Below are positions 1 through 64,000 of a DNA stretch of 64,000 bases, one piece after another; the stretch's first letter is position 1, and each line of letters starts with the position of its first letter. The position numbers and the translations under genes were made by a program. Source of the DNA: Paragordius varius (lineage: Eukaryota > Animalia > Nematomorpha); assembly GCA_964247055.1 (NCBI GenBank), contig OZ176059.1, positions 3,038,001 to 3,102,000 of the forward strand, given 5' to 3'. The notes below the pieces were generated by a model. That model had not been told where the DNA came from. It saw only the letters and a list, made by a program, of their open reading frames with translations, and ran no database searches.

Positions 1-504
1 AAAACTAATAGATCGGGGGTTTACCTAGCTAGGCCATGGTTTGTGAATATATATAAATTTGCATATTTTTTTCTTTAATTTTATTTTTAGGTATAGGAGA
101 GTGTGTGTGTATATATAACGACACACCACCTTTTATACCTAGAAAGTTTTAATGTTATAATATGTGTGTTTCCACGAATTTTGCCATATTTTTTAGTCTA
201 ATTATAAATATTATTATTTTGTAGATATGTATAAGCATCATTTGAGGTAAAAGTACACGCATTACGAATCTCTCAAAAATGCGTAAAAATGAATTGGTAA
301 TAAATAATTATTGTGAATCCACCTGATTAAAAGTAACTATGTTATACGTAAAACTTTAAAAATGCCTACCCGTTCCATTAAAAAAATATTTAAGGCCTTT
401 TTGAAAAATCATCCGGTTTCACGTCATCATACCAGTATAAAATTACTAATAGCGCATTTTTAAGTTTTTAGTAAAACAATGTGAATTTCAGGAAATCAAT
501 TATT

Positions 505-1415
505 TATTTTGTTTCAAAATATGGTCCGTCGCCTCTAAATATTTTGCTCATCTTTCAGTTAGCATATGAATGCCGTCCCAGTTATATCTGATTGTCATAT
601 GTGCTCAAGCCGTTTTCCTACGCCTTCTAAATTATTAAAGTGCATCAGTATGTGCCACATTGTTGCACAACTGAATTAGTCAGATGGTGCCAGTCAGGAG
701 AGTTCAGTGGAGGCAAAAAAGTTTATATCTAAGCAAATTTATGGTTTCTTTCACTGGTTTTGCTTTGTGAGACGAAGCATTGCAATGTAACGAATCAGTT
801 TGCCATATTTTATGGCTCATTCCACTTTTTGTTCGGGCATGGTTTTAATTAGTTATTTGTTAGGGATAGGTGATTTATTAACGATTTTACGGGACCAACA
901 AAGTCCATAGCGATTGGGTGCACTGGACACAAAGCATGGTTTTCTTGAGAAAGCGATTTGGTTCGTATAAATGGAATGGCTTAGCGACGTGAAAGTCACT
1001 ATTTTGCTGCTTTGGATTGACAAAATAATGCCATTCCCATCAACGATTCAAATTTAATGCAAAAATGATTTTTTCTCATGACGTTGAAGCAGGATTTCCT
1101 TAGTCACTCTGCGGTTTTTGGATTTGACGTTGATTTAAATTGTATCAAGCCCATTAACCGAGTCTATTTATCTTTCCCATTGCTTATAGACATTTGTTTC
1201 TTTTTTGTGATACGTGCATTTCTTCTACTAATTGCCCTTTGAGTTTCGATTTCATCATCCACATGAAATCATAAATTTTAAAATTCAAAACCATATTTTG
1301 TTGATAGATAAAGTATGTTCACCACATGTTTCTTCTAGCAAACGATAACTCTCAGCCTTTTTCTTTTTATAAAATGCGTGCCGCAAATGTTCTTTTTCAG
1401 GCATAAATTTTGACA
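505..1415 (-). mobile_element. Decayed mariner (Mos1/mauritiana-like) transposase remnant
   Basis: Minus-strand fragments SKFMPEKEHLRHA..AESYRLLEETCGEHTL, RHEKKSFLH, EWHYFVNPK, NRFLKKTMLCV, NASSHKAKPVKE, PPLNSPD and GIHMLTER..GDGPYFE follow mariner transposase motif order. Many stops and frameshifts; TIRs not identified; ends approximate. Confidence 0.8.
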
Positions 1416-4050
1416 ATATACTGTATGATAGAAGTAAGCCACTAGTTGGTAAACTCAAATTGTGGGTGTTTGTAATATAATATTAAATTTAGGGGTCTGT
1501 GTCAAATTAATCGGAAATACTTTTGGCGGACTTCTTAATATAAAAAAAATGGCTTCATTTTTTTTAACAACCTGTAACAATGTAATTGATTATAAAATTA
1601 AGTCGTCCCAACCAAAAAAAAAGTTATTTAATAAAAAATCATAGTTTAAATGTAGTCTTCTAAAAATTTAGTAATTGTTTCTAATATTAAATTTAACTCT
1701 AAAAATTATTATGCAAGGCTGATAGTGAAAATTATTAACCCTTTGTAGACAATAAAATTTGTTTTTGATGGGCCACAGTTGATTTTTGTTAGCAAATCAC
1801 CTTCTTTAAACTACAATCAGTATAGGGACAAAAAATAAAGTGCCATATATTTTAAAGTATGCACATTCATGCTGGACTATTCACATTACAGTTAGTCGAT
1901 TGGCAACACAATAGTGTATGGAAAAAGCAACAAAATGTTAAAATTAACCAGATTTTCTCATCGTTACTTTATTTATTTAACACAAAATTTGCCATATAAC
2001 AGACGCTACTATATCAGTGATTGGCCAACATTAATGTTAATGGATTATCGTAAATGTGGGTATATCATTTAAAAGATGATGACAAAAGCATGATTAATAC
2101 CAAAAATATAAAAACATTTCATTTTTCGCTAATATCCATCAAATTGCATTGTCAAAAATACTCTAACAATCTGGGTATTGATCAAGGAGCTTAATTCTAT
2201 TAAAATTTAATATTCTAAAAATGCTCTATTTCATAATTGGTGTTTTCTTAGCTATCACAATAATATTTAAAATGGTATATTTATATTTAAAAAAATGTTT
2301 GTTTTAAATATAAATGACCATTTTATAACTAAAAGATAAAATCAAGCCCTATGTAAGAGGATGTAAAACCAAAAGGCACTAAACAGTTGCTGGCAATTTT
2401 GCTATTAAAATTATTCAGCCAATTAATATTCTTATTATAACAAATTTTTAGATATTATAGTTACACTAATGGAAATACGGACAAAACGTAAAAACAAAAA
2501 GAAATATTTTTTAAAAAAAACACAACAATACTTTTTTAAGTCTTGTTTTTTACCACATACAAATTCACAGTTATATAATTGAGTGTATTAACAAACAACT
2601 TACCCAAAATAATGAGTTTATTTAAAAAATTAAGGATTCAAAATTATAATTGTAGCTTTAAAAAGATAGTTGTCTTTAAGATTTGTAAGTTATGGCTAGG
2701 GCACCGAAGCTGCATGGACGCGGAACCTGGTTTTGAGATTCCACCAGGAACGGTCCAGTTGGGTTGGAACTAACCCGGTTCTAGTTACACACCCTCAAGA
2801 TTACCCCGGTTCCGGTTTCAAAATCATAAACACCGGTTTTATTTTCGAATTCTTAGGAACTACCGGTTCCATCTCCAAAATATGTGGTTGCTGTATGTTT
2901 TATTTTATTGTCTAAAATAAAACTATTTGTTTGAAATAAATTATTAATTGGGTAGGTAACACTTTCTCTTTTCCATTATATTATAAAATGAAATCGTTAT
3001 TTTGAAATTTGTTTAATTATTTCTAAAAAATCGAACATATGATAACATTTTTTCTCGTATTCGAAATGGAAATACAATGTTGACAATTTTTTCTTATCTT
3101 ACCTTCTACACTTGTAGATAATAACTAACAGCCACAATTTATGTATATTGTTAAATATATTAAGCACATTTACCTTATTAACAAAAAACCATAGATTATA
3201 GCGACTTTAATACGCATAACGTAAATAAATGAGCCACACTATCTATCAGTGGTACTCAAATCGTTGTTTACGGGCTGCATGAACTTAAAACTATTTTTGG
3301 CCACAGATTTTTGAAAAATATACTCTATCAAGCAAGGTTGACTTAGCGGTACGTAAACAACTGACAAGATAGAAAACTTTTTTGAGCTAAATTTTCTATT
3401 CTTCGATCTGAGAAATAACCGTTAAATTTTATTCAGCCCAGTTCGGGTTGCATTTGCTTAAAAACCACCCCGGTTGGTTCCCAAATTTTATTAATCACCA
3501 TTCCATTTTTAAATTCTAAAGAAGCAGGGCGGTTAGGTTCCAACCGTCCAGGAATCGCCCTGGTCTCATTTCCACTTTTTCCGAAGCGGTTCGAAGCTCA
3601 GGTTTAATTTCTTTTTTACTTCAAATACATTACTGAGCTTATAATTAATTTAAATTTCGAATTAAGCATTTTTTGTAAGTTTATAAATTAGCTCAGGGCC
3701 ATTTACATTTTTATATCAAATAAATAATATAGAATTTATACTTTTAGTAATATAAGAAATATTCTTTAAAATATGTAATTATTTATATCTAATTTTATTT
3801 CGATGAGTTTTTTTAAAGATAATACCGATTAAAGTTTTAGCAGTGGTTCCCTGATTGAGGGCATTGTTTGAGAGGAAGTGATAAACATCTTTTTTGAATA
3901 AAACACAAAACTTTATGTATTAATATAACAATTAATAATAGGAAAACCCGGATTCGTAATGCTCAAAATATTATGATTAACTGTTTAACAAAACATATGG
4001 TGCAAAATCGGATTCATATTTTACGTGTGTTGCGAACTAATATATATATC

Positions 4051-4084
<34 letters not shown>

Positions 4085-4811
4085 TTATGATTTAAATTAT
4101 ACAAATATTTTTCTTAAAAGACAACCATACTATATAAACCGTAAATTTTCAATATTAACCATTACAATTAAATAATATATAATTGATTTGGCTACCAATA
4201 TGGACTCTATTTCATACTTTACGATATAAAACAATAAATTAAATCTAAAAAATAAAAGTATGGTTGTTTTTTGAAAAAAATAGGCCTATTCCAACAAAGC
4301 CGTAACAAAAAGTGAAATGTTTCATTAAAAAAGCTAATCAACCATGTACGTTTTCTTGTTTTACATTAAGCAGGATATGGTAAAACTAGAAGATATAAAA
4401 TTTGCTTACTCTATAAGATAAGCTAAAAAATACCATACGACACCATTAATTCGCGTTTTATTCATAAAACTAATATTAACTATGACTCTCAAAAGTTGTT
4501 TTACACATGATTGAGTATTTATACCCATAAAAACCCTTTTAAGGCTCAACATCCAAAACTGATTTGCTTCTCGTGTTAGATCACCAATGCGGTTATCCAC
4601 TAAACAAATATAAATTTGACTCTAATTATTTCTTGACCAATGAATATATAATGCCGTAAAATAATATTTGACTTTCAATACCCTCTAATTTGGAAATGAC
4701 TGCAACATTGACAGTCAATAACACGCTTTCAAAAATATATGAAAGCTATAATGCGAATGAACATCATAATTATATAAGTTCCGAGATGGGCGCTAATATA
4801 TCATATATATT

Positions 4812-5138
4812 TCATAATTCATCTTTATTATGTGTGAAATTAGTATGCATAAGTGATTTGTCAAAACCCCAAAAAGAGGTTTCCAACCATTTTTGCGTTA
4901 TCATGTTATAATTGTCATCTATATTGTTGGGTATGGTAAAATCTCGTTCCCTCTTAACAAAAGCCGTAAATGATGAAACGCAGTTGCCTATAAAGTGTCG
5001 ACCCCGAGCTAAAATATATAAATCAATCAATGGTTGTAATTGATATGTGTTAACTGTCGCATTTATACCATCCATTTTTTGCGGAATATTTAATTTGGAA
5101 ATTAAGTTTGATATGTTTTTCGTCGTGATTATTTGAAT
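4812..5138 (-). CDS. POFUT1: POFUT1 exon 8 (IQIITT...[17 protein letters not shown]...KDEL*)
   Basis: ttctag| acceptor in frame with ORF 4812-5075; ER-retention signal KDEL before the stop. Confidence 0.92.
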
Positions 5139-8100
5139 CTAGAATTTTGCATTAATTCAATATATAAAAAATTACATAATGTTAGAAAACAAACAGGTTG
5201 AGCCAATATTATCATACTAAAAATATATTAAGCGAACATCATATATTATCGTTTTTCGCGAACAAGTGTTGCAGTCATTGTCGAATAACAGTGTTTTAGA
5301 AACATGGGAAATAAGTAATATATAAACTTTGTGAAAAAGATATATTAACTACAATACTAATTCCAATATATTTGCCAATAATTGATATTTTGCCATAAGT
5401 AAGTGTATTGAAAAATACCTCGTTGCCCAAGGTCTTTTGAAGATCGCCAAATAAAAAATCATTATCCGATGCAACATAAAAAATCTTTACATCAAACTCC
5501 TTTATTCTTTTGGTTACCTAGTAAGTGTATGAATTAAAATTTAAATTATATATAAAAACTTAATTAATATTTTCTTAAAAGGCAGCTCTGTTTCTTAAAT
5601 TTAATTTTTTAGTAAATAAATTTGGGGTTAATTGGGAAATAGAGATGTAAATTGTGATTACATAATAAAAACTTTTTTAATTAGATTCATAGGGGAAAAA
5701 TCAAGGTTTGGAAAGGATGGATACTTTTTTTTATAAAAAGATCTGATTTTAAAATTGTATGTTTTGTGCGTATAATTCAATGCATATATGGTATGTAAGC
5801 CATTAGGATTAAGTATAATAAACTCATATAACCAAAACTAAAATAATCAAGATTATCTATATAAAAAGCAGTTTTATTTTCAAAAATTAAAGGTTAAATA
5901 TCTTTTAGTCATATGTTCTTTAATATACCATTTCAATAGCAACATTTCTTCGTGGAAACGGAACATTTTTTTGAGCAAAGACAACATTTTGCAAACGCAA
6001 TTTTTTTCAAATGTCTTTGCTAAAAAATGTTGCGTTTGCTTAAAATGTTGCATTTGCTTTAAAAAATTTGTGTTTATTTAGACTTAATCCTATAGCATAG
6101 AATATTCGGTACTTTTTTCCAGTTTTGATTAAATATTATACTAAGCCGTTTTAAAGTATTAAACAGTTGTCATAAACTGTTAAGACGTCCAACACCAAGA
6201 TAGAATAAATAATTATGAAAAAGTTTAGCAATCAGTAAAATGTGTTGTATAAATTGTAATCAGTTTAATCTTAAACAATAATAAACATAAAAAATCTCAA
6301 AACACATAAAAAGTTTAACACAATATATAAAATATTTATTATTAATGATTCTTTTAAGCAATTCTTTCGATTTATAATTATCAAAATAAACCGTTTGTAA
6401 AATAAGCGTCGTATTTGGAAAACACAAATCGTTAGTCAATAAGCCATATTCATTTTTTTCACCCAAACATTGGGGTGATGAAAATAATTGTTTCAATTGT
6501 CCAACATGTTTACATGTCTTGATCTAAAACAGATATTTTTAACGATAAGGTTTTAAAAGGCGTATTATTCATATATTAATCAATATAGTATGCACATTTT
6601 AAAATAGAGTAAAAGTAACAACTTAAAATTAACTATATTTATATAAAGGAGACAATTATTTTTATCCAATATGTTTTTATCAGATAATGTGAAAAGAGAA
6701 ATGGAATCAAATCTACCCCTAATTAAGAGTTTCAAAACGAATGATATCAATAAATCAAGGTAGCTCTGATTTGTTAAAAATTTGTTTTAAATTTTTGTGT
6801 TTTGTTACTAAAATTTTAATTTTTATAGCAAGTTAAAGACTATAAGTATGCAAGTATTTGGTGAAAAACATTGACACTTTTTGTAGCCTTAAGAAAACAA
6901 TCCTGATCTATATTATGTATCCCGCTAAAATCATTTACCCAATCTTGCCCATTACGTAAATGTATGCTGAGATAAGTGAAAGGTTTAAAATTTAAACGAT
7001 AATAGATTTGTTTGACAATATAGCGCATATTTTTGGACCAAACAAGGTGACGTTGAAGTGGTCTATCCCATGTTTTAACTGGAAAAGGTCCTGGGGAACT
7101 TACGAAAGCTAAAACAGGATATTGTGTTGGGGGAAACCGGGTGTCCCATTGCATTTTAATCTTCATAGCTTGCGAGCTTAATGTTAAATTTTTTATATAC
7201 AATATAGCTAGATTGAAAGTACTATTTTGTTTTATTGTAAAATTAATATGTAATGTTAATAACAAAATGTGGCAATTATTAAATCATAAGACACTTGCAT
7301 GAATGCAGTATTGAAAAAAAACTGGCCAATGTCAGATAAATCAATGAAACAAAACTTCTACACGCTAAATCTAAACCAAACAATACTAGGTTATTATTAA
7401 ATATGGAATAATTCAGCAAAAATAATATAAATTTATTATAATATTTCAATTACTACAAGTAATCTTTGTCAAACGTAAAAATAAAATAAAAATATAAATT
7501 AAAATTTAAATTATAAAGTAAAAATATTTAATGAGATATGAAACTAAAAAAACATGTGTGTATTGTTAATAAGAAAAAAATTTGTAATGTTATTAATATT
7601 ATTAAGATCCTTCTTTCTGTTCATTATATTTCCTTCTTTGTTAATATAAAAACTTTCCTTCAATATTCTTTTTGTTCTGTTTTCCTCTGTATCGACAACT
7701 TCGGCATCCCAGTTTATTTTATGTTTACATTTAAAGGCATGATATGATCATATAACATTAAAAGTATCAACCCCTATAACAAATACTTAATCTTGATCCC
7801 ATCTAAGTAATTAAATATCTTTGATTAGAATAGGCATGCATCTACCCTTAAAAAATGTATGATAAAGCAGAAATACCTACTAGAGATATTTGATGAACCA
7901 TATGCTAAATGGTTTAGTTTTATATCACTCTTTGTATTATAACTCCTTTTTATATAATTTATTTATCACAAAAATCAGGGTTTAGATTATATTTTTTTAT
8001 CCTCATATATATTTTAAAAAATCGATACCCATAATCATCACCTAGGACTAGACATTTTTGGAAAAATAGTAAAACCAAACATGCATACAATAAATATGTG

Positions 8101-9693
8101 AATAATTTTTACTGAAAATATATCTAGAATGGAAAACTTACACTGAGTTAAAAAATGGAGCCACAAAATATATTTTTTTAAAGGATACAGGATATTCATG
8201 GTACTTTTGGTTTTGGGGCTTAAGAGAAAAAGTAAGTATTGAATCTTTGAGGTAAATGCTCTCGTGAGTTCTCAAATTTATCGCACATTATATTTGATAA
8301 AATATTTCTAATAAAGCAATATGCTTTATTTCGAAAATCATCTATATATTATATCATATACTATCAAAACAGTAGATTTAAAAAAATTTAACTTTTAGAT
8401 GGCTCCAAGCTCCCAAATTTTTTAAATCCTGACAAGTTAGAAAGGCAAAAATCGAGACTTCGCAATAAAAAATTTTAATATATGCTTAGCAAAAAACATA
8501 TTTTTGAAAAAAATGCATACTTTGTTTAAAAACTAAATTTTTAGAGTTTTGTTGTTAAAGCGTTTTTCATACCATATTTAGCATGATTGAAACGCATAAG
8601 AAAGCTTTTAGATTTTGTATGATTCGATAATGCTGAATATTTTACCTTGTTTTATTATTATCTTAAAATAAATTGGTTTAAAATTCAACCGAATTAAAAG
8701 GCAAACAAACCTTAAAATTTCAATATAATACCCAGTTTCCTCAAAATTTTGCTATAAATTTTTGAGCAAAATATCCATTTTCGGAAAAACTTTTTTTAAT
8801 GTCAAAATTAGCATATGTTAGAATTTTCATCGCGCAATCTCGGCCTTTCGTCTTTATTTTAAAAACTTGCCCGTTTAAAACAGGCCTGAAAATTTGAGAC
8901 TTTCGTAGGCCACATCTAAAATTAAAAAATTTTAAAATTATTGGTTTTAAAATATATGATAGTTTTAGTCATATTTTTTTGTAATGAAGCAATTAGTTTT
9001 CCAAAAAATATATATTTAATCGGAATTTTTTGTTGACGTGTTATTTAAATTCAAAATTAACAAAATTAAATGAATTTAATAGATGTATTAATAATATATG
9101 GCATTTTCTAAGAATAATTTAATTATTTATATTTTTAAAACAATTACTTTTTATTAATGTCCGTGGCCGTATATATCGGCAAATCAGCATAGAATTGACT
9201 CTTAGTAAAATTCACATCATATTTATCCCAAAACTGACTAAATGGACTGCCGTATTTTGCGTTACAGTCGTCTTTTTTAAGATTAGGCAAAAAGTTTCGG
9301 GGACCATAACAAAATACTGTATAATAATAAAAACAAACTATCTCGGTTTTGCCAAAGGACATCAGATTGAGCAAAAAAGTCATTTGCACTAATTACGTCA
9401 ATCGAACCAAAGGCTTTTACGTCAAATACGTATTCAAAATCAATAAATACCTAATAATATTAAAAACTCACTGGTTTATGATTGTACGGACTGAAGTCGA
9501 TCCATGGCATTAAAACTAAAGTACGGTTTAACGCCATAGCTAACGATAAGGTCCCCAAAAATTGATCAACTTGATTGCCAAATCTTCCTATATAATATAT
9601 AAATAACAGATTACCCATACAAGGACAATAAATAACATATTGGGCTAGTAATTTTTGAAAATTTAAAATTAAAAAAAGGCGCCAGTAATTCAT
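4812..9693 (-). CDS. POFUT1: GDP-fucose protein O-fucosyltransferase 1, 8 exons: join(9693-9615,9587-9472,9450-9339,9316-9148,7176-6939,6523-6392,5517-5419,5138-4812), about 423 aa
   Basis: Spliced product has a signal-like N-terminus, [72 protein letters not shown] and [27 protein letters not shown], and ends KDEL. All introns are GT-AG and the phases add up (1272 nt). The exon 5 acceptor (7176) is the least certain boundary. Confidence 0.95.
5419..5517 (-). CDS. POFUT1: POFUT1 exon 7 ([33 protein letters not shown])
   Basis: 99-nt exon not in the ORF track; tag| acceptor, GAG|gtattt donor; YVASD matches the family VATD/VASD motif. Confidence 0.88.
6392..6523 (-). CDS. POFUT1: POFUT1 exon 6 ([21 protein letters not shown]...[12 protein letters not shown])
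   Basis: gttttag| acceptor, SPQCLG motif, |gtttat donor, phase 0. Confidence 0.88.
6939..7176 (-). CDS. POFUT1: POFUT1 exon 5 (..[16 protein letters not shown]...[10 protein letters not shown])
   Basis: Conserved PVLA..P..FPV and IHLR.G.DW motifs; donor TGG|gtaaat is clear; acceptor chosen as the nearest phase-compatible AG. Confidence 0.85.
7578..7747 (-). mobile_element. Penelope-like GIY-YIG endonuclease C-terminal fragment inside POFUT1 intron 4
   Basis: Translates [50 protein letters not shown], which aligns by eye with the copy at 11325-11845. Confidence 0.7.
8370..8940. mobile_element. Degenerate foldback/MITE-like element with long imperfect inverted repeats, in POFUT1 intron 4
   Basis: The left arm (ttttagatggc...cgagacttcgcaataaaaaatttt..atatgc) resembles the reverse complement of the right arm (gcatatg..catcgcgcaatctcgg...ccacatctaaaa). 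Ends approximate. Confidence 0.5.
9148..9316 (-). CDS. POFUT1: POFUT1 exon 4 (IFCYGPR...[20 protein letters not shown]...TDINK)
   Basis: Conserved C..K.G.PF..FWD motif; |gtaatt donor. Confidence 0.9.
9339..9450 (-). CDS. POFUT1: POFUT1 exon 3 ([37 protein letters not shown])
   Basis: Open frame between the 21-nt and 22-nt GT-AG introns; keeps the DF..W pattern of the family. Confidence 0.85.
9472..9587 (-). CDS. POFUT1: POFUT1 exon 2 ([38 protein letters not shown])
   Basis: atatag| acceptor and |gtgagt donor; conserved RFGNQ and LNRTL motifs. Confidence 0.9.
9615..9693 (-). CDS. POFUT1: POFUT1 exon 1 ([27 protein letters not shown])
   Basis: ATG at 9693; ends ATG G|gtaatc. Confidence 0.85.
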
Positions 9694-11324
9694 ATGACCT
9701 AATAATTATTACAACACAACCAAAATCGTTAACGTTTTATTACTTTTTTATTTTTTGTAAACGATTATGAATCCAAATTTTGAAGCTATAGAAATATTTA
9801 ATCGAATACTTATTGCGTTCTAAACCGTTTTAAGTATGCTGCTTTTAGCATAAAGTACTCGATGACATTCAATTCTAAAGAAGAGTTAATTTCTGAGAAA
9901 TTTTGACAAATCCAGCATATAAAAATGTTATCGCGATTTTGTATTTTATCCATTTAGATTGCCGGAAAAATTTGCTTTTTGCTTATTAACTCACATTTTC
10001 ATTTTTCTGCAGTCATTAACTATGTACCCCCTATCTTAAACTATTTTTTAAAAAATTGGTTAAAATTTAATTATCGCAATTCTCTATTAAATAGATTGTA
10101 CTTTTCAGTTTTCCAGCTTTTAAAATATTAGTTGGGATAACATGCAATTGAAATTAACAACTGATGAAAACAATATGCATCAAAATTATGATAAATCTAA
10201 TTGTATATCTTTAAAATTTATTTTTGTTTTACAATCGTATTATTACTAATATAACAGTCTAACACTTTGTTACCTTTAGGAGTGGTTTTATATCCCAGAG
10301 AGATTTAAAATTTGAACTAAAATGTATTATAGGTATTAGGCCGAACCGAATTTAAAAAATGTTTTTTTAGTCTTTCAGGCGCATTATAAAACAATTTTTT
10401 TAAATGTAATAAAAATTCTCATCTCAAACTTTTTCAACGCCATTTCAATTTGAGCAACAGATTCTGGAAGTAGATTATTAAAAAATGCAATAGCAAAAAG
10501 AGTATTTATATTTCCGATGCTGCCTTCTGTATATCAAAAGGTCTTTAATTAAATTTATTATCTATAGATTGAATAGTATAAATATATTTATCCAAATTAA
10601 GCTAATGGGAATTTCATATTTTTTGAATTTTGCTGGTTTTTTCAGTATTCGCATTTGTGAATTGCGGCGTTACTTGGTTATGAAACAGTGAGAAGCATAT
10701 GAGGAAAATGGAACAAAAAAAAAGAAAATATTCCAAAAAATACAAATTTTTTGAGGGACTTAAAAACATACATAGCCTTTATTATATACACCAACTCTTT
10801 GGTATGTTATATATAAGTCATAAACTTATATAATAATAACATATGGAGTTTTTACAAATAATTATGTTATAACGTATTTCGACAATGTCATAAAATTTAC
10901 GAATTTTTGTTTTTGCGGTATTAAATTTGTTGATACATTAAAATAATTTTATGTTTTTTTCTTAAAAATATAGGTTTTATATAATATATATGTTTTATCG
11001 TGTTTGCTCAACAACTTTAAAAAATATATACAAAAATCTATTTCTACTCAAAAATGAAAAAATGGAATATTTTCATTTTGGGGCGCATTTTCGCCCCTAA
11101 ACTTTTGGGGTCTCCTTTTGCAAGTGATTTCTTATTAATCTAGATAAAACTCATGTTCGTTTATTTATTTACCCCCCTTTTTTGCGCACAGTGTAAACTA
11201 AAAATTTTTTAAAAAACATACATTTTTCAAAATTTTATTTTTGAAAAGTTTTGTTATAGCCTACTGCATACTATTTCAAAGCATGATGGAAACGGTATAA
11301 CCTCTCAATAACATATATAAAATA

Positions 11325-11845
11325 TTAAACAACACCAGAAAGGTACAAGATGAAAAATCTGTAGTTTACAAAGTCAAATGTAATGATTGTGAGGATGTTT
11401 ATATTGGACAGAAAAAAGGGGTATAAATACTCGAATAAAAGAACACAAAGCGGCAGAAAGAAGAAACAAAGTAAATGTGTCGGCACTTGCATATCATGCA
11501 CACAAGTACAGACACAAAATTGATTGGGAAAACGTTGAGATCATAGATAACGAAAAAAATGACACTAGAAGAGTATTAAAAGAAAGTTACTACAGTAGCG
11601 TATGCAGTAAAAGATTGTTAGTCCAAAATAATCTTAATGAACACAAAACAGGGGGATATTATGGATATGTTTATGAATAGGACTGAATGATAATTAATAT
11701 ATGAGAATTGTCCCCCTGTTTTGTGTTCATTAAGATTATTTTGCACTAACAATCTTTTACTGCATACGCTACTGTATATAAATAAGGAAGATAAATTGAT
11801 TAACAGACAAAAAGAAATTAATCGTGTAAACCCAGTAACGGATTT
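11325..11845 (+). mobile_element. Penelope-like element 3' remnant (GIY-YIG endonuclease), frameshifted and interrupted by a MITE
   Basis: VVYKVKCNDCEDVYIGQ..TRIKEHK..SALAYHAHKYRHKIDWENVEIIDNEKNDTRRVLKESYY|INKEDKLINRQKEIN. Confidence 0.8.
11593..11774. mobile_element. 182-bp MITE with about 62-bp TIRs and TA target duplication
   Basis: TA|CAGTAGCGTATGCAG...ACAGGGG - spacer - CCCCTGT...CTGCATACGCTACTG|TA; the arms differ at one base. Confidence 0.9.
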
Positions 11846-12078
11846 CTTCATAAATAGATACACATCCTTATTTTTATTAAATATTTTATAATTTTATTTT
11901 GTATCTTTATTTTAAATTTAATTTTATCTTAATCCAAAGAAGTTAGATGAATCTAACGAAAATTCATTAATAAATTTATTATTAATTTGCTGATATTACA
12001 TTATATCATTCTAAAACGATATAATGCTATTAAGGCTCGTTATCTGTAATAAGATTTAATAATGGTGATTATTACTAA

Positions 12079-12649
12079 GGGTGGGGTAATAAAAAAATTT
12101 TTTTGACTTGACTTGCAAGTTTTTTAAGTCATGGTTGCTTTCATGTGATAAAAAAAATTTAACATTACACGACTTAAATCAAGCAAGAAAACTTGATTCG
12201 GAGGTGATAAAAAATCATATGATGAGGCAAAACTTAAAGCAAGTGTGGTGTAGGGCACACTTACTGGACTCCAAACATAAGTAGTGTGGTAAAATAATGG
12301 AAAGTGAAATGGTTTCATTAATCTAAAAATTATTACCAGGCTCAATATTTAGAATATAATAAATAAGATACGTGCCAGTGAGTTTAAAAAACTTCAATAA
12401 ATGCACATTGTATTAATTTTTTATCTTTTTGTGCCTTATTTCATAAATTTTGGCTGAAAATGATCAAATAAATTTCCATAAAATTCGAATTGGGTGGCAA
12501 AAAAATGTTACATTTATAAGTAAAAGACTTGACTTAAGTGTTATTTTTATCACCGATCTTCAAGTGTACACTTGCTAGCTTAAGTAATCTTGCTCAACTT
12601 GCCACGCTTGGCTTACAAGTCAAGTGCGTCTTTTTTTATCACCTCACCA
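12079..12649. mobile_element. Non-autonomous PIF/Harbinger (Tourist-like) element
   Basis: TAA|GGGTGGGGTAATAAAA ... TTTTATCACCTCACCA|TAA; both subterminal regions match those of the 12783-16719 element. Confidence 0.8.
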
Positions 12650-14522
12650 TAAATCTCAGAACACGTGCATCTTCTAATTTATGTTATTACCTAAATTCAG
12701 CAAACAAACCTTTAAATTAGTATCCTTAAGCGAGTAAAATGTTTATAAATGATCTTTACACTTATACCGTTTGTGCATCAATGGGTGGGGTGATAAAAAA
12801 AATTTTTTTGACTTGGCTTACAAGTTTTTCAAGTCATGGCTTGCTTTCATCTGATAAAACAAAATTAACATTAGGGCACTTAAGTCAAGCAAGAAAACTT
12901 GAACAGAAGGTGATAAAAAATCATATGGTGAAGAAAAACTTGAAGAAAATGCAAGTGTGGTATTATAGGGCACACTTGACATATACAAAAATATGAGAAA
13001 AAAATATTTTAGTAACTTTTTATGTATATAATTTAGGTTTTATATGTAATTGGAACCTTTAGTCTGTTTATTTGCTAATTTTGGCTAATTTTACCTATTC
13101 AAAGTGAAGAGCATGAAAGTTTGGAAAAGCTGTACAAAATGTGTAATCACAAGTTTATATTTAATATTTATTTTATAGAAACTAATTGCACTCCGAGTAA
13201 TTTCATCAAAAAAAGACAAGAAAAGTCTAGCAATAAAAATTAACAAATGAAGTAAATGAATAGTATTAACTCAAGCAAATTTTTTAAGGTATTTGATTTA
13301 TATTGATATAACATACACATACAAAAAAATAATTTGCTTTTATCATAACACATGTCACTATAAATATATTTAATTTTATTACTAATTGATAACACAACTT
13401 ATATTAAAATAAATCAATTTAACCGCTAATCATAAAAGTTAATTTTAATATTATATAAGTATTTTTTATATATTTCAACTCGTTATTTTAATTTTTAGCT
13501 AAAATTCTCTATTCTTTTAATCTATAGAGAGAAGTTAGTGAAAGTTCTAAAAAAGTAAATTTTAAATTTATTATATTTTTACTCCTAACCTCTGATTAAG
13601 AGATCAAACAGGTATTATTTATAACGGGCTTACCCTTTTTTATCATAATCAAGGCACTATGCCCATTATTTTTTATGACTTAGGAAATATGTTAAGGGGT
13701 ATTTTTAATACAAAGTTAATAATAATAATTAGCAAGAATGTTCGAAATTTTTAACACATCACAAAACGTGATTTCATTCACAAAAAATATAAAAACACCC
13801 CTAAGTCTCGGTTAATATTATTTTTCGTTGAAATCCTTATTTATCTACCTACCTATTTACAGATGTAATAAAAAAATTGCGTTCTTACCCCATGAGAAGG
13901 TTATGTTGGATCAGTGCATATTAATGTTCCTGGTGGTAAAGAATGTGGTATCGTTACGATTGCCGATGATATTCCTTGTAAGTCTTATATATATACTACA
14001 ATTGTAACTCTCTGATTTTTTTAATCTCGCTCGATATTAAAGGTATAGATAGACGTAATAAAAATGTCAATTTTAATTTATCTTATAGGTACATGCGTGC
14101 CGCGACCAACTACAAATAAAAAAATATATAAAGAATCATAAAAGGTGTCCCACAAAATACTATAGCCAATATGCAATTAAAGTTTTGGAGCTTCATTATG
14201 AAGTATTACTGCTTCAGAAAGAAGTAGTTTTACTGCTGGAGAAACATAAACTCAATAATTTTAATTCATGAAATAAATTTATTATAACTTTTCAAAATGC
14301 AATCCAATATTAAAATGTAATTAATATATCTATATATATAATCCATACGAATCATTATTTGTAGCAAATATATTTATAATAAATTTTATGCCTTTAATAC
14401 ATTTACAATGATGTTAACTCTTTTTTGTTGACCTGAGAGATTCTTTCGTCTGTCAAAGCACTATCCATATTGTCTTAATCTTCGCAATCATCATCGTTAT
14501 TAATATTCTCTAAATCAATTGA

Positions 14523-15124
14523 GAATACACATACCTTGGAAGCATAATCAACAACTTAAGCTCCAGTTCCCAAGAAATAAGAAGACGCATAGCTATCGCC
14601 AAATGCGCTCTATCCTCACACTACAAGTTATGGAAATCTCATGACATAACCCTTAAAACAAAAATCCGACTAGTAAATGCATTAATCTTTCCTATCATGT
14701 TATACGAATGTGAAAGCTGGACTATCAAAAGTGAAGACGAAAAAAGAATAAACGCGTTTGAAATGTTTTGCTGGAGAAAGATACTTGGTATAACATGGAA
14801 GGACAAAATAAAGAATATCGACATTGTAAATAAAATTAACGCACAAACAACGCTTCGGGGTAAAATAATAAAACAAAAATTCGGTTACTTTGGACACATT
14901 ATTCGGGGCAATTCTTTGGAAAAGGATATTATGTTAGGAAAAGTAAATGGTAAGAGAGGAAGAGGCCGCAGACGTATTCGCTGGGTAGACGAAATCTTAT
15001 CACTTTCCAAATTGTCATTGCAAAAACTATCTCAAAAAGCTCACGACAGAACCGAATGGAGGAAGTTTTCCTACAAAATCGCTAATGGTCGATTACCGAC
15101 TACAAGCTCAACAACAACAACAAC
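14523..15124 (+). mobile_element. 5'-truncated RTE-clade non-LTR retrotransposon (end of RT ORF plus CAA tail)
   Basis: YLGSII..EIRRRIAIAK..TKIRLVNALIFPIMLYECESWT..INAFEMFCWRKILGITW..FGYFGHIIR..GKRGRGR..RWVD; (CAA)n tail; 11-bp TSD AAATCAATTGA at 14512-14522 and 15125-15135. Confidence 0.92.
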
Positions 15125-15179
15125 AAATCAATTGATATTACATCATCTATATCAAAATCATCCTTTAAAAATTTAGTAG

Positions 15180-15900
15180 TCATGTTATGTAGAACGGCGC
15201 GGCGCAGCTTACAATAATATTTACTGCGGTATCCAAATGGATTCGCATTTTATTATGCAAAATGGGTAACTGACCAAATAACCTTTCAATGACTATTCTT
15301 TCTCTAGCATGGAATAATGTATTAAACTTCGTTTGTAAAAGGTTGTTAGGGTGGTTTTTAAATGGTGTTATTATATATGGAGTAATTCCATACCCACTGT
15401 CACCCATGGCTAAAATGGAACGTATCATACTTTTGCGGAAAATCCGGCTATCATGAACGCTTCCCGCCGGCATTTTAACGTTTAAACTCGTTATAAATTC
15501 ATCACCGTTTCACAGGTAAATTGACAATTAAGGCTATAACGGCCTTTTCGGTTTTGATATATTCGTCGTCACCAAATTCCTTAGGCCTCATGATGTCGAT
15601 GTAGGTACAGTCTATGGCACCGATAACTGTTGGCATCTTATGATTCTTCTGCCAACGTTGTTTAGGGTTGAAACTGGTCAGATGGAAATCGGATCCATTT
15701 ATGAGCAATGTCACAAATTTTTTCCGCCACTTTAGATACTGTTTTAGTTACGGTTGATCGTTCTACAGAAACCCGGGGTCGCTAATGCAACGGAGGAAAA
15801 TCTCCACACAACATGTAGGTGAAAGTGCGCCACCTCTTTTTTCAATAATATCGGTAGGGAAAATTTGTGAAGTGTTATAAAATCGATGCTTTCATCATTT
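15180..15900 (-). pseudogene. Harbinger/HARBI1-like DDE transposase, frameshifted
   Basis: KRGGALSP..IFLRCISDPGF; VIGAIDCTYI; AGSVHDSRIF; GDSGY; FNTLFHARERIVIERLFG. Split over several frames. Confidence 0.85.
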
Positions 15901-18900
15901 TAAATCTTAACAAACGTTTCATATATGTTCCAACTCTATTTTTTTGAGCTCCAATTTGTTTTTGAAATTGTTCATGTACATTGCTGTAATCAGTTAACAA
16001 ATAAAAGGATATTCCTTAAAATCTATAATCTAAAAGGTTATATATGTATTTTCAAAAATAAATTAACCTTAATTTATAGATATACAGAATTAATGACAAA
16101 AGTTGTTCAGGATGCGTATTAAAGTATATACGTTTATTAACGTTTAAATCTATATAATTATACCAATATTTTTACTTGAATTAATTGTATTTTTACAGAT
16201 ATCACCTGCCCTCTAATATACCTTTGTTAATTTTTTTAAGCGCAATTGTTATTTAGTGAGACTAATGTTGCTTTAAATTAATAATTAAGATATAATCTAA
16301 AATTATATATGTATTATACCTGTAATATGTTAAACTTGTAGTAAAATTAATTATATAAGTGTGGAAGGGCGAATGGTTTCTTAAAAACTATAGGTATAGG
16401 GTTGAATATTTAAAAAAATCTTAATATTTATTATTTTAACATACCTAACTTTGAGTTTTACTTCAATAAATGCATATAGTATTGGGTATTTATTCTTTAT
16501 TGCCTTAATCAATAAATTTTCGTTGTAAAATTTCAAAATATTCCCCGCATAATTTGTGAATTGGGTGGTAAAAAACTGTTACATTCATAAGCAAAAAACT
16601 TGACTTAAGTGTTTTTTTTATCACCGATCTTCAAGTGTACACTTACTGGCTTAAGTAATCTTGCTCAACTTGCCACGCTTGGCTTACAAGTCAAGTGCGA
16701 CTTTTTTATCACCCCACCCAATATATTTTTAACAAACATTCGCTAATTAAGTTTTTGAACAAAGTATGCATTATTTTAAAAAATATTTTTTTAATGCCAT
16801 AATCTAACATATATAAACTTTTTTATATAAGGGGGCATATTTTTGAGAGGGAGGGGGCAAAAATTTTAGACTTTTAGAACCCTGATCAATATTTTTTTAT
16901 AATATTATTTTGCTTCTTTTAAAATATGGTTTATGATATAATTTATGATGTTTTTTGGAATAAAGTGTTTAGATATCAAAAAAGTTAAGCATAATATGAG
17001 CGAATTCAGGATTACTTGATACGGACCAATTACACAAAAATTTTACTTAAATGACTCCTAAGGCCAAAAACCAAGACGAACATCTAAACGCTAAATAATC
17101 CTTTTTATCAAGTGCATCGAATTGGGAAATATAAAAAATATCTTGATGAAATATAATTATGTTCTGATAGATAATGTATCAGGATAAACGGTGATTTTGA
17201 TTTTGTAATATACTAGTCTCATTCAATTATGATTACAGCTTTGTGATAATTTCACCATATATTCAGAACACATTATTATACTAAATGTAATTTTTGATGA
17301 AAACTGGTTTCGTAAAAAGCATCATTTAAAATATATCATACACTACATATAGAGCAAAATACTAGTTTTTTGTATTAGATACACGGACTCCGTGCTATTT
17401 TTTTAAAAATAAACGCAAACATGAATAATTTTTATATCTCAGTGCATTAATCTTGTATAACTGCAAATTGAAATGGTTTCAATATATTTCATATATTTGA
17501 TTTTAGACAGACCTAGGGTAGTCAATAAGCCCAATATCAAAGAAATCTAGACCTGATTTGTATTCAAATGTTATATAAGTTATAGCGCAAGATGTTTAAT
17601 AGGATTTTTATGGGGAATATTATTGTGGTTTTGGGGCTTATGTAATCGCTACATATCGTAAAATGTAAAAATAGTTCAAACTATGTTTGTTTAAAATTTG
17701 GTAAAAGCTAAATACCCCTTATTCCATAAATAAATAACTATGAAAATATATAGCACAATATATTTAAAGGGGTAGAAGGATATATTTGTAGAATTTTAAT
17801 ACTTTATTTTCATTTTATTGTGCCGATGATAATTGGGGTAATAACAAATACTCTTTTTTAAAGTTATTGAAGTTAAAATTTAATTATCAAACTTTGTTTT
17901 CCAGTGTTGATTAAAAAAGGCTATATTTTTTTAGTTTTTAAACTTTTAGAATCTAAAATTGGGTAGGCGTAACGATTGAACTTAACAACTAAATCTAAAA
18001 TCGATAAATATCAAGTTTTTGCTGGGAAATGTATCTTGAAAGCTTAAAAAACTAATTATTTGCATCCTATTCATAATAGACATTATTTTTAATTAACGAT
18101 CTACAAAAAGGAAAAAATGGCGGCGAAGAAATTCAAGGTAAGGATTTTTTGACAATTTTAGATTTTTCTAAGAAAAATTTGTGCATTATGCGCTTATAAG
18201 GCTGAAGAAAGCTAAATTTAAATTCAGCCAAATATCTCACATACTTTTAAAGATTATCGATATAACACTACCACAAAAGTGGGCTTCAAAAATCCCAAAC
18301 TTTTTGCTCTTTCAACTAAAGTTGTTTTTCTTGAAATAAACGCAAAAAGCCGATATTTTGCTATAAAATTATATATATGCTAAATTATGGCATCCAAAAT
18401 CTTATTTTTTATGAAAAATGCAGACTTTGTTCAAAATAAACTTTAACAAAATTGAAGCGTACTTCATACTATTTTAAAGGCAAAGGGGATATAATTAATA
18501 CTTTTTTGCGATATAATTCGATTATGCATAACATTTCCATTATCCTAGGAATTTGATTGAAATAATTATGTTAGATAAATATATTTTTTTAAAAATCCGA
18601 ATTTCAAACAAATGAACCTCTTTAAATTAAATTCTGATATAATAAATTCATATTCATCCAAATATAAAAAGTCTGCTACAATTTTAAGTGTTTTTATATC
18701 GTTTTTATCATGCTTTTTAATACTATAAACTTTGACGAAATTGCTATAAATTAAATTTTTAAATTACATATTAATTTTTTTAAAAAAAACTTTGTATGAT
18801 GTCAAGTTTTGCATATATTTTCGTTTTTTATGGCGCGTTCTCAGTTCTCTGGCCTTTATTTAACAAGAATTTGTCCATTTTTACGAGTCAACCAATTTGA

Positions 18901-20012
18901 AACTTTAAAAACTGACTTTTTATTTATATATATATAACGATATATGTAGTATATATATTTTATGGTATTTTTGGAAACCATTTAACTTTCCCAATAAAAC
19001 TTGATTTAACAAAGTTTTAAATTTATCATAAGTGAAATCAAAAGCATTAGGATTAATACTCTTCTCCATCAAAATATATACAGTAATAACTGAAATTATA
19101 CTATGGACAAAACGTAAAAATATAAAGACAAATATTTTTATCTAAAAACAACTCCCAAACCTTTTTAAAACCCTTTTTTTTCATATAAGCCATTTAGTTA
19201 ACAATTATATAATATATGATTGTGTTACCATTATCATTTTTATTCCATACCTTGCAATTTACAATTATTTAAATTTAAAAAAAAAACTTTTTAAAAGTAT
19301 GGTTGTCTTATGAAAAAAAAATATTTGTATTTGTTCACGCCAAATCTAGAGTTTAAACCAGAAGTTCGTATCCAAAATATTTTTGCAGACCGCTAGAAAT
19401 TTAAAAAAAATATATACGTAATTTATAAAAAAGTGATTTTTTCTCAAACAATTTTCATAATTTTTTTTAAATTTTATCGCAATAAACTAAATTTTTCTAT
19501 TGAATAGTTTTTGTTTTAAGAGTTTTGTGTTTGAAATTTAATAAAATGTGTGTTAAACCCCATTTGGCAGTCTGTCGGATTTTTTGAACTTGCTCATCAT
19601 AGAGATTAAATAAAATATAAAATAATTTTAAAAACTTACGAAAAACATTTCGGTTATTCATTAGTATTTATCAAAAGTTTGTCTCTAAAAATAGAATTAA
19701 AAATAAGAAATTAAACATTTTAAAATCTCCATGTGCCATGGATTTGGCAAAAATATTAATGATAAGTTCAACATTAGGATTTTTTAACATAAAATCTTTC
19801 CTAAATATTTTTTAACAAAAATGCGCTTCAAATGCCTTATACTCCATTTTTTATAAAATTTTTGATTCAATATTTATATCTAAGTACTAGGTGTTTTTCT
19901 AAGTTTTTACTGGTTTTTCGGTAAATGAAACAATTTTATTTTAAATTTTTAATAAATATTGTCCCTCTTTTTCTATATATTTTGCAATGAGCCATCTCTT
20001 TGTGGCAATATA

Positions 20013-20305
20013 CAGTAAAAATTGAAATTATATGGACAAAACGTGAAAATATAAAGGGAAATATATTTTCTAAAAGGCTACCACCGTACTTTTATAACCT
20101 TATATTTTTTAAATATAACTCATTGTTTTAAATTACAAAGCAAAATTAGAAATGTAAATTGGTAACACAATCAATTATTAATTTTACGATTATATAACTA
20201 AATGTTTTTTTATAGTATAAATCAAGGTTAAAAAAATATGGTTCTCTTTTGTACAAAAAATTGTCTTTATATTTTTACATTTTGCTGTATAATTTCAATT
20301 TTTAG
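20013..20305. mobile_element. Copy of the abundant ~270-290-bp TA-flanked MITE (CAGTAAA..TATACGGACAAAACGTAAAAATATAAAGACAAATA TIR family)
   Basis: Long imperfect TIRs; the right end is degenerate. Confidence 0.65.
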
Positions 20306-20392
20306 TATACAAGTGTCATGCCAGATAATCTAATTGTGTCTTTGGGGGAAAATCATTTGTTAAATTATTTTTATCATTCCTCAAAATTATTA

Positions 20393-20665
20393 CAGTAAAT
20401 TTAAAATTATACGGATAAAATGTAAAAATATAAAGAGAGATATTTTTACAAAAGGCAACCACACCTTTTTTAAACTTTAATTTATCCATTAAAACTTTTT
20501 AAATCATAATCGTAAACTACATAAATAAATGTGTTACCAAAGCACATCTCTATTTTCTACTCTGCAGTTTAAAATGATTTATATTTAAAATTTCAAGGTT
20601 TACAAAGTATGGTTGTCATTTTGAAAAAAATATTTGTCTGTATATTTTTACGTATAATTTTACTC
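20393..20665. mobile_element. Same MITE family, adjacent copy
   Basis: TA|CAGTAAA...TTTTACTC|TA with matching inner TIR. Confidence 0.65.
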
Positions 20666-20835
20666 TATTAGTCAAATGGCGACAGGAGATTACACTTCAG
20701 ATGTGAGAGAATTTTCTATCAAAGCGATTTTTAGATGTTTTTTCTTAGTTTATCTGTCTAAGACGGAACAGAAAATATATAAATAAAGTAAAATTGAAAT
20801 CGGGTGCAAAACGTAGAAATGAAAAACAAAAAATA

Positions 20836-20875
<40 letters not shown>

Positions 20876-22541
20876 ACCCCATACTTTCTCAATTTTTTTA
20901 TTTTTCAAATATTGTCTGTTGTTCTGGGTTGCAAAATAGGGAATTGCCATGTATTATTATATATATAATTTAAATCCTATTCAAATAGTTTATGCAGGCA
21001 TAAGGTCTGAAAAGTTTAAGGTTGTCTTTTACAAAAAAATTGTCTTAAATTTTTCATTTTGCCCGTATAATTTTAATTTAACAAAATTTTAACACCTTAT
21101 CTTCCATCCGTTCAGGACCTTTTTTGATAAAAGGTTAATTATACCTTGATTGGCGATAGTCCTGTATCATAATTGTTTCATGAGGGGTATAACAAATGAA
21201 ATTGACCTACAATCTTTTCTCACTCTCTCTCTGATTTCCGAAACGATATTATTTTTGCGTTTGTAGACTGGTTTGAGGTAGAGCTGTCCAACACAAATGA
21301 CTGCGGAGGCCACATTTTTGTATAGAAAAACCCGGGTGGACTTGATTCGCGCGAAATATGTGTAACAAAATTTCATTATATATTTTTAACATAAGACACT
21401 AAAAACTTTTATTTATTTTAATAATTATTGAAAGTTCATTGCTAAAGTTTGGTAAAATTTATCCAGAAATTATGTGTAAGAAATTTTCTTAGTTAAATTG
21501 CCGGGAAAACTACAGAGGTCCGCGTGTTGATATTGTTTTTAAGTAACATGTTTTGAATTTTTTCCCAAATTTTAAATCAAAATATGCAAATATTAACATT
21601 ATATCGGCATTTTGCATGGATTTAAAGAACCAAAGATTTTACATTTTGATATTTATATTATATTTATTAACATTTTTTTAAAATATATTTAGCTTTTATA
21701 AAAGTACAAAGTGCGTTAGTCAAATTTTAAATTAGATGGGGATCACTTTCATAAAACACATAGCCGAAAACGGTGATATTCAAATCCCACGTTCGAATGC
21801 CGCCCTAAAAATGCTTCTTATGGAGCTGATGTACAGTAAAAACTTAAATTAAAGACACATAACGTAATGACACATATTTTTTCTAAAAACATTTATACTT
21901 ATAAAGCTAACCTATTGCTATAGAAATTTATATAATTACAATTGTTAAATATATAATTCATTATATTAACACACTACATTTCTATTTCAAAATTTTTAAT
22001 ATAAAAACAGTGGTTATATTTTAGTACAGCGGTTTTTTAAATAGATATTTTATGTTTAAACGTATAGTCTGTAAAATAATTTTATTGTAATTATTTTATG
22101 TATCCATACTGCAAATGCAAACAACAATATTAGTATTAAAGCTACCAAATTTTTCAGCTCTTTATTTTATTTGTTAATTACCACTGTCTAAAACCAAAAG
22201 TATTATAAAATTAATACGACTTTTGTTAATTTATTTATCTTAAAAATGTTTATACCTGCCTATGCTATTTTTATTGGATACGATAGATAATTTATAAATT
22301 ATATATTTTTAGTGAGTGAAGAATTATTTATATTGCAATTTAAGACTTATTCGATAAAAACACACCTAATATGCGTTTCTAATTAATAATGATTTTAGAT
22401 AGTGTTATTTTAAATCCCGACAAGTTATAATATATCTTATTATTATAATTTCATTTTAAAATATATTTCTAAAATTTTTTATAATAAAATTTACCAAATA
22501 GTGTGTACATTCATAAACCTCATTTGGTTTACATACCTATA

Positions 22542-22550
22542 CTTCCTTTC
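22542..22550 (+). promoter_or_regulatory. Pyrimidine tract (TCT/5'TOP-like start site) about 45 nt upstream of the RPL7A ATG
   Basis: CTTCCTTTC; ribosomal protein genes typically initiate in such tracts. The TSS cannot be verified from DNA alone. Confidence 0.4.
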
Positions 22551-22591
22551 AACAACTTAGGCGTGGAAAACACTAAAAAAACACCTAAAAA

Positions 22592-22603
22592 ATGGTTATC
22601 AAG
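22592..22603 (+). CDS. RPL7A: RPL7A exon 1 coding part (MVIK)
   Basis: ATG GTT ATC AAG|gtaaat, then a 30-nt intron to an in-frame exon 2. The ATG at 22664 is an alternative start. Confidence 0.7.
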
Positions 22604-25600
22604 GTAAATTTTTGCAAATTTATATCTTTTTAGAAATCTTCTGCGTCTTCAAAGGCTGCAAAAATGCAGAAAAAAGTTGCACCACCCCCTGCTATAGTTA
22701 AAAAAGCTCCAGTTGCCCCTAAGAAAGAAACCAATCCACTGTTTGAAAAACGGCCTAAAAATTTTGGAATCGGGCAAAATATTCAACCGAAACGTGACTT
22801 GACGCGTTTTGTGAAATGGCCGCGGTACATTAGACTTCAAAGACAAAAACGCATCCTACTTCAAAGGCTTAAAGTACCGCCACCCATTAATCAATTTAGA
22901 CAAGCTGTGGATAGGCAAACAGGTTTTTATTTCACAGAAATATTTGTTTTGAAACATTGTAGAGCTACATTGTTTTTCTATCGCTTACAGTTTTAAATTT
23001 ATTGAAAAAATTACCATAGTTCTCCAAATTAAAATTTCTTGGTTATTCTCTTTTTTAAATTTAATATTAAAAATATCAGATAAGAAATTTTATTCTTTGT
23101 TTAAAAAATAATTTTTTGTAGAAGTTTTTTGATTCTTCTTGCTTTTTATAAAATAATTTTTTTGAGTTTTCAGTAAAATGCGATTAATTGAATTATTTCT
23201 ATTTTTTATTTCAAAAAATTAATATATATATATATTTATATATATTTACTATTATTTTGCAATTAATATATATTTTGAATAACTAAAAAAATATATTAAT
23301 TTTGAATTGAATGATGAATTGCTTTCCATCTGAGCACACATGATTACTCTTGAATCTTTCACCAAGATCACTGACAAAACATTTTTCAAACTAAAAAATC
23401 ATGAAATATAATTTTGTTTATTTTCTTTATTTTGACTGTTGTTACCATAGCAACGCATTAAAACACTTTAAAATTAGTTTATTTTTGAAATACGTTTAAA
23501 AATTTTATACAATTTTTTTTTAAAGCACTTAAAATTCTACTTATTTTTTGTTTGGGTTACCATATCAACGCTTAAAAACATTTTTTGATAAAAACTATTT
23601 TTTAATTTATTAAACCTTCAATAAAAATTTTCTTTTTTTGCCTGTTCTCATAGCAACGCAAAAAAAAAACTTTAAAAATTTTCTAGAACTTTCAAAAACT
23701 TATAAATTATAAAGCTTATTTTTCTTTTCTGTTACCATAGCAACGCGCAACTACTCTAAAATTATATCAATTTAATAAAACTCAAAGATTTACTTTTTAA
23801 TATTAAGAACTTTCTAAACTTATTTTATTTTTCCCCTGGTTACCATAGCAACGCAACTTTTACGTCTGCTGCATAAATATCGACCGGAAACGCGGTTGGC
23901 TAAAACCAAACGATTAAAAACTCAAGCAGCTGCTAAGGTTGCCGTTGACACTAAAAACAAAAAAGCATCATCAGCTGCTGGTGGAAAAAAGAAGAGTTCA
24001 ACGACCCCGTCCAAAACAGCTGCTGAGCAGCCAAAAAGTACATTGACCCCGTCTAAAAGAAAACCTGTTTTACTTTCGGGCATAAATACCGTGACCAAGT
24101 TGGTGGAACAGAAACGTGCCATCTTAGTTGTCATTGCACATGACGTTGACCCTATTGAGGTAAAACAAAACATATGATTTGATTAAAATTAAATTAATTT
24201 GGTTTGATTTTTAATGCTGAGATACTTCTTAAAGTTTGATTTGAGAAAAAAAATGATAATTATAATTGTATTTTGGGTTTTTATTTTTGCAAATTTTTGG
24301 GGTTAAGGAGTTTGAAATTCTTTATTTCATTGAAAGTTTTTTTGAATTAGAAATGTTAATTATAATTGAATTATGGTTTTTTTAAAGTTTTTTCGGAACT
24401 TTTTGCGTTAAAAAGTTTGAGACTCTTTATTTTTCTGAAATTCTGATTTTTCAGAAATATTTTTAGGACTAAGTATTATGAGTTTTATTTATTGTAATTT
24501 TTGAAATATTTTTGGGTTAAAAAGTTTAAGACTTTTTTTTCTGATCTGATTTTTCAGAAATGTTAAAATATTGGGAAATGTTTTTAGGATTGAGAATTAT
24601 TGGTTTATTTAAGGTTTTTTTGAAATATTTTTGGATCAATAAGTTTGAGAATCTTTATTTTCCTGGAATTCTGGGTCAGTTTTGCTGAAAGTTTCTTTGA
24701 AATTAGAAATGTTAATTATGATTGAATTAGGGGTATTATTTTAAAGTTTTTTTGCAAAATTTTTGGGTTGAAAAGTTTAAGACTCTTTATTCTCTTGAAT
24801 TCTGAGTTTTTTTGAAACATTGAATGTTTTTAGGACTGAAAATGTGTTTTATTTAAAGTTTTTGTCGAAATATTTTGGGGTTAAGAAGTTTGAAATGATT
24901 TATTTTTCTGGAATTCGTGGTGACTGGGTTTATATTGGACAATATTTTTAAGACTGAGAATTATGGGTTTTATTTAAAGTTTAAGGTTTTTTTGAAATAT
25001 TTTTGGGTTAAAAAGTTTGAAAGACTTTGTGTTTTTGAAATTTTGGGTGAGTGCGTTTTCTGAAATATTGGACAATATTTTTAGGATTTATTAAAAAAAA
25101 TCTCGAATCTGAAATTAATTTTTAAGTTTTTGTAAAAAAAATGTTAATAAGGGTTTTATTTAAGGTTATATTGAAATATTTTGGGGTTAAAAAGTTTGAG
25201 GTTCTTTATTTTTTTTGAAATTCTGGGTGAGCGGGTTTTTACTGAAATATTGGACAATATTTTAAGGATTGAAAATTATGAGTTTTTTTTCAGGTTTTTT
25301 TGCAAAATTTTTGGGTTAAAATGTTTGAAATGCTTTATTTTTCTGGAATTCTGGGTGAGTGGGTTTTCTGAAAAAGACTGAAAATTATGGGTTTTATTTA
25401 AAGTTTTTTTTGCAATATTTTTGGGTTAAGAAGTTTGAAACTCTTTATTTTTGAAATTCTTGGTGAGTTTTTTTAATCAGAAATTTTAATTATTATATTT
25501 AAATTATGGGTTTTATTTAGTTTTTTGCAAAATTTTTGGGTTAAAAAGTTTGAAACTTATTATTTTTTTGAAATTTTGAGTGAGTTTTAAAATGAAATTT

Positions 25601-28600
25601 TGATTAATTGAATTTTGGGTTTTATTCAAACTTTCTTGAAATATTTTTCGGTTAGAAAGTTTGAGAGTCTTTATTTCTAAAATTCTGGATTAGTGGGCTT
25701 TTGTTGATTTTTAAGACTGAAAATTATGGATTTATAAAAATTTTTGGTTAAAAAGTTTGAGAGTTTTTATTTTTTGAAATTCTGGGTGAGTGGGTTTTCT
25801 GAAATATTGGACAATATTTTTAGGATTGATGTTTGAAGGAAAATTCTAAGATCTGAAATTATTCTCTAAGCTTTTGAAATGGAAAATTTTGTCTGTTTTA
25901 AACCAAAAACGTCTGCCTTTTTAGTCGCCATATTGAACATGTGACGTTAATATTAAGTTAAAACATATGATTGGATTTAATTAAAAAATTTAGAATAAGA
26001 AAAAATAGTTTTAATAGGATGGATTTAATATTATTATGATTTGAAAAAAGTTCTAAGCTTTTTGAAATTGAAATTTTGTGTTTCAAGAAATTTGGTCGAA
26101 TTTAGTATATTTTTCTCCAAAAAAACTGTTTTGTTTTTAAAATATTTTTAGGATTGATTTATTTTGAATAAAATAAAATTTTGAATTCTGGGTGAGTGAG
26201 TTTTGTTGAGATATTTTTAAGATTAATTTAAAAAAATTCTAGGATTTGAAATTATTTTCTAAGCTTTTGAAATTGAAATTTTGTCTGTTTTGAACCAAAG
26301 ACGTGACTTCAATGGCGTTGATATCTTATTGACGTAAAACCATATGATATAATTTTAAACATTTTGGGAATTTGGTTTGGTTTTGATTAGTTTTTTCTTT
26401 TGAGTTTAAATTCAATATTTTAGGAATCGGGAATATAAATAAATTTAATAATTTTGAAATTAGGGGCCTTTTCGATAGAGGAAAATTCTGGAAATTTTTA
26501 AAATTTATTTAAAAGTTTGAGTTTATTATACTTTTGTGGGTTTATATTTTTTTTGTATATAAATTACAGTATAAATAACTATATATTGGGAGAGAGTTAT
26601 TTTTTGTAGCCAAATAGTAAATACAACAAGGGTATTATTTGCTAATATTATACCATTTACAATTCATATTCACCCTTAACTACTTCAAATCTCCCTTCAA
26701 TAATTCAAATTCATCCTTAAAAAATTAATTGGGTTTTTTTAAGTTTAAAAAATTATCCCTATAGCTTTTTATATTTTTAATAAATGGCTAAATTTGGCTT
26801 AAAATTAAAATATTACTGAAAGGTAATTATAAACTATGCGCCATAAAGATATATATTTTATATTAATAATGATAAGATTTATATTTGCTGCCCGAAAACA
26901 TAATTTAAACTGTTGAGGGTGAACTTGTGTTTAAGATTAAATTTCAAACTGTTTTCGAGGGGAAATTTGAATTGTTTTAGGTATAGTAAGTAGTGAAAAA
27001 AAAACTATAATTAGCCAATAATACTGCCCCCTTTTGACAATAAGTAATAACTTTCTAGGGCAATGTATACTTACTTATACTGTAATTCAGATATAGCTAT
27101 TCAAGCTATTTGTGGGGGGGGGCACCTTACCTTTAGATGGTAATTTTTTGCCTCTTAAAATCTGTGAAAATTAAACTAAAAAGTTTATATTTATATATAT
27201 TTATATTTCTTTGTAATAATATACATAGTTATATATTTTTTAAAGCTATTTATAAAAAAAGTTCCAATATTTAATTTATGTTAAAAATTCCATTTTTTAC
27301 TTTTTTCTCTTTTTTAGATGGTGATATTTTTGCCAGCTCTGTGCCGTAAAATGGGAATCCCTTATTGCATTATTAAGGGGAAGGCTAGGTTGGGAACCCT
27401 GGTCCACAGAAAGACTTGTACCTGTGTAGCTCTAACCAAAATTAATCCGTAAAAAATAGATTTTTATTTTTTAAAGTTTTATAATTTAAAAGATTCGATA
27501 ATAAAAAAGACTTTGAAACGTTTTCCAAAGGTTGAAAATTGAGTTTTGTATGCTTTTGGAATACGTTTTAAAGCAATAAAATAATTTGTTTTAATTACCA
27601 TAGAAAGACTTGTACATGCGTAGCTCTCACCAAAATTACCGTATAAATCTTTTTTTAGATTTTTTATTTCAAGATTTAAGATTAAAAGATTTGGTAATAA
27701 AAAAGACTTTGAAACGTTTTACAAAGGTTGAAAATTGAGTTTTGTATGCTTTTGAAATACGTTTTAAAGCCTTAAATTGATAATTTGTTTAAATTTACAA
27801 TAGTGAGATTATTGATTATAATAAGATTTGTACCTGTGTAGATCTCACCAAAATTAACTCGTAAAAACTTTTATTTGGATTTTTCATTTTAACTTTAAAA
27901 TTCAAATTTTAAAGATTTGATGAAACGTTTTCCAAAGGTTGAAAATTGAGTTTTGTATGCTTTTGAAATACGTTTTAAAGCCTTAAATTGATAATTTGTT
28001 AAAATTACCATAGAAAGACCTGTACATGTGTAGCTCTCACCAAAATTAATCCGTAAACAATAGATTTTTATTTTTTTCAAGATTTGGAAATTGAAAAGAT
28101 TTGATAATTAAAAAGACTTTGAAACGTTATCCAAAGGTTGAACATTGAGTTTCATATGCTTTTGCAAATACGTTTTACAGCTTTAAATTTTAAATTTGTT
28201 TATGATTAAAATCTTATACCTGTGTAGCTCTCACCAAAATTAATCCGTAAAAATAAATTTTTATTTGTAACATTCGAGAATTCGAAATTTCCTGGAAAAT
28301 TATAAAAAGTTTTTCAAAATTGAGTTTTCTATGCTTTTTTAAAGCCTTATGATAATTTGTTTAAATTACAATAGTGAGATTATTGATTAATTTGTACCTT
28401 TGTTGCTCTCACCAAAATTAACCCGTACTTTTTTTTAAACTTTTTATTTGTAAGATTTGAGGACTCAAATTTCCTGAGAAAATAAAATAAGACTTTTAAA
28501 CGTTTTCCAAAGGTTGAAAATTAAGTTTTGTATGCTTTTGAAAAACTTTCAAATTCTTATTGGAAACATTCTATCATTTAAACTAACCCGTAAAAATTAT

Positions 28601-29977
28601 TTAGTTTTTTTAAAAAAAATCTTTAAATTTTTATAATATTTAAGATTGTTTAAAGATAATTATATGTAATAATTGAGGTTTTGAAGATTTTTTTTAAATG
28701 CTAAAAATTGAGCAATTTTTTACATACTTATAAGATTGACTATAAAATTAGGTTCCAAAATTAACCCGTAAAATTTTTTTAGAGTTTTTTAAAGTTTAAT
28801 TTTAAAGTTGTAATTTAAAATAAGAGTAGGATATTTTTAAATTAATATAATTAAAAAATGTTTATATTATATTTATATATTTTTTATTTTTTTAATACTT
28901 TTATATATTTTCAATTATTATTTATTATTATATTTATATATTTTTATAATTTTTTAAATATTTTATTTTTTTATATTTAGAGAAGATAGTGCTTCTTTGA
29001 GTAAATTAACCGAAGTTATCAAAACTAATTTCAATGATCGTTTTGACGAGGTTTTTTTAAAATTATTTTATATTTTAAAATTAAATTTTATTTTTTAAAC
29101 TATATATATATATATATATATAATATAAAAATAAAATATAAAATTTATTAAATATTTAAGTTTTATTAGATTTTTTTTTTCAAAATTTTTTATGTATGTT
29201 AAAAAAAATAATTAATTTATTTAATAAATCACAATATAATTTTGAGTTTTTATAATTTTTTTTACATTTATTTTTAATTAATTAAAATAGATTATTTATA
29301 ATTAATATTTTTCAATAAAATATATTATATTTTAAAGAATTTTATTATATTAATTGAGTAAACATTTTTAAATTAAATAATTAAAATTTTATTCTATATT
29401 TTTTAATATTTTTAAAAAAATAAATATATATATTAATAGATCAAATTTTCATTTTTATATTTTAAATAATAATTATTTTTTTAATAAAAAATTATTAAAT
29501 CATTTTATTCTAATATTTTAAATATTCATATAAATTTAAATTATTTAAAAATTATTTTTTTAATAAAATATTTTTTTAAAAAATATGATTATTGATAGAT
29601 TTTATTTTATTCCAATGTTTTAAATATAAATATTGTAAATATTAATTTAATTATTATATTTTAATTTATTTTAAACAATTTATATAAATATTAATTATTT
29701 TTTATTAAAAAAATAAAAATAATTATTTTATTCATAGATCCTAAATTTATTCTAATATTATAAATATTAATATATTTTTCATTTTAAACATATTTTTTTT
29801 TAATATTTTAAACAATTATTATAGATATTTATTTTTAAATTTTATTTAAAAATTTTTTATTTTTATTCATAGATCCGTAGACATTGGGGAGGCGGGAAGC
29901 TTGGCGCCAAATCTGAAGCCAGACTTTCAAAGATTGAAAAAGCAAAAAATAAGGAACTCTTGAAAAAATTAGGATGA
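22592..29977 (+). CDS. RPL7A: 60S ribosomal protein L7a (eL8), 6 exons: join(22592-22603,22634-22922,23849-24159,27318-27448,28981-29050,29873-29977), 305 aa
   Basis: [95 protein letters not shown]; all introns GT-AG and phases consistent (918 nt). Confidence 0.96.
22634..22922 (+). CDS. RPL7A: RPL7A exon 2
   Basis: [19 protein letters not shown]...QAVDRQT; phase-1 donor g|gttttt. Confidence 0.93.
23307..23378 (+). ncRNA. SNORD24: Box C/D snoRNA, U24/SNORD24-like, in RPL7A intron 2
   Basis: Box C ATGATGA 23311-17, D' CTGA 23330-33, C' ATGATTA 23340-46, D CTGA 23371-74, short TTG/CAA terminal stem. The pre-D guide CACCAAGATC matches the U24 guide as I recall it (complementary to LSU rRNA GAUCUUGGUG). 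RPL7A is the known vertebrate host of U24. Confidence 0.78.
23441..23856 (+). repeat. About 100-bp-period tandem echoes of the exon 3 acceptor (GTTACCATAG|CAACGC)
   Basis: Copies at 23441, 23556, 23644, 23731 and the true site at 23839. Confidence 0.85.
23849..24159 (+). CDS. RPL7A: RPL7A exon 3
   Basis: catag|CA ACG CAA ([15 protein letters not shown]...AHDVDPIE)|gtaaaa. Confidence 0.93.
24230..26500 (+). repeat. Degenerate T/G-rich tandem array (about 130-150-bp unit) filling RPL7A intron 3
   Basis: Recurring TTTTAGGATTGAGAATTATGGGTTTTATTTAAGG..TTTTGGGTTAAAAAGTTTGAGA..AATTCTGGGTGAGT. Confidence 0.9.
27318..27448 (+). CDS. RPL7A: RPL7A exon 4
   Basis: [44 protein letters not shown]; AG/GT flanks. 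Confidence 0.93.
27449..28800 (+). repeat. About 190-bp tandem array whose unit begins with the exon 4 3' end and donor
   Basis: (AGAAAGACT)TGTACCTGTGTAGCTCTCACCAAAATTAAYCCGTAAAA recurs near 27601, 27825, 28010, 28215, 28392, 28582 and 28757. Confidence 0.9.
28981..29050 (+). CDS. RPL7A: RPL7A exon 5
   Basis: [23 protein letters not shown]; AG/GT flanks. Confidence 0.92.
29873..29977 (+). CDS. RPL7A: RPL7A exon 6 (terminal)
   Basis: [34 protein letters not shown]. Confidence 0.92.
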
Positions 29978-30217
29978 ATAAATTTTTTAATTTTTATTAA
30001 AAAATATAAAATAAATTAATAAATTTAAATAATTTATATTTATTTATTATATATTATTTTTTCTATATATTTTTTAAAAAAATTTTTTTAAATCTTTTGC
30101 CAAATAAATGTAAAGCATTTATATAAAGGTGCATATTAAAAAAAATGGGTTAAAATAAATTAGATAGTTTAAAGTTCAGCTGTTTTCATTTCTATTTTAC
30201 TCTTTTTTAAAAATATA

Positions 30218-30525
30218 CCATTTACAGTTCAATTCACCCTCGAACAATTTAAATTCACCCTCGAACAGTTCAAATCGAACTATTCTAATTCACCTGAAAT
30301 AAATTATGTGTTTATTACGATTAAAGATTACCTGTATTTTTTATATTTTTAAAAATTACGTTAAAAATTACTATAATACTGAAAAAATAATAAACTATGC
30401 CATTAGAATATATTTTATATTAATAATGAGTCATATTAGCCGCCCGAAAACAAGTTTTGTTTTTAGAGTGTGAATTTGAATTGTTCAAGGGTGATTTAAA
30501 CTGTTCAAGGGTAAATTGTAAATGG
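30218..30525. mobile_element. Foldback-type MITE with TIRs built from short CAATTCAAATTCACCCTTGAA subrepeats
   Basis: TA|CCATTTACAGTTCAATTCACCC ... GGGTAAATTGTAAATGG|TA; related copies near 26650, 35410, 40745, 50026, 61725 and 62870. Confidence 0.7.
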
Positions 30526-31243
30526 TATAGTTTACAGTCATGTATGTTTGAAATTTTCAAACATACGTTTTTAATTGATTTTACTTTGTTTTTTATTGTT
30601 ATTATGTTTGATATGTCAACCTTCAACATGCCCATTTAGAAGCCTTAAAATAATAATAGACTATTTATGAACTATTAAGACTAAGGAAAATCAATTTAAA
30701 AAAACGTATGTTTGACAATTTCAAATATACATGACTGTAATTAATTGTGACCTCGGCTGTTTTTATTAATTCTTTATGGATACAACTTTTAAGCTCAAAT
30801 CAGAACATTGCTGTTTTAGTTTTCAGAATTTCGAATCTTTAAGAGTTAGGCTTTTTTGAGTATATTAACAATATATTCTTAGATGAAACTATGAAAGAAA
30901 TAACTTTGGTTTTTTTACAATAAAAGTGGTTTTAATTTTATACACCAAAATATTGGAAATTTTAAACATTTAAATTTTATATTTTATAGGAAAAATTTGA
31001 AATTATAAAAGTTTAGATCGAATACATATAAATATATTTTTAATTCATCTTTGAAAATTTTTGCAATTTAAAGGAATAAAATTTATATTTTAATATTTGC
31101 CTTATTTACAATAAATATATATGAATAAAATTAAAAATAATTAAATATTTTATTCCAAAGATCACTCTAATTTTATAAAACATTATTAGTTAAATATAAC
31201 GAATTGGTTAAAATTGTAAAGTATAAAATTAACTTGTAAATTA

Positions 31244-31510
31244 CAGTAGAACGAGAAATTATACGGACAAAACGTAAAAATATAAATTTCATTTTCTTAA
31301 AGACAATGATACTTTTTCAAACCTTAATATATCCTATTAAAATAATTAAATTACAATTGTATAAGACATAAATTGTTCGTTTTTAATTTACATTTTTATT
31401 TTGATACAATGAGTTATCTTATTAAAAAGTATGGTTGGTTGTCTTTTAGAAAAAATATTTGTCTTTATATATATTTACGTTTTGTGCATAGTATAATTTC
31501 AATTTTACTG
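31244..31510. mobile_element. Same MITE family
   Basis: TA|CAGTAG..TATACGGACAAAACGTAAAAATAT ... TATTTACGTTTTGTGCATAGTATAATTTCAATTTTACTG|TA. Confidence 0.75.
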
Positions 31511-32015
31511 TAATATCAGAATCAATTAGAAAATATTATTTTTTTTTCATTTGAAAAATATTAATAAATTTAAATAATATATATAATTTGTTTTAAAAAA
31601 TATATATAAAAAATATTTTTAAGAAAATTTTTAATAAAGTTGTAAAACTTTTCTAAAGGATAAATAAGGGGACTTTAGAAAAAAATATTTGTCTTTATAT
31701 ATTTACGTTTTGTCCATAGAATTTCAAATTTTACTGTAATTTCAAAATCAATTACGTATTTTAGTTAACACTTTATTATGGCGTAATGATATAGTAGGTA
31801 GGACAGACAGGAATATAGAAAATAATTTTTTATTCTGAAAAAAATATTAAATAAATTAATAAATTTAAATATATATATATATTAAGGATTTTTTAATAAA
31901 AAAAGTTTTAAATTTCAAAAAAGATTGGAGGAAAACTCAGAAATTGGAATAAAATATATTAATTTTTTTATTTTGAAAAAATATTAAATATATTAATAAA
32001 TTTAAATAATTTGTA

Positions 32016-32063
<48 letters not shown>

Positions 32064-35003
32064 TATTTATTTATTTATTAAGGTTTTTTTATTAAAAAAA
32101 TATAAAATATTTTAAAAATTTTTAAAGTTTTTAAATAAAAAAAGTTTTAAATTTAAAAAAAAATTGAAAACAAAAAATAAGGAAAACCTTAATAAAAAAT
32201 ATTATTTTTTTGAATAATTTTGATAAATTTGAAATATTAAATAAAGTTATATATATATATATAAATATTAAGGTTTTTAATAAAAAAGTTTTAAATTTCA
32301 AAAAAGATTGAAAAAACAAAAAATAAGGAAAACCTTGAAGAAATTGGAAATATAAATTAATTTATATATATATATATATATAATATTTATTTTGTTTAAA
32401 TATATATACGTAAAAAATATTTTTAAGAAAATTTTTTTTATAAAGTTTTGTAAAACTTTTTTAATTGTTGGTAAAGGAATATATAAGGGGACTCCTGAAT
32501 AAAAATGGGTTAATATAAATTAGATGGGTTTTTGTTTTTAGAATTTTGCTAAACTCTTTAAGAAATTCGAAAAAAATCTGAAATTCTAAACTGGATATTT
32601 TTTTAATATTGTCAACGAAAAAGAATATTTTTGTTAAAATAATAATTTGATATCTCGTAAAATTTATTAATTAAACTATATCCAAAAAAATTTATTTAAA
32701 ACTTATACGTTTTTCACTTTTTATCATTTATTTTACCTTTTGTGGTAATTTTATATATCAGAGCGCCATTTTGTAAATAAAGTTGGCTTTTGAAAGTTAT
32801 TTTAGTTAAGGCAGGAAAAAATCCTTACCCTTTAAGAAATTCGGGAAAAAAAAAGAAATTCTAAACTGGATAATTTTTATTCAAAACTTTTAATATTTCA
32901 CTTTTTTTATTTTACCTTTTGTGGTAATTTTATATATCAGAGCGCAATTTTGGAAATAAAGTAAGCTTTGGAAAGTTATTTTAGTTAAGGCAGGCAAGCG
33001 AGTTTTAAAGCCTTCACAAGTCCCGGATATAATATTAATCCTTATTATGTTAAAATAATAATTTGATATCTCGTAAAATTTATTAAATAAAACTATATCC
33101 AAAATTTTTATTAAAAACTTATTACCTTTTCGTTTTTTTTCCATTTGTTTTATTTTACCTTTTGTGGTAGTTTTATATACCAGAGCGTAATCTAGTAAAT
33201 AAAAAGTAAGTTTTTGAAAGGTATTTAAGTTAAGGCAGGCTGGCGAGTGTTAAAGACTTCACAAGTCTCGAATACAATTCAAGTATCCTAACTCTTTAAG
33301 AAATTAGGAAGAATAGATTCGAAAGTTTATATTTTTATTTAAAATTTATTTCCTTTTCACTCATTTGTTTTGATAGTTTTATATATACCACACAATTTAG
33401 TAAATAAAAAGTAAGCTTTTGAGAGTTATTTTAGTTACAATTTAATTAATAATTATTGTTTTCCTGTATTATAAAATAAAAAAAGTTGACATTTTTTACA
33501 GTTTTGTGACTTGTAGAGTCTAAAATTGGGACAGCTCTAAAATACGATTGAAAGAAACAGCTGATATTAAAATGAAAAATTTAAGTTTTTGCTGGTAAAA
33601 TGTAGTCTAAAAAACTTTTTAAAGTTAATTATTTACATTTTCGCATAAATTACATTTTTTTGCGGAAATGATTTTTTTAAAGTTTGCAATGATAATTTTT
33701 TTGTTACATTTTTTATATTATGAAAGGCTAAAGAAAGTAGAAATTTTAAAATTCGGCTTAATACCTTATGTACTTTTTAAGATATTCAAATTTTTAATAC
33801 CTCTGGTATGCAAAACTAACTCAAAGCTCATAAATCTGTTAAATATTTTCAAAATTTTATGTATATAAACTTTTGTGTAAAAAAATCACTCAAATAAATT
33901 GAAAAGGCGTAAATTCATAACTTTTAACAGAGAAAATGGAGAATGACAAAAAATTAAAATATGATTTGTCCATATAAAAAGATTTAGAATAATAATAAGA
34001 TATTTTGATTCAAAAATCACATAATTAAGGAATATCATTCTAAAATATTAGTAAAATTTAATCCAGCTGTTTTTTATTCTCAAGGTTTTACCTCTGTAAA
34101 AGTCAGGAGACTGTAATCAGCTGTTTTTCTTAATAATTTAAGAAAGTTAAATATTTAGAGAGTTTACTTTGTTAAGAGTCAGGTGACTTTTAAAGTTCAA
34201 GACTGTAATCAGCTGTTTTCATAAAGAAATTAAACTCAAATGTTTTAATTTTCGAAGTTTTATTTCTTTTAGAATATGAAAGTTTTTTTAAAATTAAAAA
34301 CTGTAATCCGCTATTATTCGCTTGGCGATATAAAACCACCTCAGAAGATTATAACTTTGTTAAATATAGTCAAAAAAATTACTTAAAAAGTTTAAAAGGC
34401 AAACTTTTTAAAATTTTCATTAGAGAACAAGTGGATTATCGTATAAAAAAACCATTAATTTTGCCCATATAAAAATATTTACACCAAACACTCAATTTAT
34501 ACGGACTGAAACGTAAAAATATAAATACAAATATTTTTCAAAAGACAACCAACCCCATACTTTTTAGGAAACCTTAATTTTTGCCATAAAATATATTTAA
34601 TTACAATCTTAAAGTACATATTTGATTGTGCTACCAATTTACATTTCTATTTTATATTTTGTAGTTTAAAAAAATCAGTTAGTTTTAATTTGAAAAAAAC
34701 AAAATTCAAAAAATATAGGGTTATTTTTTAGTCAAAAATATTTGTCTTTATTTTTTAAAGTTTTGTCCATATAGCTTTAATTTTTACTGTTAAATGGTAA
34801 ATTCTATAATAAATATTTGATTATTTCGATAAACTGTTTAATAATAAATCGTTTTCATTAGACATCACATTAGGTCAGACCTATTTCAGTTCAAGCGTTA
34901 GCCTTAAAAATAAATACTGCAATATAATTAAGATGGTTTTAAAAAAATTTTTTTGAATAAAAAATATATTTGAAGTACTAACAACCAATACCCTGATCAT
35001 TTA

Positions 35004-35293
35004 CAGTAAATTTAGATATTATATACGGACAAAACGTAAAAAAATAAGGTCAAATATTTTTTTCTACACAAAAAAACATCCTTTTCAAATCTTTATTTTT
35101 TAATAACCCATTGTATTAAACTGCAAAATATAAAAACGATATGTAGATTGGTAAAACAATCAATCAATTTAATATTTTACAATTTTAGTTATATAATTTA
35201 AATGAGAAAAATTATGGTTTAAAAAAGTATGGTTGTCTCTTGAAATTGTTTCTATATTTTTACGTTTTGTACGTGTAATTTCAACTTTTACTG
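35004..35293. mobile_element. Same MITE family (paralogous position to 40341-40625 and 61321-61612)
   Basis: TA|CAGTAAA...TTTTACTG|TA. Confidence 0.75.
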
Positions 35294-35968
35294 TAAAACT
35301 TTTTAAATTATAATTTACGATATTTCCTGGAATCATACGTAAGGCCTTATAACAAGTTTTAATTCCTAGCCATAAGATAAGACTTGATATTACAAATTTC
35401 CTTTATATATACCATTTACAATTCAATTTCACCCTTGAACGATTAAAATTCACCCTTGAACAATTCAAATTTACCCTTGAACAATTCAAATTCACCCTAA
35501 AATTATATTATGTGTTTTCGCGCTAATATGACTCATTATTTATAAGAAATATATTTTATGGCTTAGGTTACTATTTTTTCAGTATTATATTAATTTTAAC
35601 GTAATATCTTTTTTCAAATATAAAAACATAGAGCTAATTTTTAATCTTAAAAAACACATAATATATTTTAGGGCGAATTGTTTAAGGGCGAATTTGAACT
35701 GTAAATGATAGAAAACAAAACTTAAATTATGAAAGAGAAAAATTTGCCAATTATATATTTTTTGAAACCTCAATGACCCATAAATAAAATATTACAAATA
35801 TTTACAAATTCCAAAAAATCAATTAATTATTATTTCATTTTCATCATATCATTTTAAATAAATCAACTAATTATTGTTTCATCTGTATCACTTCTATAGT
35901 TGTGCCTACAAAATGATGTAAGTTTTATTTAAATGTCATTTATTTGTTAAAACGATCATTATGTAAGC

Positions 35969-36279
35969 CAGTGGTTCTTCTGAATGGGGCATAGAAATAT
36001 TAATGGACGGTAGTACGTAAAATTTGGATAATTTAATTAAAAAATTAAGCAAAAAAACAAATTGAAGAATTTTAGATGCAACATATTAAGATTCGTCACT
36101 GATATCGGTAATTTTTTTTAAAATTGCAAATACAAAGATCTCATTGATTGATTGAAAGATTTTTATAATATTATAATAAATTTTACATTTATTTAATGTT
36201 AGATTTTTTGAGCGAGGGTGGACAAGAATTTTTATTTTCAATTTGGTGGGGCGTATATAAAAAAGGCTGGGAATTACTA
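35969..36279. mobile_element. Degenerate hAT-type MITE (paralog of 41273-41569)
   Basis: CAGTGGTTC left end; imperfect 8-bp flanks ATGTAAGC/ATCTAAAC. Confidence 0.55.
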
Positions 36280-36892
36280 ATCTAAACAGTTTTTGTGGAA
36301 AATATTTAGATTTCTTTCCGTAGAAAACTTTTTTCAGCTGTACTAATTAAAGCGGGTCTGAAAATACAATAAATACTGAAATATACCGATATAAAGTAAA
36401 AATATAAAGACAAATATTCTAAAAGGCAACCCCATACTTTTAAAACCTTTATATTAATCTAAAAAATTCAAAAAAACATATTTAATTTATATATATAAAA
36501 TTTATTTTTTTAATATATATATTCTTTGTAATTCCTATATATATCTTAATATTATTATTAATAATATTTATTTTTTTATTAATTATATTTATTTTTATAT
36601 TAAGATTTATAATTAATATTTTTAAAATTTTAAAAAAACCTCTATATTAATAATATATATTTTTTCAATAAAATTACAAATATACAATTAACTTAAGTTT
36701 TAAATCAATATTCAAATTTTTAGTTTTATTTTAAAATATTTAGAATTATTTAATATATATATATATATAAATAAAATTAATATAATTTTTAAGTTTTAAT
36801 AGACTTTTGATATATAATATATATATATATATCAATTTATATAATTTGAGTTTTTTTAATTTTTTTAAAAAAATATTTTTTTTTATTCATAG

Positions 36893-36997
36893 TTCCGTAG
36901 ACATTGGGGAGGCGGGAAGCTTGGCGCCAAATCTGAAGCCAGACTTTCAAAGATTGAAAAAGCAAAAAATAAGGAACTTTTGAAGAAACTGGGCTAA
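36893..36997 (+). CDS. RPL7A: Duplicated RPL7A terminal exon (6'), intact with acceptor
   Basis: ttcatag|[34 protein letters not shown]; 105 nt; one replacement (I>F) versus exon 6. Whether it is expressed is unknown. Confidence 0.7.
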
Positions 36998-36999
36998 AA

Positions 37000-38200
37000 A
37001 AATTATTAATTTTTTATTTGAAAAAAAAATATAAAATAAATTAATAAATTTGAATATATATATATATATATTTATTTTATATATACATATATTTTATTTA
37101 AATAATATTTAATAAATATTTTTAAAAAAATAAAAAAAAGTTGAATTTCAAAAAAGATTGAAAAAACAAAAAATAAGGAACTCTTGAATAGGATGAAAAA
37201 ATTTATTATTATTTTGAAAAAAAAATATTAAATAAATTATAAATTTAAATAATTTATATATAGATATAGTTATATATATATTTTATTTAAAAAATATATA
37301 TTAGGATTTTTCAAAAAAAGATTTGAATTAGAAAAAAAAATGAAAAAGCAAAAAATAAGGAACTCTTGAAACTAGGCTAAATAAATTATTAAATTTTTTT
37401 TGAAAAATATTAAATAAATTAATAATTTTAAATAATTTATATATATTTATATATATTATATATATATATATAATTATGAAATATATTAAAAATAAAAAAA
37501 TTTTAAGGATTTTTTAAGAAAAAATGTTGAATTTTCAAAAAAGATTGAAAAAAGCAAAAAATAAGGAACTCTTGAAAAAATTAGGATATATAAAATTATT
37601 TTTTATTTCAAAAAATATTAAATAAATTAATAAATTTAAATTATTTTTATATATATATATATATATATTTTAATATAAAAACTATTTTTTAATAAAAAAA
37701 TATTTAAAATTTCAAAAATTTAAATTTCAAAAAAGATTAAAAAAAGCAAAAAATAAGGAACTCTTGAAAAAGCTGGGCTAAAAAAAATTAATTTTTATTT
37801 AAAAAAATATAAAATAAATTAATAAATTTAAATAATTTATATATATATTTAAATTTTTCTAAAAATGAAAAATTTTTAATATTTTAGAAAATTTAAAAAT
37901 ATTAAGGATTTTTTGATAAAAAGATTGAAAAAGCAAAAAATAAGGAACTCTTGAAAAAGCTGGGCTAAAGATATTTATTTTTTATTCAAAAATATTAAAT
38001 AAATAATAAATTTAAATAATTTTTATTTATATATATATATATATAATATTTAAAAAAATATTAAAAAAAATAAAAAATATTAAGGATTTTTTTGATAAAA
38101 AAAGTTTTGTTCAAAAATAAAAGGCAAAAAATAAGGAACGCTTGAAGAAGTTGGGCTAAATAAATTTATTTTTTATTTATAAATATAAAATAAATTTAAA
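37000..38200 (+). repeat. About 190-bp tandem echoes of the RPL7A stop-codon region
   Basis: AAAGATTGAAAAAGCAAAAAATAAGGAACTCTTGAAAAAGCTGGGCTAA-like units near 37155, 37341, 37541, 37731, 37921 and 38122. Confidence 0.85.
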
Positions 38201-40340
38201 TAATTTATATATATATATATAATATTTAAAAAAAATTAAGGATTTTTTAAAAAATTGAAAAAAATAAAAAATTAGGAAAACCTTTAAAATTGAAATAAAA
38301 AAATAGAAAAATATTAATATATATATATATTTATTTTGTTTAAAAATATATATTTAAAAAATATTTTTAAAAAAAATATAAAGTTATATGAAACTTTTCC
38401 AAATAAGGTTAAAGGATATATAAGGGGACTCCTGAATAAAAATGGGTTAATATAAATTAGATGGGTTTTTGTTTTTAGAATTTCGCTAAACTCTTTAAGA
38501 AATTTGGAAAAAAAAGAAATTCTAAACTGGATATTTTTTTAATATTCGAGAACGAATATTTTATGTTAAAATAATAAATTAAATTCTCATAAAATTTATT
38601 AAATTAAACTATATCCAAAATTTTTATGCAAAACTTATTACCTTTTCACTTATTTGTTTTAGTTTATTTTACCTTTTGTGGTAGTTTTATATACCAGAGC
38701 GTAATCTAGTAAATAAAAAGTAAGCTTTTGAAAGTTTTAATTTTATTTTTTACGTTTGACAAAAATTACATAGTAATCGTAAATGAAAATTCATAATAAA
38801 TTCATTTAATTTCACATGAATTTTAATTGAAATATAATAATTTTAATTAAAATTTAATTATTAAACATTGTTTGCTTGTATAGGATATAAAAAAAGCTTA
38901 TATTTATTACAGTTTTTTGATCTCTAGAGTATAAAATTGGCACAGCTTCAAAACGCGATTGAGCGAACAGCTGATATTAAAATGAAACAATTTAAGTTAT
39001 TGCTGGTAAAATATAGTCTGAAAGCTTTGTAAAATTAATTATTTATATTTTCGAATAATAAACATGTGCTGTTGATGGTTGGTTTAAGTTTGTGGTTTTT
39101 TATTACAATATCACATTTTTCTATAATGAGCTTAAAATACTAAAGAAAGCATATTTTAAATTAGGATTAATATCTTATATAGTTTTTAAAATATTCAAAT
39201 TTTAATATCTCTGTGCAAAATTACCTCAAAGGTCATAAATCTGTTAAATATATTCAGAATTTATATGTATAATATAAACTTTTGCGTGAAAAAATCACTC
39301 AAATTAAATTGAAAAGGGATTCATAACTTTGCTTTAGACAAAATGGGGAATGACGAAAAAAATAAAATATGATTTGTCCATATAAAAATATTCAAAATGT
39401 TAAAATAAGATATTTTGATGCATATAAAAGATAATTAAGGAATATCATTTTCAAATATTAGTAAATTTAATCCAGCTGTTTTTTATTCTCAAGGTTTTAC
39501 CTCTATAAAAGTCAGGAAGCCTTAAAAGTTAAGACTGTAATCAGCTGTTTTTCTTAATTATTTAAGAAAGAACTTAAATTCAGCTGTTTTAATTTTCGAA
39601 ATTTTATTTCTTTAAGAATTTGAAAGTTTTTTAATTAAAAACTGTAATTCGCTGTTATTCACTTAGGCATATAAAACTACCCCAGAAGATTAAAAATTTG
39701 TTAAATATAGTCAAAAAAATTACTTAAAAAGTTTAAAAGGCAAACTTTGAAAATTTTCATTCAAGGAAAAAAGGGAATTACGAAAAAATAGCATATATTT
39801 TGCCCATATAAAAATATTTACATTAAAACTCAATTTATACCGACTGAAACGTAAAAATATAAAGACAAAATATTTTTCAAAAGACAACCATCCCCATACT
39901 TTTCAGGAAACCTTAATTTTTGTTATAAAATATATTTAATTACAATCTTAAAGTACATAATTAAAATTTACATTTCTATTTTTTATTTTGTAGTTTAAAA
40001 CATCCAATTATTATATTTGAAAAAATCAAGATTTTAAAAATATGGGATTGTCTTGTACAAAAAAATATTTGTCGTTATAAATTTACGTTTTATCCATATA
40101 ATTTCAATTTTTTTAATAAAATGGTAAATTTTATAATAAATATTAAATTATTTCGATAAACTATTTAATCATAAATCCTATTCGTTGGTCATCACATTAG
40201 GTCAGACGTATTTCAGTTCAAGCGTTAGCCTTAACAATAAATTCTGCAATCATAAATAATTATAGAAAGTTTTTAAAAAATATTTTTCAATAAAAATATA
40301 TTTAAAACAAGTTTACTAACACCTATACCCTGATCATTTA

Positions 40341-40625
40341 CAATAAATTTTGATATTATATACGGACAAAATGTAAAAATATAAAGACAAATTTTTTTTC
40401 ACAAAAAAACATCCTTTTTTTTATTTTTTTAAATAACCCATTGTTTTATGTAAAATATATGAAAACGATATGTAGATCGGTAAAACAATCAATTATATAT
40501 ATTTTACAATTCTATTTATTTATTTTATATGGGTAAAATTATAATTTAAAAAGTATGGTTGCCTTTTGTAAAAAATTTTGTTTCTATAATTTTACGTTTT
40601 GTCCGTGTATTTTCAACTTTTATTG
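40341..40625. mobile_element. Same MITE family
   Basis: TIR family motif at both ends, flanked by TA. Confidence 0.65.
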
Positions 40626-41272
40626 TAAAATTTATTGAATTACAATTTATGATATTTCATGGAAACATACATAAGGCCTTATAACAAGTTTTAAATCCTA
40701 GCCATAAAATAAGACTTGGCATTACAAATTTGTTTTATATATACCTTGAACAATTCAAATTCACAAATTCACCCTTGAACGATTCAAAATCACCCTTTAA
40801 CTTTACCCTTAAACAAATTAAATTCACCCTCGAACAATTCACCTTTACCCTTGAACAATTCAAATTCACCCTAAAAATAAATTATGTGTTTTCGGGCAGC
40901 TCTAATATAACTCATTATTTATATGAAATATATTTTTATGGCATAGATTATTATTTTTCAGTATTATAGTGATTTCATACGTAAGTTCATTTTTTGAACA
41001 TGGAAAAAATAGAGGTAATTTAAAAAAGACTTATTTATTTTAGGGTGAATTTGAATCTTAATTGGTATAAAACAAACCTTAAATTACGAAATGAAAAATT
41101 GCTGAATATAATTTTTGTGTAACCACATTCCATGATTTTAATCTTTCTACCATTACGAATTCCAAAAATCATCTAATTATTATTTCATTTTCATCACTTC
41201 TAGTTGTGTCAACATAATGCTGTAAGTTTTATTTAACGGCTATTGATTTGTTTAAACGATCATTAGTTAAAC

Positions 41273-41569
41273 CAATAGTTTTCAAGAGCGCGTCGTAGAA
41301 AATCTAAGGTTGGGGGGGGGGGCAAAAAATAAGAATTTATTGAAAAAATAAACCAGAAAACAAATTGAAGAATTTCAGATGCCAATTATGAAGATATGTC
41401 AGCGATATGGTTTTTTTTTTCAAAATTGCAAATACAAACATCTCATTGAGGTTATTTTTATAATATCATAATAAATTTTACATTTTTATCTTAGAATTTT
41501 TTAAGAGAGGGGACGCAAGAATTTGATTTTTAATTTGGTAGGGCGTGGATACAAAGTTGAGAACCACTG
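41273..41569. mobile_element. Degenerate hAT-type MITE
   Basis: Right end GTTGAGAACCACTG; imperfect 8-bp flanks AGTTAAAC/ATCTAAAC. Confidence 0.6.
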
Positions 41570-41639
41570 ATCTAAACGGTTTCTTTGAAATTATGTAGAT
41601 TTCTCTCCGTAGAAAACTTTTTTCCGCTGTATGAAAATA

Positions 41640-41930
41640 CAGTAAAATCTGAAATTATACCGATAAAAAGTAAAAATATAAAGACAAATATTTTTTCTAA
41701 AAGCAACCCCATACTTTTAAACCTTAACTTTCTCATATAAATAATATAATTACAATTGTAAAATATATAATTGATTGTATAACCAATATACGCATCAATT
41801 TTATACTTTACAAATTAAAGCAGTTAGTTTTTTTGTTAAAAATATGGTTTAAAAAAGTATGGTGGTCTTTAGAAAAAAAATATTTGTCTCTATATTTTTA
41901 AGTTTTATCCGTATAATTTCAATTTTACTG
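41640..41930. mobile_element. Same MITE family, well-preserved copy
   Basis: TA|CAGTAAAATCTGAAATTATACCGATAAAAAG ... GTTTTATCCGTATAATTTCAATTTTACTG|TA. Confidence 0.8.
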
Positions 41931-42453
41931 TATTTTTCCGGAATAGTGAAGACAAGTCTAAATAGTCGGTAAATGTACCGATATACTTCCAGTTTTATTC
42001 CACCTCTCCTAATGATACTCTTTCATATAAATTGTTGAATGTTTAAAATAAAAAAAACAATTTTTATCATTGTCACGATAAAGCCTCAGAGTAAGGTCAT
42101 GGCCGGATAGGTTTCTGACCCGGTCAGCACAACCCTAGTAATCACCAAAAATTAATATATATATATATATATATATAATGAAAGATTCAGCTCTTAGTAT
42201 AAGATTTTTTAATCCAATCAAAACATGTATATATTATAAACATATTTTTAATATTTAAGAATAATTATCCTTAATCTTTTACATAATTTGACTTTTATAC
42301 TAATAAATGGTTTATTTTTTATAAATAATTAATTATTATATATATATATATATATATATATTATTTAATAAATATATACAAAAATATAATATAAAATAAA
42401 CCATTTGTTAATCATTCATACCACGTTTTATGTTCGGTCCCAATTGAGAGGAG

Positions 42454-45400
42454 ATGACAACAAACACACTTTTGAAAAATCAAAAACAACTCCTGAATAA
42501 AGCAGAAGATTTTGCCGATGAAGTTATATTTATAAATTAATATTTTTTGTAGAAAAATTAAATTTTCTAGAAAAGTTTACTTGAATTTAATTTTTTTAAA
42601 AGTTTCAGTTTAAAATTAATATTAAAGTAATAGTAATTTTTTATTATAAAAAAATGAGTTTTTATATTTGTTTAGGTTATTTTAGTTTATATAGGTTAAT
42701 AATTGAAATTAATATTTTTAAAAATTAAAGTTTTCTAGAAAAGTGTAAATTTAAATTAAAATTATTTCGAAAATAATGAAAAATTGATTAATTATTATAT
42801 TTATTTAAGTTTTTTTGTAATATATATATTTTCTAAAAGATAAAAGTTAAATTAATTTTGAAACCGTAATATTTTTATATATGAATAATATTTAAAAAAA
42901 TTTTAAGAAACCAAAATATAAAATAATTATAAAAAATGGGTTATATTCTAAATTTTTATATAAGTTTTTTTACAATTAAATATATAATAAAATTATAAAT
43001 AATTATATTTTAATACAAATCAAAATAATTAATAATGTTAAATTAAAATCATTATTTAAAGTTTATAAAAAATTGCTATAAATTAATTTTTTATATAAAT
43101 GGTTTTTTATATTAGTTTAGGTTATGTTTTATTTTTTATTAATCATTTATATATTTAAAATAAATAATTATATTTTAATATAAATTAAGTATAATTAATA
43201 AATTATAATTAAAATTAATATAAATTTTCTAGAAAAGTTGTATTTAATAAACCGAAATATAAAATAATTTTCTTATATAAAAATGAATTTTTTATTTAAG
43301 TTTTTGCAATTAAATATATAAAAATAATATTTCTAATAAAAATTATTACTAAAAATTTAAATTAAATAAATTTTGTAGAAAAATTGAAATATTAGGAATT
43401 TAAATTTTCAATATAATAATTTTTAAATTCTGTTTTAATAATTTAGTTTAATTTTTTATATTTAAATTTATTTTAATTATTTATATTACAATTAAATTTA
43501 TTTTTTTTATTATAATTTAAGATTTTAAAAAAATTTTAAAATATAAAATAGTTTATTGGATATTATTATTGTATTATTATTAAAAATATAATTCATATAA
43601 TTTTAGTTATAAATGCAATAAAAATAGTTTATTTTTAATTTATATATATTATTAAATAATTTTAATATATTGTAGAAAAACAAAAAATAGTAAAATTTAA
43701 ATTATTTTTTATTATATTTATAAATTTGAAATATATAAAAAAATATTGTTTTAAGAATATAAAATATATATTTTGTTTGAAATTAACACGAAATATTAAT
43801 ATTAAAATATTTTATTGAAAAAAAAAATAATTTTTCTATTAGTAATTATAGTTTTTTTATTTTTTGAAAGTTTAAATTAAAATAATTTTGGAATGTTCTT
43901 GAAGTTTTTAATATTTTAAATAAAAATTATTTTTATTTATTTTTTATTTATTTATTAAATTTTAAAAATAATTAAAAAAAAATATGTTTAATAAACAATT
44001 TTTAAAATAAAATATTTTAAATAAATTGTTTGTTGAAATTATATTTAAGAAAATATGGATTGTTTTCGAAGTTTTTAATATTTAAATTTATTTCAAAACA
44101 GTTATTTTATAAAACATAATTTTTATAAAAAAAACTTATATATATATATATATATATATTAATAAATATTACTTTTATAACATTTTATTTATTAACTTTG
44201 TTATTCAAATTCGAATTTTTAACTAAAGTTTTTATTTGATATTTTAATTATTTTTTAAATTTTAAATAATATAATAAAATAAATTTTTAATAATCAGCTG
44301 TTTTCGATATATATATATATATATATATCTATATATATATATATATTAAACTCTATATATATTAAAAGTTTGTTTAGTTTATATATTCAAAAAAAATTTA
44401 TAAAAAAAATATAAATATTATTATTTAAAATAAAAATTTAAGTCTTTTCACTAAAAAATAAAATGAAATTTTTAAAAGTTAATTTTTATTTAAAAAGTAT
44501 TAATAATTTAATTTTTAAAAATCATTTGATAAATAATTTATTTTCGTTAAATTTTTGATAAAAGAAATATTAAAAAATATCTTAAATATACTACTAATCT
44601 CCTATGAAAAAAAATGTCCTTTAACATTTCAAGTTGGTCCTTAAAATTTATAAATTTTAATTTAAACATAATTTTTGCATTTATTTTTTTATTTTATTTT
44701 ATTTATTAACCTAATTTTCTTTATTTATTATATACTTATTCATTTAAAAATAAATTTTTTATTTAAAATTCACTTTTTAGTTTCCAACTATTTTTTTTTC
44801 AATCGAACAAAATTATTGACTTTTAAATGTTATTCAATGAAAAAAGTTTATTAATAACCCAGAAAACTTATATATTTTTTCATTTCATGTTAAAATCTTA
44901 TAAATATCTAAAATTATTTTAAAAAATTAATAAAGATATACGGTTTTTCAAGGATTAAAAGTTGATATCGAACTAAAATTTATGTTTAATAGAAAATAGG
45001 TTAAAAACAATAAAATAGATAAAATAAACAAAACAAAAAAGTCAAAGGACTAAATTGAAATGTTCAAGGACACTCTTGAAGTGCAAATGGTATATATATA
45101 TATATATATATATAGTTATTAACATCAAATCTAATATTTTCCCCCAAAACAGCTGATTTTTTATATAAAATAATTATTTTTTATAAAAATTATCATTTTT
45201 TTGCAAATCTTAGCTGGTAGAATGAAAATACCATTGTATAATTTTTCTTTCAAGTTTTATTAAATTTTTCGTGAAAAATCAGATGATCTCGTCAATTTCG
45301 ATATAAATATATATATATATATAAATCTAGTTTTTATTTATCAAAATATTTACCTTTTTCTTTTTTTCCCTAAATAATCTCAGTTGATTTCGCAAGGGAT

Positions 45401-46393
45401 ATTAAAATTGTGAATTTTTTTTAAAATATATCAGTTGATTTCGCAAAGATATATAATTACGCTTAAAAAAATTATCTATTATATCAAATATTATCGTTTG
45501 TTAAAAAAATCAGCTGTGATTTTCTATATAAAATAATAATTTATACATTTTTCTAAATATAAACATTTTTTCCATTAAAAAATACATGAAAAGTCAGCTG
45601 CTGATCATGTATATATACGCCCCCACCATTTTACATAATAGATTTTGCGGCACACCAAACTTTTTTTGCCATATGTTGCACGATTTTACCTTGTTAGTAC
45701 GTTTGTGGAGGATAATAAAAATATTTTAAACTTTATTAAAATACCAACTGAATATTTCTAAACCATAAAGTTATCTTTTGAAAAAAAAAATTAATTAAAA
45801 TTATCATTTTTCCAAAAAAATCAGATATCGTCTATATATATATATATAAATCCAGGTATTTTTTTAAAAATTAAAACTTTTTAAAAATTCTTTGAATATC
45901 AGCTGATCTCGTATATATACGCCCCCACTATTTTACACAATAGATTTTAAGGCACACCAAACATTTTTTGCCATATACGGCGCGTTTTTGCCTTGTTAGT
46001 ACGTTTGTAGAGGATATTAAAAATATTTCTTATATTGAAATATCAGTTGATCTCGTATATATTTTTAAACTTTATTAAAATATTAGGTGATCTCTTATAT
46101 ATTTTAAAACCTTAAAAATTATCCTTTTCAAATAATTATAAATATTATTATTTTGCCCGAAAATTAGCTGGTAGAAATAGCCCGTATTTTTTTAAAATGT
46201 TTTTGTAATTTTATGATAAATCAGCTGATCCCGTATATATACGCCCCCATTTATACAATATAGATTTTGCGTCACACCAAACATTTTTTGCCATATGTTG
46301 CCCGTTTTTGCCTTGTTAGTACGTTTGTGGAGGATGGCCTACGTATGTGGTTTCAATGGGGTGATCAAACTACCTATATGAGTTCATCTTGGG
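42454..46393 (+). CDS. SURF4: Surfeit locus protein 4, 5' part only: join(42454-42522,46264-46393); no exon 3 recognised before the duplication junction
   Basis: [23 protein letters not shown]|[43 protein letters not shown] matches the SURF4/Erv29 N-terminus ([37 protein letters not shown]). Confidence 0.88.
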
Positions 46394-46870
46394 GTAATTT
46401 TTATCCTAAAAATTTGGTTAATCAGCTGATTTTAAGGTTATTAATACAATTTTTGTAAAAAAATGATTAAAAATGGTGAAAAAACAGCTGTTTTATCATA
46501 AAAATTCTTGGAAATAGAATGGGGTGATCAAACTACTTATATGAGTTCATCTTGGGGTAAATTTTTTCATTTTTATTTTAAAAATTAAGAATCAGGTGAT
46601 ATGAAAGTTTTTATATATAATCAGCTGATTAACAGTTTTTTATTGATAATCAACTGATCTCGAACTGATTTTGAATGGAAATTATTTCAAAAAATGAGAG
46701 TTTTAAGAGTTTTTCAGGAATAAAATTTTAAAATAAAAATAAAATCAGCTGATCTGCAAAATTTTTTGATAACAGAAAAAAATTTGAATATATGTTGATT
46801 TGAAATATTTTCAAAAAATGTGGTTTCAATGGGGCGATCAAACTACCTATATGAGTTCATCTTGGGGTAA
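45590..46870 (+). repeat. Tandem echoes of the SURF4 exon 2 acceptor half (45642-45713, 45944-46015) and donor half (46518-46560, 46820-46870)
   Basis: Near-identical partial exon copies with their AG or GGGGTAA splice signals. Confidence 0.85.
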
Positions 46871-46914
46871 AATTTATCATTTTAACATGGCTATTTTCGG
46901 TTAAAAATCAGCTG

Positions 46915-49900
46915 TTCTAGAATTTGGGGAAGTCTTTATTTTTCTGAAATTTTCGGTTTCTTAAACATAAGGAAATGTTTTTAGGACTGAAAATTATGAA
47001 TTTTATTTAAGGTTTTTTTCAAATATTTTTTGGTTAAAAGGTATAAGACTTTAAATTTTTTGAATTCTGGGTGAGTTTTGCTGAAAGTTGAAAATAGAAA
47101 TGTTAATTATGATTGTATTTTGGGTTTAATTTAAGGTTTTTCTGAAATATTTTTGGGTTTAGAAAGTTTGAGAGTCTTTTTTCTGAGTTTTTCTGAAACA
47201 TCAAATGTTTTTAGGATTGAGAATTATTGGTTTTATTTAATTTAAAGTTTTATGAAATATTTTTGGATTAAGAATTTAAAAACTTTTTATTTTTTGAAAT
47301 TCTTGGTAAGTAGTTTTGCTGAAACATTCATTATAAGGTGTTTTTAGGATTGAGAATTATGGGTTTTATTTGTAAGTTTTTTTGAAATATTTTTGGGTTA
47401 AAAAGTTTGAAACTTTTTATTTTTTGAAATTCTGAGTGAGTTTTGCTGAATTTTTTTTTGAAATCAGAAATCTTGGTATTTATAATTGAATTTAAGATTT
47501 ATTTAAGGTTTTTAAAATATTTTTGGGTTAAAAAGTTTGAGACTTTTTTTTCTGAAATTCTGGGTGAGTGAGTTTTCTGAAAGTTTGGAAAATGTTTTTA
47601 GGACTAAGTATTATGGGTTTTATTTAAGGTTTTTTTGCAATATTTTTGGGTTAATATTTTGAGGCTCTTTATTTTTCTGGAATTCTGGGTGAGTTTTGAC
47701 ATTGAGAAATGTTTTTTTTGAAAGAAATGTTAATTGTAATTAAATTATGGGTTTTATTTTAAGTTTTTTTGAAATATTTTTGGGTTAATAAGTTTGAGAG
47801 TCTTTATTTTTCTGATTTTTTAGAAATGTTGAAATATTGGCCAATATTTTTAGGACTGAAAATTAGGGGTTTTATTTAAGTTTTTTTAAAATATTTTTGG
47901 GGGCAGAAAGTTTGAAACTTTTTATTTTTCTGAAATTCTGGGTGAGTTTTCTGAAATATTGGACAATGTTTTTAAATCTCAGAATTATGGGTTTTATTTA
48001 AAAGTTTTTTTTTAAATATTTTTTGGGTTAAAAAGTTTTTGGGTGAGTGGGTTATCTGAAATTTTAGGTGAATTGATTTTCTGAAATATTGGGCAATATT
48101 TTTACGACTGAAAATTATGGGTTTTTTTTAAAGGTTTTTTTATATTTTTTGGTTAACAAGTTTGAGACTTTTTATTTTTCTGAAATTCGTGTGATTTAGT
48201 TTTTTCTGAAATATTAGGAAATGTTTAAGACTGAAAAATATGGATTTTATTTAAGGTTTTTTTGAAATATTTTTGGGTTAAAAGTTTATTTAGTTTTCTG
48301 AAATTCAGATTTTTCAGAAATGTTGAGAAATATTTTTAGGATTGAAAATTTGGGTTTTATTTAAGGTTTATTTGCATTATTTTTGGGTTAAAAAGTTTGA
48401 CAATCTTTATTTTTCTGGAATTATGGATGAGTGGGTTTTCTGAACGTTTTTTTTTCGAAATCAAAAATGATTTTTTGAAATGGTTTTATTTAAGCCCTTG
48501 AAATATTTTTGGGTTAAAAAGTTTGAGAGTCTTTATTTTTCTGGAATTCTGGGTGAGGCATTTTCTGAAATTTTGGGAAATGTTGATTATTATTGAATTA
48601 TGGGTTTTATTTATGGTTTTTTTAAAATATTTTTGGGGGCAGAAAGTTTAATGCTTTTTATTTGAAATTCTGAGTTTTTTTGGAAATCAGAAATGATAAT
48701 TTTAATTGAATTATGGATTTTAATTATAGTAATTTTTAAAATATTTTTTGGTTAATAAGTTTGAAAGTCTTTATTTTTTTGAAATTCTAGGTGAGTTTTT
48801 CTCAAACATTGGGAAATGTATATAGGATTGATTTGAAAAAAATTCTAGGATCTGAAATTAGTCTCTAAGCTTTTGAAGTTAAAATTTTTTGTTTTAAGGA
48901 ATTTGGTGGAAATTACAATATTTTTTGAAAAAAATGCGTTTTTAAACTATTTTTAGGATTGATTTATTTTGAAAAGATATAAATTTTGATATTCTGGGTG
49001 AGTTTTTCTGAAATATTGGACAATATTTAGGATTGATGTTTAAAAAAAATTCTAGGATCTGATATTATTCTTAAAGCTATTGAAGTTAAAATTTTTTGTT
49101 TTAAGGAATTTGGTGGAATTTAGAATATTTTTTGAAAAAAATGCGTTTTTAAACTTTTTTTAGGATTGATTTATTTTGAAAAAATATAAATTTTGATATT
49201 CTGGGTGAGTTTTCTGAAATATTGGGAAATGTATTTAAAGATTGATTTGAAAAATATTCTTGGATCTGAAATCATTCTCTAAGCTTTTGAAATTGAAGTT
49301 TTATATGTTTTAAACCAAAAACGTCTGCTTTTTTAGCCGCCATATTGAACATGTGACGTTAATATTTCATTATGATAAAACATATGATTGGATATAATTT
49401 TGGTAAAATTTAAAATATTTTTTGTATAAAAAACATTTTTATTAAAAATATTTTTAGGAATGATTTTTGAAAAAAATTCTAGGATCTATTATTTTTTAAG
49501 CTTTTGAAATTGAAATGTTTTAAGGAATTGGGTGGAATTTAGAATATTTTTTGAAAAAAATGCGTTTTTAAACTATTTTTAGGATTGATTTGTTTTGAAT
49601 AAAATAAAATTCTGAAATTTTAAGTTTTTGCTCAAAGATTGGGAATTATTTTTAGGATTGATGTTTGAAAAAAATTCTAGGATCTGAAATTATTCTCTAA
49701 GCAGTAATTGTAATTTTGTCTGTTTTGAATTATAAACGTGCCATCACGTGGTGTTGATTCCATTGATGTAAAATCATATGATTTTAAATTTAATTATGGG
49801 AATCTAATTAGGGATTAATTGATTGGTTCTTTTGATTTTTTTAAAAATATTAGGCATCGCGAGGATATGTAATTCAATAATTTTGAGGTTTTAGGGTTTT
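46915..49900 (+). repeat. Second copy of the RPL7A intron 3 T/G-rich array
   Basis: Same unit as 24230-26500, including the AACCAAAAACGTCTGC..GCCATATTGAACATGTGACGTT landmark (25905 versus 49310). Confidence 0.9.
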
Positions 49901-50025
49901 TTTGATTGAGGAAAATAATTTTATTTTTAAAAATTTAAATTACAGTATAAGTATATATTGATAGAAAGTTATTAATTATTTCCGAATATATAACAAAGGG
50001 GGCAGTATTATTGGCTAATAATAGA

Positions 50026-50267
50026 CCATTTATAGTTCAAATTTACCCTTTCGGACAATTCAAATTCACTTTAAAATATAACTAAAATCATTAATAAGAA
50101 ATAAATTCTTATGTGGCAGTATTTATTATTTTTTCTGTATTTTTTAAAACAATTTTTTATATTTTTTTAAGATAAAAAATGAAAATATAAGCAAACTTTA
50201 ATCTTAAAAAATATAATATATTTTTAGAGTAAATTTGAATTTAAGAGTGAATTTGAATTGTAAATGG
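50026..50267. mobile_element. Same foldback MITE family
   Basis: CCATTTATAGTTCAAATTTACCC ... GTGAATTTGAATTGTAAATGG|TA. Confidence 0.65.
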
Positions 50268-50540
50268 TATTTATGCTGATATATTCTTTATAATTTTTTT
50301 GAATACTTTAATATTTAAATTTTAAAACATTAATTCATAAAAGAGTTATTATATGTTTTTAAATTAAATCATCTCTGATATAAAAAAGCCTTATTTTATT
50401 TTAGATGGTAATTTTTTTCCCTTTTAAAATCTGACTAAACTAAAATAAAGTATATATTTATATATATTTTAATTTTCTTTTATACATAAAAAATATATTT
50501 TTCTAATTTATGTTTAAAATTTCATTTTTTTATTATTTAG

Positions 50541-53500
50541 ATGGTCATATTTTTGCCAGCTCTGTGCCGTAAAATGGGAATCCCTTACTGCATTATTAAG
50601 GGGAAGGCTAGGTTGGGAACCTTGGTCCATAGAAAGACTTGTACTTGTGTAGCACTCACCAAAATTAACCCGTAAAAAAACTTTTTTTAGATTTTTTATT
50701 TGTAATTAAGAAGAGAAAATATAAAAGGATTTTGAAACGTTTTTCAAAGGTTGAAAATTGAGTTTTGTATGCTTTTGAAATACGTTTTAAAGCCTTAAAT
50801 TGATAATTTGTTTAAATTAAAATAGTTAAAGATTTGAGAATTCTGGTCCACAGAAAGACTTGTACTTGTGTAGCTCTAACCAAAATTAACCCGTAAAAAC
50901 TTTATAGATTTTTTAAAGTTTTAACTTTAAAGTTGAATATTATTTAAAGAATAGCTTACAAAAGTTTTTTCCATTTTTATAATCTAACTTTTTCAAACAA
51001 GATTCACAGCGTTATTATCTCTTAAATTGCTTAAATGGTGCGAGCATGTCAAAAATCGCGGGCTATGTCAATGGATTTTATAAACACATTACTAAATTAA
51101 AAAAAGCTTTGAAAAGTTTTTCAAATGTTGAAAATTGAGTTTTGTATGCTTTTGAAATAAGGCTTAAAAGTATTACGCAAGAATTCCACATGTGTAGCTC
51201 TCACCAAAATTAACCCGTAAAAAATCTTTTTTTAGATTTTTTATTTTTATGATTTGAGGATTTGAAAAGAGAAAATATGAAAAGACTTTGAAACGAAAGG
51301 TTGAAATAAGTTATGTATGCTTTTGGAATACGTTTTAAAGCCTTAAAATGATAATTTGTTTAAATTTTACAATAGTGAGATTATTGATTATAAATAGATT
51401 TGTACATGTGTAGCTCTCACCAAAATTAACCCGTAAAAAATTTTTTTTAGATTTTTATTTCAATATTTGGGAATTGAAAAGTGAAAATACTAAAGACTTT
51501 GAAACGTTTCCCAAAGGTTGAAAATTGAGTTTTGTATGCTTTTAAAATACATTTTAAAGCCTTAAATTGATAATTTGTTTAAATTTTAAAATAGTAAGAT
51601 TATTGATTATAAATAGATTTGTACTAGTGTAGTTCTCACCAAAATTAACCCGTAAAAATTTTTTTGATTTTTTCTTTTTAAGATTAGAGGATTCGTAATT
51701 TCCTGAGAAAATATAAAACAGTTTTTTTAAAATTGAGTTTTGTGTGCTTTTTTAAAGCCTTAAAATGATATTTTTTAGAAATATAAGTGAAATTATTGGT
51801 TTTAAATATATTTGTTTTGTATAGCTTTCATCATAATTATTTTTACGGGTTAAAGATTCGAGGATTCGAAATTTCTTGAAATTATAAAAAGTTTTTCAAA
51901 ATGAGTTTTGTATGCTTTTTAAAGCCTTAAAATGATAATTTGTTTAAATTTTACAATAGTGAGATAATTGATTAATATGTATGTGTTGCTCTCACTAAAA
52001 TTATACCTGTAAAAATAGATTTTTATTTGTAAGATTCGGGGAATTTAAATTTGCTGAGAAAATTATAAATAGTTTTTCAAAATTGTGTTTTGTGTGCTTT
52101 TTTAAAGCCTTAAAATGATAATTTGTTTAAATTACAATAGTGAGATTATTAATTAATTTGTACCTCTGTAGCTCTCATTAAAAACCCGTAAAAATAGATT
52201 TTTTATTTCAAGATTTGGGAATTGAAAAGAGAAAATATAAAAAGACTTTGAAACGTTTTCCAAAGGTTGAAAATTGAGTTTTGTATGCTTTTGAAAAAGT
52301 TTTCAAATTCATATTGGAAACATTCTGTCATTAAATTAATTTGTAAAAATTATTTGGTTTTTTTTTTAAAAAATCTTTAAATTTTTATAAAATATTTAAG
52401 ATTGATTAAGGTTAATTATATGTAATTAATGAGGCTTTGAAACCTTTTTTAAAAGGCTAAAATTGAGTTTTGCAATCTATTTACACTTTCTTAAGATAAC
52501 TATAAAATTAGGTACCAAAATTAACCCGTGAAAATTCTTTAGAGATTTTTAAAGATAAACTTTTAAGTTGAAATTTAATATTAGAGTTGAATATTTTTAA
52601 ATTAATTTAATTATAAAATGTTTATATTATATTTATATATTTTTTATTTTTTCAATACTTTTATATAATTACAATTATTTTTTTAATTAATATAATTAAA
52701 AAACGTTTATATTATATTTATATATTTTATTTTTTTAAATATTTATTTTAGAGAAGATAGTGCTTCATTAAGCAAATTAACCGAAGTTATTAAAACTAAT
52801 TTCAATGATCGATTTGATGAGGTTTATAATTTTTAAATTATTTAATATTTATTTATAAATTTATAATTTAATTAATTTTTTATATTATTTAATTTAAATA
52901 ATTTTAAATTGTTTGATTTACATTATTATCTCATTATTTTAAATTAACTTAATATAAAAATAATCAATAAGTTTTAATAGTTTTTTTTCAAATTTTTTTA
53001 TAAATGTTCAAAAAAATAATTTAAATTATTTAATTAATCACAATATAATTTTGAGTTTTTTTTAATTTTTTTTACATTTATTTTTAATTAATTAAAAATA
53101 GATTATTTATAATTAATCTTTTTCCAAAAAATTTTTACTTAAATTTTTTAAATAATTTATTCTTTAATTGAAGATATTTAATAATAAATTTTTATTTATA
53201 CTAACATTTTTTATATTTAATATTTTCAATAAAATATAACATATTTTATAGAATTTTATTATATTAATTAAGTAAACATTTTTAAATTAAATAATTAAAA
53301 TTTAATTCTATATTTTATTTTAATATTTTAAAAAATAAATTAATATATATTAATAGATCAAATTTTCATTTTAATATTATAAATAATAATTATATTTTTA
53401 ATAAAAAATTATTAAATCATTTTATTCTAATATTTTAAATATTAATATAAATTTAAATTATTTAAAAATTATTTTTTTTAATAAAATATTTTTTTTAAAA

Positions 53501-54055
53501 AATAAAAATATGATTATTCATAGATCTTATTTCCAATGTTTTAAATATAAATAATATTATATTTCAATAAATTTATATAAATATTGATATATTTTTAAAT
53601 ATTTATCAAAAAATAATTATTAATTAATTTTATTTAAATATTTTAAATTATTAATGATATTCACTATTTTTTTTAATATTAGAAAATATATAAATAGATG
53701 TTTATTTTTTATAAAATTATTTTAAAAATATGATTTTTTAACTTTAATATTTTTAATATTATTATTTTAATTAATATATATAATTAATATATTTTTAATT
53801 TTTATTTTAAAAAAATTATAATAAAGTTTTTAATTTAAAAAACATTACATTATTAATATAATTATATTTATTTTCAATTTTATAACAATTATATATATTA
53901 ATATATTTTTTTCAAAAAATAATTAATTAATTTTATAAAATATTTTTTAGATCCGTAGACATTGGGGAGGCGGGAAGCTTGGCGCCAAATCTGAAGCCAG
54001 ACTTTCAAAAATTGAAAAAGCAAAAAATAAGGAACTTTTGAAAAAGCTGGGCTAA
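50541..54055 (+). CDS. RPL7A: Second RPL7A 3' half: join(50541-50671,52752-52821,53951-54055); no exons 1-3 of its own
   Basis: Encodes the same peptide as exons 4-6, with intact splice sites and stop; 21 nucleotide differences, none changing an amino acid. Confidence 0.85.
50672..52540 (+). repeat. Exon 4 donor-echo array, second copy
   Basis: TGTGTAGCTCTCACCAAAATTAACCCGTAAAA-like units near 50843, 51190, 51400, 51620, 51980, 52160 and 52515. Confidence 0.85.
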
Positions 54056-54059
54056 ATAA

Positions 54060-54296
54060 AATTTAATTTTAATAAATAAATTAATAAATTTAAATAATTT
54101 ATATTTATTTATATATTTTATTTAAAAATATTTCATAATATATAAAAATATTTTTTTAAGAAAAAAAATTGAATTTCAAAGATTGAAAAAAAATAAGGAA
54201 CTCTTGAAAAAGCTGGACTAAATAAAATTTAATTTTAATAAATAAATTAATAAATTTAAATAATTTATATTTATTTTATTATATTCATTTACTTAA

Positions 54297-54327
<31 letters not shown>

Positions 54328-54700
54328 ATTTATTTAAAAATATAAATTTATTATTCAATAAAAAATAAAAAAGTTTTGAATTTGAAAAAACAAAAAATAT
54401 TAAAGCAAAAAATAAGGAACTCTTGAAAAAGCTGGGCTAAAAAAATTTATTAATTTTTTATTTTAAAAAAATAAAATAAATTTAAATAAATTAAAATAAT
54501 TTATATATTTATTTATTTTATTTAAAAATAATATATATATATAAAATTATTTTATTTATAATGAAATATTAAGGATTTTTTAATAAAATTGAATTTTAAA
54601 GATTAAAAAAAAATAAGGAACTTTTGAAAAAGCTGGGCTAAAAAAAATTTATTTTTTATTTTATAAAAAAATATAAAATAAATTAATAAATTTAAATAAT

Positions 54701-54731
<31 letters not shown>

Positions 54732-55040
54732 TTACTTATTTTGTTAAAAAAAATGTTTATAAACATAAAACAGTTTTGAATTTTAAAAAAGATTGTAAAA
54801 GCAAAAAAGAAACTCTTGAAAAAGCTGGGCTAAAAAATTATTCATTTTTATTAAAAAATATTAAATAAATTTAAATATATATATATGTATATTATTTAAA
54901 TAATTTATATATATTTATATATATATTTTATTAAGAAAAATATTAAGGATTTTTTATTCAAAAAAAGTTTTGAATTTTAAAAAAGATTGAAAGAAACAAA
55001 AAATAAGGAACTCTTGAAAAAGCTGGGCTAAAGTAAAAAA
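54060..55040 (+). repeat. Stop-codon-region echo array, second copy
   Basis: AATAAGGAACTCTTGAAAAAGCTGGGCTAA-like units near 54180, 54400, 54600, 54790 and 54985. Confidence 0.85.
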
Positions 55041-56547
55041 TTTATTTTTTATTCAAAAATATAAAATAAATTTAAATAATTTTATATAAACATTATTTAA
55101 ATATATATTTTTTATATAATATTTCTAAACAAAAATTAAATATTTTTTAAAAAAATTGAAAAAAACAAAAAATTAGGAAAACTTAGAAATTAGGGACTTT
55201 TAAAAAAATGGGTTAATTAAAATTAGATGGGTTTTGGTTTTGACAAATTTGCTACTCTTTAAGAAATTCGGAAAAAGAAAATCTAAACTTTGTATATTTT
55301 TTTAATATTGTCAACGAAAACGAATATTTTATGTTAATATAATAATTTGAATTCTCGTAAAATTTATTAAATTAAACTATAAACCAAAATTTTTATTAAA
55401 AACTTATTACCTTTTCGTGTTTTTCACTTATGTGTTTTAGTTTACCTTTTGTGGTAATTTATATACCAGAGCACAATTTTGTAAATAAAAAGTAAGCTTT
55501 TAAAAGTTATTTTAGGTAAAATTTAATTATCAAACATTGTTTTCCTGTATTATCAAATAAAAAGGCTGACATTTTCTACATTCTGATTTCTAGATAAAAT
55601 TTGGACAGCTGCAAAACACGATTGAACAAACAGCTGATAAGAAAATCTAAATAAATCTAGTTTTTTCTGGTAAAATGGGGTCTGAAAGCATTTTAAAGTT
55701 AATTATTTACATTTTCGCATAAATTACATTTATTTGCGGAAATGATTTTTTTAAAGTTTGCGATGACGTTTTTTTATTACAAAATCTTTCTAATGTGCTT
55801 AAAATGCTAAATAAAGCATATTTTAAATTTGGCTTAATACCTCAAGTACTTTTTAAGATATTCAAATTTTTAACACTTCGATTCAATTTTGGGTATCTAA
55901 ATACCCCAGACTAAATTTAAGTTAGGATTTTCAAAAAACTACTGAAGGAAACGGTCCCAATTTAAATTTATGTTTCTATCCAAATGAAAATTATAGAAAT
56001 ATGCCAAAATATCTAAATAAAACCATTTTTATTTTACAAATTTTTTGCAAAATATCGTCTTCATCTCCAGGGGCGTACCGAGGGGGGGGCAAGGGGGTGC
56101 ATCATGCCCCGGGCGCCGTTATTTAGGGGCGCCTAAATGATTATTTTAATATGCAAAAATAATAAGAACTTAATAATATTTTTCAGCAATTAGGTAAAAA
56201 TCCCTAAAATATATACTCTATATATTCACCTAATTAGTACCATAAAACAGAATGACTTAACATTGTTGAGAGTGGAAAAAGAAAAATATGATAGATTTTA
56301 ATAATTGATAATTTTGCAATATCAAAAGCCAGAAAAATATTACATAAATATTTTTACTCTTAGTTGCTTTTTTCCTTTCCAAGTGATAAAATCTTCATAT
56401 AAAATATTTTATTAAATAAAATGCATTATATTTCTGTTTATGTATTGCAAAATTCTCCTAGATTTACAATTATTTTTTAAATCATTTTTGTTCGCCATTA
56501 TCATAAGATCAATTCAATATATGCAACAACATTATTTTTATATATAA

Positions 56548-56585
56548 CTAGCGAAAATCTCCCCGTGGAAGTCCTTCGGACTTCC
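56548..56585 (-). mobile_element. Helitron-like 3' terminus
   Basis: On the minus strand an 8-bp GC-rich hairpin (GGAAGTCC-GAA-GGACTTCC) lies 15 nt before CTAG|T. The 5' end is not identified. Confidence 0.55.
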
Positions 56586-56699
56586 GGGTGGGAGGGAGGC
56601 GCTATTTGAAATAAGTATTTCGAAACATTATTTAATAGCTATGATCTGATAAAATTTTAAAACGGTGCATTCATACTATATTGTTTACTTGTGCCAAAC

Positions 56700-58965
56700 G
56701 GTCTCATACCTAGGGCAAAAAATAGATTTATAATTATTTTTGTGGACTTTGTTTTTTGAAAAAAAATGGCATTTTATGGGGGGAGCGGTTAAATATAGGG
56801 CCTAAATTAAAAAAGCGAGACGACCATGTTCGGCGCAATCGAAAATGAGTAAACAAAAATCACATTTGAAATATGGTTCAACACGTTCTCCGGAAGATTG
56901 TCTCAAAGACACGATTTTTGTGGACTTCTGTTTTCAAAAAAAACCGTTTTTTACACGGGGTGCCCGAACTGGGGGCCTATTTCAAAAAAGGGCGAAGCTA
57001 TTGTCGGGGCATTTATTAATGATTATATTTTTTCGATGTTTGGATTCGAATGGGTCTACCGGTTTTTCGAAAACAGATCACAAAGCCACCACTTTCCATT
57101 TTTATAAATATATTTCCATATTATAGAATTTATTAGAATATTTATGCAATTAAAAATGAATAAATTTACTTCATATAGATCAGGGCTTCTTAAACTTTTG
57201 TAATTCCCGACGCCATTTATGAGAGCGAGTTTCTCAACGACCCCAACAATTCACGCTTATAAATTTTGTTGATTATATTTATCAGGATTATTTCGGTTTT
57301 AAGAGATTTACATAATTAAATCTACATTTTTTTATAAATTTCTTTAACATCTTCTGATTCATAGTAAATTTATACAAGATATTATAATAATCGGTGGACT
57401 TTTTAAAGGAAAGAATGATGTTATACAAATTCGCCATAATGTGTTTAACTGAACTCGTATGGCTTCTTAATGGCAAATATTTGGAATCATCTTACCATTT
57501 ATGGGGTTTCGAAAAAATACCTCAACACTAAATTATTGTTGTAAGATGGCGTATTTTTAGGGCATAAAAGCCACAAATTAACGGCTATAAAAAACACCTG
57601 ATTTTTTTATCTAGTTACGGAATAAATTTCAAGGTTTTAATGAGCTCATATGCCTTCATAATTTTGTGTAAATTAGCTCCAAAACAAAGCAATTTTTATA
57701 TAGTGGACCAGCTTTTGGCGGGTACTCCTAACCCAGGGCAGGTATAAAAAAGCGCTGGTTAAAATTTTTGCCCTCATATGGGGATTATCTTGAATGGAAT
57801 TCATTGTTCCTATTAGACTCATAGGTTTTCTGAAATTTCGCTCCAAAGGCATGCTGTATATAGATTGGACACAGTTTTACGCGGGTAGCTTCTAACCAGG
57901 GCAACAAAAAAACGCTCAATTAAATTTTTTGCCTTAATTCGGGTAATACCTGGAATCATGATTGATTCCATATGCTCTCATGGTGCCCCAAAACCAAAAA
58001 GTCATTCTATGGTGGCGCATTTTTTCAGGGCAAGGGCCTAATTAAGGGGCTCTACTCAAATTTTTGACTTTACGGGTAATATTTCAGGCCTATATTACAC
58101 TTATATGGCCTGATAAGTTTTTTGAAAATTAACTTCTAAACAACGCAATGTCGATATGGTGGCGCAGTTTTAGGCGAGTAGCTCCTTACCCAACAGCTGA
58201 TAAAAAAACCCTTGATTAAAATTTTCGTTTTTACGGAGAATACCTAAAATCATTATTGATTCCATATAATCTCATTAGTTTTTGGAAAAATTGCCTTAAA
58301 ACTAAAAACCATTCTATAGTGGCGTATTTTTCAGGGTGTGAATAAAATTCGTACGACCTAAATTTTTGCCTTGTTATGGGTAATATTTTAACTATTGAAC
58401 TCATATGGCCTGATAGGTTTTTTGAAATTTAGCCCCAAAGGCACCCTATTTCCTTATGATGAGGCAATCTTTAGCGGGATCTCCTTACCCAGCAGCTAAT
58501 ATAAAAAACGCTCGACTAAAATATTTGCCTTTTAACAGGGAATACGTGGAATCCTTATTGAATTTTTAGATCCTTATTGAATTTTTAGAGTCTCGTACCT
58601 TGGGCGAAATATAGATTCAAAAAATAATTTTTATGTTTGAAAAAAATGGCATTTTACGGGGGGAGCGGGTAAAAAGGGGGCCGAAATTAAAAAAGCGAGC
58701 CGACTATGTTCGGCGCAATTGAAATAAAAAAAAATATATGTGAAATCGAATGGTCCAACACGTTTTCAGGAAAATTGTCTCAAAGACACGATTTTTCAAA
58801 AAACCCATTTTTTACACGGGGTGGGCCCGAACTGGGGGCCTAATTAAAAAAAAGACGAAGCTATTGTCGGGGCATTCATTAATGATTATATTTTTTTCTG
58901 GATATGAATGGGTCTACCGGTTTTCCGGAAACATACAAAGCCTCATTTTCCATTTTTATAATCAT
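56700..58965 (+). repeat. Pair of about 400-bp direct repeats (about 56700-57120 and 58590-58965)
   Basis: Shared GGGGGAGCGG..AAAAAGCGAG..ATGTTCGGCGCAAT..GTCTCAAAGACACGA..CCCGAACTGGGGGCCTA..GCTATTGTCGGGGCATT..ATGGGTCTACCGGTTTT. Confidence 0.8.
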
Positions 58966-59054
58966 ATATATTTTACAAGTTAAAACATTTTTTGTTCAAT
59001 TTTAATTTTATCACTCGCGACCCCAAAAGGGGTCGCCTTAGTTTAAGAAGCCCT

Positions 59055-59055
<1 letters not shown>
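57181..59055. mobile_element. Inner hAT-type element
   Basis: ATATAGAT|CAGGGCTTCTTAAACT ... AGTTTAAGAAGCCCTG|ATATATAT: 16-bp perfect TIR, 8-bp flanks with 1 mismatch. Confidence 0.8.
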
Positions 59056-59106
<51 letters not shown>

Positions 59107-61320
59107 GAATTTATATGACTGTGCTGTCTTATCTATGGTGTTTAGGTTACAACGTTTGTATTTTTTTACTATATTGCATTATTGGCTTTTTTAAAAAAAA
59201 AGGGGGGGGGGCGCCATAAAATTTTTATGCCCCGGGCGCCGCAAATGCTCGGTACGCCACTGTTCATCTCATTTTAAGGGTAAAATTAAAGCTAATTTTT
59301 TTTTAAATTACATGTATTTTTGATAGAAATAGAAAAAGCGGTTTATTATTTATTATTTTTAAATTTTACCATTAAACACATGTCACGTTGACTAAATTTT
59401 TAGCTTTCGGTTTTAGCTTAAAATAAGTAATATTAAGTATTTTTAAATAAATTTTTTTATATACTTCGGTTTATTAATATTATATAAGTGCAAAGTTTTG
59501 CCATGGTTTCGATTCCTTCCATATTTTTTAAAAATTTTTATTTTAAACAGGCCTGGGGTATTTAACTACCCCAATTTGAACGAAGGACTAAAATGAATGT
59601 GTTGTATCCAAGTTTTAATACCTCTGGTGTGCAAAACTACCTCATATAAATCTGTTAAATATATTCAGAATTTATATGTATATAATAAACTTTTGCGTGT
59701 AAAAATCACAAAAAATAAATTGAAAAGGAGTAAATTCATATAAACAGATTTACAATGATAAAATAAAATATTTTGATGCAAAAATCCCATAATTAAGGAA
59801 TATCATTCTCAAATATTAGTAAAATTTAATCCAGCTGTTTTTTATTTTCAAGGTTTTACCTTTTTAAAAGTCAGGAGACTTTTAAAGTTAAGACTGTAAT
59901 CAGCTGTTTTTATTAATTATTAAGAAAGAACTTAAATATTTTGAGACTTACTTTATCTCAAGGTTTACTTCGTTAAAAGTTATGTGTTTTACAGTTAAGA
60001 CTGTAATCAGCTGTTTTCTTAATAATTTAGGAAAGAACTTGAATATTTTGAGACTTACTTTATCTCAAGGTTCACTTCGTTAAAAGTCAGGTGTTCTATC
60101 GTTGAAGAGTGAAATCAGCTGTTTATATAAAATTTAAGATCGACCTTTGAAAATTATATACTCAGCTGTTTTGTCTTCGAAGTTTTATTTCTTTTAGAAT
60201 TTGAAAGTTTTTTTAAAATTGGAAACTGTAATCCTATTATTTGCTTGGCGATATAAAACCACCCCAGAAGATTATAACATTGTTAAATATAGTCAAAAAA
60301 ATCGATTAAAAACGTTGAAAAGACAAAACTTTTAAAATTTTTTGTTAAAATAATAATTTGTATTCTCGTAAAATTTTTTAAATTCAAACTATATCCAAAA
60401 CTTTCGATATATGAGAGCATCTTTTCAATGGATTAACTAAAACAAAAAAAATATTAATAAGATTAATTAAAATAAAATTTGAAAAATATATAATTATAAA
60501 TTATGATAACAAACAAAATGAGAAAAAACAATAACATATGGACATCACTTTGCATTTTTTTTGTTATTATAATTTATAATTATATATTTTTTCAATTTTG
60601 TTTTAAATAATCTTTTTATTATTATTTTCTTTTGTTTTAGTTAATTCATTGAAAAAGATATTCTTATGTATCGAAAATTTTGGATATAGTTTGAATTAAT
60701 AAATTTTACGAGAAATATTTATTTTATAATTTTCATTAGAGAACAAGGGGATTGTCGAATAAAAAATAACATTAACTTTGCCCATATAAAAAGATTTACA
60801 AGAAATACTCAATTCATAAGGACTGAAATGTAAAAATATAAAGACAAAATATTTTTTCAAAAGACATCCAACCCCATACTTTTTAGGAAACCTTAATTTT
60901 TGATCTAAAATATATTTAAATACAATCTTTATGTTCATAATTGATTGTTCTACCAATTTACAATGCTAAATTTATAATTTGCAATTTAAAAAAATCAGTT
61001 ATTAATTTGAAAAAATCAAGATCTTAAAAGGTTGTCATTTGAAAAAATATTTGTCTTTATTTTTAAAGTTTTGTCCCGTATAATTTCAATTTTTACTGTA
61101 AAATGGTAAATTTTAAAACAAATACTTAATTATTTCGATAAACTATTTAAAAATAAATCTTATTCCTTTGTCATCACATTAGGTCGGACCCATTTTAGTT
61201 CAAGCGTTAGCCTTAAAAATAAATTCTGCAATTATAAATAATTATGGATTATTTTAAAAAATATTTTTCGATAAAAAATATTTTGAACAAGTATACGATT
61301 ACCTATACCCTGATCATTTA

Positions 61321-61612
61321 CAGTAAGTTTAGATATTATATACGGACAATACGTAAAAAAATAAGGACAAATTTTTTTTTTACAAAAAAACATCCTTTTT
61401 AAATCTTGATTTTTTTAAATATAACTCATTCAATTAAATTCAGTAAAATATAGAATTGTAAATTGGTAAAACAATCAATTAAATATTTTACAATTTTAGT
61501 CATATAATTTATATGAAAATAATATGGATATCGGTAAAAAAATTGGTTGTCTTTTGAAAAAAATACGTTTCTATGGTTTTAAGTTTTGTCCGTGTAATTT
61601 CAACTTTAACTG
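61321..61612. mobile_element. Same MITE family
   Basis: TA|CAGTAAG...TTTAACTG|TA. Confidence 0.7.
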
Positions 61613-62869
61613 TAAAACTTATTAAATTACAATTAATGATATTTCCTGGAATCATACATTAGGCCTTATAACAAGTTTTAAATCAAAACCATAAGACTTG
61701 GTATTACAAATTTGTTTTATATATACCATTTACAATTAAAATTCATCCCCCTTGAACAATTCAAATTTATTCCTTTCAACAATTCAAATTCACCCTTAAA
61801 CAACACAAATGCACCCTCGAACAATTCAAATTCACCCTAAAAATAACTTATGTGTTTTCGGGCTCATAACCTCATCATTAATAAGATATATATGTTTATG
61901 GCCTAGTTTATTATGTTTGTAGATTGTATTAATTTTAAACGTAAGTTCATTTTTTGAACATACAAAAAATAGAGGTAATTTTTAGTTTTTAAAAACACAT
62001 AATTCATTTGAACGTAAATTTGATTTTTCAAGGGTGTATTTTAAACGGTAAATAACATAAGACAAAACTTGAATTATAAGTAACGAAGAAAAAAAACTTG
62101 CCAATTATATATTTTTTGAAACCACATTGATCCTTAAATTAAATATTACAAATATTTACAAATTTAAAAAATTAATGAATTATTTTTTAATCTTCATCAC
62201 TTATATAGTTGTTTCAACCTATTGCCGTAAGTTTTATTTAACGATTATTGATTTGTTTAAATGATTAGCATCTACTAAACCCTAGTTCTCAAGAGCGCTG
62301 TATATACAAATTTAAGGGGGTAGGTGGTAAGAAAAATTTGGGAAATTCAAAAAGTACAACCAGAAATCAAATTGTAGGATTTCAGATGCAAATTATCTAG
62401 ATTTATCAGTAGGAGAAAAAAATTTTTCAAAATTGCAAAGACAATCGTCTATTGATTGGGACGTTTCATAATATCATAATAAATTTTACATTTTACTTGG
62501 AATTTTTAGAAGACAAGTCGTCGGTAAATGTACCGATAAACTTCCAGATGTATTCGACCTCTCCGATCGATACTTTTTCATATAAATTGTTAAACGTCTA
62601 AATTGAAAAAAATCAATTTTTATCCATGTTAGCGTCAGATTTAGGTCTGACCTAGTAGGTCTTTGACCTGGTCGGCACAACCCTAGTACCAATAAATTAT
62701 TTATTACATGCAAAAGCGAGCGCCTAGTATTAGATTTTTTAATGGAATTATCACATAATTGGGAAATAAAATTATAAAATATTAGTTTAATTCAATGTGT
62801 TTTGGAGCGGTTCTAAAGGTTACACTTTCTAAAACATAAAAGCAAGTGAAATAACCAAGTGTTTCAATA

Positions 62870-63550
62870 ACATTAACATTTCAAATTCACCCCCTTGAAC
62901 AATTTAAATATATCCCCTAGAAAAATTCCAAAATTCAAATTAACCCTTGAACAATTATTCACCCCCGAACAATTTAAATTCACCTCCTTCAACAGTTTGA
63001 ATTCCCCCCTGAAAGATTCAAATTCACCCTTAAACATTTCAAATTCACTATCGAACAATTCATTCTTACCATCGAACAATTCATATTCATCTTTCAAAGA
63101 TTCGAATTCACCCTTGAACAATTCTAATTTACTCTGAACAATTCAAATAATTTCAAATTAACTTTTGAGCGATTCAACTTCCCTCTCGAGCGATTCAAAT
63201 TCGCCCCCTTGAACATTTCAAATTAACCTTGAACAATTCATATTTATCCATCTAAAAATATATTATGTGTTTTTATTAAATTAAATATTAAATCTTTTAA
63301 AATATTTTTTTAAAAAGAATTCTTTAAAATTAAAAAAAAATGGGAATAAAAGAATAATCAGTTATAATAGCTGCCCAAAATAACATAAAATTATTTTCGA
63401 GGGGTGATTGGAATTTATCAAGCGTGAATTTGAATTATATAAGGGTGAATTTGATTGTTTTAGGGTGAATTTATATTGTTCGAAGGTGAATTAGAATTGT
63501 TTAAGGGTAAATTTGAATTTTCTTCAGAGTGACAATTTGATATGTAAATG
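62870..63550. repeat. Expanded subrepeat arrays of the foldback family in inverted orientation
   Basis: Many AATTCAAATTCACCCTTGAAC units at 62880-63240 and their complement GGGTGAATTTGAATT at 63410-63530. Explains the NSPL-rich ORFs in the track. Confidence 0.7.
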
Positions 63551-63977
63551 GTTTACAAAAAATGATTACCTATTTTTTGATAAATATATTTTTACATTCA
63601 ACAATTTCATAAGTTAATTTTTTAGATAACATTAAAATATAAATATTTTAGATTCAAATTTCATCAAAAAGCACGCGTATTTTTTTAATATTAAAACATT
63701 ATCTAATTGCTTAAAATTAATTATATATCTTTTTGAGTTTAATCAAAATTTTTATAAATTAAACATTTATAAATTATTTAACAATGATTGTATAAAAATA
63801 TAATTTTTTTAATAGCACATAAACACTTTAACTTAATATTTTATCATTATAGTATATTTTAATAAATAGATATTTAAATCAGATTTAAATAAAAATGTAA
63901 AATATATAATTCAAATAAAAACATCAACTGTTAATCATTGAAAACCACGTTTAATGTTCGGTCCGAATTGAGTCGAG

Positions 63978-64000
63978 ATGACAACAAACACACTTTTGAA
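63978..64000 (+). CDS. SURF4: Start of a second SURF4 exon 1 (MTTNTLL...), cut by the window edge
   Basis: GAGATGACAACAAACACACTTTTGAA is identical to 42451-42476, with the same upstream CCACGTTT.ATGTTCGGTCC context. Confidence 0.8.

What the first reader, a model, noticed from the sequence alone, without database searches (positions are those of the whole stretch)
50541..54055. Headless second RPL7A 3' half with 21 silent and 0 replacement differences
Exons 4-6 recur at 50541, 52752 and 53951 with intact splice sites. Counted by hand against the first set: 8 differences in exon 4, 6 in exon 5 and 7 in exon 6 (including TGA>TAA), all synonymous over 306 nt, while the flanking introns are visibly diverged with indels. 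That pattern implies both sets have been under purifying selection as RPL7A, yet no exon 1-3 lies between 46.9 and 50.5 kb. Possible explanations: (a) the single 5' half splices to either 3' half, skipping about 26 kb that includes SURF4 exons 1-2; (b) trans-splicing; (c) a recent rearrangement joining two formerly complete paralogs or alleles; (d) two divergent haplotypes assembled in tandem.
Basis: partly seen in the sequence, partly recalled or inferred. Interest (0 to 1): 0.82.

Follow-up and report, generated by a model that had tools for sequence, protein, structure and literature searches.

The report
Headless RPL7A half from joined alleles
The second, headless 3' half of the ribosomal protein gene RPL7A is real, but it is best explained as the middle of a 20-kb tandem duplication that joined two very different working alleles, so its silent-only differences were probably inherited and do not show that the extra half is used.

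Summary
Exons 4'-6' (50541-50671, 52752-52821, 53951-54055) differ from exons 4-6 at 21 of 306 bases. Twenty differences are synonymous, one is TGA>TAA, and none changes an amino acid. Splice sites are intact, and the window holds no second exon 1-3.

The copy belongs to a tandem duplication of about 20 kb. The duplicated unit runs from RPL7A intron 3 to SURF4 intron 2, and the junction lies at 46929|46930. The result is an intact RPL7A on the left, an intact SURF4 on the right (just beyond the window), and an out-of-frame SURF4(ex1-2)/RPL7A(ex4'-6') chimera in the middle.

A second contig, C11, carries the same locus without this duplication. Its working 3' half differs from C10's working half by 19 silent and 0 replacement changes. 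That is the same pattern the headless copy shows.

Divergence between the two units follows C10-C11 divergence region by region: about 25% over most of the unit, but about 2% next to the junction. Unit 2 also contains patches identical to C11.

The scan has noted similar codon-clean exon copies elsewhere in this genome.

The parts
22592..24159 (+). RPL7A (eL8) 5' half, the only one on this contig. Exon 1 CDS is 22592-22603 (inferred), exon 2 is 22634-22922 and exon 3 is 23849-24159.
   Evidence: Reading of the sequence and frames. Exon 3 matches Pfam PF01248 profile positions 6-45. tblastn finds no other copy in the window. The only other copy in the genome is on C11.
27318..29977 (+). Working 3' half A1: exon 4 27318-27448, exon 5 28981-29050, exon 6 29873-29977 (form alpha, stop TGA).
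   Evidence: Exon 4 matches PF01248 profile positions 48-86.
24200..46929 (+). Duplication unit 1. It runs from RPL7A intron 3 (the start falls in a tandem array, about 24.2-24.5 kb) through exons 4-6, the intergenic DNA and SURF4-A exons 1-2 to the breakpoint in SURF4 intron 2.
   Evidence: Self-BLAST and collinear chain. Three-way alignment of the SURF4 end.
36893..36997 (+). A3, a third, orphan copy of exon 6 (form beta, first codon ATC>TTC, I>F) from a nested duplication of about 5-7 kb inside unit 1. An array of exon-6-end echoes follows at 36949-38300.
   Evidence: Its 300 nt of upstream intron are 94% identical to the intron before C11's working exon 6, against 75-81% for all other pairs.
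42454..42522 (+). SURF4-A exon 1 (start codon at 42454, 23 codons).
   Evidence: Conserved island aligned with unit 2 and C11. It has one synonymous difference from the unit 2 copy.
46264..46393 (+). SURF4-A exon 2, ending in phase 1, with partial echoes on both sides (45640-45715, 45940-46015, 46520-46560, 46820-46870).
   Evidence: PF02077 E=6e-16. It has five synonymous and no replacement differences from SURF4-B.
46929..46930 (+). Duplication junction. SURF4 intron 2 (identical in register to SURF4-B and C11 up to 46929) switches to the RPL7A intron-3 repeat.
   Evidence: Three-way alignment. Only a short imperfect similarity (TTTGGG(G)TTAAAA) lies near both parental sites, with no long shared repeat.
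46930..64000 (+). Duplication unit 2. It continues to window-equivalent 66411, beyond the window end, and SURF4 exons 3 to the last exon follow it.
50541..50671 (+). Exon 4' of the headless half A2.
   Evidence: Eight synonymous differences from exon 4, identical 43 aa, AG/GT intact. PF01248 profile positions 48-86.
52752..52821 (+). Exon 5' of A2.
   Evidence: Six synonymous differences, AG/GT intact.
53951..54055 (+). Exon 6' of A2 (form beta, stop TAA), followed by AATAAA and an array of exon-6-end echoes (54000-55200).
   Evidence: Seven differences from A1, all in the last 46 nt, but only 2 from C11's working exon 6.
48077..48444 (+). Patch in unit 2's intron 3 that matches C11's intron 3 with one mismatch (exact runs of 49, 236 and 82 nt).
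   Evidence: The background identity is 70-80%, where exact runs are mostly 30-60 nt.
51779..51946 (+). Patch in unit 2's intron 4 that is exactly identical (168 nt) to C11's intron 4.
63978..64000 (+). Start of SURF4-B exon 1, cut by the window end. This is the head of the intact SURF4 gene.
   Evidence: The downstream SURF4 exons are at window-equivalent 65.9-75.2 kb.

Best explanation
The headless RPL7A 3' half is the left end of the second unit of a tandem segmental duplication. Unit 1 runs from about 24.2 kb to 46929 (about 22.5 kb). Unit 2 runs from 46930 to window-equivalent 66411 (19.5 kb). The breakpoints lie in RPL7A intron 3 and SURF4 intron 2.

As in any such duplication, the outer genes stay whole: RPL7A exons 1-3 plus 4-6 on the left, and SURF4-B exons 1-2 plus the later exons on the right. 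The middle is a chimera of the SURF4-A head and the RPL7A tail. That chimera is out of frame, so it cannot be what keeps the tail's codons clean.

The two units most likely descend from two different, long-separated working alleles. These were joined by an unequal, microhomology-level exchange between haplotypes, which makes this a 'heterogeneous' duplication. Unit 2 has since kept pairing and exchanging with single-copy alleles.

On this reading the 21 silent differences arose while both 3' halves were parts of complete RPL7A alleles. The extra half has been headless only briefly: less than about 1.3% neutral divergence (95% bound from 0 replacements in 235 sites).

What is shown: the duplication structure, the junction, its absence from C11, the allele-like divergence and the mosaic. 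What is inferred: origin from two alleles, recency, and lack of function.
For: 1. Structure. There is an exact junction at 46929|46930. SURF4 exons 1-2 are present twice on C10, followed by a single set of later SURF4 exons.
2. C11 is collinear with C10 on both flanks. It carries one exon 4 and one SURF4 exon 2, so it lacks this duplication.
3. Control. The working halves A1 vs B1 differ by 19 synonymous and 0 replacement changes (pS 0.290). A1 vs A2 differ by 20/0 (0.306) and A2 vs B1 by 18/0 (0.275). The three are equidistant, so the pattern is ordinary for working alleles here.
4. Unit 1 vs unit 2 divergence follows C10 vs C11 divergence by region. Identity is 68-81% over most of the unit in all three comparisons. 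In the last 1.35 kb before the junction it is 97.3-98.5%, where C10-C11 is also 95-97%.
5. Extra copies resemble working alleles of the other contig. A2's exon 6 differs from B1 by 2 nt and from A1 by 7. C11's extra exon 6 (B2) differs from A1 by 1 nt. A3's upstream intron is 94% identical to B1's.
6. Unit 2 contains a 368-nt patch with 1 mismatch to C11 and a 168-nt exact patch, so exchange with the single-copy gene is recent.
7. The other orphan piece, the SURF4-A head, is equally clean: 6 synonymous and 0 replacement changes.
8. Copies that cannot be exons do decay. Eleven partial exon-4 echoes carry 28 synonymous and 24 replacement codon changes plus stops, and A3 has one replacement. Extra copies are therefore not generally protected.
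9. The mechanism is documented. Unequal crossing-over in heterozygotes joins two alleles in tandem (PMC6121789). A tandem duplication with both breakpoints inside genes makes a chimera (PMC4069613).
Against: - Expression of A2, the reality of the junction in raw reads, and read depth are all untested.
- No single-copy haplotype with an A2-type working half was observed. A2's exon 4 has 5 private silent states and is 12 nt from C11's, so the donor allele is only postulated.
- Whether C10 and C11 are alleles or fixed homeologous regions is not established.
- If the duplication arose at a random time since the lineages split, the chance of seeing 0 replacements in a dead copy is only a few percent. 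The explanation therefore needs the event to be young, or the copy to be refreshed by conversion.
Confidence: 0.55

Rival explanations
1. The second 3' half is in use and is kept by its own purifying selection. RPL7A transcripts that read through the first poly(A) site splice exon 3 to exon 4' about 26 kb downstream, or exon 4' is reached by trans-splicing. Replacement mutations in A2 would then poison ribosomes and be removed.
For: All three exons keep canonical AG/GT, polypyrimidine tracts, the frame and an AATAAA after the stop. Eight changes private to A2 are all silent. There is no indel in 306 nt, while the introns are full of them. Partial echoes that cannot be exons do decay while the full copies do not. 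If the organism's very high diversity reflects a large effective population size (an inference, not measured here), even rare use could be visible to selection.
Against: - C11 lacks this copy and has a different extra set (exons 5-6 only), so no conserved two-cassette design exists.
- Use would need read-through of a poly(A) signal and a 26-kb intron that holds the SURF4-A promoter and exons.
- Both cassettes encode the same protein, so no benefit is evident.
- The orphan SURF4 head shows the same clean pattern, which would need a second special splicing route.
- Working alleles show the same silent-only divergence.
- Exon 4' alone covers only Pfam L7Ae profile positions 48-86 of 95, so a stand-alone product is implausible.
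Confidence: 0.17
2. The duplication is old, about as old as the C10/C11 split, and the headless half is non-functional. It is kept codon-clean by recurrent gene conversion from working copies and alleles, which are themselves filtered by selection.
For: - The mosaic. Patches of unit 2 are identical to C11 (368 nt with 1 mismatch, and 168 nt exact), and patches are 87-92% identical to unit 1, against a 70-80% background.
- The first 94 nt of exon 6 are 97-100% identical in all five copies, while the last 11 nt come in two forms that recombine with two upstream intron types.
- The 97-98.5% identity at the SURF4 end could be a recent conversion tract.
Against: Conversion from A1 on the same chromosome would also erase the silent differences, yet 20 remain, 8 of them private to A2. 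No conversion tract covers exon 4', which is 8 nt from A1 and 12 nt from B1. The reading needs a conversion rate tuned to be high for replacement sites but low for silent ones, unless the donors are diverse alleles, in which case it merges with the best explanation.
Confidence: 0.15
3. Assembly artefact: two or more divergent haplotypes (or individuals in a pooled sample) were joined head to tail, so the true chromosome has a single unit.
For: The layout, with one haplotype ending in SURF4 intron 2 and another starting in RPL7A intron 3, is what a false tandem join of overlapping haplotigs would give. No raw-read check was possible. The only runs holding most of the stretch are probably the source sample.
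Against: - C11 is already a complete second version of the locus and differs from both units, so a diploid has no third haplotype to misplace.
- The genome holds no leftover contigs with a third RPL7A 5' half or a third SURF4 3' part.
- The junction has no long shared repeat that could mislead an overlap assembler, and no gap.
- Two further nested duplications with other breakpoints exist at this locus, A3 on C10 and B2 on C11.
Confidence: 0.06

Closest known systems
Heterogeneous gene duplications (ace-1 D alleles of Culex pipiens and Anopheles gambiae)
   Same: A tandem duplication puts two already divergent alleles of one locus on one chromosome, probably by unequal crossing-over in a heterozygote. 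The copies are therefore dissimilar from birth (PMC6121789; PMC5137868).
   Different: In ace-1 both copies are complete, expressed and favoured by selection, and they differ by a functional replacement. Here the second copy lacks exons 1-3, encodes the same amino acids, and nothing shows that it is used. The donor allele has not been observed as a single copy.
Partial tandem duplications that create chimeric genes (Drosophila population surveys)
   Same: Both breakpoints fall inside different, parallel genes. This leaves two intact parental genes outside and a chimera of the downstream gene's 5' end with the upstream gene's 3' end in the middle (PMC4069613).
   Different: The chimera here is out of frame: SURF4 exon 2 ends in phase 1, RPL7A exon 4' starts in phase 0, and a stop follows after 10 codons. 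The two units are about 25% diverged rather than near-identical.
Tandem exon duplication with alternative or mutually exclusive 3' exon sets
   Same: Duplicated exons with intact splice sites lie downstream of a single 5' part (general knowledge of the class; no paper was read for it here).
   Different: The two sets encode identical protein. They are separated by a poly(A) signal, 16 kb of intergenic DNA and another gene's promoter and first exons. The arrangement is absent from the second version of the locus, and no transcript evidence exists.
Exon-end 'echo' arrays noted throughout this genome by the scan
   Same: Copies of exon sequence differ from the working exon mainly at silent sites. 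The same is seen here at exon 4, exon 6 and SURF4 exon 2. Earlier notes are s1-252850, s1-277265 and s1-368126.
   Different: This case is a 20-kb segmental duplication with complete exons and splice sites, not a 200-bp intronic array. The small echoes here are measurably decayed (28 synonymous vs 24 replacement changes), whereas the large copy is not.

Membership tests
Ribosomal protein eL8/RPL7A (Pfam PF01248 Ribosomal_L7Ae) | Match to the L7Ae domain above Pfam's cut-off | tested here: met
   Exon 3 scores 31.9 bits (profile 6-45). Exons 4 and 4' each score 40.8 bits (profile 48-86). The cut-off is 22.1 bits. All database relatives of the exon-3 frame carry PF01248 and are named L7a.
Ribosomal protein eL8/RPL7A (Pfam PF01248 Ribosomal_L7Ae) | A complete gene: the headless set has its own exons 1-3 | tested here: not met
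   There is no second exon 2 or 3 in the window. The genome has only two, on C10 and C11. The breakpoint splits the L7Ae domain.
Heterogeneous tandem duplication (two alleles joined) | Head-to-tail copies with one novel junction | tested here: met
   The junction is at 46929|46930. The units are collinear.
Heterogeneous tandem duplication (two alleles joined) | The duplication is absent from other versions of the locus | tested here: met
   C11 has a single exon 4 and a single SURF4 exon 2. Whether C11 is an allele or a homeolog is not established.
Heterogeneous tandem duplication (two alleles joined) | Each copy matches an allele that also exists as a single copy | tested here: inconclusive
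   Partial support: A2's exon 6 is 2 nt from C11's working exon 6, there are 368-nt and 168-nt near-identical patches, and A3's flank is 94% identical to C11. However, A2's exon 4 is 12 nt from C11's, and no A2-type single-copy allele is available.
Heterogeneous tandem duplication (two alleles joined) | Divergence between copies equals allelic divergence, region by region | tested here: met
   pS is 0.306, 0.290 and 0.275 for the three pairs. Identity is 68-81% over most of the unit and 95-98.5% at the SURF4 end in all comparisons.
Chimeric gene from a partial tandem duplication | Both breakpoints inside parallel genes | tested here: met
   The breakpoints are in RPL7A intron 3 and SURF4 intron 2, both on the + strand.
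Chimeric gene from a partial tandem duplication | An open chimeric reading frame | tested here: not met
   A phase 1 donor meets a phase 0 acceptor, and a stop follows after 10 codons.
Alternative 3' exon cassette of one gene | Transcripts joining exon 3 to exon 4' | not testable with these tools
No cDNA-derived protein of this organism is in the protein collection.
Alternative 3' exon cassette of one gene | The arrangement is conserved in the second version of the locus | tested here: not met
   C11 has exon 4 once and exons 5-6 twice, with other breakpoints and the alpha and beta forms in the opposite order.
Assembly artefact (haplotypes in tandem) | The junction is not spanned by reads, or depth over the units is half that of the flanks | not testable with these tools
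   No reads could be laid. Indirect evidence is against it.

The most novel reading that the evidence does not exclude
RPL7A in this animal runs two interchangeable 3' cassettes. Exon 3 is spliced either to exon 4, or to exon 4' across 26 kb that contain another gene's promoter and first exons. Both routes give the same protein, and each is held by purifying selection. This would be one large-scale case of a genome-wide system in which spare exon copies are actually read.
Probability: 0.13. Interest if true: 0.75.

Novelty: new member of a known kind. Interest (0 to 1): 0.4.

Why it matters
This case shows that "silent-only divergence" between a gene piece and its orphan copy is not proof that the orphan is functional when haplotypes are extremely divergent. 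Here two working alleles already differ at about 30% of silent sites. The needed control, working allele against working allele, was available in the same assembly and gives the same numbers.

The locus also gives a fully resolved example of a heterogeneous, partial tandem duplication with an exact junction. It has two nested sister events and patches of recent exchange. It can therefore calibrate the many codon-clean exon echoes that the scan reports in this genome.

If the extra half turned out to be spliced, that would be a very unusual way to build an essential ribosomal protein mRNA.

Tried and rejected
1. Read evidence. The look-up of sequencing runs listed probable source runs and possible RNA runs. 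The Rfam scans and local window scans were run beside them.
2. cDNA route. The 191-aa open frame around C11's exon 3 was used by reference to reach full-length L7a proteins. The best identity was 52%, so no transcript-derived protein of this organism is held.
3. A hidden second 5' half. None was found in the window or in the genome beyond C10 and C11.
4. An in-frame SURF4-RPL7A fusion as the reason for clean codons. Rejected, because it is out of frame.
5. A stand-alone product starting at the ATG that opens exon 4'. Rejected as implausible, because it would carry only half of the L7Ae domain.
6. Intron-hosted snoRNAs or other RNAs as a reason to keep the copy. No Rfam family reaches its threshold.
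7. A neutral, old pseudo-half. Rejected, because about 36 replacements would be expected and 0 were seen (numbers).
8. Literature on intronic exon-end arrays. One word search found nothing relevant.
9. One megablast pass missed the identical patches. They were confirmed by exact string matching.

Exons were searched one by one by reference, and codon counts were made locally on whole codons of each exon.
Full report
OBSERVATION

The window is G000:C10:3038001-3102000 of a 110.6-Mb, 44-contig, very AT-rich animal assembly.

RPL7A (eL8) lies on the + strand:
- Exon 1 CDS 22592-22603 (inferred)
- Exon 2 22634-22922
- Exon 3 23849-24159
- Exon 4 27318-27448
- Exon 5 28981-29050
- Exon 6 29873-29977

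Pfam places the L7Ae domain across exon 3 (profile 6-45) and exon 4 (profile 48-86).

Exons 4-6 recur at 50541-50671, 52752-52821 and 53951-54055. Lengths, AG/GT sites and the split codon are unchanged. The copies differ at 8, 6 and 7 positions, 21 of 306. Twenty changes are synonymous, one is TGA>TAA, and none is a replacement. With S=65.3 and N=234.7 sites, pS is 0.306 and dS about 0.39. The chance that all are silent under neutrality is about 6e-14.

No relative of exon 2 or 3 lies elsewhere in the window. The whole assembly has only two 5' halves.

WHAT THE COPY BELONGS TO

Self-comparison shows that about 24.2-36.4 kb is collinear with 46.9-62.5 kb at 68-81% identity.

A Pfam SURF4 scan of the assembly shows SURF4 exon 2 at 46264-46393. 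It appears again just beyond the window (window-equivalent 65.9 kb), followed by one set of later SURF4 exons. SURF4 exon 1 is also present twice, with start codons at 42454 and 63978.

A three-way alignment fixes the junction. The first SURF4 copy matches the second copy and contig C11 base for base up to 46929. It then switches into the RPL7A intron-3 repeat.

This is therefore a tandem duplication whose unit runs from RPL7A intron 3 to SURF4 intron 2. The outcome is:
- RPL7A intact on the left.
- SURF4 intact on the right.
- A SURF4(ex1-2)/RPL7A(ex4'-6') chimera in the middle.

This is the textbook outcome when both breakpoints fall in parallel genes (PMC4069613).

The chimera is out of frame. 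The donor is in phase 1, the acceptor in phase 0, and a stop follows after 10 codons. It cannot explain the clean codons.

Near the junction the two parental sites share only a short imperfect similarity, with no long repeat.

THE SECOND LOCUS AND THE KEY CONTROL

Contig C11 (1.87 Mb) carries the same gene order on its minus strand. It is collinear with C10 on both flanks at 80-93% identity, but only about 72-77% within the RPL7A introns.

C11 has one exon 4 and one SURF4 exon 2, so it lacks the 20-kb duplication. It has its own 3.4-kb duplication of exons 5-6. C10 also has a nested third exon 6 at 36893.

Codon counts for the 3' half:

| Pair | Synonymous / replacement | pS |
|---|---|---|
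| A1 vs A2 | 20 / 0 | 0.306 |
| A1 vs B1 (the two working halves) | 19 / 0 | 0.290 |
| A2 vs B1 | 18 / 0 | 0.275 |

The headless copy is no more and no less different from the working copy than two working versions are from each other. Silent-only divergence is simply what working RPL7A alleles look like in this genome.

SIGNS THAT THE EXTRA COPIES COME FROM, AND EXCHANGE WITH, WORKING ALLELES

1. Exon 6 exists in two forms that differ in its last 11 nt. C10's working copy is alpha and its extra copies are beta. C11's working copy is beta and its extra copy is alpha. A2 is 2 nt from C11's working exon, and B2 is 1 nt from C10's working exon.
2. The 300 nt of intron before orphan A3 are 94% identical to the intron before C11's working exon 6. 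All other pairs are 75-81%.
3. Unit 2 contains a 368-nt patch with one mismatch to C11's intron 3 and a 168-nt exact patch in intron 4. The background there is 70-80% identity, with exact runs mostly of 30-60 nt. Unit 1's introns have no such runs.
4. Unit 1 vs unit 2 divergence follows C10 vs C11 divergence by region. It is about 20-30% over most of the unit. In the last 1.35 kb before the junction it is only 1.5-2.7%, where C10-C11 is 3-5%.
5. The orphan SURF4 head is equally clean, with 6 silent and 0 replacement changes.

One assumption accounts for all five points: a recent unequal exchange between two divergent haplotypes, followed by continued pairing of unit 2 with single-copy alleles. 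Joining of two alleles by unequal crossing-over is documented for ace-1 'heterogeneous duplications' (PMC6121789; PMC5137868).

IS THE EXTRA HALF PROTECTED AS SUCH?

If A2 had been a dead copy since a duplication as old as its divergence, about 36 replacements would be expected and 0 are seen. An old neutral pseudo-half is therefore excluded (numbers).

If A2 is dead, it has been headless for less than about 1.3% divergence (95% bound).

Extra copies at this locus are not generally immune to decay. Eleven partial echoes of the exon-4 end in the introns carry 28 silent and 24 replacement codon changes, including stops. They still show an excess of third-position differences (7, 17 and 35 by codon position). 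Orphan A3 has one replacement.

This fits young snapshots that then decay. It does not exclude selection on the complete copy.

WHAT COULD NOT BE DONE

Expression, the junction in raw reads, and read depth are therefore untested.

The protein collection holds no transcript-derived L7a of this organism. No Rfam family is hosted in either copy.

VERDICT

The alternatives are real use by long-range or trans-splicing (about 0.17), an older copy cleaned by conversion (about 0.15) and an artefact (about 0.06).

This is a new member of a known kind, a heterogeneous partial tandem duplication. It sits in a genome where the scan has repeatedly noted codon-clean exon copies on other DNA.

Noticed in passing
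window 23430-23850; 27449-28600; 50672-52300; 36949-38300; 54000-55200; 45640-46870: Every exon edge examined is flanked by tandem 'echoes' of itself, each including the splice site. Intron 2 holds five copies of the acceptor plus the first 7 nt of exon 3. Intron 4 holds arrays of the exon-4 end plus donor. Arrays of the exon-6 end follow the last exon 6 copy of each unit. SURF4 exon 2 has 5'-part echoes upstream and 3'-part echoes downstream.
   Followed up: partly
L019:1993-2020 (window-equivalent 65993-66020): In the intact SURF4-B copy, a deletion of about 170 nt fuses exon 2 to what is the first downstream echo in SURF4-A and C11. A former echo now serves as the working exon end. This is a direct example of echo and exon swapping roles.
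   Followed up: partly
window 46264-46325 vs L019 (window-equivalent 65907-65970): The two SURF4 exon 2 copies differ at five silent sites, all in the first 60 nt, which is the part covered by upstream echoes. The flanking non-coding DNA differs by only 1.5-2.7%. Some of the variant states also occur in the upstream echo near 45690. Silent sites seem more diverged than their surroundings, as if echoes feed variants into the exon.
   Followed up: partly
window 29873-29977, 36893-36997, 53951-54055; C11 copies: The first 94 nt of exon 6 are 97-100% identical in all five copies, while the last 11 nt occur in two forms (ending ...TTAGGATGA or ...CTGGGCTAA). Together with two types of upstream intron end, all four combinations exist, which points to recombination or conversion inside exon 6.
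   Followed up: partly
window 23930-24080 (exon 3): RPL7A exon 3 carries a stretch rich in K, S, A and T (roughly residues 20-62 of the 102 aa counted from window 23854) ahead of its Pfam L7Ae match, which begins at residue 63. All five amino-acid differences between the C10 and C11 proteins lie in this stretch.
   Followed up: partly
window 55880-59606: Unit 2 holds a 3.7-kb, GC-richer (about 31%) insertion that is absent from unit 1. It has an internal direct repeat of about 450 nt (56701-57151 and 58590-59001, 77% identical). It may be a mobile element and was not identified.
   Followed up: no
window 22592-46393 and beyond: RPL7A and SURF4, two members of the vertebrate surfeit gene cluster, are direct neighbours on the same strand in this invertebrate-like genome.
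   Followed up: no
C11:1268090-1271608 (minus strand): The second version of the locus has its own 3.4-kb tandem duplication of RPL7A exons 5-6. It is again free of replacement changes (9 silent differences between its two sets). Its breakpoints differ from both duplications on C10.
   Followed up: partly
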